Assembly: GCA_049999805.1 (NCBI GenBank)
Contig: JBNGIO010006333.1
Location: 566,792-627,869, forward strand
Origin: Folioceros fuciformis
Lineage: Eukaryota
DNA: 61,078 nt
Direction of reading: 5' to 3'
The position numbers were made by a program, and so were the translations under genes. This document shows positions 1 through 61,078 of this stretch, piece by piece (positions within the stretch are counted from its first letter, which is position 1; each line of letters opens with the position of its first letter). The notes under the pieces were generated by a model, which did not search any database, was not told the DNA's origin, and worked only from the letters and a program-made list of their open reading frames with translations.

Positions 1-2
1 GG

Positions 3-623
3 CCGGACCATCTGGCCGCGCTGGCTCCCCTCTGTATCGGCCGCTCTCCGATTCAGTGCGCTGGGGTGGGGGCTCTCTGGGGGTGCGGGCATGATGCCGG
101 GCAGATCATTTTCGGGCTTGTGTTTCTTATGCTCAAGGATAGGTTGCATATCGAGCTGATTCGGACGTGGTCGGCGCGGGTGGTCGGGGTGACTCTCATG
201 GTTATCGGTGCTATGGGCCTTAAGGAGGCGCAGGAGATACCCACCTTGTCTGCTGTGGGTGCGGGTGACGTGGAGGGCGTGGGGTTGGATAATTCCCCTC
301 CTGACGATGCGAAGAAGTCTGTTGGATTCACCACTTTTGGGACTGGGATTGTTTACGGATTGCAGCCCGATGCGTTGCTGGTCATCCTTCCGGCCTTGGC
401 ATTGCCTTCCAGGTTGTCAGGGGCAGCGTTTTTGAGCATGTTTCTGTTGGGAACCGTGGTGGCCATGGGCAGCTACAGTGCGTTCCTTGGCTCCTGTAGT
501 GAAGCCTTGCGAAAGAGGATTCCCTGGATCACCCGCCGTCTCACTGAGGCGTCTTCTATGGTGGCTATTGGGCTGGGACTCGTCATTCTTCTGGGTGAGG
601 TGTTTGGGATCAATATATTCTAG
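3..623 (+). CDS. 5'-partial NiCoT/UreH-like transmembrane protein (CGF1/CGF2, 'chloroplast protein for growth and fertility'-like)
   Basis: Reading frame is open from base 3: (G)PDHLAALAPLCIGR...GALWGCGHDAGQ...GIVYGLQPDALLVILPALALPSR...FLLGTVVAMGSY, several hydrophobic segments, stop TAG at 621-623. Confidence 0.85.
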   Translation, partial: PDHLAALAPLCIGRSPIQCAGVGALWGCGHDAGQIIFGLVFLMLKDRLHIELIRTWSARVVGVTLMVIGAMGLKEAQEIPTLSAVGAGDVEGVGLDNSPPDDAKKSVGFTTFGTGIVYGLQPDALLVILPALALPSRLSGAAFLSMFLLGTVVAMGSYSAFLGSCSEALRKRIPWITRRLTEASSMVAIGLGLVILLGEVFGINIF

Positions 624-1824
624 ACCCTCACTCATGGTATGTTTTTTTCACAACCTGTACCAAAATGTAGTGAGCAACCTCATGGATCAGCTGTGTGAAG
701 CCTCCGAGGCTGTGGATATCACACGTCCCTCATCTACAAAATGTGACATGGCGGCTGTTGTTTAGGACTCACCATGCCTTTGGGAGAGGTGCCCACGTGG
801 TTTGCCGATCTCCTTCGGGGTATGCTTTTTGTCATGAGCAAGAAATTCTGGTGGGCTACCCTCCATCTGGGACAAGTGACAACCTTCCCACATTGTTGTG
901 GGTACACGCGTTGCCGTGAGTACTGATGTAGTTTTGTTGTAGTAGCTTAAGTTTGAAGGTGGCCAGCTATTCCTGGCGGCAGATGCTATGTTCATCGATT
1001 TTGACATTTGGGAATGAGCTGTCGTGTCCCAAGTCTCGCTCTTTTTGTGTTCGCTGCTTGGCCATGGATCCTCAATCTGAAAGCGACCTTAGGACGCAGG
1101 TGGCATCTTGTAGTTCAGGATATTACTGGTCGTCAGTGGTCTTTTAAGACGGGACTTTGCGGTCTGGTATAGAAGTGGTCTAAACTCTTTGTAGACAAGG
1201 GTTGAACATGCAGCTCACTCGAAATAGTATAAACTTTTTGTAGACATGCGTTGAGCGCGCAGCTCACAGAGAAAGAGCTAACAGGACCGAGGGGGGAAAA
1301 AAAAATGTTCTTGCAGCTTGGTTGCCAAACAACTGTCGGAAGATCAAGGTTCCATTTTCACATTGATAATTGCAAGATTTCTGATTCTGTCACATGTATT
1401 TCGTAGTACAACATTCTGGTCACCTTGCGCTGCTCTCACTGGAGGCGTCAGCTGTACACTCTGCCCGCGGGGCATCAGCGTGGCGGAAGAGACAGAACTG
1501 GCATAGGGATGTCACCATCTCGATATTGGAGTTCGCGCGACGATTCCGTGACATCACTTTTGGCAGTGACCATGAGTTCCGTGCTTATCCTCAAATGTCG
1601 CGACTTTCCTTTGCATGGCCAAACCCCCTGACAAACTGTCTTCCAGAAAAATGCATGGATGTTGCTGCAGTTCATACCACCAAACTTGCGCCCGGATTAA
1701 AGCTCTTCCAGACTCCGAGCAATTGTGACATTCTGAAGTTCCCAGAGCATCGATTTGAACACGACGTTCAAGTGAGGAAACTTCTCATTGGAGCATTCAA
1801 GTGTCTGACTCCTACTTGTTCGCA

Positions 1825-4800
1825 ATGGAGAATCCGGAAGATCATTCTCTGGCGCCCTTGAGGCCGCTTAGTTTTGCCTATTACGTCACAGGCCATGGCC
1901 TTGGCCATGCTACTCGCGTTGCGGAGGCAAGTCCGAATTTGCGCCTGCTACGGTGTTGCTTACCCTGTCGGAATAGGAAGAACGTACGTGAAGCATACGG
2001 GCTAGTGTTACTTGCTGAAGGGTTGATCCCCCTTGTCGTCTCACAGGTCGCAAGGCATTTGATACAGTTCGGTCACGAGGTTCACATTGTCACAGCAGCT
2101 CCAGAGTTCGTATTTTTAAACGAGATTCAGTCTCCCAGACTCCATCTCCGAAAGGTAGGCCTTCGAGCTTCCTTGTTTAGAGCAAGCTTCACCTGTGTTG
2201 AATGTTCCCACGGTTACAGAACAAGTCTCACAAGCTCATTGCATCAGATGTTGTTGGATTCGGGCGCAGTTCAGTCAGATGCCCTTACGGTTGACTGCAT
2301 TGCATCCCTTGAAGAGGTGGTAAACAGTCTCTTCGTAAGCAGGAGCTTTTGTTTTCTTTCTGAACGATGCTGTCCTCAGTTGAAGTAGACAACTGGGTTT
2401 TCTACTCGCTAGTATCCACCTACTTCAATGTCTGCCTAGCGTGCGGAACACTTCCACCGTCGGCATTTCCACATTTTTGCCTTTCATGAAGATTGTGAAA
2501 ATATTGTTTCTTCACAGTATTCGCGGGTAGCTGTTCTTCCTCGCTCCTTATTGCTGAATGAAGAAGTGAAGTGGCTTCAGTCTATTAAAGCTGATGTTGT
2601 GGCAAGTTTCCTCCACTCCTGGTTCTTTTGTCGAGGCATTGTTTTGCTTGAATATTCGGTGCTCAGCATCGTGACTTACGTTAACCTGGAACATTTAGGT
2701 GTCCGATATAGTGCCAATTGCCTGCAAAGCTGCGTCAATTGCGCAGATTACATGTGTTTGTATCAGTAACTTCAGGTATGCTGGTCTGGTTGCTTTGTTA
2801 ATCAGAACACTCTTAATGCCTCGTGGAGCCTTGACATTCCAATTGTAATTTTGGTGATTCACAGTTGGGATTTTATTTACTCGGAATATGTGCCCGTTGC
2901 CGGCCACCTTCATCGCTCAATAGTGTGGCAGGTTATGTTTTCCAACTGGGAAGTGCACTTTGGTACTGGTGGTCTACCATGTGAACTGACACAGAGTCTG
3001 ATGGTCATAGATTGCTGAAGACTATTCGCATGCCAAGTTCTTGATCAGACTGCCTGGATATTGTCCGAGTGAGCACAAATCCCATCATGTCCTCTTTCAC
3101 TCCCATGGCATAGACCTTCACCATTTGCTCTTGCAGATCAGGATATTTCTGGAGTAAACGTTACAGGCGCCCTTTGCGTTTTTTCTTCTTCTTTAGTTTG
3201 TTTGTAGTCCTATGACAAGTACACATTCTGTTCATCTGGCTTTCTGTTGTCATCTACCCAGCAGCAGCTTTTTCTTCATTAAGCTTGCACTTCAAAGTTG
3301 CCTCGGAATGTCGTTACGCAGTGCCAGTATTCAGTAAGGTGATGGATGTCCCACTTATTGTCCGACAAATCCGCAGAAGCAGAGAGCAGGTTTGTACTGA
3401 ATTGCCTTGTTGCCTCAACAGGGTAGAACTATTGGAAAGGTCCAAAACGATTTGAAACGAGGTGGCTTAAGATAAAACTAAATCATGTCTGGGATCATGT
3501 TCCCAGGTTAGGAAGGAGCTCGGAATCGCTGACAATGAAAAGATTTTGCTGTTTAATTTTGGTGGCCAGGTTCTCATCCTCACGTCGTAGTCAGTACTCT
3601 TTCAAATCTATGTAGGTTGCTTTAAAACCTAGGCTCTGGACTGTTTCAGATGACGTTTTCATGACCTGATAATGGGCTCGTGATTTCAGGATGCAAGCTG
3701 GACTTTAACAGATGAATATCTGCCTCCTGGATGGAAATGCCTGGTGAGCGGCTTAACAACTGTAGGACTAAGGAGATGTTTTTGCTTGTAGACACTGGAC
3801 AGCCTTAACTTAGAATTACCGCAGCGTTTAAATAGTGCGTCTTTGCAGTGAATGTTAGTTTGCCTCCCGCACACCCAGCTGACATGGCAGGTGGAAAGGT
3901 TTGTGCTTTCACATCAGCTCAGCAGGCTGGTGCTAGCTACGTTCAGCTGGATCAGGAAGCATACCTACCAGATCTGGTCGCTGCCAGCGACTGTATCTTG
4001 GGTGAGTGCGTGAATGTATGATCTTTTTTGGCTCCTGCTTGCACACACACGGAGTTCATGAACGGAGGGCGTGTAAATGCAGGGAAGATTGGCTACGGGA
4101 CCGTTAGTGAAGCACTGGCCTACAAAGTGCCATTGGTCTTTGTTAGGCGTGACTACTTCAACGAGGAGCCGTTCCTGAGGAAAATGCTTGAAGTGCGTGA
4201 GAACATCGCCTTCTTCCATCCTTTCGAGGGTAAAGGACGATGAAGTGTTTTTGTTACTCATCTGCTGCTTCGGACAGTTTTACCAAGCAGGTGTTGAAAT
4301 GAATCGACGAGATTTTTTCAGTGGGCGATGGGGTCCATATATCTTACAGGCCACTGGACTCAAACCATGTTATACAGCCCCTTCAAATGGTGGTGAGGTG
4401 AGCCTGATGCATTTTATGTTGTTTAGTAGTTCAGATAATATGGCAGAAGCCCTTATGAAGATCTGTCTTCTTGTAGGTTGCTGCAAGAATTCTACAGGAT
4501 TCGGCAAGTGGAAAAGTGAAGATTCCTCAAGAGGTCTATATCTTGTCCACTCAGTCGGCTTACAATCGACCAAGTAGTCAGTGGAGAGTACAATGTTTCG
4601 TTTCTGCGTGCAGTTCCATGGAGCGAGGAGGCTTAGGGATGCTATTGTCCTGGGATATCAAATGCAACGAGCTCCAGGGAGAGACCTTGATGTTCCAGAC
4701 TGGTACACATACACAGAGAGTCAACGGGGCCTCCTCTCATCACCTCCTCACTCTGGAATGGAGAGCGACAAGCTATCTGCTGAAAACACGTCAGTGCTTG

Positions 4801-7800
4801 AGTTGCGATCGCGTCTGTGGCGTTTGAATTTGCCTTTGTCAGGGTGTGGCCAATGCTAATCAATTTTGGGGTGGGTCAATGCTAAACAAGTTTTGTTCTC
4901 TACAGCGATTTAGTCGACATTCAAATTATTCATGGTGACCACAAGGGCTTGCCAGATACGGTTGCATTCTTGAAGACCCTTAAAATCTTAAGCGAGGAAG
5001 CGGATACCCATGCTACAGATAGCTTAAACCAACCTCACCTCAACGATCGGTTAGCTGCTGCCAGGCTTTTCTGCTGGGAGGTGAGTTTTCCCAGGTTTAC
5101 ATTTCAGAAATATATCCATATGAAGCAATAGCAGCTAATGGTTGCGTTTTCGTCTTCATTTCTAGGATGATTTGTACGTTGCCAGGGCCCCTGGGCGTTT
5201 GGATGTAATGGGAGGTATCGCAGACTACTCTGGAAGTCTTGTACTCCAGGTACTCAAGGCTCTTTGCCATTGCCTTGAATTCGAGAGAGTCAATTATTTT
5301 TCATCGGCACCTTAAAGTTTGCAGTTGGACTTTTACAGATGCCTACTCGTGAAGCTTGCCATGTAGCCGTGCAGTTCAACTCAGCAAACAAACAAGTCCT
5401 CTGGAAGCACACACAGGCACGACAAATGGCAAGAAGAGGGGCATTAGAGCCTGCCATACAAATTGTACGTTCCGGTGCAAATTTGTCGCCCCAAATTTGT
5501 GCAAATTTGTTCCTTGTCCTTGGATTTGATCATGAACAGCATAGCTGCATGAAACCATAGATACGACAGGTTGGGAAGCCTCAATAGTTCAGACTAAGTT
5601 GTGTACAGTTTTTGGGCAATGTTTGCACCAGCGGTCATGCTTATCCCCGTCTCGTGCCTGCCACAGGTGTCGTTTGGCTCAGAGTTGAGCAATAGGTCAC
5701 CTGTCTTTGACATGGACCTAGCTGACTTCCGAGATCCAGAAGGAAAGCCGATAACTTATGAAGCTGCTCGCCGTTTTTTCCAACAAGATGCATCTCAAAG
5801 GCAATTTATGTGCTCGTTTGTGTTGGGTTTGCTACAGTGTTACGCTTATGATATGAGTGGAACGTCGTCGATGTGGTCATGGAGGTGACACTAGAATTGA
5901 GATGTCAGATTCTGGCCTCCCGTAGTCCACGGGAACTTGGGTGTGTTAGTAGACCACTCCATGAACGTGGTTTACCGATTTCAACGTTTGTTGTGCTGTG
6001 CAGGTGGGCGGCATATGTTGCAGGTACGATCCTGGTATTGATGCGAGAGCTGAACGTGCATTTTGAGCAGGGCATCAACGTACTTGTGAGTTTCATTATT
6101 TATTTGGGCCAACAATGAGGATGGGCTGTGAACTTGGAGGAAGGTGACAAGTGGGTTGACGGACCAGGTGTCGTCAGCTGTACCTGAGGGAAAAGGCGTA
6201 TCTTCGTCAGCCGCTTTAGAAGTCGCAACCATGTCTGGCATTGCCGCAGCAGCTGGTAGGAGTCCGATTTTCGTGTGCCCTGAACACAGAAGGATCCAAT
6301 TGATCCGAAGGCTAAAAGGTTTCGATGCATAAAAATTGTTTGTTTCAGGTGTAAGTATTGCGCCCAGGGATTTGGCCATACTTTGCCAAAAGGTGAGAGC
6401 CAAGATGGTGAGCAAAATTGGTGGGAATTGTTTTGGGGTGGTTGTGAGAGCGTCCATTGGTGTCCAGTGATGGAGTGAGTTGGTGGTAAAATGAATCCAG
6501 GTGGAGAATTTGGTGGTGGGAGCTCCTTGTGGGATCATGGACCAGATGGCTTCTGCATGTGGTGAGGCTAACAAGCTTCTGGCAATGGTGTGTCAGGTGG
6601 GTACAAATGTTAAGTGAGTTGCACATGCAGGCGTCCTCCGCAGTGTGTGTGAATTGAGTTGCAGAGGTGGTGTGGCAGCCAGCAGAGGTGAAGGAGCATG
6701 TGAACATCCCATCCCACGTGAGGTTCTGGGGAATCGATTCAGGCATCCGCCACAGGTTAGTGTAGTTTGGGTGTGTTGGAGCCAAGCTTACTGGAGTCCC
6801 CAGAATTCCCACAGCAGCGTGTGAAATTGTGCTACGTGCATCCGCAGCGTTGGGGGAGCAGACTACGGGTCTGTGAGAATCGGAGCATTCATAGGACGGA
6901 AAATGATCCAGGTCTGTGCGGCGAAGCACTTTGAGGAAAGCTCTAAGGAGAAGGTGAGCAACGGCGAGGAGGTGGCGGAGGTGGAGGTGGAGCCAGAGCG
7001 GCAGCTTTTGGCATCCGAAGCCCAGTTGGAGTATCTATGCAACCTACGGCCACACAGGTGAGACGGCACGAGTGCCTGACTCGCGCACCTGGCAGATCCG
7101 GGCCTGCTCTCCTCTTCTCTGGTAATCGAACGAGTGGCGGTGTCGTTGTCTCCAGGTACGATTCCTTCTACTCACGGCTGCTGCCCGAGGACGTGGTGGG
7201 CAGAAGCTTCTTGGACGCGTATGGCAGTCACGACGACCCGGTGACGAGCATCGATGCCAAGCACTTGTACGCCGTGAAGGGTCCGACATCACACCCGATC
7301 TACGAGCATTTTCGTGTGCAGGTGGGTGAGCGGTGGTGGAGGTGCGCCATGAAGTGCGTGTGTCTGACACAAAGTCGCCGTGCCATGGCTTTGGCTTTGG
7401 ATTTGGCTTTTGACAATGAGTGACTCGTGAAGGGGTTGTGATCACATGCGGGGCTTCAATGTGCAGGCCTTCTCTGTGCTCCTGACCTCCGCCATAAGCG
7501 ACGCCCAGATGACGACGCTGGGCGAGCTCATGTACCAGTCGCACTACAGCTACTCCCACTGCGGCCTGGGGTCCGACGGCACAGATCGCATCGTGGGCCT
7601 GGTGAAGCAGATGCAGGAGCAGCGACAGGGGTCGGTGTTTGGCGGCAAGATCACGGGAGGCGGCTCAGGGGGCACCGTCTGCGTGCTCACACGTGCCGGC
7701 CTGCAAGCCACCGACGACATATTGGAGGTGATGTGCATGGGGCATGGGCCCTGTTGTTTTCCTTCCGTTCCGTTCCTCCCCTTCCCAAGCCTGAACCCTA

Positions 7801-8009
7801 TTTTTTCTCTTCCTTCCTTCCTTCCGTGACCCCACCTGCCCTGCTCTTGACAGATTCAGCAAAAATACAAGGAGGCTACAGGCCATCTCCCTTACATCTT
7901 CGAGGGCTCGTCTCCTGGAGCGGGGCAGTTCGGGCAGCTGCGAGTCCGAATCACCGTGGGGCCCCGGGCTCGGGCCAAGGCGGAGGAGGCTGCCGTTCAC
8001 GCCAGCTAG
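1825..8009 (+). CDS. ARA1: L-arabinokinase (N-terminal glycosyltransferase-like domain plus GHMP kinase), many exons
   Basis: Exon motifs [129 protein letters not shown] at 1825, TAG at 8007-8009. Confidence 0.93.
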
Positions 8010-8680
8010 CGAGCACGGGAGTGAGAGAAGGTTCGTAGAAAATGCGGGTGACGTGAAAGTATCCTGGTCCCGAGCGGGGCCGGGGTCGGGCAGGAAATTC
8101 GTTTGCTTTGGCGTTGAGATTCCGCACTAGAGTCCCCAAAGCGTACCGTGCCGGCTTGCATCTTGCATGTCGCGGCGACAAGCGCATGGAATAAACATCA
8201 GTTTTCTTCCAACCGCACGGTGTTGACAGGAGGGTGGCCGCGCAGGGCGTAGGGGCGTAGGGGCGAAGCGGCGTTGAGGCGTTGGATGAAAGATCTTGTC
8301 GCAATGGGCGGGAAAAGGAGGTGGCGTTGCGTGGGATGGAACTCGTCTGCTCCATTTGACCCAACGGTGCACGTCACGAAGCGCGGGATGTCCACCTACC
8401 GGCCTTTGTTAGGGTAGAAGCATCTGGGTCGGGCTCCTCTTCCTTGTGTCGACTCTCTTTCCCGGCGCTCTGTTGACTTGGTGCACTGCTATCGTCATTC
8501 CGCGTCATGCAGCATACATTCCATACTACTGTATCGTAACAGGGCGCACACAACACTCCACCGACCCCATCCGTCGGTACTCTACACTAAACCGTTTGAT
8601 GAGCAAGCTCCCAACACTCGTCCCACTCCATTAGCCATCCCAGCAGCCTGGGCCCCTTCCTCTTCTGCATTAAAATAAAA

Positions 8681-9417
8681 CATCATACATATATATATAC
8701 ATACATATGTATATGTGTATATCACTATACAATAAGTACGCGTACAATAAGTATGAGTCAATGAGTTGGCAAGTACGGTCCAAATATGAATGAGGGTCCA
8801 AATATGAATGAGGGTCCAAATATGAATGAGGGTAACTTCTTCAGGCACTTACTTCTTCGGGCACTTATTGTTGCGCGTCACATTATAATGTCTTTGGCTG
8901 CTCATAATCTCTGCTGCCATACATGAAAAGCCTAGCATGGCATGAGCCCGTTGATTCTTCAGCACCAACAAGCCCACCAGCAACACTGCTATGTATGAAC
9001 CCGTTGATTCTTCAGCACCAACAAGCCCACCAGCAACACGACTATGCATGAACCCGTTGATTCTTAACCACCAACAAGTCCACCAAAATTATTGTGGCGA
9101 TAAGGCTAATTGTCATGCCAAGTGTCCTTGCTATTGAGCACGAAATTAGGTTGACTCTTGGCTCAACATAGAAACACACAATCGCGAGAAATGCCTTGCT
9201 CCATTGCCGCCGGCTTAGGTCCTCTCTCATCTCCACCTCATATTGCCATGACTCAACATGTACCTAGCCTTGCAATTTGTCCTCGTGATACTTCTTGTAG
9301 TTCTCACTAGTTGAGCTTCTTCTAGTTTGCAACTAGCTTGGCACTTGGATCCACCTTATATTCGGAACTAGAAATCTAGGCTTGTGATCCCTGATAGGTG
9401 CTAATGAAGACAGGGTG
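8681..9417. repeat. Copy A of a ~700-bp direct repeat, upstream of the Penelope-like RT; includes an 18-bp unit (GGTCCAAATATGAATGAG) three times at ~8777-8832
   Basis: Shares colinear blocks with 12391-12980 and 13117-13650, e.g. AATGTCTTTG.CGGCTCATAATCTC, CTCCACCTCATA, GGCTTGTGATCCC and ...AGGGTG. Confidence 0.8.
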
Positions 9418-10240
9418 CACCTTGCCTTTGCGATGGAATGCTTTCTTGTTGTTGCTTAACTTGCCAGCCAACAAGACAATCATTAGAGCCCACATCGGGT
9501 TTATATTCATGCGAGAGTGGATACTCAAAGTAGCAAGGAAGATGCTGAGAATCCAAAACATGTTCTACTCCCTTAGCTGCTCAACTCAGAAATTGCTAAA
9601 TATGTCGAAATGTTGCTGAAGCCAACAATGTTCTCTGAAGAGGTGGCCAAACTAGAATACTAGAAGGCCAATCAGCCCTTGCCCCTCATAAAAAAAAGCC
9701 CAGGATGCATCTGGCGCTGAAACGGTTCGTGTTTCTAGCAAGCGTGGGAGTAACCAGCAAAATTTCATTGCATACGAGTGTGGCTGCCATTTCTTCTCAC
9801 CACGAGGCTGGCCTCCTCCTACCCCATCCCTCTTCCGAGGAACCAACAGCCCTAGTTCCAGAGTCACGGCTGCTAGCTCTAGTGTGACAAATGATGTGAA
9901 CGCTTCTAGATAGCCAGTAGTACTATGTCATCCAGCTGAGTAGTACTATTGTTCATCGCTACAAAGTGACAGTTGGAGGGCGAGATCTATCAAACGAATG
10001 GTAGATATGAATCGAGCGTATGCTTCATAACATTATGTGTCCACGCGCAAATCTGGAGCTGGATGCAACAGTTATTGAAGAACGTGGAGTTGCGGTAGAC
10101 ATTTTAGGATTACGATTGCTTGGACCACATATCTGGCAACAAGGCGCACTTGGCTTCATTCATGTGATGTTTTGCAATCGATCCCGTGGATTTTGATTCG
10201 TTACCTGTACACCCACATCCTTGAGTAATGTGGTCTAACC

Positions 10241-12211
10241 GTGCTCGAAGATTTTGGTAGGGTGGTGATCAGCTGGAGCCTCAAGAACTTGGTGTATAAG
10301 CCTAACCAAGTGTTTACGGGCTTCCTAGTCGCAGACATGACGTTTACGTGTGTATGCCAGTGTATGCACCAAAAGCAGTTCGTACGTTTTCTGGATCGCA
10401 GCACGTTGGGCTTAGAACCCGCCACAAACCAAGATCACTTACATGTACGAACAACGGATTGGTTTGTGGTCCACCACAAGAAACTACAGCATGCACTGGA
10501 GAAGGGACTGAACCACATTCCCCTTTGCTCTATAGCGCTGCAATCTATGGTTGAATCCATCTTGGATGGATTTTGTTCGTTCATCCAGCTTTTGTGCTGA
10601 CTAGGCCATGTCCTTTTGCACAATTGGATATCAAGGGCATGTAAAACACTCATAGACTTATGCTAGAGGCAATTGAAAGCAGTTACTCGAAATCATCGAG
10701 CTCAAGAAATTCACAAACGAGCTGTCCATAACAATGCTCATGCCCTGGATGAGCTTTCTTGGCTTCTGGAGCACTGGTATGTGGCTAGACTAGATAAAGT
10801 GGCAAACATTGTCTGCTTTGTGTGCATAGCACACCTTCGTCACCAAGCGCTTATTCGACTCCCAAGTCTCGATTTTCTCACAACGGCTACAACACCTTTC
10901 GAGGTGGTCACGCATCTGCAATTTGCGATTGATAGCCGACTACCTAAAGTGGCTATCGATCTGAAGTTGCAGCTCCCCTATCCTATGGCTATATATAAGC
11001 AACACAAACGGAAGTACCGATGGTTGACAAACACCATGAATGTTGTTTTTTCTATCATTGCAGATCTCTTGACAGCTTGCTCTAACGCTATCTTCTTACA
11101 GTTGAAGGATTGGGCTGCTAAGAACCCTAAAGGGCTTATGCACAGTTTTTGCAAGTTGACACATCCTTGTACAAGATTGCCTAGTCTACAATTAATGTTG
11201 CCCTTGACCTGCTCGCAGCAACTACAGATATCTTTGTCACAGACATTACATGCTACTATGAAACTATCCCCACACAGGGATCTAATGCGTTATCAACTAC
11301 TATCCAAGTATGCATCAAGATCTCTTTTCACCAAGCCCAAGTGGGGCATAAACTCGACCACAAGCTCTTTGTGAAGTTTAAACACAACCAAGTGAAGTTG
11401 TCTACAACATGTTGAGTTGTTCATGCACCCAGACACTTGGCTGCTGTTACTTGGATTGAGTTTATTGTTGAGAGATTATTTGAACTACACCTTTGGCTCA
11501 TGAGCTCTTGCTTTGCGCAGTTTGGTGACCAAGTTTGGCATCAGCACTTGGGAATCCCTATAAGATTCTCGTGTAGCCCTGCTTGGAGCAAGTTGCACTT
11601 TTTCCACTATAAGGCTAATTTCATCCAATGCTTGGCTAGACTAGGACATACTGATCTCATGGCTCGTTTTACCCATGCCCGTAGGTACATGGATGATCTC
11701 TATTGGTTTAACACTGGAATGCCAATGGCATTTTTAAATTCAACAGTTCCGCGTACGAATGACTTTCCCTTTTGGATCTACCCTCTAGACATAGTGGTAA
11801 TTGAGCCTTGCATTCATGCATTCACCACGGATATTCAAGGACAGCAGGTGGGCACTGATGCTCACTTTCTATCATTACAATTCCACATCTAGGACACCAA
11901 TACCGAAAGGTACTCCTTTCGGAAGTATGATAAATGCAAAGCTCTCCTGTTTACAATGACACAATTCATCCATCTTGATTTTAACCGGGCTATCACAGCC
12001 ACACAAGACCATCATTTCTCAAGTGTTCATCCTCTTATATATTTGCAATGAGGCTAATGAGGCTATGAGCGAATTAATGGACTTGGTGTTCGTATTTACA
12101 ACCAACGGCTTCAAGAAACATCGCTTGCTTGCCACTATACACAAATTTCTAGAGCGCACATTACTGCCCTCCTCCAATGTGTCTCAAGAAGATTTAATAA
12201 GGTTCCTGTAG
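10241..12211 (+). mobile_element. Degenerate Penelope-like retroelement reverse transcriptase (Chlamys/Naiad-like), with stops and frameshifts
   Basis: Colinear fragments CVCQC...HLHVRTTD...LQHALEKGLNHIP; YVARLDKVANIVCFVC; LPYPMAIYKQHKRKYRWLTN; WHQHLGIPIRFSCSP; RRYMDDL; YPL...FLSL; KYDK; IISQV. The order matches the PLE RT and thumb region. Confidence 0.7.
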
Positions 12212-12390
12212 GAGAAACTTTTGTGCGTCAACTCATTGTGAGCTGTTGTTTACTAAAATCTCTTGGGCCACTCTGGTTTTAAAGTTTTGTCCTTCATAGT
12301 GTGGCCTAGCTCTTCCTGCCAAGGGATTGCTAAGTGCACTCATCCTTGTACGAGAAGAACATTTCAACAAGATCAGGATGGTGGTGGGTC

Positions 12391-13845
12391 CTACATATAT
12401 ACATATCATGTATAGGTATGTATGTATATCATTATACAGTAAATACGAATCAATGAGCTGACAAATATTGTCCATACTTGAGTGAGTGGGCAGGGTGACC
12501 CTTTCAGCACACTTATTGATGTACGCCTACAATGTCTTTGACGGCTCATAATCTCAGCCACTTGAAAGGCTTTTTGTAATGCTGAACTAACAAGATGCAT
12601 ATGGCTCTTAGACATAGCTACCATGAATAAACCCATTGATTTTCATCACAAGCAAGCCCACCAACATTATTGTAGTGGCAAGGTTAGTTGGCACACCAAC
12701 TGTCCCTACCATAAACCACGAAATTAGGCTAACACCTCTCTGGGCCCAGCATATAAACACACAAGTGCATGGAATGCCTTGCTCCATTGCTGGCTCAGGT
12801 CCCCTCATTTCCACCTCATACTGCCATGACTCAACACTAGCCTTGTAGTCCGTCTTGGTGATGCTTCTTGTTGTTGGGTGTCTTTGAGTTTGCAACTAGC
12901 TTGGCATCTAGATCCACCTGACATTCGAAACCAGAAATCCAGGCTTGTGATCCCTTACACGTGCTGATGAAGGTAGGGTGAAGGTCCAACACACCATTAG
13001 ATTGTCGGCTAGTTTGCCACCAGCTGTAAATCCAAAAACCTGCACATATGGTGAAATTGTGTCAATCTGGATGATTTGGCTGCTTGCTTGATTGCATTGT
13101 AGAGGACTTATTTGTCTTGAGTCAATGAGTTAGCAAATTCTGCCCAAATCTAAATGAGCGGATACACGGTGATTATGAGGGTGACTTCTTTAGCGCACTT
13201 ATTGCTGCATGTCACCTTATAATGTCTTTGGCGGCTCATAATCTCAGCTCCTACACATGAAATACCTTTGTAATACTAATTTGACAAGTTGTCTATGGCT
13301 CTTGGGCACATCTTGCACACTGCTATGCATGAACCCGTTGATTCTTCAACACCAACAAGCCCACTAGCATTATTATGGCGATAAGGCTAGCTGTCATGCC
13401 AAGTGTCCTTGCCATTGCCTACGAAATTAGGCTGACTCCTCTCTCTCGCTTAGGTCCTCTCTCATCTCCACCTCATATTCCCATGACTCAACATGTACCT
13501 AGCCTTGCAATTTGTCCGGGTGATGCTTCTTATAGTTCTCACTAGTTGGGATTCTTCTAGTTTCAGCTAATTTGGCACCTGGACCACCTAATATTCGGAA
13601 CCAAAAATCTAGGCTTGTGATCCCTGATAGGTGCTAATTAAGGCAGGGTGAAGGTCTAGCACACCACTAGACTGCCAGCTAGCTTACTACAAGCTACAAA
13701 TTCAGACCTGCACATATGACGACATTGTATCAATCTGGTTGATTTGGCTACTAGCTGCAAATCCAAACCTGCACATATGATGACACTATGTGAATTTGGA
13801 TGCTTGCTTGACTGCATTGTAAAGGACTTATCTTGCCTTGTCAAT
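12391..13845. repeat. Copies B (~12391-13116) and C (~13117-13845) of the ~700-bp repeat, in tandem
   Basis: Both copies begin near GA(G/A)TCAATGAG and end near TGCATTGTA.AGGACTTAT. Both are similar to 8681-9417. Confidence 0.8.
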
Positions 13846-15812
13846 ATCTTGGGTTGAATATACTTAGAACACTTGTTGTGCTATATACTTAGAGCGCTTG
13901 TTGTACTGTTAAGCACATTTACAAGTCCTTGAAAAGACTGATGACAAATCGATGATTTGCATGAACGATAACATATATACATATTAAACATCATTTACAG
14001 TTGGTTTGCCAGCTAGCGGGCTATGGCATGGCTTCAATTTTCTAAGGCTATGCATGAATGAAATTGAAGGCTCCTTCCCTTCAATTTTCTAAGGCCATGC
14101 ATGAATGAAATTGACAGCTCCTTATATGCTAAGAAGCCGTTGACTTACTTTGCCGCCAGGTTGTAGCTAGTAAGAAAAACCGTGGCTCGTGATGCATTCC
14201 TTGTGCAACACATGGTTCTCGGGATCTACACCTCCATGACAGCTTGTCTTAACTTTTCCTCTTCTTATGCATGGAACAACTTAGTGGTCCTTCACTCTAA
14301 GCTTGCATCCCCTCCCCCTCCTATTGATNNNNNNNNNNNNNNNNNNNNNNNNNNNNNNNNNNNNNNNNNNNNNNNNNNNNNNNNNNNNNNNNNNNNNNNN
14401 NNNNNNNNNNNNNNNNNNNNNNNNNNNNCTCCTATTGATCCCTCGGCCTTGTTGATCCCTCAACCCTCTCCTTGGTTGACTTATTGCTACCTTGGTGCTA
14501 TTGGGAAGTTTGCTTGTTGCTACATGGCTCAACAAGTGAGTTTGCTCACATGTTCCGTTGCAATCTCTTCTACAACTTATCTTTTGGTTGGAGGAGGTGC
14601 TCTTCTCAGTTTTTTGGTGTTGGATTTTCTAGCCAGGTGATTGCTTTGCTGACCACTGCAATTTGTCTAATTGGAAATGTGTTTTGCAAATACCATGAAC
14701 ATCTTAGGACCTAGTTTTTACTTTTCATTACTACTCAAGTGCCATGCATCCTCCATCCTGGCCAAAAAATCCTTGCCAATGATGTCCTTTTTGGAGCTGA
14801 GATGAAGGGAGGGGGACAGAGGGGTTGCCCCACCAACAACTGGCTTTGGGCATGTACAATAAGCCAAGATGTGCACTTGCTTGATGTGCTTGGGATAATC
14901 CTCCAAATTGTTTTAATGTGATGCATTGATTTCATGCCATAAGTGTATTGCTAATAAGGTGATGGTGAGCTAGAAAATTGATAATGCTGTGACAAGATCT
15001 CTGGATTGAAATTTTTGATATTGGGTGAGAGTATGTGACCATGTTTTGTAGTTTTTTCATGAGTGCACTAACATCAGCACTCTATGTGATCCAAGGTCTC
15101 CCTATCACCTCGTAAATAAACCAAGGCTAATGAGTGTGAGTCCTCAAAAGAGGCAATTGGCAAGCCATGGTGGCTTGAATATATACATACGTATACAGTA
15201 GCGTGCGTACAAAAGAAATTGGATGGCCAGTGGGCTGTTAGAGAGGATGTGAGGTGGAGGTCAGCTGTTTTGTCGCGTGGCCTGGGTGGAGTAACCTTCT
15301 GGCCTCCAGTCCCCCGGACCCCCGGGAGTAGAGCCGCTTTGGGTCATCTGGGGCAGGTGCTTCTGCAACGCCTCCTTCTTGGTAGCCGGGCCGGGCCTGG
15401 GTCCTTTGGTCNNNNNNNNNNNNNNNNNNNNNNNNNNNNNNNNNNNNNNNNNNNNNNNNNNNNNNNNNNNNNNNNNNNNNNNNNNNNNNNNNNNNNNNNN
15501 NNNNNNNNNNNNNNNNNNNNNNNNNNNNNNNNNNNNNNNNNNNNNNNNNNNNNNNNNNNNNNNNNNNNNNNNNNNNNNNNNNNNNNNNNNNNNNNNNNNN
15601 NNNNNNNNNNNNNNNNNNNNNNNNNNNNNNNNNNNNNNNNNNNNNNNNNNNNNNNNNNNNNNNNNNNNNNNNNNNNNNNNNNNNNNNNNNNNNNNNNNNN
15701 NNNNNNNNNNNNNNNNNNNNNNNNNNNNNNNNNNNNNNNNNNNNNNNNNNNNNNNNNNNNNNNNNNNNNNNNNNNNNNNNNNNNNNNNNNNNNNNNNNNN
15801 NNNNNNNNNNNT

Positions 15813-15852
15813 GCCCTGCCCTGCCCTGCCCTGCCCTACCGTTACCCTACCC
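15813..15852. repeat. (GCCCT)n microsatellite next to a 400-N assembly gap
   Basis: TGCCCTGCCCTGCCCTGCCCTGCCCTACC directly follows the N run. Confidence 0.7.
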
Positions 15853-16603
15853 TAGTACCCTGCCAAGGCTAGCTTGCGTGGAAGCCATTTATGCCCCTGA
15901 CAAAAGAAGAAAAGAGAAAAAAAAAAAGCGTTCCCCGTTGCGGGCCCCAACTGAAGCCAACCCCGTTCTCCTCTCCCTTCCAGATATACAGACATACACA
16001 CATGGAGTATTTATGTTCACACGTACGTGTGTGGACATGACATGATACTCTTTATATGCCTTGAGGTCCGGAGCCGAACGTCGCGCGATGTGGTTCGGGG
16101 GAGCGGCAGGCAAGAAAGCATCCGATGCCGAATGCCGACTCCCGACTGCTTCTTTCTTGTCTTGTGGGCGTGTCCCCACGGGCCCCGGACCCCCATGCTC
16201 TCTCTACCGCTCATCATTGGACTTCAAATTATGTACAATAGAATAGAATATACCTACCATATAATGCAATAAGAGAGCGGGGTCCTGGACCTGGACCTGG
16301 AACTGGAGGAGTGGAGTGGAGTGGAGTGTGCTCACCTCGTGGCATGAGTGTCCCGTCCCGTTCCGTCGAGGCCTGCGCCTGGGCCTGGGACTAGAGACAA
16401 CCACCAGACTAGACCAGGGTTGGAATTACATATAATAGACGTTGAAAAGCAAAAAGAGGGGAGAAGAAAATGCGGCAGAGTGGAGGCTCTCTACAAGGGC
16501 CATTCCAAGCCCGGTGGGTGCCACGGACTTGAAGTGGTATAGTGTAGACTATATACATACATACATTACATGCCAAGCAGTGAAAAGGTAAAGGACACGA
16601 ATG

Positions 16604-16702
16604 GAAAGGAAATGAAAGGAAAGGGAAGGAAAGGAAGAGGAAAGGAAGAGGAAAGGAAGAGGAAAGGAAGAGGAAAGGGAGAGGAAAGGAGAAGGAGAGA
16701 GG
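16604..16702. repeat. Polypurine (GGAAAGGAAGA)n-like simple repeat
   Basis: About 100 bp that is almost entirely A/G, with GGAAAGGAAGA units. Confidence 0.75.
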
Positions 16703-18234
16703 GTGAGGCTGATGAGGCTCAGGCTCAGCTGCTGAGCCTGATGAATCAGTTCACGCATTTCTCGCGTTGACTTACCGTCCACCCCAAGGGTCTCGTCTCG
16801 GCTTAGGAGGGCACATCCGCAACCCGCAACGGGCTTCCGGCGCCCGCTCTTAGTACTGCTTCCGCAACCCTTTGAGGCCCGAGCCTGCTTTGGTCGCGGC
16901 TAGGGCCTGCTGCTGCTCTCCCTTCACCTCCTCTCTCTCTCCCAGGGTCCCAGGTAAGCGGGGGAGGCCTTGTCTGCGCCTGCTCCTGCTCCTGCTCTTG
17001 CTCCTGCACCTGCAGGACTCCTCCTCCTCTCACAGGAGCCTTCCTTCCTGCCTTCTTCCGCGCTCTCGCGTCTCATCAGCGTCTCCTCCGCAGACGGAAG
17101 AGCCTCTGCAAGAGCCCGCGCCCCTGCACCGGCTGCGCGGCCCTGGCTTGCGGCTGCCGTCCTGCCGCTGCGACGCGCGCCCGGGCCGCCGGCCTCTGCC
17201 CTCCTTCCTGCCTCCTTCCTCCTGCCAGCCACCCACCGGGTCTCCGCTCCTGCCTGCCTCCCTTCTCTTCCTCCTCCTCCGCTCTCCGCGTCTTCCTCCT
17301 CCGCCCGCTCTGCTTCCGTTGCTCATCTGGAGCCTTCCCGGCGCGTGCCCAGATTCTGCCCTGCTCCTGCGTTTACATTGGGGAAGTTCTCGCCGGCCCC
17401 TTCCTCGCGGCCGGACGCGGGCCCGCCGCTCGCACCCGCCTCCTTGCTTGATTGCGCTAGCTTGTTGGAGGCTTGGGCTTGCATTATCCAGCGGGGCATG
17501 TTTCTGTCGCTCCCACCCCTTCCCCTCTCCTCCCCTCGAGGATCTCTCGCCCCAAGCTCCCGTACCGTGAGCTGAGGGGGAATTGTTGCCTCAGCTGCGA
17601 TCGACGGCCCCGCCCCGCCCTGCTTGCTCTCCGCCCCTTCGACTGCAGCGGCTCCTGCCGCTGACTTGAGGACGCCACCTCCTGCCTGTGTTTTTACGCC
17701 TTGCCACTCGCCGCTTGCTCTGCCGACACCAACTGCCTGCCTGCGATCCGGGGGAGGGCGGGGGACCTGCGCGCCGGACCTCATCGCATTTTCTTGCAAT
17801 CAGTTTGCGCCCCACCCAGTGTGGCTTTGCTCTGGCAGGTATGTCTGCGCCGCTGCCTCTCCTCTTTCCTTCTTGCTGCCCCTCTTCCCCATCCTCTTAC
17901 CGCATTTCTTGCTACCTGCTCCTCCTCCTCACTCTGCGCAGTAGGGCTTCTCTGCTTAAACCCTGTTTTCTGCCCCCGCTCTGGTTGCCATGCTCGCATT
18001 ACTCTGTCCCGCCGCTGACCTCCTATCCTGCCTGCTGCCTCTGCTGTGTAACGCCATGTACTCGTATGGATTTGTGCTCATCGTGTTGTGCTTCGTTTTG
18101 GCAGCTGCCCGTCGTCGCCTTGCTTCTCTATTCTGCTCACAGCCTCGCCTGCACCTTGCTGCAGGTGTGCTCTACCATGGGATGCCTGCTACCGTATTCT
18201 CAATGACTGACTGCTCTTGCTCCACTCAGCAACG

Positions 18235-20060
18235 ATGACCCTTGTCATGGCTGAGAAAGATCAACCCATTTTCCGAGATTTTTTGGGAATTGGCTACAGA
18301 GATGACATCAAGCAGGTCACTGCAGTTCCGTCTGAGGTGCTCGGAGCCACTCACGCCAACGCTGCTTATGACGATCATGCTGAAGCCCATCTCAAGCCTT
18401 GCTTGCCACACAGACAAGCCCTCACATTCTCCCCACCCGGAAATGTAGCTGGAGCCGTAGCTGGAGCTGGGTCTCCACTTGGAATAGCCATGCCCAGCTC
18501 TTCTGACCCTGGATCAGGTGCACTTCCCTTCCTGCACCAAGCTGCCTGCCCAATTCTCTCACTCTTGTCAGGCACCGAATTTTTCTTTCTCATTGCTTCT
18601 GCTGCTGCTACTTCTATAACAAGGGTCTCCTTTTGTTTTCTCATTGTCTCTCTCCCTCAGATCGAGACCGCTGGTCACGTGGCCCGAAAAGTGGAACTCT
18701 CAATCATGGTATGGCAAGTGCTTTCTACAGGCTCGAACCTGATACTCGCACTGCCGAGAAGCGTGACCTGGGATCAACTCGAGAGTCACTGCAAGAGCGG
18801 CTGCAAATGAGTGTGGAAGCGCTTGAAGCCGGCAGACCACCGAAGGTACGTACCTTGCTCTCTTGCCTCAAACTCAGATAGATTACAAGTCTTGCCTTTT
18901 CATCACCCTTCTTTTCTCTTGGTGTAATGGGTGATGCCTGCGCATTAGCTGCCGGAGGAAATGGCTGACGTTCCTGAAATGACATGCTTTGTTTCTCCGG
19001 CAGCAATCTCGAATTGGAGACAAGGACTTCACTCCTTCCTCAGATGATCTACGACTTTCGATGCAGCCCCCGCGCCAGTCTGCCAAAGCTGGCCCTTCTT
19101 GGCTACAGAATTCCGTTCCTAAACCAGATACTTCTCCGGCCCGGAGCTCAAAGCGCGCGGGATCAGAGCGGGTCAAGTCTTTCACTAATGGTCTTACCGT
19201 GCCTCGTCTCAGTCAGCCAGGTGCTCCAGACCGAGCTTCGCGTGAGCTCCACAATACCGCCACACCTGTTTTGGCGAGACCTGCAGCCGATGAAGGATCT
19301 AGAACCGGACTCCAAGGTCCAGGCATCGGGCCACTTATCAATGGGACTGTTGGAGCACCTCCCACTGGGCCTTCGTGTGCTGCAGATGGCCAGACTCGAA
19401 GACCCAAAGTTACCAGAAGCACTGGCTCTGACAGTCTTCCACCTTCAAGGTAAACAAGTCTGCATCTGGTGAGGGTGTCATCAGGTTGCTGTCCTGTTGG
19501 ATTTTCGTTTTGTAATTCCTGTCGTGTTTTGGGTATTTGCAGTCGTGTAGTTGCAGCTCCTGCCAGCAGACAGCTCACCATTTTCTACGGTGGCCAAGCC
19601 CATGTCTTTGATGATGTGCCGCCTGACAAGGTGAGTGATGAGGGTTGGGACCATTTCATTTTCAAGTAAAGTTGGGTTCTCCCTCTCATCCGTCTTGAAG
19701 ATCCATCCCAACTGAGGTCTACCCGTCTTGTAGGCGGAAGACGTAATGACCTTAGCTGGCTCATATGGTCGGTCATGGTCAACCACGTATTCACCTCGGC
19801 CTAGCAACAGCATGCAGACGTCAGCAAGTGACGGATCCTTGTCTGCTCTCGGAAGGGATAGAGAGAAAGAGACCAGTTTGAGGGGGCAGTCTGTTAGTAG
19901 TGCTGGAATCGTGGGGCATAATCCAGAAGTGCAGACTCTACTCCAAGGCCTGGCGCAGTCTGGAATCGGAGGTGGCCGACCTGGTGCGCTCCCGGTGCTC
20001 CCTGTACCAATTTATCCACCCTTCAACAACGCAGACTCGCGTGGGGGCCCAGGTTGTTGA
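18235..20060 (+). CDS. TIFY8: TIFY/ZIM-domain protein, TIFY8-like (no Jas motif seen), 5 coding exons
   Basis: N-terminal PIFRDFLG, ARPAADEGSRTG and QLTIFYGGQAHVFDDVPPDK/AEDVMTLAGSYGRSWSTTYSP. GT-AG introns join the exons in frame. ATG at 18235, TGA ends at 20060. Confidence 0.85.
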
Positions 20061-21850
20061 ACGGTTTCTGCATGGGCTGAAGAGCAGATTGCTGTGGGAG
20101 TTCCCTTTTGAAAAGGGATCTCTCTTTTTCCAGGGGAGTGACACCTTTGAACTGGTATGGCACTCAGATTGGGTCGCGAATGGGTCCAAGCAAGCAAATG
20201 GCAGATCTGTTCCCCTGCCCACACCATGCAATACTGATCCCGGGCACGATGTATGTGTATTTTTCGAGTGAAAGACTTTTGTATTGCTGCATCATATGGA
20301 GTGTCGTGGATTCTGATCAGGAAAAACCATGTTGTGGTAGGGACTGTTATGTATCCTCATGATGTCTTCGGGTCATTTCAGGGGCTCAAAGGTCAGAAGT
20401 GGATGTGAAGTGCCCACGTCTCAATGCTGTTCCCGGGGAGGTGGAGCAGGCCGCTAGGTGAAGCACTTTCGCTGGATGCGTGGTGAGCCCGGCTGACACA
20501 CGCTGACTTGGTAGTATTTAGTCATTGCTGATGTACAATACCACGGCTAACTTTTGGCTGAGCGGGCTGATGCAATTTGTTTCCATAGCCCGGCTTTTGT
20601 AAATACTTTTGAAAATGCAGAGAATCGGAGAGGCTGTGCCTGCTTAACTTGCACTACCCTTTCCTAGCGTTTAATTGTCAGGGCCAGCGTGGGTGTTCGG
20701 TGTGCATGCTCTGTTTTATGATATGCTGGCATGAAGAGGAGCATCTAACTATCCTGTTCGTGAATCAGCACTGCACGAAAACATGATCGGAAGCATGGCT
20801 CATCCTGCGTTGCTGTTTGAAAATCTAGCGGGGGCAGATAAGTGCCGTGATTCTTTTGCGGTTAAACCACCTTCGTTGGAAATTCGCTTCAGAGATTTTC
20901 TGTTTCATTCCGCCAGAGTGGATACAGTGAAATGATTGACACCTTCCTTGTCTGAAGTGGAAACGAGAGTCGAAAGAAACGGAAGACGAACACCGGTGTG
21001 GAGGGTAGATGGGAAAAATATACCAAAGGTCTCCGAAGTATGCATCACCAAAACACAAGTGTCGCCACGAGAGTTGACAAACGTACCAAACAACATAGTT
21101 GGTGACGATAGAATCTCAACGTCCAAGGGTTTCTTTTCGCCCGCCGGGAGTGTGCAAGACACACGTGGCCCTGATTCATGTTGCAGTCTCCACAATCGAG
21201 GAAACTGCGAACGAGACAAGTTCATCAAGCGAGAACGACAAAACACACAACTGGCGATCTCCAACCCAGCTGTCTGGGCAATTTCCGGAGTCCTCTCGGA
21301 TTGGGATAGGTGTTTCCCGCCACTTTCGAGGATACAACGGTAATAACCATTTCAATTTCAGTTGTGGTCAAGGAACGACGTATGTATGAACATCTTCCAT
21401 CCCAGTAGTGGTCAGGGAAAGGCAAGGTCTAGATATTTTTACGACACAGATTTCAACAACTGTTCCCGGGCAGGTTCCGCCCCTAAAAGTACAGAAAGGA
21501 GACCCTTTTTCGAACAATTTTAGGGTTGCCGGGAGTACAGGAATGAATGAAGCCGAACCAGAAAATTTGGTGGCAAACACACGTTTGCACGACTGAGAAC
21601 AAAATGTGGTACAAAGAAAGTCTAAGAAGAAGAAAATTTCTCCCAATTCGTCGACGGCAAGGAGAGCTAATCTGCTCGCGCGGAGGCAGAAAGAATCAGT
21701 TTGACATGAAGCCTATTGTACACATCTGAACTACGATAGCGAAACAAAGACCGCCCACATCCATGAAAGTCGTCAGACGTCAAAGCACCAAGTAATTCGG
21801 ATCCCGCCCCCGACACATGTGCCGCACCTCAAAACCTTTCATCCACGCAA

Positions 21851-22366
21851 TCACGCCTGGAAAAGTGTGTAGGGAAACGCGTCCAGGGGGTGGATGAGGT
21901 ACGTCAGAACCAGGGCAGCGAAGACCAGGACGTATGCAATACCCTGGTCAACAGCCATGCCTACAAAACAGAAACACAGCGGTTAGCCCTCGCCGACACA
22001 CCCGAACAGCGACTCTCACGCAAAGCAAGAAGCAGCAACCCTAACACTATCTGTCGGAAGACGAAAGTTCAGTAACCATGCCCGCTACCCCAAGGACAAA
22101 ACCGAAACAAAACGAGAAGAAACACAAAGGAAAAAAATAAAAAAAGGCGCAGGTTCGTCGTGGCTCATCAGCAAGCAAGCAAGGGGTAAGAGGCAGAAGC
22201 CAATGCAGCTAGGAAGCCGAGGGCAAGGAAGCAACTCACCATCATTGGAGGGCGCAGGCGCGGGCGCGGTGGCAGCCTGGGCAGCAGGCGCCATGGCGGC
22301 CATGCACAGCACGGCGAAGAAGAAGAGAGCGACTCCGCGCCTGAGGACCGCGCCGCCCATAGCCAT
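21851..22366 (-). CDS. Arabinogalactan peptide (AGP16/20/22/41 family), 2 exons (22366-22240, 21960-21851)
   Basis: Signal peptide, then APAPAPSNDG / MAVDQGIAYVLVFAALVLTYLIHPLDAFPYTLFQA*. GT-AG intron at 22239-21961. The ORF track misses exon 2. Confidence 0.9.
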
Positions 22367-23794
22367 GGATGGAGAAGCTAAAGGCTGGAGGCTGAACGGT
22401 GCAGAGGCGGCGGCGGAGACGCAGGAGGAAGTCGGAGCACCAGCGACGGAGCAGGCAGGCGTGGGCACTGCACTGACGCTCTTGCAAGCAGAGGCCGTGG
22501 GCAGAGCAAGAGCGAAAACCCAATGGTGCTCGGAGGCTTGCGCCGCGCTCTAAAAAAGAGCTCAGGGCAGGCGGTGACAGCGCAGGATGACGGTGCAGCC
22601 AGAGGCGACCGCGTGCAAGGAATAGCAAGCACTGGACACAAGGGTAGGAAAGAAGAAAAGGAGTCGCGACTCAGGCAAGCACAGGTGGCTGGCAGGCAGG
22701 TCGGAGGGAAGCGGGAGCAGGAGCGGAGGCGTTGCTCCGCTGTGCGTGTTGTCTGGGCCTTTTGGCTGGGCCCGCCGGGGGTGTGGTCGCGCCTGCCTCC
22801 CTTTCCCCGTTCCTTCTCTGTCTACACACTCTCTCTACCACCCCCATTTTATTCCGCAACGTTCCAGTCCTCAAGTGGTTGAGGTGCGCACCCAGATGCC
22901 AACCTTGTTAGCAGCATATCTATGCATAGAGCGGCCAACGGGGCAGCGGGCCGGGGACTCGGCTCGGCTGCCAGCAGGTTGTAGTAATGGCCACTCCCTG
23001 ACTGCGGGCTGCAGACTGCAGGCACTGCAGGCTGCACGACCCCAGCAACAATTGGTCCCCCCGGCCCTTGCTTCGCCCCGGCTTTGGCACTTGCCCTTGC
23101 TTTCCTCTGCCTCTGTGTCTGCCAGCCACAGAAGCAGTGGTCAGGCGCCAGAGCAGGAGAAATGTCGCATGTGCCGCCGCATGTGGTCGCAACAGCAATT
23201 TGAATCTGTGTGGGGCCAGGCCGTCCGTCTCGTCCCGCCTCACCTCGCCTTGCCTTGCCATTGCCTCCCCTCGCCTCTCCCGCTTCCTCATTAATCAGCG
23301 CCGTGCCGTGGCCCGGCCTCCAACCCGTCCCCTCTCATGGAACCAGGCGGCCATACGGCTCCCGGAGTCGCGCACTTCCCTTCGATCAATGACTCCTCCT
23401 CCCGATCTCGGCAAGTTCATCTCACGCCTCTCGTGTTTCTCCGCGCCTCGCGGTGAACTACCTTCTCCAGATTCCAGCCTCTTGCGACGCGTGTGCCGGC
23501 GGGACTCCGTTACTGGGAAGTGGGAAGTGGGACTGGGAAGTGTGTGACTTGACTACAATATCGTCACGACTCACTTTTCGCATAACCGATTAGGTTAGGT
23601 CAGGTACACATGTGCTTAATCCTGTGGTTGGGATTCTGGATGCCAACATATTGCGTAGGTTATGTGGATTTTTTCAAAACGAAGCATGTTTGTGTCATTG
23701 ATGTTGCTGTGGTTGTTATGTTATGAATTCTATTATGGATTTGATTTGCAAGCACATCATCAATCATCCCTGGATGGGTAATAGAAGCTCCAAC

Positions 23795-23897
23795 GTTCAT
23801 AAGCCAAGGATGGGTAATGGAGGTTTGTGCAAGTGCCAAAGTTCATAAGCCAAGGATGGGTAATGGAGATTTGTGCAAGCGCCAAAGTTCATAAGTA
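23795..23897. repeat. ~46-bp tandem duplication
   Basis: GTTCATAAGCCAAGGATGGGTAATGGAG.TTTGTGCAAG.GCCAAA twice, plus a partial copy. Confidence 0.75.
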
Positions 23898-24044
23898 TTC
23901 TCCATGTAAGACGAGCTTAGATTCATCGGATGGTGGGCATGGACTTTTCAAGGTTCATCGAAGAGTGGCCAAGGTTTATCAAAGTCATAGAGCTTTTCAA
24001 AGAGTATAGAGCTTTGCAAAGAGCATAGGCCAAAGCGGTTTACA

Positions 24045-24712
24045 CAATAGCAACAAGGCGTAGATCAAGCAGCTTCTTGGACACCAAATAGCAACAAGGC
24101 GTAGATCAAGCAGCTTCTTTGGCACCAAACAGCAACAAGCATAGGTCAAGTGGCTTCTGTGGCACCAAATAGCAACAAGCGTAAGTCAAACGGCTTCTTT
24201 GGCACCAAATAGCAATAAGCGTAAGTCAAATGGCTTCTTTAGCACCGAACAGCAATAAGCGTAAGTCAAGCGGCTTCTTTGGCACCAAACAGTAACAATT
24301 GTAGGTCACCAAACAACAACAAGCGTAGGTCACGCAGCTTCTTTGGCGCCAAACAGCAACAAGTGTAGGTCAAGTGGCTTCTTTGGCACCAAACAACAAC
24401 AAGCATAAGTCAAGTGGCTTCTTTGGCACCAAACAGCAACAAGCATAAGTCAAGTGGCTTCTTTGGCACCAAACATCAACTAGCGTAGGTCAAGTGGCTT
24501 CTTTGGCACCAAACATCAACTAGCGTAGGTCAAGCGGCTTCTTTGGCACCAAACAGTAACAACTATAGGTCACTAAACAGCAACAACTGTAGGTCACCAA
24601 ACAACAACAACTATAGGTCACCAAAGAGTAACAAGCGTAGGTCAAGCGGCTTCCTTGGCACCAAACAGCAATAAGTGTAGGTCACCAAAGAGCAACAAGC
24701 GTAGCTTAAGCG
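24045..24712. repeat. Minisatellite of 40-bp units mixed with 24-bp deletion units
   Basis: The 40-mer CACCAAACAGCAACAAGCATAAGTCAAGTGGCTTCTTTGG and the 24-mer CACCAAACAGTAACAACTATAGGT repeat head to tail. Confidence 0.9.
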
Positions 24713-25953
24713 TAGTAAAATTTTTATGTTATTCTACATCATGACATTTTGGGAGTAGCAAATTTTTTATGAGAATGTTAGTACTTTGGCCTTCTCGCGT
24801 TATTCCTCCAATCTTTGGAGTAATGGAACTTTTCATCTCTTTTCGAAGAATAAAAAATACTCTATTTTTATAACTTTGTTTCCATTGAATTATTAGAACA
24901 TACTTAGATAAAATAAGGTATATTTTGAGCAACCTCTAAGATGAAAAAACATAAATTAAAATAAATATTTTTATCTTTTTTTTTCCATTACTTGTTTATA
25001 TTCTTCACCTTGTCATCATAATATCAGCAGTTCTAAATTTAATCCTTATCATGTACATGCATATAGTAGAGTTTAATGTTACGCAAGTCTTGAAGTTAGT
25101 TAATGTACTTTAGACTTTGAAATCCTCATAACTCATACTCATTCAATATTTTTATTATAATATTATAAAAATTCATAGTTCAAATTGTAATTCTTGATAT
25201 GTGGTGGCAATATAGAATTCGTGTAAACTAACTAACAAAAGTAGTGGGAGCAACTCCAATTGTTGTCAAAGAGTTAAGGCTTGGCTTATAAGATAAGTTT
25301 AAGACTTGGTTTATGAGCAACCTACATGTATCTCAAGGAGACATAGAAGAAGCTTAAACTCTTCTATCCTTCCAAGGGTTTGTTTATATTATAAATTTGT
25401 TTTTCTTATATCATAATTTCCTTTTCCAGGTTGGTTTCTGGCTTATCTCTCCTTTCAAGTTTTTGTTAATGTAAGTTTGAATTGTTATTTTTTTATACTG
25501 ATAAATATCTTTCTTAACTGATATGAGCTGAGAAATAAAACTACTATACTTAAAAACTTAACTTATATGGGTGCCAAAGAGTCGTCAAAGACGCTATACT
25601 TAATTACCATGCGGTGGATGTGGTGTCTGATTTATGCTTAAGTTGTAGAGGTTCTTACACTTAACCGCGGCATCATCCAGACTGAAGTGGTTCAAAACGC
25701 CGGCAGGGCTTTGAAAAGAACGAACGAGCGCTGGCAGCTGCGATCTGGATGAGACGGTTTGGCATTGCACTGCGAGTTGCATTTCCGCAATTCAGCACTG
25801 GGTTGTCGCAAGACACTTTGAAGAATGGGATCCATGGACTTTTAATTCAGCTGGGAACGGTCCGGGACGAGTGGCGGCATTGGCTGCCGCGAGTGACAGT
25901 ATGACGGTTGGTTGCATGCCGTGATTGCGTAGAAGCGATATCGGAGGTTCAAG

Positions 25954-28900
25954 ATGCTCCACGAGTTGCTTCTAGCTCTGGTCGGCTGTACCGGAGACGT
26001 GTTTATAGACGTGAATGAGCAGGCTGAAGCCCTGGGCCTGGTGAAAGGGACCTCGGGCTCTGATGGGGATAATGGAGGGGAATTGTCGCAAGACGGATGC
26101 CCTTTCATGCTCGCACCAGATCTGGACTTCGTTGAGCCGTCAGAAAGGTCCGAATTGGGATGAGTCGTGTTCCCATTCTTGTGTCTGCTGCTGTATGCCG
26201 TTTTGACCGCCTATTTTCTGCAGAGCCTTGTTGGACCGTCTTCTGCGCCTTGGTTACCATTACCGTGAGCTCGACCAATTTTCAGCCCTGTCATGGAACT
26301 TCAGCTGGTTACGAGTTTCTCACGAATCAGGATTGTCTGAAGAGTCTCCTGCCGGGAAGCCCAGAAAAGCAAGCGTTTATCAGCGAGCGCTTGCGAATGG
26401 TATTGCGGAAATGCTTGCCATTTATCGTTCTGCGGTCCTCAAGGTGGAACAGAACATATTGTCGGACCCGGTGCCTGTCTTGGCCACGGTCACTCAGGGC
26501 TTGCATCAGGTATTGGTTGAGAACAACCTCGGGGGGAACCAATGTGGTGGTGGTAGGGTACTGGAAGCCTTGGTTTCTCATGTTGGCAACCGAAAGCAAA
26601 TATTTAACTGAAGCACCATCTTTTCAGTTCGAACTCTTGCTTCCTCCACTACATGCAGTCGTGCGTCAGGTTGAGCGCTCTGAGCTCTTCGGAGGATCCT
26701 TACTGAACCTCTTGCACGCGAGGAGTCACTGCGGTGTCCCTGAACTACAGGCTTGCATGCAAAGGTATGACCTTAAGCGGTATCTGTCTGCTGCATCATG
26801 GGACTCTGCACGACAGTTGTCCTTTCCCCTCATTCAATTGTCTATTTTTGTAGACTGCTCTGGCATTGTCACCACGTCATGTACCAACAACTATCAGGGT
26901 GGATGGTGTATGGTTTACTTCAAGACCAGCATCAGGAATTTTTCATAGCCCGGTATTTTTTTCCATGAGAAGGCGCTACTGATCAAGATTCCTCGCTGTG
27001 GACGATTGTGGACCACTGTGCTTTGTATTTTGAGTCTTCTGATGGATCACATTGCAGGCAAAAGCAGGAAGTGTGCTCAACTGCCACAGAAGCGACTCTG
27101 GAGAAATCAGCTTCTGTCCGTACAGCAGAAGATGCCCACCTAACTGATTGGCACACTGGCTTCCATATTAATCGGGTACAAGTATCTTTCTGAACAGCAG
27201 ACGGACTATGTCTTCGAGGACTTTTGCGTGTGCTCTATGCTGCGTGGACCTCTGTTCTGAAGTAGCAACGTGTAATGGCAGGATATGCTACCAGAGTATA
27301 TTGATGTCCAAGTTGCGGAGTCCATTCTGTTTGTAGGAAAAGCAGTGAGAGTGCTGAGAAATCCTAGCAAAACTTTTAAGAGTCAAGCAGCTGGATTTCA
27401 GCGTACAGGGTCAAAAGGGCTTGAGGAGCTGTTGATGCCGACATCCTCTATCAATGGTTCGTTGCTCCAGCGTGGGATTTGTCGAGGCTCAGTCCTCCTG
27501 CCCCAAGAAGGAGCAGACGAAATTGCTTCCATGCTGCAGGCCTTGAAGGTGCACATTTTGGCTAACGTAGACTGCATAATGGCTTGTTGGTGGTGTCTTT
27601 GAATGCAACTGCCGTAATTATGTGCTTGGGTGCAAAGGTTATTGTGTATTTGACGTGTGCCTGCTCACACACATTTGTTTGACTTTCTTTCTTGTGCCGT
27701 AGGATGCTCCTACCTTCCACAAAATGTCATTTGAGCGTGCTGTTGACTCGATCAGGGCCATTGCTGCAACCCACCTGTGGCAGGTTTCTTTCTTTATTTT
27801 TCCAGTAAGTACGTAGTGTGTTCCTTCCCCATTCTGTTAACTGGCTTGTCTGCAGCTGGTGGTAGTGCATGCAGATCTGGTCGGGCATTTCAAAGCTTTG
27901 AAGGACTACTTCCTTCTTGCTAAAGGAGACTTCTTTCAGGTTTATCTCATGAACTTGTCTGAAGTACCATATCCTGTGAGCAGCAGCTGGGGGAATGTAC
28001 GGGGCAGCTTGCAAATCTTCTGCGTTTTCCAAAGCTCGCTGTGTGGATTTTGAGTAAGCTGACTGGTGGACATTTGGAACATCTTTCAGTGCTTTTTGGA
28101 GGAAAGCAGATCCTTGATGAGATTGTCACCACGGCCTTCTACAGCAGAGGCTGATCTTAAAGTTCCTTTCCAGCAGGTGAGTGGTGTTGCTGTAAACATT
28201 GAGATTGTGGGCAGATCTGAAATACAGATACCCTACCATAACAATTTCTCTCTGTTGTTAGACACTGATAGCTGCAGTTGACTAACTCCTGTCATGTGCT
28301 CCCCTTTTGGTGAAGGCTGCGATGAAGACAATTAGTGACGATGACAAATATTTCCACCGAGTGTTCCTCAGGTAGGTCTTTCGTACAATACAGATTCCGC
28401 TTCATGTTCTATGTGGCATTTGATGAGCTGCTAATCAGGTTAATTGCAGAATGCCTCTATTGACAGCAGGGAGCTCAGCTGGTCCTTCTCAAGGAGATGT
28501 TGGGAGACAGAGATCGAGCACTGACCCTGCCACGGTGTATGGCGAGACTGGTGGCCCACCTTATGATGGGTGGGATGGTCTTGCTCTGGAATACAGCCTC
28601 GACTGGCCACTTCAGCTCCTTTTCACAAAGGAAGTACTTGCCAGGTAAAGCGTGGAAGTTCTGTCGCGCGGTTGGCTTTTCCAAGGACCTAGCAATTGTT
28701 GGCTTTATTCTGACAAGCACAGAACGTTTTGTTTGCGGTTGTTCTTGCAGGTATAATAGGATCTTTCAGTACCTTTTGCGATTGAAGCGTATTCAACTGG
28801 AACTTGAGAAGTCATGGGCAGAGGCTATGCAACAAGATAAGGTGGACTCGGTGAAGAGAAATAGAGGTGCGACAGAGACAATTGCTGCTAGAGAACGATG

Positions 28901-29946
28901 CCAGCAGCGTAAGCCAATGTGGCGAGTGCGACAGCATATGACGTACCTTATCACGAACCTGCAGTTTTATATTCAGGTACAGGTGCTAGGAGTACAGCTC
29001 AACCTCAACTTCGTGTTACAAATCGATTCCTTAAGTAGTTTGTTTTGTTCTTACCACTGAGGAAGACCAGGACGGTTCTACACTTTTCCTGACGTGTTCT
29101 TTACAGTCTGTTATCGGGGAAAAGTGTTTTTTTTTTTTTTTCCCTTGTGTTTCGGTTTTTTCATGCAAATCTGGGATGACAATTTACGCAATGTGGGTCT
29201 GGTTCAGGTGGATGTAATCGAATCTCAATGGACACTTCTTCAAGACCGTGTGCAGGCTTGTAAAGACTTCACAGAACTTGCCCGCTTTCACCAAGAGTGA
29301 GTATTTGATTTCTATATGTGTAAAACTATCAATGGGCTCTCATGTTCCTGGAGGAGACGCTGGCTTGTAAGTAAGCAAAGCACAAGTGACTCGGCTGATA
29401 ACCTGACTTTTTCGCTCTTTTTTTGACTGTTTGTAGATATCTGTCAGCTCTGATTTCCCAATCTTTTCTGGATATCGGGTCGGTGTCCCGCATTCTTGAT
29501 AGTATCATCAAATTGTGTTTACAGTTTTGTCGACTAATTGAACAACAGAATGGCACCCCTAGTCTTGCTGAGATGGAGCCGATAACGGAGGTGAGCTCTC
29601 TGTGCTAGCTCAGGGTCCAACTCCTTTTTAGTAAACCATGAGATCTCCTTAACCGTCACACTTTCCAGGAATTCAACAAGAAATCGAACTCCTTATACAC
29701 TATTTTGAGAAGTAGCAAGCTTGCTGGAAGCCAACGTGCTCCTTTTTTGCGGCAGTTTCTTCTGCGCCTGAATTACAACTCTTTCTTCGAGGTATTTCAC
29801 CTTGACGTACTTCGCTAATCCTGTAAGCAAGTCCGTAGAAGTGTTTTGATCCGGAGTCTCACCCTGCTTGCTTATCTCAGGCCACCGCGAGGGGAGCTCT
29901 GAATCTTGGGCGACCACGACCTAGTTCTGCTATTGGTCACTTGTAA
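25954..29946 (+). CDS. GCP4: Gamma-tubulin complex component 4, many exons
   Basis: MLHELLLALVGCTGDVF, SVYQRALANGIAEML, MLPEYIDVQVAESILFVGKAVRVLRNP, LKDYFLLAKGDFFQ, YDGWDGLALEYSLDWPLQL, LITNLQFYIQVDVIESQW, PFLRQFLLRLNYNSFFE/ATARGAL. TAA at 29944-29946. Confidence 0.93.
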
Positions 29947-30351
29947 TGCCACTCTGCCGGGAGCTTCTTAACTGCAGCCCAAGTTGACGATGGAAGGATA
30001 AGCTAGCTTTCTTGTTTACAGTCGAGATGCAACTGTGACATCTTGAATGCTCATGGGCTACAACTGGGCAAGCCCGACGTGCCCATCGCGTGCTGATCAT
30101 GTCCAAACCATGGCAGGAAAACCTGCTATATCCTTGTGCAACAAAATTTGAAACGGAGTACACACCGTTCTCGTCACCCTCGCCCAAGCAGCCACAGGCC
30201 GATGTCTACAACAAAGAAACTTGATCATCTAAGGCAGAGCCGCTGACAGAGGGCCAGCTTGTCACGAATAGCCCAACCGCAGGAGAAAGCAAAGTATAGG
30301 TCCCCAAATCGTGAGCACTAACATGCAGCACGCGACTATCATCGACCCGCC

Positions 30352-30713
30352 TCACGTTCTCACACTCTCCAGAGCCTCGATCATCACCACGCTATTTCCT
30401 CTGATCACCTGCAAGGAGGAACAAGAGAGATCACTTTAGACGACGACAAAAGTCCAACCTCATTCTGGATTGCGCATTGCCCAGTCCTCTGTGAAAGCGA
30501 TGACAAAGAACGTCAGCGGTTAGGGATTCTTACCACCATGCCGATTTCGTTCCTGTCCGATCCGTTGATCTCCACAGTGTTGTCCAACACCAAGTTCATG
30601 AATTGATCGAAACCGCGAAGCACACCAACCACCGTACGGTTGGCATTCAGCTTGATGTTCAGCTTCCTATCCATATACTTCTTCAAATCCGGGGGCTGGC
30701 CGGACTTGCTCAT
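30352..30713 (-). CDS. SmG: Small nuclear ribonucleoprotein G, 2 exons (30713-30534, 30408-30352)
   Basis: [48 protein letters not shown]...[22 protein letters not shown]. Confidence 0.96.
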
Positions 30714-31333
30714 GGCGGCAGGTGGCAGATGGCAGGCCGCGAGGCAGGAAGGCGGGAAGGCGGGGAGGCGGGAAGAGAGTTCGGCAGACTCAGAAGAGCT
30801 CAGTTGGGTATTTAGGGCTCGGCCCGCGACCTTCGCTGTGAAAACCGTAGACCGTTCCGGTCCTGATATTTGAAAAGCCCGTCCGACTACACCACTTCGA
30901 GTAGGTCAGTACATATTTCGTTACTGTCCTGACCACGAAGCGATAGTGCGTGCATGCATGAGCCATATGCTTGTGTGCATATGTACATATACGGGACAAA
31001 AACTTGGCCTCTTCATTCTTCTGATAAGCATGGCTCAGGCCTCGCCCCTCACGCGGAGCTCCATCTGTCAGCAGTTGTCGGGGTACGTCGTAGAGAATGC
31101 CGTGTTTAAATGCTCCTTGGGAACAAGCGAGTTGGAAATGTGAGCCGTAGTCGACTTGGGCAATTTCGTTGAAGCCTAAACTGCAGTGTGGTCTCGCTGC
31201 TGCCGGTGTTGGCGGAGGAGCGAGAGTATGAGATTGGACGGTACATCACTAGGTGGGCCTCGTGTAGTGTAGGGGCATGTGGAGAGTGAAGGCTGCTGCT
31301 GGCATTTGATCTTGGACTCCCTGGGACGAGAGA

Positions 31334-34300
31334 ATGGCCAGCATGGATGTGGACGATGGAGGCGGCTTGCCTCAGGCTATCTCTTCCCTCAAGGAGTCCG
31401 TCTCCATTTCTGCGTCCATCAGGGAAGAGGAATTGGATGAGCTACGTTACTCTCGGGTCATCTACACGCTGGGTAGGGACGCGTTCCAGTCCCTGCACAG
31501 GAGCCGGGTCTTGATTCTGGGCTGCAGCGCCGTGGGAGTGGAAGTGGCCAAGAATTTGGCGCTTTCTGGAGTGCGGGGCATCGGCCTGGTGGACAGTGCT
31601 CTTGTCTCTCAGGCGGATCTCGGGGCCAGCTTCTTGTTGCGGCAGCAGAATGTTGGCCAAAGGCGGTCTCTCGCCGTGGCTCATTGGCTCAAGCAGGTGA
31701 ATGGGGATATGGAAGTTGTGACGCTGGAGCCGGCTGTGGATGCTTATGCCTCCGTCATTGCCTCCTATGATGCTGTCGTGGTCACCAGTGGCACCTCGGA
31801 TTATCATGTGAATGTGAATAAAGTCTGTCGAGAGGCACACGTTCCGTTTGTGTTGGCCGTGGCTCGCGGGGTGTTTCTGTCGGTGTTCACGGACTTCGGA
31901 CAGAGCTTCACAGTGGTGGACGAAACGGGGGAGCCCGGGGAGCCTGTGTTGGTGGAAAGCGTGACGCAGGATTTTCCAGCCACTGTGACAGTTGTTGAGG
32001 AGCAGAGGCACGGCCTGGAGGAAGGGGATGAAGTTGTATTTGAGGGTATTCAGGGGATGTTGGAGCTGAATGGTAGGGCACCATTTACGGTTAATGTGAC
32101 TGGAACGTCATCCTTCACGATTCCGGAGGACACCCGTAATTACGAGAGGTATGTGTCCGGGGGTCGCTTCCGGAAGCTCAAGCGCGTCAAAACGCATTCG
32201 TTCCTGTCCCTTGAAGAATCTCTGCTGCGTCCTGAGTTTTGCATCACCGACCCTGTGAAAGCCTCTCGAGCACCGCAGCTTCACGTATCCTTTCAAGCGG
32301 TGGATGAATACCTTTCTAGGAATGGAGGGTCCAGTCAAGGAGGTTCTTCTCCTCTTGAAGAGCAGGATGTAGAGGAGATATTGGCCATAGCTAGAGAGCG
32401 ATGGAAACAATCACCGTTGAGTGCCCTAGTCACGCTGGCCAACAACGGCAATTCAGCTATGGATGTGACAAGCGCAGCTTTGGAAGGCAGAAGCGTCGAC
32501 CCAGGCAATTTTGGGGATTTGACTGGGGTTATGGGTGATGAGGGTAGAGTCCAGAGAGCTGCAGAAACTAGTACTAGTGGTGACCAGCAGATAGGCCATG
32601 ATGAAGAGATGGTGAGACGTGGGGAGCGGAATCGAGCAGAAATCAATGAGCACTTAGTCAGACTCGTAGCTCAGGGGGCAAAAGTTGAGCTGTCTCCAGT
32701 TGCTGCCATCGCCGGAGGTCTGGCCGCACACGAAGTTATTAAGGTCACACCTACCTTCATATGGACACGCGTTGTTTCATTTGCTTCTCATGGAATGCCG
32801 TGCAGACAGGTTGTTTTTGGGCACAGCATTGTTTGTGGGCACTCAGGGTACTTGGGGAAGTTTCTAAAGTCTTTATGAGATATGCAGCTGACATAGCATG
32901 ATTGAAGTGCCATCCTCGCACTTGATGTTAGTTTGGGCCGGGTATGCCTATCCAGGCCGTGCACTTGTACTGCAGCATAACTGTCTTCTTGTAGCCATGG
33001 ATGTTGATCTCATCGACTTCGTTGGTTGGCATTGCAGGGAATATCTGGAGTTCTTGTGCCAATACACCAGTGGCTATATTTTGATGCTGTTGAATGTCTG
33101 CCTACTCATCTAGGCAAACAGAGTGTCTCTCCATTGGATAATGGAAGTGTAGATCCTCGATATGAGCAGCAAGTCATCCTGTTCGGGGAAATGTTTCAGC
33201 GAGAGCTGGGAAGTTTGAAGGTACTACTTGTCAGTTTGTTGTTCTGACAATGACTTTATTGTCCTGAAAATTACGAAGATGATTTGCCACTACGGGTCTT
33301 GATACTCAGAACTGTGAATGTCTTTGGACAGTGGCTTGTGGTGGGTGCAGGCGGGATTGGTTGCGAGGTACTGAAAAACCTTGTGCTGATGGGAGTTGGA
33401 TGCAATCCTGATGGCAGTGTCACTGTCACGGACATGGATTCAGTTGCAAGACCAAATCTAGTTGACCAGGTTCTGTATCAAGTAGGCGACATCAGCAGAC
33501 CTAAAACGCCAACAGCTGGAAGAGCATTGCGAGCCATTAATCCATCTGCTCAGATTCATGTGCTTCAAGAAAAATTTGATTCAACGACTGAGGATGTCTT
33601 TGACTCCTCCTTTCTCGATTCTTTATCGGGTATTCTTGCCATCAACTTAGACTGTTTAAGATTTTGGTGTACTGCTGGTTTGGCCTTCCACCGTTGTTTG
33701 TCAATTTAAAAATTGTCAGCAGTTCTCAGAGCAGTTGTTTTTTTCCACAGGAGTTTTTTGTGCTGTGGACACCAGCGAATCAAGAATATATATAGATGCC
33801 CGCTGTGTTTCAAAACGGAAACCAATGATTGATGGAGGCAAACATGGTGCGAAGGGTAGTGTACAGGTTCGTTTATACAATTTACCCTCATAAGTTCAAA
33901 ACAATTTGGTGAAACTGCCCCTGCCCTGTAGTTCCATTGAATGCCTTAAGACTGAACATTAAAACAGCTTTGAGATTCCCGGAAGTTATGACTGCTGATA
34001 TAAGTAGTGACGTTGCAGGTGTTTGTACCCTTTCAATCTGAGATGTATGCATCCACGAGAGATCCTCCAGAGCACAAAGAAATTCCCATCTGTACCTTGA
34101 AAAATTTCCCCTATGCCACTGAGCATACACTGCGTTGGGCTATTGACACATTTGAGGCTCTTTTTAAGCAGCGGCCTATAGATGTAAATACTTATCTTTC
34201 AAGTAGGGATTTTCTCAGTTCAAACAGAAAATTGCCCTCAGATACTCGGCTTGCAGTCCTGGAAACACTCCGGGATGCTCTGGTTCGGCGTAGACCACTA

Positions 34301-36880
34301 AGGTGGGTGGGTGAGTGTCTGCTGCTTGTTGGCAGTGTGTCAAGGGTTCTAACAAGTTCCCCACCCGTGCAATTTTTGCAGTTTTGAATCTTGCATTGAA
34401 TGGGCACGATTGCAATTTGAAGACTTGTTCGTTAATAACATTCGACAGGTGTCTTACTGTTCTATGAAGCTCTTGGTTTGATTTACGTCCTAGAAGTTCC
34501 TACCTGGTCACTGAGGCAAGGCATTGTGACAGTTATGTTTCAACTTTCCACGAGGCATGAGCACAACAGCTGGAGCGCCTTTCTGGAGTGGGACAAAGCG
34601 TGTGCCAGATCCCGTGCCGTTCGATCCTTCAGATACTTTGCACATTGATTTTATTATTGCTGCGGCAAATCTTCAGGCTACTGTCTATGGCCTGAAAGGC
34701 TATGAAGACCGACAGCTATTTATTGATAGTGTGCAGCGTGTGGAAGTTCCATCGTTCGTCCCAAAAGTAAGACCTGAGAACTAGGGCTTCGAGGCCAAAG
34801 TTAAATGTTTGCCAGTGGTTCGTGTGTATCAATCACTGAGGCTGCTTTGACATGGATACGATTTGCCTCTTCTTCTGACCCTGGCAGCTGAATGTCTGAT
34901 GTTGTATGTAATGTCTATTGCTCAGGAGGGAGTACGGATTGCAACATCTGACAACGAACTGCGCACCGCAGGTCGGAGGTTTCGGGAGGATTCTGATGCA
35001 TCTGATGCATGTGAATTGATCCTGGGAGAACTCCCAACTCCAGCAACACTAGCAGTATATCTTCGTTCCTTCTGTTCCATTTTCCTTTTCTTTCCGTCTT
35101 CTGAGCACTCTACGGTCTGTCTGGCTGAATTTGTCTGGGCGGTTTCTTACCCTATCCGGCTTTGAGTATCTAGCGTTTATGTCAGTAAGAAAAGCACCTA
35201 TATAGTCCAGTCAGGACTTAAGACCTGATTTCCTGGGGCAGTACTTGATACAAGCACTGAACCAAGTGGTTAGTGCGGTGTACAAGTCAGTCTACGTGTA
35301 CTGGGTTTTTGTACTATTTGATAGGTGACCTAGGTCAGACATGCAGTTTAAGAGCAAAAATCTTCGCTTACAGTAGGTGCTGTTGCAGGCCTTGCAGGCG
35401 CAAAGTGATTGGGTACGTTCTTTGGTCTCTGAAGGCTCGCTGATGTAGCATTAGTTTTTGGTAAGCAGGACAAGTGTAAGTTTCAAACATGTCTTCCTGC
35501 GTTGCGGCTTAGACTGTGCCAGGCACATTATTTCCTGTCTTGAGGGCAGACCTTGTACTAGGACGCAAACCCATACAAGCACATAAAACACTGAGCTTAG
35601 GTCCAGTTGAAATCCGAGGTGTAAGTAAGTCAGCTAACAGAAGAGCTATCAAAGGCATTACTCATAAGTCGAGGGTGTCGGTGTTGGCTGCAATGAGTGT
35701 CTGCAACAGTCTTTCCCTGCTGAACGAAATGTGTCTTATTTAGTAGGACCGATAAAGCTATCCGTATCATGGGGACAATCAAATATGAGCTGCACACCTG
35801 AAGCTCATCCCGTACTTGTCTTTGTGCCTAAGGACTTGCCTTGTGCTTTGGGATCAGTTGTTTCCTGAAGGATGTCTCAGAGAATTATTAAACTACCATC
35901 TGCGAATTACGGTGGGTTTAGGGTGATCAGAGATGTGTTATTTGTGTTCTCAGGGTTATAGGTTGACGCCAATTGAATTTGAGAAAGATGCTGAGCAAAG
36001 CTTTCATGCGGAGTTTGTGGCAGCTGCTTCGAGCCTGCGTGCCAGAAACTATGGAATACCCTCCGCTGATAAGCTGCAGGTCAGATTTTTGGAAATTAGA
36101 GTTGATACCAACAGATTCTAATGTGACGCTTGGCGTATATGTGAATTGCCTCTTTACCCAATATTGTGATCTCTCCAGGCAAGGCTAGTGGGAGGCAGGG
36201 TCATCCCTGCTCTAGTCACGTCGACGTCAGTTGTGGGGGGCCTGATGTGTCTGGAGCTTTACAAGTTGGTGCAGGGGAAGCCGTTAGCTTATCACAAACA
36301 TAGCTACTTTAATTTATCTGTGCCCTTTTTCTCGCATGCAGAGCCTCGGAAAGCTGTCCAGTTCCAAGTACGTTACTGTTATGGCGTTGCTGCATAGTGA
36401 CCTTGAGTTTTGTCGCAGTCGTTGCCCTCTTCTGACGTGGACATGGAACAGGTTATGAGGAAAGGTAAGCCCCCTTTAATTTGGACATTATGGGATCGAT
36501 TCGAAATGGATTGCGTGGGGAAGACCTTAGAGAGCTTCCTGGAGGACTTCAAGCGGGAGCAAGGTTTGGAGGTAAAGGAAAATGTGTTTCGTATGCGGGA
36601 AGTCGTGTGGATGGGAGTTTCCCGGTCTAATCATCCGTGTTGTCGTTTGTGCTGTTCCCAGATCACCATGATTTCCTATGGCAAGAGCTTGCTGTACGCC
36701 GAATTCCTGCCGAAGAAGAAGTTACAAGATAGGCTGCCGTTGCAATTGCTAGAGTTGATCACGAGTGTGTCAAAAGTTACTGTGCCTCCAACCGAGAGCA
36801 CTGTCTGTTTCGGGTTATCATGCACGGACGCAAATGAGCAAGATGTAGAAGTTCCCGATTTAATCGCAAGGGTTCGATAG
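31334..36880 (+). CDS. Ubiquitin-activating enzyme E1 (UBA1-like, divergent), many exons
   Basis: Inactive adenylation domain (GVEVAKNLALSGV), FCCH region (RHGLEEGDEV), VVGAGGIGCEVLKN, catalytic [10 protein letters not shown] (Cys codon at 34091-34093), PFWSGTKRVP, PIEFEKD, LRARNYGI, and a UFD region starting WTLWDRF. Confidence 0.9.
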
Positions 36881-37284
36881 TTCACTCACACCCAATTACT
36901 CCTGTGTCCTTTTTTCCGTGCCAGTCGGACTCGTAAGTTGTGCCGCCTCACGACGGCGTGGTTGAGTGCATCTCAACGTACACCTTGCCCGACCGGTACT
37001 GAACTAGCACTGTCACCTCCTGGCCAAGTGCACTAAATGTATATCCCTTTTCAGTAAAGGAAAGCATTGGAGTTTCCTACTCAATTTCCCTCTGGCAATT
37101 CTGTATTTGCATACATCATTGTGCTATTGCCTAGTACAGATGGGTTATTTTTCTTTTGGTGTATTCGTCCTAGAGATGGGTGATATCCACCACTCATGCA
37201 CACTCCCAGTCCTGAGCATGGTGCCATGGCCAGCATTGTTTGCGGTTGCGGTCCGCATCATTCTGCGAGACCGCTGCCAGCAAT

Positions 37285-39090
37285 ATGGCCACGGAATGGC
37301 AACTGGAACCGTAGTGCAGAGGATTCTACGAGAACTTTTGCTCACCTCACAGTAAAGACAACCGCTAGAACTCAACCATATCCCCAGGCTCGGCCGTGTC
37401 GTGATCTCGTTACTTCCAACAATGTCGCTGTGGAAGGATTTTCCAGCGATGGTTGTGGCCAAGACCAGCAGCTGGAATTCCTGTGGCGACAGTTTCTCCT
37501 GGATCCTACCATGTGGCGGGACACCTGGCGAGATAAGAATACCTCCCGTTCGCCTGGCTTCCTGCTTAAGGGGTCCGGCGGGCTTCTGAGGGGAAAAGGC
37601 ATGTCCAAGCCAGCTTGGGTGGACGGGCAGCTTGTTTCTTGGGATACACAGATGAGCTACGGTGCCTCTTTTTTCGGATAAGCCCAAGCCCGAGACGCCT
37701 GCAGGATGTCAAATATGCGTCTCCACTGCTGTGACCGTGAGCACCCTATGCCAGCAGGGGAAGATCACTGAGGCATTTGGAGCACTGGAATCTCTGGCCG
37801 AGACAGACTTTCCTATCTGTGTCACTGTAGTATACTGCGGTAAAGGCGTGTGCAGTTAAGAAGGATTTGGTTGTGGGGCGACGAGTTGGTGAGCTAGAAG
37901 AGGCCATGGATGTGTGCATCAGAGTGGATAAACCAGATGCCTTCATGCGGGGTTCTATAACCTCCGCACATGCTAAACATAGCAATCCTATGAAGGCTAT
38001 ACAATTGTACCATGAGGTGCGTAGGTCAGGGTTGAAGGCGGATGCTCACGTCCTCGTGGCTGCCCTTCAAGCCTGTGCTCTTGGTGCGGACTTGGAATCT
38101 GGCCTTGATGTATGTCTGGCAGAAGGGCCTTGTTGTGGCTGACCGTATCACGTTTTCCTGCCTTCTGAAAGCCTGTGCAGGTACCCGTGACCGTCAGAAG
38201 GGCAGGCACTTGCACTCACAGACTGTCGAAAGAGGCCTGCTAGGGAACATACTGGTTGGCACCTGCCTGGTGGACATGTATGCAAAATGTGGCGAACTAC
38301 AAGTTGCTAATTGGGTGTTTCCAAGTTTAGCTGCAAAGGATGCAGTGACATGGACGGCCCTGATTTCTGGGTATGCGGGACAAGGGCTCGGTCAACAGAC
38401 GCTTGTTCTGTGTGGACAAATGGAGGAGGAGGGCCTGGTTCGGGCTGACCATATAACCTTTGCGTGCCTTCTGAAGGCCTGTGCAGGCACCGGTGCCTTA
38501 CAGAAGGGCAGGCAGCTCCACTCACAGATTGTGGAAAGAGGATTGCTAGGGAACATACTGGTTGGCATCTGCCTGTTGGACATGTATGCAAAATGTGGTG
38601 AATTGGAAGATGCAAGTGGTGTATTATATCTTGGCCACAAAGGATGGGGTGACATAGGCGGCCCTGATTGCTGGATATGCACAACAATGTCCCGGCCTTG
38701 ACGCGCTTGTATTGTATTGTATTAACAAATGGATCAGGAGGGCTTAAGTGTGGCTGACCATGTTACTTGTGTTTTCCATGTGCTGAAGGCATTTGCTGGC
38801 ACTGGTGAGTAGCAGAAGGGCAGGCAGCTGCATTCACAGATCGTGGAAAGAGAACTGGTAGAAAACATACCTGTTGGCAACTGCCTAGTGGACATGTACG
38901 CATGCTGAGAAATTAGCTCTGGCCTGTGGTCTAATGAACACGCCGAGTGGCAAACCTCTGCTGGTAACGAAGAATCTACGCATGTGCAGTGACTCCCGCA
39001 GTTCTACCAAGATCATGTCAAGGGTTGAAAAGAGGCAGATTGTTGAAAGTGCCCACGAAAAGGATCATCGATTGGATTACATGGTGGCAG
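37285..39090 (+). pseudogene. Degenerate PDF-motif/PLS-PPR/DYW:KP gene (copy 1)
   Basis: MATEWQ start homologous to MATVWQ, a degenerate PDF motif (FLWRQFLLDPTMWRDTWRDKNTSRSPGF), PLS repeats split across frames by stops and deletions, and a truncated DYW region (AEKLALACGLMNTPSGKPLLVTKNLRMCSDSRS). Confidence 0.88.
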
Positions 39091-39422
39091 GAAGCATACG
39101 AGTCACTATCCGTCTACCCGGCTGCAGATTTGCAAGACAACTCAGCAAACTCGGCTCACGGATGGACGATATCTCAGGGAGTCGAAACTCAACAAAATAT
39201 GGCGACACGTATCATTTAAGGGGAGAAGATAGTGTACGCCAGATGTCTGTAAGGCTTTCTGCATGCTACTCGCCTGCAACGGGATGTCATCCCACTTTTT
39301 TGCATTTTGTGTAATTTGGTAGATCTGATCTTCAACTTTCCATATGTCCCATGCGGCAAGAATTTGCGACCTTCACTGTTACAAGGGGCATAGTTCGGGA
39401 TATCTAGTGTGACAGGACAATG

Positions 39423-41414
39423 TTATTGTCTCGAGACAAGGTGCAGACTCCATAGAGGGACTGAGTATATTAGGATGCTAGGCAGCAGTGCACACGTGAT
39501 GGATAACACAATGTAGGCGTAGGCACGCCAGGACCTGTCTCCTTGGTGCATCATGTGCACCTCGACCACGAATGTGGAGACAGTGCTCATGCATCCCATG
39601 AGTCCAAGCTGCAGAGATCCCGCAAATAGGGTAGCATTCCCATTGTTGACCTGGAACATAGGCCAAGGCCGGCAATGAGAAAAGTGTTTCATGAAAGCGT
39701 CAAAGGTTAATGTTGAATCGATTGAGAAGCGACGGTTGAGGTTTATGACATTTACCACAATTCTCATAGTGCCCAGGCCCGCATCCAACCATGACGCAAT
39801 AATGTTCGCAAGAAGAGTGCCAACGGGCAACCATTTAATCCAATGCTTTGATCCGATGCCCTGACCATTCAGCCGGGCCAGATGCCACCTTGCCCAGACA
39901 CCAAGAGGTGCCACCACGCAAGCCAGCCAGAGTTTTATTTGATCCATATGCAGCACGGTGAGAACCATAGATGCCACCCACATACCACCAGCTAGAAGTG
40001 AGAAGAACACAAAAAACTTCCATCTGCGGGCAAAGTGATATTCGGCACTCCTCGACAGCCTTCCCACGTCCTTCTCAGCTATTCTCCCTCGCAAAGAGTG
40101 GATGAAACCTAGCAGTGCCCTGGCAGAGTCCATGCCGAAAACGAGAGACATCCATGATAGCTGCATACCTTGGATTGACCAACCATAAGACTGTCAGATT
40201 TTGACCACCCACAGAACCGGCAGCCAAATATCTGAATTCATGAGCGAAAAGAGGAACATACCAACGAGAATGCCGACAAGAGCATGGACCCAGCGGCCCC
40301 CAGTGAGTAGTTCAAGCATGTGCTGGTTCCAGGATGCAAATGTGGTAATGCTGCCCATAAGTCCAGTTGATAAGCCCACAGCCAAGACCTCCGAGTAACG
40401 TGAAATGTGCTGCTTCAAAGTGACGCCCACCCATCCCATAAAAAAGGACCCAACCTGCGAAAGGCAAGAGAAACCATCAACAACGACCTGGATTCCGAAA
40501 GGTGACGGACCGAATCCCCAAAATTGCCAGTACACACCATGTTTGCCGGCAAATCAGTGAAAAGTGCACTCCTATCCCCAGTGACGCCGGCCACTTTCGG
40601 GCCAAACAAAATTTGTAGTCCGTATCTTATGAGCACCTGGACATGCAGTCAAAACCACGTGACGGCGTAAGAGGAGAGCTCAAAGTTGTCATTCTCTCTT
40701 TCAGGATCCTCGTAATGAGTACCATGACATGATCCTCCCTGCAACGAGACCCTCTACCGTTAGCAACGTCTTCAACTAACCAAGCCGTTTACGTACCCCT
40801 AGCATCCCGAACACGGCGAGATGAGCGAGGGTCGACACGTACTCAAGGATTGGAGGCAACTTGCGTGCATCAATCTGACAGAAAAGGCGATAAAATCTGA
40901 CATTGTTACATTATTCCACAAAAAAAAAAAAAACGAATCCAGGGAAATGCGCCGGTGCGAGTGTGGAGAAACCTGTCCTCACCACAGGTTCTGGTTGCAG
41001 AGACGACGCCTTCTCCAGAGGTTGCTCATCACCCACTCTCCTGGACCAGACAACCTCGCCTCCATCAGCCAACCTACATCGTTGAGCGGATGTTGCGGCG
41101 TCGGGCAATCCATGCGCCGGAACCGGCAGTGGAAGTGGCGCAGACGCATCGTGGCTCGTGAACAGGTCTTGCCGGGATGGCCATACCCTAGAGAGGGGAC
41201 CTGAAGAAAAACTTCCGTCGCTCCTGGCCTCAAGACGACCAGAGTCGCCGGCAGTGGCTTCTAGGTGATCCTCCTCGTCCACGGATAACCGTGGTATTCC
41301 AAATGAACGCCTGGAGCTGCCTGAGAGCCGTCTCGCAGCTTCGGGATCCCGGTACCTGTCCGCCAATTCGAAAGCACCGCTGTCGGATGATTCCTGGTCC
41401 GCCATTCGAGCCAT
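39423..41414 (-). CDS. FEX1: Fluoride exporter FEX (two fused CrcB/Fluc domains), several exons
   Basis: HLAVFGMLG/VLIRYGLQILFGP, DLPANM/GSFFMGW, GLSTGLMGSITTFASWNQ, APLGVWARWHLARLNG, GTLLANI, GLMGCMSTVSTF. The ATG at 41414 is tentative. Confidence 0.9.
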
Positions 41415-42830
41415 GAAAGGCCCTGGACAGTGGCTGGCCACTTGCCCCGAAGTGCTCAATCGGGATCCACTATCATCTCATGAGACACGTTTGCTGCATA
41501 CTTCTGGACTGGTCCGAGAGGTGCTGCACCACCTCCAAAACTCCTTCCTCTCAGCCTGGCAGCAGTGCGATGGATCCAGAAATCGTCCAATTGTGCGCTT
41601 GGAAGACCAAGATGCGGCTCTCGCCTCGTCCAGCCTCCCCGCCGTTGCAAGTAGTCTACCGCGCTGTGCAGCAAAAGCGTGAATGCAAGCAATGGGTTGA
41701 GAGACACTTCCTCACCAATGACTGAACACTGGTCGTTTCAAGGTAGCACAGAAGAATGTTCAATCACGGAACAAGTGCAGGAGATAACATCGCAAGACTT
41801 CGAGACGTGAGGCTTGAATGGAGCGAGGGAACCAAAAGATTCTGGAGGACTGAGTATTCCTACGATTGGGCCTCTCAAGGAAGGGCTACCTGCGAAGGAG
41901 CTTGTGTGTCACGGCAGCACTCGTAGCCACGAAGGCAGCGAGAATCTCCACCACACACATGGCAGCCCAAGTCATTTTACTAGCCGCTCTGTTCGTCCTT
42001 CGAGGTAGAGATCCATTCATGCTAGTAGCGAGGTGGGTAGTGCGCACCACGAGGGGAAACATAAAATGAACCGAACTCCTCACACAATTGGAGGAAATGT
42101 ATGTACCAAGAAATTCCTTGAATATACACGTACATGTAGCTATGGGCTGACACTTGACAACCAAAACGGTCCGTGAAACACACACACTCTTCCCTATCTG
42201 GGCTGGCCATGTCAGGGTCCAAGTTGAAAGAGGTGCATCCAAGAGAAGTGAGCTCATTTCTGTCGATCGGAAATATGCAGAAATGAAAATTTCGTGCACA
42301 TGGAACAGGAAGTGGGAGACACCCAATCCAAGGAGTGATCGACAATTCAAGGACGCCCCACATTGAAGTACAGACGGCAATGAGACATCGTGCCCAAGCC
42401 AACCACAACCAGCGTCTGGCTCGCACGCGCCAGGTGGCTCTCGTAGGAGGCCCCTCACCTGCATGCAACTATGGAGGAAACAGCGAGGACTTTCCGAGAC
42501 CTGTCCTTCTCCGGATTTGGATCGCATTTTACGGTAAGACGTGGAGACCAGTTGTTTTCCTGGGCACTGCCACTGGGGGAGAAACCCAGGTGCCCAACGG
42601 CTGGGACCCCGCCACAAGCGGCATGTCAGGTTCCCTAGAGGGACTGTTGAGCGTACAAATTGTTAAAGTAAGTTTTCAAGAGCCAAAACCAAGAGTAATT
42701 CGACAGTGGCATGGGAGAAACCGCCGCTCTCCATGGCACTGGAGATAGTGATTTGACTCCAAGATCTTTCCGAGATTTTGTTCCAAGGTTCCTACAGCTC
42801 GTTGTTTTACGGGCGAGATTCCCTTCACTC

Positions 42831-45800
42831 TCACGGTCGACCCTCACAACTACAACGACCAGCTGGGAATCGATGCACACGGTATCCGTCCCTTACAACG
42901 ATGTCTCCGTTTCCGACCCTGGACATGATCTCCATGGACCTGTGACACTCACTGCACATGCGTAGATTCTCTTGCACCAGCAGAGGTGTGCCACTCGGAG
43001 TGTTAACGAGAGAGCTACTTAACACCATACGCCAGAGCTAGTTTTTCGGCATGTCCACATAGTGCGTCTTCCTTTTCCATATCAGAAACTGGCTTCAACA
43101 CCAGCTTTGCGTGTGGAACGTGGCCCCCTTCCTGCTTCAGACGTGCACTATTTCTCTCTACCCTCACCGCAATTTCTTCTCTACTTCCTCCCACCACAAA
43201 CGTTTGTACCTGCGTTTTCACTTCAATGCCTGCCACTGCAGGTTTTTTATGAGCTCCTGCTGCCAATCTGTCTGTTTCGATCCTCTCCGCATCGCTCCAC
43301 GTACCTGCATCTGCATAGGCATTGGCCATGAGCACATATGCAGATGCCTGCTGAGGCTCCAGTCTCACAAGGATTTCGAAACATCAAGTGGCTCTCTCCA
43401 AATCCACGTGATTTTTGTAGGCATGGAGCAACGACCTCAATCCCACAACAATATTCTGACCCTCAAAAGATAGTAGTGTCTTCTCTGCCTCTTCTAAGCG
43501 GCCTGCTCGCCCAAGAGGATCAACCATGCAGGTGTAATGCTCGATAGTAGGTTTGATGCCATGGCGATCGACCATGGAGTTTAAGTACTAACGACCCTCA
43601 TCCACCAGTCCCTCATGACTGCACGCTGCTAAAAGGCAGGTGAAAGTAGTATCGTCAAGCTGGACAACGGCGACCAACATCTCTTCAAAACACGCTCCCG
43701 CCTTGTGACCTTCGTTACAAGCACCACACCCAAATATCAGGGCATTCCAGGTCACCACATCTTTTGAGACTAAGCTGTCAACAACACGGCGTGCCTCTTC
43801 CAGCTCGCCACGTTTTGCATATATGTCCAAGAGGCAGGTGCCGACCAGTACGTTGTTAACCATCCCTTTGTCCACAATCTGGGAGCGCAGCTGCCTGCCC
43901 ATCTGTAAGGCACCGGCGCTTGGACAGGACTTCAGAAGGCACGCAAAGGTAACATCGTCACCCAGACTGAAGCCCTCCTGTTCCATTTGTCCATACAGAA
44001 CAAGCGCTTCTTGACCAAGCCCGTGCTGGGAATATCCGGCAATCAGGGCATTCCATGTCACCACGTCCTTTGTGACCAAGCTGTCAAAGACCTTGCGTGC
44101 AGCTTCCAATTCGCCACATTTTGCATATCCAGCTATAAGGGCATTCCATGTGACCATGTCCTTCGTGGACAAGCTGTCAAAAACCCTGCGTGCATCTTCC
44201 AGTTCGCCGCATTTTGCATACATGTCCACCAAGCAGGTGCCAACCAGTACATTATTTAGCAGTCCTCTTTCCACAATCTGCGAGTGCAGCTGCTTGCCCT
44301 CGTGTAAGGCGTGAATGCTTGCACAGGCCCTCAGAAGGCAGGAAAAAGTAACATGGTCAGCCACAACCAAGCCCTCTTGCTCCATTTACGCATACAGAAC
44401 AAGCGCTTCTTGACCGAGCCCTTCTTGCGCATACCCAGCTATAAGGGCATTCCATATAGGAAGAGCTTTAGTGGCTAAACTGTCAAAAACCCGGCGCCCC
44501 TCTTCCAATTCACCACATTTGGCATACAGTCCACCAGGCAGGTGCCAACCAGTACGTTATCTAGGAGGCCCTCCTGTTCCATTTGTACATACAACACAAG
44601 CGCGTCTTGACCAAACCCTTGTTGTGCACCCACCAATCATGGCCGTCCAGGTCACCACGTCTTTTGTGACTAAGCCGTCAAAAACCTGCCGTCCCTCTTC
44701 CAGGTCACCACATTTGGCATACATATCCACCAGGGAGGTGCCACCCAATACGTTATCTAGCAGTCCTCTCTCCACAATCTGTGAGTGCAGCTGCTTGCCC
44801 TTCTGCAAGGCACCAGCGCTTGCACAGGCCTTCAGAAGGCAGGCAAAAGTAACAGGGTCACCCACAATCTGGTCCTCCGGCTCCATGCGTCCATAAAGGA
44901 CGAGTGCCTCTTGAACAAGCCCTTGCTGTGCATACCCAGCAATGGGGGCATTCCATGTCGCCACCTTCTTTGAGTCCAAACTGTCGAAAACCTGACGTGC
45001 TTCTTCCAATTCACCACACTTTGCATAGCCAGCTATGAGGGCCGTCCATGTCACCGCATCCTTTGTGGTCAAGCTGTCAAACACTTGGCGTGCATCTGCC
45101 ACATTTTGCATACGTCCAGTAGGCAAGTGCCAACTAGTATGTTATCTTGCAACCCTTTTTCCACAATCTGCAAGTGCAACTGCCTGCCCTTCTGTAGGGC
45201 ACCAGTACTTGCACACGCCGTCAGAAGGCAAGTGAAAGTGACCTGGTCAACCACGATTAGGCCCTCCTGCTCCATTCGTTCATGCAGAAGAAGCGCTTCT
45301 TGGCCGAGCCCTTGCTGTGCATACCCAGCAATCAAGGCCGTCCATGTCACCGCATCCTTTGTGGCCAAGCTGTCAAAAACCCCGCGTGCATCTCTCAAAA
45401 CTCCACATTTTGCATACATGTCCACCAGGGAGGTGCCAACAAACACGTTAGGAGGAATGCCACTGTCCAACACATCAGAATGCACTTTTCTGCCGGATTC
45501 CAAGTCCGTAACGAGTGCACACGCTTGAAGGGCAGCTACAAAGACGTGAGCATCCGACTTCAAACCTGAGCTATGCACCTCATGAAACAGCTTTATAGCA
45601 TCATGAGCTTTCCCATGTTTAGCGTACGCGGATAGAATGGAACCCCACATGAAAGCATCTGGTTTCCCCACCCTGGTGAACACATCCATGCCCTCCTGTG
45701 GCCTACCTCCAAATGCTTACATGCTCGAGATATGGTTTCCCAAGTATGTATTTGACTCGTGCCCAAGTCTGAGACACAGATCATGAACTCGTCGCCCCAC

Positions 45801-46434
45801 AACCAGATTATTTTTGGCTGCACACCCTTTTAGCACGGTGTACAAGAGAGACACAGGGACACGACAGTCTATCTGCGCAAGAGATTATAGGGCTCCAGAT
45901 GCCTCAGTGAGGTTCCCCTGCTGGCATAACTTGCTCACGGTTTCGGCCGTCAGGAAGCCCGTTTCCGACCTAGCATGCCAGCCAGGTTCAGGCTCCTTCG
46001 GGGAGCTACGCTTAGAGGGAGACTCCATGATCCATCTCAACATCCCAAGAGACCAGCTGGTCATCCACCCAAGCTGGCTTGAGAATGCTGTCTAACCAGA
46101 AGACCTCACCGGACCCTTTGCGCCGGAAGTCAGGCGAACGGGATCTCTTCTTCCGTCGTCTGTTGTCCCACCACACGGTCGGGTCCAGAAAGAATTCTCG
46201 CCACAAGAGCTCCTGCTCCTGCTTCTGGCGACGAGCATCGGTGGACAATCCTTCCACAGCCACACAATATTTTGCCGGAAGTGCAGGGTTCGTTCCAATG
46301 CAGCACCTGGAGGCGTGGTTGCGTTCCCGCGATTGACTCCCGTCGATGGGATGAGAGGGAGCTTCTCGCAGACCATCTGTACAGCCGGCAATTTGCTGGG
46401 CGTAAAACGCATCCAGTCGCCATGCTAGAACCAT
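42831..46434 (-). pseudogene. Frameshifted PDF-motif/PLS-PPR/E/DYW:KP gene ending in GRP (copy 2)
   Basis: MVLAWRLD start, intact PDF motif (LLWREFFLDPTVWWDNRRRKKRSRSPDFRRKGSGEVFWL), PLS repeats in at least 5 broken ORFs, then KKPAVAGIEV, CGHAEKLALAYG and ...CSECH...CSCEGRP. Confidence 0.9.
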
Positions 46435-47509
46435 ATTATCCGCAACCGGATATTGTCCGCAACGAAGTCATGGCCCCACTGGAAGAGAGGACTTGTGAAC
46501 CTGCCCCACAATGCATTCCTTTGCCACCACCTCCAAGGGTTGAGGAATACTTGATCAATGACTAATAGAATCTTAAGTAGGATTAAGGATCAATTGCTCA
46601 CTGACAGAATCTCAAACGGGATTAAACATCACTTGCTCACTGGCAAAAATCTCAAATGGGGTTAGTGACAATGTCATTCAGTGCTAAAACCTAATCCACC
46701 TTCACCTAAAAAGAAAGATTAACACTGAGGGAAACACCGTTAAGTAGAGTCTTAAGGGCGCCCCTTGTAAGAAAATAAGCCACCCTCATTTGTCAAGGAG
46801 AAAATAACGTCGTAAATGGCAATTTGAATTTGTTGCACCCTTGTAAAGGGCATAGGGCAATGAGCAAGGTGGATCCATGGGTTAGGAAGACAAAGACTAG
46901 ACTAGGCTTAAGTGAAATCTCACTATAGTAGAAAAAGAGGTTGAAGGTTGGTGCCATTTAAAAAGCCAAAATGCAAGTCCAAGAAGCAAACACCCTACTC
47001 TCTTACATGTTGTTGTATTATTTTCTTTTGCATTACTTTCTAAAGTGAGCTTTTAGAGACTTCAAGCATTTATCGCAGAGAACAAGGATATTTAGGCATC
47101 TGTCCTAAAGAAAAAGGATATGTAGACATAGGTAGGCCTTTTCTAGGATCCTTCCAGAGGTGTCTCTGAGCTCATAATGTCCGAAGAAAAGTAATCTCTC
47201 ACCAACCATAAGGGCTCTTGTAAGGAAAATGTGCAGTCTTTAAAGGACTCCAAAATGCAAGATCCCTAATGACGAAGCAAAACAGCAACTCAAACCCTAG
47301 AAATGCCGATTATATGATGGCCTCCTTAGCCTAGTAAACACCATTGCATGCTAATGCAATTAGGAGAGAAACTTATCGCCTTACTAAATCTCTAGCAATA
47401 TGCTCTGTATTTGAAGGTGTTCAAGCTAATAATGTCAACCATTGTATACATAACTTGCTAATAGCAACGTTTTAGGCTAGACAAGAATGCCAAGCAACCA
47501 AAGCATGTG

Positions 47510-48039
47510 TATATAGCTTGCTAGTCAAAGCTTTTTAGGCTAGACAAGAGAAGGGAATCCAAAAGAACCAAAATTTCACATCGTTTCTAAAAGATGGAGT
47601 TTATCCCACTTCTTAAGAGACCTGGTCTTTAACCTGATTAGATAGCTCGTTACCTTGTGAAGTTTGTCCATACTTATTTGCTTGCGGGCTATATATTAAG
47701 AAGCCAAAATATATTTTATCACTCAAAGTCTGTTAAGCACGGTCTGTCGCGGTTGATGTGTACGCTGGACATGAGATACTATGTCTTTACTGTGCTCACT
47801 CTGGGTAACACTATGGCCGTGCCACGTCTCTTTCGCCCAACCCTACATCGAGGGTGTTGCGGTTGATCTTGCGCTGGACCAGCTACTGCTGTGATTCTGC
47901 CAATCCGAAGGCCGTCTCCAGTTCAGGGAAGAACAATTTTTTTTGACATTCGCACCTTAAAAAAGGAACTCCTATAGTTCTAGGAAAAGCTAAAGACTTT
48001 CTCTGGACTCGGGAAATCAGGCACACATCCCCAGCTTGC
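47510..48039. repeat. Left copy of a ~530-bp direct duplication flanking the Copia element
   Basis: Near-identical to 53430-53992, from TATATAGCTTGCTAGTCAAAGC to CAGGCACACATCCCCA.CTTGC. Confidence 0.9.
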
Positions 48040-48232
48040 GCAGCTTCATATGAAGCTTCTTGCACAGCTTCCTGTGAGCTTCTTATGAAGCTTCCTAGGG
48101 AGCTCTTCTAGAGGGTATAAATACCCCCTTGAGCTCTCTTGCCAACCACTCTCAATGTGACCTCTTTTTCTCCTCTCCTCTCTGCCTCCTCTTCTCCTCT
48201 CCTCCACCATGCTCCTCTAGTGATCCTACAAG

Positions 48233-48244
48233 TGGTATCAAAGC
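48233..48244 (+). promoter_or_regulatory. Primer-binding site (tRNA-iMet type)
   Basis: TGGTATCAAAGC, 2 nt after the LTR end; one mismatch to the canonical TGGTATCAGAGC. Confidence 0.85.
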
Positions 48245-48289
48245 AGGTTGTGGAGCAAGACCATGAAGATGGCCATCTAGGAGGGGGAG

Positions 48290-48581
48290 GGGCGCCATGC
48301 AGGCGCCACCTAGGCGTCATGTGAGAGCCACTAAGGCGCCACCGGGCGCCACATCAGTGCCATATGGGCGCCACATCAGCGCCATATGGGCGCCACCTAG
48401 GCGCCATGTGAGCGCCAGCGGGCGCCACGCAGGCGCCACCGCGGTGCCACCTCGGCGCCACTTGGGCACCACACTGGTGCCACCTCGGCGCCACCCAAGC
48501 GCCACTTGGGCGCCACGCAGACGCCACCTAGGCGCCACTTGGACGCCACCTAAGCGCCACCGGGCACCACGTGGGCGCCTG
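48290..48581. repeat. Array of GGCGCC(A) palindromes with ~11-bp spacing in the Copia 5' leader
   Basis: About 27 exact or one-mismatch GGCGCC copies, counted by eye. Confidence 0.85.
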
Positions 48582-48867
48582 TGACGCGCGAAACGAGCGT
48601 GCCAGTGAAGCGAGGACCCGATTGACGAGCGCCGGAAAGTGAACAAATCGCAGACGCCGAGAGCAAGAGTGTGGGCGCCGTATTGACCCCGGCTGAGGAA
48701 GTCAGGATCTCGATCAGACGTAGGAGGACATTCCTGTTATGAGCGACAGAGGCCCAAGTTGTGGACATACGATTCGGAAGAAGTTGTGAGGGTAACCTGT
48801 AGAATCTACATTTCATTTCGACCAATTTCAAACTAGCTTTTTGGTTGATTTGGATCGATTTTGAAGC

Positions 48868-51800
48868 ATGACGTCCTCAGAAAACGTCATGTTCAATATC
48901 GAGAAGTTAGATGGTACTAACTTCCCGTTCTGGAAAGAACAAGTGTATAATGTTCTAGTACAGAAGAAGCAGATCAAACCCATCAAGCTGCTAGGAGTGA
49001 AACCTGTTAGCATGACTCAGGATGAGTGGCAGGATCTAGATGAGATTGCTAGGTCTACCATCATGCTAACAGTGTCGAAGTCGGTCTACTTCAACGTGAA
49101 AGACAAGACCACAAGTTTCGAGCTATGGCAGAAGTTGTGTGACTTGTATGAGAAGCAAAGTGCGGCTTCTCAGGTGTATTGGTTGAAACAGCTGGTGGAC
49201 TTGAAGATGAAGGAAGGGACGAGGATGTCCGATCATCTGAATGAGTTCAATACCATTTTCAGCCAGCTCTCATCTCAAGGTATCTCGTTCCCAGATTCCG
49301 TGAGAGCTATGTTTCTGTTGGTCACATTACCAGAGAGCTGGGACACCTTCCGCACGGCTCTGAGTAATTCCGCTCCTGCCAGTGGTTTTACCGTTGTAAA
49401 TGTAGAAGGTAGCCTGTTAACAGAGGAGGTGAACAGGAAGAATATGGAACCTTCGAAAGGTTCTAATGCCCTCATGGTGAGAGGAAGGTCCACTTCAAAG
49501 GGGAAGTACAAGGAGCGAAGTTCTTCCCGTAGCAAATCTCGTAGTCGTAACAATGTTGAGTGTTACCATTGTCACAAGAAGGGTCACATCAGAAGGGACT
49601 GCGAGAAGTCCAAGAAGGAAAAAGGCAAGGAGAAGAAGCAGAGCGACAACAAGGCAGATTCGAGTATTGAGTGTGATGAGGTGAACTCTGTTGACGATGA
49701 AGATGTTCTTATCTCTTTTTCTTTTGGTTCTGCACAACTGACAGCCATGGAGAGTCACTTATTCTCTAATTGGATAATTGACTCTGGAGCATCTTTCCAT
49801 GTTACTCCGCATAGGGAGTGGTTTAGCACTTATGATGCTACTAGGAAAGGATGTGTTCGGCTTGGAAATAACTACGCGTGCGAGATAGCAGGCGTTGGTG
49901 ATGTGCAGCTGAAGTTCGACAACGGATCTTCATTCACACTAAAGGATGTCAGGCATGTTCCGAAGTTGACCAAAAGCATGATTAGCGTAGGGCAGTTGGA
50001 TGACGCTGGCTACCACTGTTGGTTTGGAGATCGTTCGTGGAAGATCTCCAAAGGTTCTCTTGTGATAGCTCGTGGATTGAAGTGTGGCACTTTGTACTCA
50101 CTTCAGGTAACCACTGTCAAGGATCATGTGATTTGTGTAGCGGAACAGCCAAGTGTTTCTTTGTGGCATAGTCGGTTAGGACATATGTCTCAGAAAGGAA
50201 TGAAGATCTTATCTCGTTTTGGTTACGTCCCTGCTCTTGACTTCTCCGATTTCTCCGTGTGTGAGCACTGTTTGTATGGAAAACAGACGAAGTCACCACA
50301 TGGAGCAAGAGGTAAACACAAAAGTAAACCTCTTGAATTGGTTCACAGTGACATTTGTGGACCTATGCCCACTGTGTCGTTAGGCGGTGCATCTTATTTT
50401 GCCACTTTCATTGATGACTTCTCACGCAAGGTGTGGGTTTATCCTTTGAGGAAAAAGGATGATGTTATGATAGTGTTTCAAAAATTCGTCACCCTTGTGG
50501 AGAATGAGTCTGGCCTCCGGCTGAAGTGTCTAAGGACAGACAATGGGGGAGAGTATGTCTCGAAGGCTTTCCAGTCATTCTGTGATTCCAAGGGAATCAA
50601 GAGAGAATTGACTGCACCGTATACTCCTCCCCAGAATGGTGTGGCTGAGCGGATGAANNNNNNNNNNNNNNNNNNNNNNNNNNNNNNNNNNNNNNNNNNN
50701 NNNNNNNNNNNNNNNNNNNNNNNNNNNNNNNNNNNNNNNNNNNNNNNNNNNNNNNNNAACTCTGGATTGCCTAACGGATTTTGGGCAGAAGCGGTGGTTA
50801 CTGCAGTGCATCTTATTAACAGATCTCCTAATAGGGCTGTGGATGAACAGGTTCCAGAGGAGATGTGGTATGGAAAGAAGCCGTCATACAAACATCTACG
50901 AGTGTTTGGCTGCGAGGCATACTACCATGTTCCGAAGGAGTTTCGCGACAAGTTGGCTCCTAAGTCAAGAAAATGTATTTTTCTTGGCTATGGTGAATCT
51001 GGTGAGATGGGATACCGTCTNNNNNNNNNNNNNNNNNNNNNNNNNNNNNNNNNNNNNNNNNNNNNNNNNNNNNNNNNNNNNNNNNNNNNNNNNNNNNNNN
51101 NNNNNNNNNNNNNNNNNNNNATGAGACCAAGATGCACAAGAAGCCTACTCCAACTGTGGAGGTGCGACGGGTGGTCTTCCAAGAAGATGGACTTGACCGT
51201 CCTACGCAGGCTGAACATCGTGATGTGCAGGAACAAGTTCCTCCACTTGTAGACGAGGAGAGAGTGCAACCAGCTCCGGTCGAGGCGCCAGTGCTTCGTA
51301 GGTCAGGAAGGATCTCACGTCCTCTTCACAGGTATGTTGCATCTCTTGATTATGTCATGCTAACGGATTGTGGGGAGCCCTCTTGTTACCAAGAGGCNNN
51401 NNNNNNNNNNNNNNNNNNNNNNNNNNNNNNNNNNNNNNNNNNNNNNNNNNNNNNNNNNNNNNNNNNNNNNNNNNNNNNNNNNNNNNNNNNNNNNNNNGAT
51501 TGTGGGGAGCCCTCTTGTTACCAAGAGGCCATGTCAGTAACTGATAAAAACAAGTGGGAGAAGGCGATGCAGTCGCAGATGGATTCGCTCCATAAGAACC
51601 AAACTTGGGAGTTGGTTCGATTGCCTAAGGGCAAGAAGGCGTTGCCATGCAAATGGGTGTATAAGATGAAGGACATACCCCATTATGGCAAACCCAAGTA
51701 CAAGGCACGATTGGTTGCTAAAGGTTTTAAGCAACAGCAAGGTATTGACTTTGATGAGATTTTCTCACCAGTTGTCAAAATGACTACCTTGAGATGTGTT

Positions 51801-53075
51801 CTTGGTCTGGTTGCGAGGAACGACATGGAACTTGTCCAGATGGATGTGAAGTCGGCATTTCTGCATGGTGATCTCCAGGAAGAGGTATACATGCAGCAAC
51901 CAGAGGGTTTCATTGAGAAGGGCAAAGAGAGTCTGGTGTGCAAGTTAAAGAAGAGCCTTTATGGTTTGAAGCAGGCACCCAGGGAGTGGTATTTCAAGTT
52001 TCACTCATTTATGCTTTCTCAAGGCTACAAGCGTAGCGATATGGATCATTGCCTCTATACGAAGCAAGCTAAGGATGGAAGCTTGCTCATTCTAGTCCTC
52101 TATGTGGATGATATGCTAATTGCTGGGACTAACATTGATGAGATTTCAGCGTTGCAGTCAAAGTTGAATGGTCGCTTTGACATGACAGACTTGGGAGAGG
52201 CAAGCCATATTCTTGGCATGCGTATTCGTCGAGACAGACAGAAGCGTTTGATGTACTTGTCTCAGACAGAATACATTAACAAGGTGCTTCAACGTTTCAA
52301 TATGGAGAAGGGGAAGGTCTTAAGTACTCCGTTGCCTCCATATGTGAAACTTTCGAGCAAGGATTGCCCAAGTTCTGCGGAGGATAAAGCTGAAATGGAG
52401 AAGGTTCCATACTCATCAGCTGTAGGGAGTTTGATGTATGCAATGATTGCTACACGTCCTGACATTGCTTTTGCAGTGGGAGTGGTTAGCAGGTTCATGT
52501 CAAACCTTGGCAGGAAGCATTGGGAGGCAGTGAAAGGAGTTATGAGGTATTTGAATGGTACAAAAGCTTTGTGCTTATGTTTTGGTAGTGAAGATGCATC
52601 TGTAGTGGGATATACGGATGCTGATTATACAGGGGATATGGACAAAAGGAGGTCCACATCAGGATATGTCTTCATGTGCACTGGAGGGGCAGTCTCATGG
52701 CGATCTCGTTTGCAATCGTGCATAACGCTATCTACCATAGAGGTCGAGTATGTTGCAGCGACTGAGGCTTGCAAGGAAGCCATGTGGCTTGCTCGTTTAG
52801 TGGGAGATTTGGGGATCAAGGGTGAGCTGCCAGTGTTGCATTGTGATAGCCAAAGTGCTATCCAGTTGGCGAAGAATCCAGTGTTTTATGCGAAGACCAA
52901 ACATGTGGAAGTGAAGTATCACTTCATTCGAGAGGTGTTGGAAGACAAGAGGGTACAACTTGTCAAAGTTCACACTAGTCAGAACCCTGCATATGTTCTT
53001 ACCAAGGGGCTCTCTACGGAGCAATTCGCACAAGCTCGGACACTCATGGGCATGAGCTATACCACTCTCTTATGA
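48868..53075 (+). CDS. Copia gag-pol polyprotein, interrupted by three N gaps
   Basis: Zinc knuckle CYHCHKKGHIRRDC, protease WIIDSGASFH, integrase LWHSRLGH / VHSDICGP / LRTDNGGEY / PQNGVAERM, RT KARLVAKGF / QMDVKSAFLHG / LYVDDML, RNase H GYTDAD...HCDSQSAI. Confidence 0.92.
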
Positions 53076-53091
53076 AGGATAATTGGCCTTT

Positions 53092-53101
53092 AAGTAGGAG
53101 G
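53092..53101 (+). promoter_or_regulatory. Polypurine tract
   Basis: AAGTAGGAGG lies 1 nt upstream of the 3' LTR TG. Confidence 0.75.
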
Positions 53102-53429
53102 TTGTAGGGTTATTAAAGCCCAATGTGCTTAGGCTAATGTGTTTAGTCTAAGATTAGTGTCTAGTTAATGTGCTTAGACTAATGTGTTTAGTCTAAGATT
53201 AGTGTCTAGTTAAGTATCATTAGTTTAAATTAGCTTAAGCTAATCTGTAGGAAGCTTCTTGCGCAGCTTCCTGTGAGCTTCTTGTGAAGCTTCCTAGGGA
53301 GCTCTTCTAGAGGGTATAAATACCCCCTTGAGCTCCATTGCCAACCACTCTCAATGTGACCTCTTTTTCTCCTCTCCTCTCTGCCTCCTCTTCTCCTCTC
53401 CTCCATCATGCTCCTCTAGTGGTCCTACA

Positions 53430-53992
53430 TATATAGCTTGCTAGTCAAAGCTTTTTAGGCTAGACAAGAGAAGGGAATCCAAAAGAACCAAAATTTCACA
53501 TCGTTTTTAAACGATGGAGTTTATCCCACTTCTTAAGAGACCTGGTCTTTAATCTGATTAGATAGCTCGTTATCTTGTGAAGTTTGTCCATACTTATTTG
53601 ATTGCGGGCTATATATTAAGAAGCCAAAATATATTTTATCACTCAAAGTCTGTTAAGCACGGTCTGTCGCGGTTGATGTGTACGCTGGACATGAGATACT
53701 GTGTCTTTACTGTGCTCACTCTGGGTAACAGCTCACTCTGGGTAACACTATGGCACGGGTAACACTATGGCCGTGCCATAGTGTTACCCAGAGTCTCTTT
53801 CGCCCAACCCTACGCTGGATCTTGCGCTGGACCAGCTACTGCTGTGATTCTGCCAATCCGAAGGCCGACTGCAGTTCAGGGAAGAACAATTTTTTTTAAC
53901 ATCCGCACCTTAAAAAAGGAACTCCTATAGTTCTAGGAAAAGCTAAAGACTTTCTCCAGACTCGGGAAATCAGGCACACATCCCCACCTTGC
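53430..53992. repeat. Right copy of the ~530-bp flanking duplication; contains an added inverted repeat at 53735-53794
   Basis: Near-identical to 47510-48039 apart from the hairpin insertion and a small deletion. Confidence 0.9.
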
Positions 53993-54312
53993 TCAGAAGG
54001 CGAGGGAATTCTCCATTGGGCCGCTGGCTACTCGCAACTCCTTAGCTTCATAGCTTAGGGCAAGACAGGGCCAAGCAATCCCTTGGCTTCACACACATAA
54101 AGACAAGGAGTTGCTTGGCCCTGTCTGGCTGTAACAGTTCCACGACACCCGTCATGAAGAACGTTAGAAGTGCAGGGACAGTTCGACTGACCTTCATCTT
54201 CTAGTTTGGTAATAATCTTTGTCTTACTGCACTCCCCTCCCATTCGAAGCGACTGCTGATCCTTCCCCCCACCCCACCTGCAGCACTAGCACTAGCTGTG
54301 TCATAGTTCTTC

Positions 54313-57285
54313 TCATGGTCGACCATCACAACTGCAACAGCCAGCTGTGAACCGATGCACCCGGAACCCATCTCTTACAACAATGTCTCTCTTTTCAACC
54401 CTCGACATGATCTCCGTGGAACTGTGGCAGTCACTGCACATGCGTAGATTCTTTGTTACTAGCAGAGGTGCGCCACTGGGAGTGTTCAAGAGACCATAAG
54501 CCAGAGCTAGTTTCTCAGCATGCCCGCAAAGTGCGTCTTCCTTTTCCTTCTCAGAAACTGGTTTCAACACCAACTTCGTGTGCGGTATGTGGCCCCCTTC
54601 TTGCTTCACACGCGCATTCATGCTTTCTACCATGAGTGCAATTTCTTCTCTGTTTTCTCCCACCACAAATGTATGTCCCTGCTCCTCGACCTCAATACCC
54701 GCCACCGCAGGTTTCTTCTTAGCTCCTGCTGCCATTCGCTGTGATTCAATCCTCTTTACATCAATCCACCTACCTGCATCTGCATACGCGTTGGCCATCA
54801 GCACATACGCTGACGCATGCTGAGGCTCCAATATAACAAGGCTTTCGAAACAACGAATCGCCCTCTCTAAATCCCCAAAATGTTTGCAAGCATTCAGCAA
54901 AGACCTCAACCCAACGGCAATACTTTGACCTCCACATGATAATAACAAGTTCTCTGCCTCTTCTAAGTTGCCTGCACGTCCGAGAAGATCAACCATGCAA
55001 ATGTAATGCTCGCTAGTAGGTTTCATGTCATGACGTTCAACCATGGAATTGAAGTGCTTGCGACCCTCATCCACCAGTCCCTCATGACTGCATGCTGCTA
55101 ACACACTAGCAAAAGTAGCATCATCAGGCTGAATACCAGCGGCTAACATCTCCTCAAAACAAGCTAATGCCTTGTGACCTTCATCACATGTACCACACCC
55201 AGATATGAGTGCATTCCATGTTGTCACATCCTTTGTGCCTAAACTGTCAAAAACCCGGCGTGCCTCTTCTAGTTCACCACATTTTGCATACATGTCCACC
55301 AGGCCGGTGCTAGTCAATGTATCCTCCAGCAGTCCTCTATCCTCAATCTGTGATTGCAACCGCCTGCCCTTCTTTAAGGAACCAGTGCTTGCACAAGCCT
55401 TCAGCAGGCAGGCAAAAGTGACATGGTCAGCCACAATCAGGCCTTCCTGCTCCATTTGCGCATGCAGAACGAGGGCATCTTGGCCAAACCCTTGTTGTGC
55501 ATACGCAGCAATCAGGGCAGTCCATGTGACAACATTTTTTCTGGTCAAGCTGTCAAAAACCTCACGCGCATCTGTCAGTTCACCACATTTCGCATACATG
55601 TCCACCAGGGAGGTGCCTACCACAATGTTACTTAGAAGACCGCGTTCCACAATTTTCGAATGCAACTGCCTTCCCTTCTGTAAGGCACCAGTGCTTGCAC
55701 AGGCCTTCAGGAGGCATGCAAACGTCACATGGTCAGCCACAATCCGGGCATCCTGCTCCATTTGTCCATACAGAAACAGTGCGTCTTGCACAAGCCCTTG
55801 CTGTGAATACCCAGCAATCAGGGCATTCCATGTTACAACATTCTTTGTGGACAAGCTGTCAAAGATCTGGCGTGCACGTTCCAGTTCACCACATTTCGCA
55901 TACCCAACCATGAGGGAATTCCAGGTGATAACATCCTTGGAGGACAGGCCGTCGAAAACCTCCTGAGCTGCTTCCAAGTCACCACATTTTGCATACATGT
56001 CAACCAGGCAGTTGCCAACCAGCAAGTTATCGAGGAGTCCTCGTTCCACAATCTGTGCGTGCAGCTGCCTGCCCTTCTGTAAGGAACCCGTGCTTGCACA
56101 GGCCTTCAGAAGGCAAGCGAAAGTCACATGGTCAGCCACAATCAGGCCCTCCCTCTTCATTTGTCCATACAGAGCAATCGCATCCTGGCCAAGCCCTTGT
56201 TGTCCATACCCCCCAATAAGGGCATTCCATGTCACAACATCCTTGGAGGTCAAACTGTCAAAAACCCTGCGTGCATCGCTCAGTTCGCCACATTTTGCGT
56301 ACATGTCCACCAAGCAGTTGCCAACAAACAAGTCGGGAGGAATGCCACTGTGCAACACATCACAGTGCACTGTTCTGCCAGATTCCAAGTCCGCAGCGAG
56401 GCCACAAGCTTGGAGGGCAGCCACAAAGACGTGCGAATCTGCCTTAACGCCTGAGCGTTGCATCTCGTGGTACAACTGTATAGCCTCGTTGGGTTTCCCA
56501 TGTTTAGCATATGCAGAGATTATGGAACCCCACATGAAGGCATCTGGTTTGCCCACCCTGGTGAACACATCCATGGCCTCCCGTAGCCGACCTCCACATG
56601 CGTACATGCGCAAGATATGGTTCCCCAAGTATGTACTTGATTCGTACCCAAGTTCGACAGAGAGATCATGGACTCGTCGCCCTACACGCAGATCCTTCTT
56701 GGCAGCACACACTTTTAGCACATTAGACAACAGGGACTGAGAGATGGGACATTTCGTCTGCACCAGAGATTCCAGGGCTCCAAGCGCTTCAGTCAGGTTC
56801 CCCTGCTGACAAAATGCGCTCACGGTTGCAGGCGTTAAGAAGCTTGTTTCCCACTCTGCATGCGTGCCAGGCTCAGGCTTATCCCTACCGCCCAAATTCC
56901 ACTTGGCAGAAGAGTCACCATAAGATGCAAGCTGCTCGTCTACCCATGCCGGCTTGAACATGCTGTTTAACCAGAGGACCTCACCGGACCCTTTACGCCG
57001 GAAGTCAGGCGAACGGGAGCTCTTCTTATCTCGCCTGTTGTCCCACCACATGTCAGGGTCCAGGAAAAGTTGTCGCCACAAGAGCTCTTGTTCGTGACTA
57101 CGAGCATCGCTAGAGAATTCCTCCGCAGCCACACATCCTTCAGGAAGTGCTAATCTCCTGAAGGCTTGGTTGTATACCAGCGGTTGACTCCCTAAGGTAA
57201 GGTGAGCAGGAACTGGTCGTGGACTCTCCTTAAACCCAACGATTTTTTGGGTCCACGACAAATGAGGTTGCCATACTGTGGCCAT
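54313..57285 (-). CDS. Intronless PLS-class PPR protein with E1/E2 and a DYW:KP domain ending in GRP (putative U-to-C editing factor), N-terminal OSB-like PDF motif, ~990 aa
   Basis: Uninterrupted ORF from the first ATG at 57285. About 18 P/L/S/SS repeats, then KKKPAVAGIEV, CGHAEKLALAYG, KNLRMCSDCH and CSCDGRP*. Confidence 0.92.
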   Translation of the reverse strand: MATVWQPHLSWTQKIVGFKESPRPVPAHLTLGSQPLVYNQAFRRLALPEGCVAAEEFSSDARSHEQELLWRQLFLDPDMWWDNRRDKKSSRSPDFRRKGSGEVLWLNSMFKPAWVDEQLASYGDSSAKWNLGGRDKPEPGTHAEWETSFLTPATVSAFCQQGNLTEALGALESLVQTKCPISQSLLSNVLKVCAAKKDLRVGRRVHDLSVELGYESSTYLGNHILRMYACGGRLREAMDVFTRVGKPDAFMWGSIISAYAKHGKPNEAIQLYHEMQRSGVKADSHVFVAALQACGLAADLESGRTVHCDVLHSGIPPDLFVGNCLVDMYAKCGELSDARRVFDSLTSKDVVTWNALIGGYGQQGLGQDAIALYGQMKREGLIVADHVTFACLLKACASTGSLQKGRQLHAQIVERGLLDNLLVGNCLVDMYAKCGDLEAAQEVFDGLSSKDVITWNSLMVGYAKCGELERARQIFDSLSTKNVVTWNALIAGYSQQGLVQDALFLYGQMEQDARIVADHVTFACLLKACASTGALQKGRQLHSKIVERGLLSNIVVGTSLVDMYAKCGELTDAREVFDSLTRKNVVTWTALIAAYAQQGFGQDALVLHAQMEQEGLIVADHVTFACLLKACASTGSLKKGRRLQSQIEDRGLLEDTLTSTGLVDMYAKCGELEEARRVFDSLGTKDVTTWNALISGCGTCDEGHKALACFEEMLAAGIQPDDATFASVLAACSHEGLVDEGRKHFNSMVERHDMKPTSEHYICMVDLLGRAGNLEEAENLLLSCGGQSIAVGLRSLLNACKHFGDLERAIRCFESLVILEPQHASAYVLMANAYADAGRWIDVKRIESQRMAAGAKKKPAVAGIEVEEQGHTFVVGENREEIALMVESMNARVKQEGGHIPHTKLVLKPVSEKEKEDALCGHAEKLALAYGLLNTPSGAPLLVTKNLRMCSDCHSSTEIMSRVEKRDIVVRDGFRVHRFTAGCCSCDGRP

Positions 57286-57895
57286 CTTACAGGCACTGCT
57301 CGATGAGGCGCAAACCAAAATATGCAGACCGTGCCAGGATGCCTGGAACTCGGAGTGTACATGACCACAGCCCGCTTGGCAAGCACAGTGCAGACGGTGT
57401 AATAAGGCTCCCACGAGGACACCAACACGATAATGTACCCGTCGTCCCGTTTAACAGTAGAACAGTGGCCCAGGCGGCGGAGTAGCCTTGACGCGCATCC
57501 GCTCTCTTGCAGGAGGGCCGGCCCCACCATTATTCTGTACACCGTTGTGGATTGTGTACGAGAAGCCGCGACCTGGGCTTGCTGCGGTCCTGTCGATACC
57601 CAACCACCAGTAAGGCTGTGGGTAAAAAGTATGTATCCCTGCCAAAGTTGATGGCCATCGGTGTCGATATGTTAGCCTCGGCATAGTCCTTGTCTGCCAT
57701 CCTGCTGATGCACGGTAAGACTCGTCAATTTTTTTATTGAAGTGTCGCGGCCATGATCATTTGCGTTAGACAACATCCGCATTGGGCTTGCTAAGGCTAA
57801 AAGGGCGTTTGAGGTCATGCACATTCTTAGCACCTTCGCATCCTGCCAGAAGTTGCCTACTTTGCTATGCAGTTTCCGAGAGCGGTGCCTATAAG

Positions 57896-60895
57896 ATGGC
57901 CACAGTGTGGCAACCTGATTTGTCGTGCACCCAACAGAGTGTTGGGTGTACAGAGATTCGACAAGGAGTTCCAGCTCACCTCGCCGTGGAGGGTCAACCT
58001 CCTCCATGCAACCAAGCCTCCAGATGCACGAGCGTAAGGAAATCAGCAATTCCGACTGTATGGGTGGCTGGGGAAGGATTTCACAGGCATGGCCGTCGCC
58101 AGGATCAGGAGCTCTTGTGGCGACAATTTTTTCTAGACCCTACGTTGTGGTGGGACAACCGGCGGCAAAAGAAGAGCTCCCGCTCGCCTGACTTCCGCCG
58201 TAAAGGGTCCGGGGATGTCCTATGGTTAAACCATATGTTGAAGCCTGCTTGGGTGGATGAGCAGCTCGTGTCCTTGGATATCCGGATGGGTCATTGTTCC
58301 TCTCCTTTGACGTGGAACTCGATGGGTAAGGCTGAGTCTGGGAGTCGTTCAGGATTGGAGATGGGTGTTGTAACCCTTGTGACCGTGAGCACATTATGTC
58401 AAGAGGGCAAGCTTACTGAGGCTTTGGGAGTCCTGGAAGATCTGGCGCAGACAGACTATCCTATTTCGCAGTCTCTGTTGTACACTGTGGTAAAAGTATG
58501 TGCAGCTAAAAAAGATCTGGTTGTAGGGCGTCGAGTTCATGATCTGTGTGTCAACCTTGGATACGAGTCAAGTACATACTTGGGAAACCATATCTTGCGA
58601 ATGTATGCATGTGTAGGTAGGCTAGAGGAGGCCATGGATGTGTTCACCAGGGTAGGTAGCCCAGATGTCTTCATGTGGGGCTCCATAATCTCCGCACATG
58701 CTAAACATGGGAAGCCTAAGGAGGCTATACAATTGTACCATGAGATGCGAAGGTCAGGTTTGAAGGCGGATGCCCACGTCTTTGTGGCTGCCCTCCAAGC
58801 TTGTGCACTTGCTGCGGACTTGGAATCTGGCAGAAAAGTGCATTGTGATGTGTTGCGCAGTGGCAGTCCTCCTAACGTGTTTGTCGGCAATTGCCTGGTG
58901 GACATGTATGCCAAATGTGGCGAACTGAGGGATGCACGCGGGGTTTTCGACAGATTGGACAAGAAGGATGTGGTGACATGGAATGCCCTTGTAGCTGGGT
59001 ATGCAAAATGTGGGGACCTAGAAGGCGCACGACAGATTTTTGACGGCCTGGCCACAAAGGACGTGGTGACATGGAATGCTATGATTGCTGGGTATGCACA
59101 GCAAGGCCTTGACCAAGACGCGTTTGTTTTGTATGGGCAAATGGAGCAGCAAGGCTTAGTTGCGGCTAACCATGTTACTTTCGCTTCACTTCTGACCGCA
59201 TGTGCAAGCACTGGTGCTTTACAGAAGGGGAGGCAGTTGCACACACAGATTGTGAAACGAGGGCTGCTAAATAACGTACTGGTTGGCACCTGCCTGGTGG
59301 ACATGTATGCAAAATGTGGGGAACTGAGAGATGCACACAGGGTGTTCGACAGCTTGGCCACAAAGGCCGTGGTGACATGGAATGCCCTTATAGTTGGGTA
59401 TGCACAACAGGGACTTGGACAAGATGCGCTTGCTCTGTATGGACAAATGCAGGAGGAGGGACAAGTTGTGGCTGACCATGTTACTCTCTCTTGCCTTCTA
59501 AAGGCCTGTGCAAGCAGTGGTGCCTTACAGAAGGGCAGGCAGCTACACTCTCAGATTATGAAAAGAGGACTACTCGATAACATGCTGGTTGGCACCTCCC
59601 TAGTCGATATGTATGCAAAATGTGGCGAAGTGGAAAGTGCACGCCTGGTGTTTGACAGTTTGGCCACAAAGGACGTGGTGACATGGACGGCCCTGATTTC
59701 GGGTTATGCACAGCGAAGTTTTCCTCAAGAGGCGCTTGCTCTGTATGGGCAAATGGAAGAGGAGGGCCTGACAGTCGCTGACCATGTGACATTTTCTTGC
59801 CTTCTGAATGCATGTGGAAGCGCTGGTGCCTTGCAGACGGGCAGGCAGCTGCACTCACAGATTGTGGAAAGAGGTTTGATAAATAATAGACTGATTGGCA
59901 CCTGCCTGGTGGACATGTATGCGAAATGTGGTGAGCTGGAAGAAGCACGCCGGGTTTTTGATACCTTGGCCACCAAGGATGTGGCGACATGGAACGCCCT
60001 GATATCTGGGTGTGGCGCTTGTGATGAAGGACAGAAGGCATTAGCTTGTTTTGAAGAGATGTTAGCCGCTGGTATTCGGCCTGACGATGCTACTTTTATT
60101 TGTTTGTTAGTGGCATGCAGTCACGAGGGACTGGTGAACGAGGGTCGCAAGCACTTCAATTCGATGGTTGAACGTCATGGCAAAGAACCTACTACTGAGC
60201 ATTACATTTGCATGATTGATCTTCTCGGTCGCGCAGGGCACTTAGATGAGGCAGAGAAGTTGCTACTATCATGTGAGGTAGGAAGTAATGCTGTCGGGTT
60301 GAGGTCGTTGCTCAATGCGTGCAAAAATTACGGAGACATCGAGAGGGCGACTCGGTGTTTCGAAAGCCTTGTTGCGTTGGAGCCTCAGCACGCGTCGGCG
60401 TATGTGCTCATGGCCAATGCTTATGCAGACGCAGGTAGGTGGAGTGATGTAAAGAGGATTGAATCGCTGAGAAAGGCGGCTGGAGCTCAGAAGAAAGCTG
60501 CAGTGGCCGGAATTGAGGTCGAGCAGGAGGTACATACTTTTGTTGTGGGGGAAAACAGAGATGATCTTGTGCTCAAACTAGAGAGCACGAACGCACGTTT
60601 GAAGCGGGAAGGGGGCCACGTACCCGTCACAAAAGTGGTGTTGAAGCCAGTGTCAGAGAAGGAAAAGGAAGATGTGCTTTGCGGGCATGCTGAAAAGCTA
60701 GCTCTGGCGTATGGTCTATTGCACACTCCAAGTGGCACACCTCTTTTGGTAACGAAGAATCTTCGCATGTGCAGTGACTGCCACAGCTCCACGGAGATCA
60801 TGTCAAGGGTTGAGAAGAGAGCTATTGTTGTAAGGGATGGGTACCGTGTGCATCGGTTTGCAGCAGGTTGGTGCAGTTGCAAGGGTCGGCCTTGA
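57896..60895 (+). CDS. Intronless PLS-class PPR protein with E1/E2 and a DYW:KP-like domain ending in GRP (putative U-to-C editing factor), N-terminal OSB-like PDF motif, ~999 aa
   Basis: Uninterrupted ORF from the first ATG at 57896. About 18 P/L/S/SS repeats, then QKKAAVAGIEV, CGHAEKLALAYG, KNLRMCSDCH and CSCKGRP*. Confidence 0.92.
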   Translation: MATVWQPDLSCTQQSVGCTEIRQGVPAHLAVEGQPPPCNQASRCTSVRKSAIPTVWVAGEGFHRHGRRQDQELLWRQFFLDPTLWWDNRRQKKSSRSPDFRRKGSGDVLWLNHMLKPAWVDEQLVSLDIRMGHCSSPLTWNSMGKAESGSRSGLEMGVVTLVTVSTLCQEGKLTEALGVLEDLAQTDYPISQSLLYTVVKVCAAKKDLVVGRRVHDLCVNLGYESSTYLGNHILRMYACVGRLEEAMDVFTRVGSPDVFMWGSIISAHAKHGKPKEAIQLYHEMRRSGLKADAHVFVAALQACALAADLESGRKVHCDVLRSGSPPNVFVGNCLVDMYAKCGELRDARGVFDRLDKKDVVTWNALVAGYAKCGDLEGARQIFDGLATKDVVTWNAMIAGYAQQGLDQDAFVLYGQMEQQGLVAANHVTFASLLTACASTGALQKGRQLHTQIVKRGLLNNVLVGTCLVDMYAKCGELRDAHRVFDSLATKAVVTWNALIVGYAQQGLGQDALALYGQMQEEGQVVADHVTLSCLLKACASSGALQKGRQLHSQIMKRGLLDNMLVGTSLVDMYAKCGEVESARLVFDSLATKDVVTWTALISGYAQRSFPQEALALYGQMEEEGLTVADHVTFSCLLNACGSAGALQTGRQLHSQIVERGLINNRLIGTCLVDMYAKCGELEEARRVFDTLATKDVATWNALISGCGACDEGQKALACFEEMLAAGIRPDDATFICLLVACSHEGLVNEGRKHFNSMVERHGKEPTTEHYICMIDLLGRAGHLDEAEKLLLSCEVGSNAVGLRSLLNACKNYGDIERATRCFESLVALEPQHASAYVLMANAYADAGRWSDVKRIESLRKAAGAQKKAAVAGIEVEQEVHTFVVGENRDDLVLKLESTNARLKREGGHVPVTKVVLKPVSEKEKEDVLCGHAEKLALAYGLLHTPSGTPLLVTKNLRMCSDCHSSTEIMSRVEKRAIVVRDGYRVHRFAAGWCSCKGRP

Positions 60896-60940
60896 GATCG
60901 AAATTGTGGGCTGTGCTCAGCGGGTGGGATGGGGACGGTG

Positions 60941-61078
60941 GGAAAGAACCTCTTCTCAGTTAGAAAGGTAGATGAATCAGGCTGTTACGTATGCTTCGGG
61001 GATGGTCACTGCATCATTGAAACCCCGCAAGGGGAACTCCTTGCTACAGGAGCCTTACAAAACAACGACTTGTGTTAC
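60941..61078 (+). mobile_element. Copia-like pol fragment (linker between protease and integrase), running to the window edge
   Basis: Translates as GKNLFSVRKVDESGCYVCFGDGHCIIETPQGELLATGALQNNDLCY, similar to KSMISVGQLDDAGYHCWFGDRSWKISKGSLVIARG in the Copia ORF at ~49970. Confidence 0.6.

Follow-up and report, generated by a model that had tools for sequence, protein, structure and literature searches.

An OSB-type PDF motif precedes the PPR tract in putative U-to-C RNA editing factors of a hornwort and in other PLS-class proteins of seed-free land plants

Two adjacent genes in a 61,078-nt stretch of the Folioceros fuciformis genome (contig JBNGIO010006333.1, positions 566,792 to 627,869; hereafter the window) encode putative U-to-C RNA editing factors that carry, N-terminal of their PPR tract, a block of about 58 aa which sequence comparison identifies as a genuine PDF motif, the homologue of the motif with which plant organellar OSB proteins bind ssDNA. 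PLS-class editing factors are usually drawn as a transit peptide, a PLS tract, E and DYW. In the sampled seed-free land plants many PLS-class factors have the PDF as a further, fourth module, which is strongly conserved and for which a single activity, the binding of ssDNA, has been reported.

Results

In a phmmer search of 1.84 billion representative proteins with the 62-aa block alone, 565 matches reached E<=0.001 and 113 of them E<=1e-10. Named matches included Amborella OSB3 (P0013, E 1.8e-35), a Striga 'organellar single-stranded DNA binding protein 3' (P0024, E 3.6e-25) and a Populus OSB1-like protein (P0032, E 1.4e-21), and BLASTP against the two PDFs of P0032 returned 45% and 47% identity (E 2e-16 and 3e-15). 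The original prediction had assigned the block to the OSB-type PDF family from the sequence alone and had proposed a profile comparison; hhalign against an OSB alignment gave a highly significant match (probability 99.4%, E 6.1e-22, 61 columns), and the assignment is upheld. The core shared by both classes comprises W5, P12, W15, D17, R19, K22, P28-D29-F30, K33, L39-W40, P45 and W47-V48, each position occurring at a frequency of 0.81-1.00 in the 83 PPR-fused as well as in the 554 OSB-type PDFs, and both genes in the window keep all of these residues. Differences between the classes fall at non-core positions, for example columns 8-9, which read FF in the PPR-fused and LF or LV in the OSB-type PDFs. 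On a tree the PPR-fused PDFs formed their own cluster or clusters apart from the OSB PDFs (5 label changes, where shuffled labels averaged 61 and none of 500 shuffles went as low), and a single clade was not rejected (p-AU 0.853).

Other searches were silent on the motif. Pfam assigned no family to the block and gave one noise match over 29 PDF blocks; a word-indexed protein search returned nothing among 5 candidates with the block alone and nothing among proteins of 1711-4885 aa with alignment A2, the PDF-only alignment A3 being the query that yielded protein matches (120 listed). By sequence, PDB gave the block only chance matches (E 0.26-1.2) and its profile none at E<=10. Because Pfam has no PDF model, domain surveys are likely to miss the PDF. 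A recent OSB survey required an SSB-like OB fold together with C-terminal PDF domain(s) (PMC13393729).

A six-frame scan of the whole window with a PDF profile built from database matches found exactly four copies, plus one noise match at E 6. They lie at 58103-58279 on the plus strand (gene A, i-E 3.8e-24), at 56923-57093 on the minus strand (gene B, i-E 2.3e-25), at 46045-46218 on the minus strand (pseudogene copy 3, i-E 4.8e-21) and, decayed, at 37475-37639 on the plus strand (pseudogene copy 4, i-E 1.3e-10); each is followed downstream by a PPR tract and by DYW sequence, either a domain or what remains of one. These matches agree within a few codons with the positions given in the original prediction (58109-58270, 56929-57087, ~46054-46212 and ~37475-37633), and the peptide read at 58109-58270 on the plus strand is indeed encoded there. 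The PDFs of gene A, gene B and copy 3 show W, FF, P, WWDNR, K, PDF, LW, P and WV, aligned in register with 26 other PDFs. That the block is a reading-frame artefact is ruled out by the four copies and the hundreds of homologues. Rfam gave no match and ARAGORN no tRNA.

Gene A (P0001; 57896-60895, plus strand) is an intact, intronless ORF of 999 aa, whose order is N-terminal extension, PDF, linker, PLS-type PPR tract, E and a DYW:KP domain ending in GRP. Pfam recognized PPR (7.9e-94, 15 stretches), E_motif (4.5e-14) and DYW_deaminase (1.6e-32), and neither PF00436 nor any other OB match. The N-terminal extension (residues 1-62, 57896-58081, plus strand), fast-evolving by its dN/dS (taken over residues 1-70) and disordered in the model by its pLDDT, is probably an organelle presequence. 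A linker from the PDF to the first PPR-like helix (about residues 129-150; 58280-58345, plus strand), delimited by pLDDT, paralogue identity and dN/dS, leads into the PLS-class PPR tract and E motifs (58346-60475, plus strand), which were recognized from Pfam, motif parse, model helices and tandem period. The first PPR motif is LCQEGKLTEAL, the P, L and S motifs parse at 35-36, 35 and 31 aa, and the tandem period of 306 nt corresponds to one P-L-S triplet. The DYW:KP domain (60476-60892, plus strand; Pfam, profile and alignment) reads KKAAVAGIEV, in which the P of the KP box is lost, followed by HAE, LRMC, CSDCH and a C-terminal GRP, with xHP absent.

Gene B (54313-57285, minus strand), an intact paralogue of 990 aa from its first ATG (MATVWQP), lies head to head with gene A and has the identical layout by ORF and translation. 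Its DYW:KP domain (54316-54732, minus strand; profile and alignment) has KKPAVAGIEV, HAE, LRMC and the GRP end, and in both genes the xHP site is a 4-residue gap when aligned against five PG-type domains. By their P/L/S motifs, E and DYW with HxE and CxxCH, genes A and B are assignable to the PLS-class editing factors. The DYW:KP GRP subgroup is described as having KP for the PG box, HAE for HSE, no xHP, M for V and a GRP end (PMC9478123); genes A and B conform to this description, with KKAA in gene A against the KKPA of the subgroup, and are probably U-to-C editing genes. The PDF-PPR-DYW:KP architecture predicted from the raw sequence thus agrees with Pfam and the domain alignment.

Inverted repeats of 75-82% similarity run across the whole coding region of the two genes. 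Inverted repeat I10 has arms at 57158-57301 and 57880-58023 with 578 unique nt in between, so that paralogue similarity stops 16 nt upstream of each ATG; the spacer between the divergent start codons (57286-57895) is presumably a shared promoter region. Contigs from sequencing run X1 were identical to the window, one of 855 nt crossing 57790-58644 without a joint; this run carries no record as RNA, covers intergenic sequence, and informs on neither transcription nor splicing.

The two further copies are pseudogenes by profile scan and translation. Copy 3 (42834-46467, minus strand) has an intact PDF with a stop and loss of frame immediately after it, and its DYW is split over two frames (43021-43263 and 42834-43031, minus strand). 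In copy 4 (37184-39314, plus strand) the PDF has decayed to PGF for PDF and WR for WW, the PPR tract after it is short, and the DYW (38892-39071, plus strand) is partial, with a broken CxDCH.

Selection on the PDF was compared with that on its flanks. Between genes A and B the block is 86% identical in amino acids with a dN/dS of 0.11 (dS 0.83), against 49% and 0.64 for the N-terminal 70 aa and 36% and 0.69 for the linker (residues 129-165); these values confirm the earlier impression that conservation is higher in the block than around it. The DYW domain gave 0.14, so purifying selection on the PDF is as strong as on the catalytic domain. For the block alone, pairwise dN/dS among copies A, B and C was 0.12, 0.13 and 0.22.

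AlphaFold2 predicted the PDF alone as a helix, three short strands and a helix (pLDDT 91.2, pTM 0.76). In a model of the first 330 aa, pLDDT was below 50 at residues 1-34, 36-62 and 134-151 and about 83-98 over the PDF (63-130) and the PPR helices (from 151), suggesting that the PDF is a separate folded unit between a low-confidence N-terminus and a low-confidence, presumably flexible linker of about 20 aa. The best matches of the PDF model were E 3.2 against PDB (Foldseek), Z 4.2 in a wide VIA-align comparison (none >=5) and E 1.3 against BFVD; the absence of a clear match does not make the fold new. The best score from the ESM Atlas was 0.76, which is below a useful level. A two-copy complex prediction for the 72-aa block, which scored 0.00 in both runs with the partner's own fold uncertain and the supplied alignment unused, counts neither for nor against self-association. 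Loss of the block with the transit peptide, or by splicing, had been named as an outcome fatal to the original prediction; as far as it could be approached, this did not materialize, for the block lies outside the low-confidence N-terminal stretch and fern transcript ORFs keep PDF and PPR together (four from Pteridium transcriptomes: P0122, P0188, P0097 and P0102).

Forty-four proteins combining PDF and PPR were found, in Sphagnum, Selaginella, Diphasiastrum, Ceratopteris, Adiantum and Pteridium, and none of the 44 is from a seed plant. Diphasiastrum complanatum accounts for 28 among the 120 matches listed, and PF00436 was present on 18 of these 120 (weakly on P0032). In 43 of the 44, every PDF of the protein (one to three) precedes the PPR tract; across the fusions a median of 60 aa (range 1-128) lies ahead of the first PDF. 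Of 45 proteins, counting both genes of the window, 31 open the PPR tract with the motif LC.EG.L..A at a distance of 14-37 aa from the last PDF; ferns and Diphasiastrum have this opening motif as the window's genes do. The PDFs of these proteins are of the same subfamily as those in the window, and many of the proteins carry two or three where the window's genes carry one, the arrays spanning 130-250 aa on Diphasiastrum and fern PPRs. They are annotated only as 'pentatricopeptide repeat-containing' or 'hypothetical', examples being Selaginella XP_024517303.1 (P0086), Sphagnum compactum P0134, Ceratopteris P0119 and P0151, Adiantum P0092 and P0041, and Pteridium P0188. Their distribution points to an old fusion, common to the window's hornwort, Sphagnum, lycophytes and ferns.

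The original prediction had implied a special link between the PDF and U-to-C enzymes and had proposed a survey of its co-occurrence with DYW:KP and DYW:PG; the survey found it with both, and the special link did not hold. Besides the window's own genes only one of the 44 (P0098) is of KP type; five have a canonical PG-type domain ending in DYW (Sphagnum P0134; Diphasiastrum P0187, P0207, P0230 and P0239), and 38 lack a DYW match, being E-class or truncated. Most carriers are E-class or have a canonical DYW, and the PDF is best described as an accessory general to PLS-class PPR proteins in seed-free land plants rather than specific to KP enzymes. Its origin as a KP-specific invention is ruled out by the PG-type and E-class carriers. 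P0098, the closest other KP member, has P to T, W to C and PDF to RDF changes at otherwise conserved PDF positions, which hints at relaxed constraint in some members.

Discussion

The PDF-PPR combination is apparently undescribed. No description of the fusion turned up in the literature searched (supplementary tables excepted), the original reader knew of no functional one, and the motif strings WWDNR, PDFKHK and PDFRHK gave no relevant occurrence. Genes A and B have the same PLS tract, E and DYW-family hallmarks as the reported DYW:KP GRP subgroup, that is, the hornwort candidates and designer KP2/KP3 (PMC9478123). As far as the cited text goes, however, descriptions of DYW:KP proteins begin at the PLS tract, and the designer proteins carry a tag in place of the native N-terminus (PMC9478123); a native N-terminal PDF of DYW:KP proteins is not mentioned in the literature searched. 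With OSB proteins (Arabidopsis OSB1-4 and orthologues) the window's proteins share the same motif of ~50-60 aa with the same conserved core; like OSBs they are nuclear-encoded and presumably organelle-targeted, and PDF-PPR proteins likewise bear one to several tandem copies. In OSBs, however, the PDFs follow an SSB-like OB fold, whereas the window's proteins have no OB fold and a PDF N-terminal of PPR-E-DYW. Judged by these domains they carry the PDF motif yet are not OSB proteins.

The PDF motif of AtOSB1 is reported to be sufficient for ssDNA binding (PMC6963530), and OSB1 and OSB2 to prefer ssDNA over dsDNA or RNA (PMC4166229), a preference reported so far for these two Arabidopsis proteins only; OSB2 is identical with pTAC9, listed among nucleoid core proteins (PMC10493611). 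We tentatively favour, at a confidence somewhat short of even, a reading in which the PDF tethers the editor through single-stranded nucleic acid, most likely nucleoid ssDNA. After import, a presequence of ~60 aa would be cleaved off and the PDF would stay on the mature protein, connected with the first PPR motif through a flexible stretch of ~20-35 aa. The PDF would bind single-stranded nucleic acid whatever its sequence, most probably ssDNA, as OSB1/OSB2 do, and so concentrate the editor on the organelle nucleoid, at single-stranded stretches such as transcription bubbles and R-loops. There the PPR tract would encounter its target in the nascent transcript, whose target U the DYW:KP domain would convert to C. 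The PDF would have no part in catalysis or site choice. It is not needed for catalysis, because designer GRP-type KP editors without the native N-terminus still edit, with U-to-C conversion of ~22-26% reported in E. coli (PMC9478123), and its contribution to editing could be small; in the cited text, U-to-C editing is demonstrated for designer KP2, KP3 and KP6 only (PMC9478123). Two further points sit less easily with this tethering reading: ssDNA anchoring is a less direct route to the function of an RNA editor than RNA binding, and the N-terminus is not strongly basic (net charge +2 in gene A and 0 in gene B).

PPR tracts run N-to-C along RNA 5'-to-3', so that an N-terminal module reaches upstream RNA. 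The PDF might accordingly bind ssRNA 5' of the PPR footprint, adding sequence-independent affinity or keeping the site unfolded, with no DNA or nucleoid part. The position of the PDFs ahead of the tract in nearly all fusions, the predicted flexible linker, the many aromatic and basic residues of the module (8 W/F/Y and 10 R/K in 58 aa) and an RNA substrate for the whole protein are consistent with this, and arrays of two or three PDFs would scale affinity. The conserved core is identical in both PDF classes, however, and the reported preference of OSB1/OSB2 is for ssDNA over RNA (PMC4166229); moreover, long PLS tracts presumably bind tightly already, and unspecific RNA affinity could increase off-target editing. 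We consider RNA binding of this kind possible but rather unlikely. Less probable again is a protein-protein module that recruits, or is recruited by, a nucleoid or editosome protein (e.g., OSB, Whirly or RNA polymerase) or associates with itself, nucleic-acid binding being secondary. A small, compact predicted fold with exposed aromatics, the reported dependence of seed-plant editing factors on helper proteins, and the tetrameric state of AtOSB2 (PMC6963530) would suit it. Against it, ssDNA binding is the only function reported for the PDF, which is sufficient for it (PMC6963530), AtOSB2 reportedly did not bind the organellar DNA polymerase (PMC6451138), and no partner is known.

It is improbable that the block has no role in the mature editor, being removed with a long presequence, serving import or sorting only, or persisting as an inherited relic. 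It does lie near the N-terminus, a presequence cleavage site could fall beyond it, and designer editors work without it (PMC9478123). Yet its dN/dS equals that of the catalytic domain, the motif core is kept in a moss, in lycophytes and in ferns as well as in the window's lineage, the predicted fold is confident where that of the preceding residues is not, arrays of two to three PDFs would be too long for a presequence, and the OSB PDF is reported to work at the C-terminus of the mature protein (PMC13393729, PMC4166229). Boldest, and highly speculative, is a joint reading in which the PDF places the protein on the non-template strand where this is displaced, the code used for RNA lets the PPR tract read that DNA (designer P-type PPRs are reported to bind ssDNA using the RNA code, PMC12733224), and the DYW domain edits the emerging RNA co-transcriptionally or even organelle DNA, the PDF being an ancestral in-cis helper lost in seed plants.

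Should the PDF hold editors at the nucleoid or on flanking RNA, transcription and organellar editing would be physically linked, and such anchoring may help to explain how seed-free plants manage very many editing sites. Designer U-to-C editors could then also be given the native PDF, the efficiency of the GRP versions being only the ~22-26% cited above. If the PDF does nothing measurable, its deep conservation needs another explanation. Seed-free plants are not known to have MORF-type helpers. MORF/RIP proteins offer a parallel in working only, as non-catalytic accessories that possibly raise the performance of PLS factors: they are separate polypeptides on the PPR tract with no sequence relation to the PDF, whereas the PDF is a nucleic-acid-binding motif fused in cis. 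In the matches listed, PDF-PPR proteins occur in seed-free plants only, which gives the impression that the two distributions may be complementary.

Results

The window is plant nuclear DNA, and two intact, intronless open reading frames (ORFs) lie head to head at its right end: gene A (57896-60895, forward strand; 999 aa, protein P0001) and gene B (57285-54313, reverse strand; 990 aa counted from the first ATG). Both proteins start with MATVWQP. The two genes form an inverted duplication, whose inverted repeats (75-82%) span the entire coding region and end 16 nt upstream of each ATG, with 578 unique nt between the arms. In gene A, Pfam recognized 15 stretches of PPR repeats together with an E motif and a DYW-family domain; the PDF block gave no match. 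A PDF profile built from database matches and run across all six frames of the window returned the same four places as the original prediction, and no other credible match: gene A (58103-58279, forward), gene B (56923-57093, reverse), pseudogene copy 3 (46045-46218, reverse) and the decayed pseudogene copy 4 (37475-37639, forward). Downstream of each block come a PPR tract and a DYW domain or what is left of one.

Around these copies, the window contains an LSM-domain gene (30513-30905, reverse), an E1 ubiquitin-activating-like gene (31310-36880, forward; ThiF, E1_FCCH and E1_4HB) and a CrcB/FEX-like gene (39423-40553, reverse), with pseudogene copy 4 sitting between the last two. Pseudogene copy 3 and gene B have between them a Copia-type retroelement (48865-53075; gag, integrase and RVT_2) that contains runs of N. 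A non-coding tandem array of a 40-nt unit (24049-24644, about six copies) is nested in higher-order periods of 184-264 nt.

Comparison of genes A and B demonstrated that the PDF block is under purifying selection. It retains 86% amino acid identity with a dN/dS of 0.11 (dS 0.83), against 49% and 0.64 for residues 1-70 and 36% and 0.69 for the linker, confirming that the block is better conserved than its surroundings. Given that dN/dS is 0.21 in the PPR tract, 0.12 in the E motifs and 0.14 in the DYW domain, the PDF block is constrained as much as the catalytic domain while its flanks are near neutral. The PDF of pseudogene copy 3 gave the same pattern of constraint, with a dN/dS of 0.13 when paired with A and 0.22 when paired with B. 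In runs X2 and X3, which covered other organisms, contigs at least 90% alike piled up on the PDF-coding bins (58054-58306 and 56789-57041) and were nearly absent from the bins on either side; these depths are not convertible to copy numbers, and the pile-up indicates that PDF-coding DNA close to that of the window exists in those organisms.

The block is homologous to a motif with one reported activity, the binding of single-stranded DNA (ssDNA). The PDF motif, 50 amino acids named for Pro-Asp-Phe, suffices for ssDNA binding in AtOSB1, whose OB fold has apparently lost this capacity (PMC6963530), and is elsewhere described as 'responsible for ssDNA binding' (PMC6451138). A HMMER search of 1.84 billion representative proteins with the 62-aa block alone gave 565 matches at E≤0.001, 113 of them at E≤1e-10. 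By our own profile, 149 of the 150 best matches listed hold 1-13 PDF copies; most are 200-500 aa long with the copies in tandem at the C-terminus, and source names identify these as OSB proteins, among them the Populus OSB1-like P0032, with both PDFs of which the block aligned by BLASTP (45% and 47% identity). The PDF-only alignment A3 likewise matched many OSB1, OSB2 and OSB3 entries, an 'organellar single-stranded DNA binding protein 3' and Arabidopsis entries; Pfam SSB (PF00436) was present on 18 of its 120 listed matches (counted by hand). When a profile of three window copies was compared with an alignment of 12 OSB-type proteins, the match was significant (probability 99.4%, E 6.1e-22) and fell exactly on the last PDF of that alignment, so the OSB-type identity first proposed stands. 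Conservation at the core positions is the same in 83 PPR-fused PDFs as in 554 of OSB type, and A and B keep every one of these positions.

AlphaFold2 modelled the 72-aa block from a 46-row alignment with a mean pLDDT of 91.2 and a pTM of 0.76, as a long helix, three short strands round a basic loop and a second helix. Modelling of the first 330 residues gave a pLDDT of about 83-98 for the PDF (63-130) and for the PPR helices, from residue 151 onward, and below 50 for residues 1-34, 36-62 and 134-151. These regional values show a PDF predicted to fold autonomously, preceded by a disordered N-terminus and followed by a flexible linker that ties it to the PPR solenoid. Sequence searches with the PDF matched no solved structure and fold searches with the model gave no clear match, which leaves the fold unclassified and is not proof of a new one.

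Alignment of the A and B C-termini with five PG-type DYW domains, the canonical type, revealed KKAAVAGIEV in A (60476-60520) and KKPAVAGIEV in B (54690-54732) at the place of the PG box; the proline of the 'KP' box is thus lost in gene A and kept in gene B and in the related P0098 (KKPAVAGIEV). Both domains have a four-residue gap at xHP, HAE for HSE, LRMC for LRV/IC and a GRP end. These features are listed as marks of DYW:KP domains, of which GRP is one of two hornwort variants, and U-to-C conversion in E. coli by the designer GRP proteins KP2 and KP3 reached about 26% and 22%, respectively (PMC9478123). From this match, the window probably derives from a hornwort, and genes A and B are candidate U-to-C factors. 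Several P and S motifs of A (58346-60295) and B (54733-56830) carry different residues at the specificity positions (fifth and last), so the RNA targets of the two proteins probably differ. An additional S-like motif of 31 aa is also placed differently, at residue 359 in A and 453 in B.

PDF and PPR co-occur well beyond the window. A PPR tract was found in 13 of the 150 best matches to the 62-aa block, and PDF and PPR together in 44 of the 269 proteins fetched. The word-indexed protein search with A3 gave 890 matches at E≤0.001; among the best 120, 30 carry Pfam PPR families (28 from the lycophyte Diphasiastrum complanatum), and four of these also DYW_deaminase. Named sources of the combination are Sphagnum compactum, Selaginella moellendorffii, Diphasiastrum, Ceratopteris richardii, Adiantum capillus-veneris and Pteridium aquilinum, and four Pteridium transcriptome ORFs carry homologous PDF-PPR reading frames on single transcripts. 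No seed-plant protein with both was present among the matches listed (best 150 and best 120), where all named seed-plant matches are OSB-type or apparent merged gene models. Some seed-plant models have very long PDF arrays (P0003 from Kingdonia, 13 PDFs; P0103, 1920 aa, 19 stretches) or odd fusions (P0053 from Coptis, OSB plus kinesin; P0033 from Striga, OSB plus ICR2-like); merging of gene models or local amplification probably accounts for these four.

A special link between the PDF and U-to-C enzymes, implied in the original prediction, was not supported. Only six of the 44 fusions fetched have a DYW domain: it is of the KP/GRP type in one (P0098) and of the canonical PG type, with PG box, HSE and DYW end, in five (Sphagnum P0134; Diphasiastrum P0187, P0207, P0230 and P0239). 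The remaining 38 have no DYW match, being E-class or truncated. In P0098, the one KP/GRP protein found outside the window to carry a PDF (residues 79-140), positions that are otherwise near-invariant in the motif are changed: P is replaced by T, W by C and PDF by RDF, and two residues are inserted. Judging from these changes, the PDF may be less constrained in that lineage.

The PDF keeps a fixed position on the N-terminal side of the PPR tract, toward the RNA 5′ end: all PDFs (1-3 per protein) precede the tract in 43 of the 44 fusions, the exception, P0194, being an apparent merger of two genes. Among 45 proteins, namely the 43 fusions other than P0194 and the products of genes A and B, two types of junction were recognized. 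The first, a motif LC.EG.L..A 14-37 aa past the last PDF, is present in 31, including the window's genes, ferns and Diphasiastrum (P0183-P0265, P0004, P0092). The second, PGT.QRS.FSWN directly after the PDF, is common to Sphagnum and some Diphasiastrum proteins (P0134, P0213, P0223, P0224, P0239). Each junction type is common to more than one plant phylum, and the architecture is deeply conserved. The 'PPR-fused' label can be placed with 5 changes on a tree built from 191 PDF blocks; shuffled labels required 61 on average, and none of 500 shuffles reached a value as low. On a mixture-model tree of 106 rows the label required 2 changes, and holding all PPR-fused PDFs together was not rejected (p-AU 0.853). 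With 60 alignment columns and most forks unresolved, the data fit one or two old fusions without proving them.

Discussion

OSB1 and OSB2 prefer ssDNA over dsDNA or RNA (PMC4166229), and OSB2, also known as pTAC9, is a nucleoid core protein (PMC10493611). We tentatively favour the reading that the PDF acts as a nucleoid anchor: it would bind ssDNA within the nucleoid, and the editor so bound would be placed where RNA is made. Retention of the block in the mature protein is inferred, as is its ligand. The nearest rival, which we consider possible but rather unlikely, is that the PDF clamps RNA on the 5′ flank; the 5′-end position of the motif would suit such a clamp, and the reported preference of OSB1 and OSB2 for ssDNA speaks against it.

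That the PDF is instead a protein-interaction module seems to us improbable, and a PDF with no role in the mature protein, against which its low dN/dS counts, more improbable still. Designer KP editors do work without the native N-terminus (PMC9478123), a point against every reading in which the PDF helps the editor; its effect may therefore be quantitative only.

The motif and the enzyme family were each known, but the PDF-PPR architecture, which is widespread and conserved, appears to be undescribed. We found no description of a PDF-PPR protein in the literature searched, and an earlier mention may exist. The genome paper of A. angustus discusses PLS expansion and mentions neither OSB nor single-strand binding. 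A recent OSB survey demanded both an OB fold and a PDF (PMC13393729), and would thus have dropped PDF-PPR proteins. Public databases already contain such proteins, under the labels PPR or hypothetical protein.
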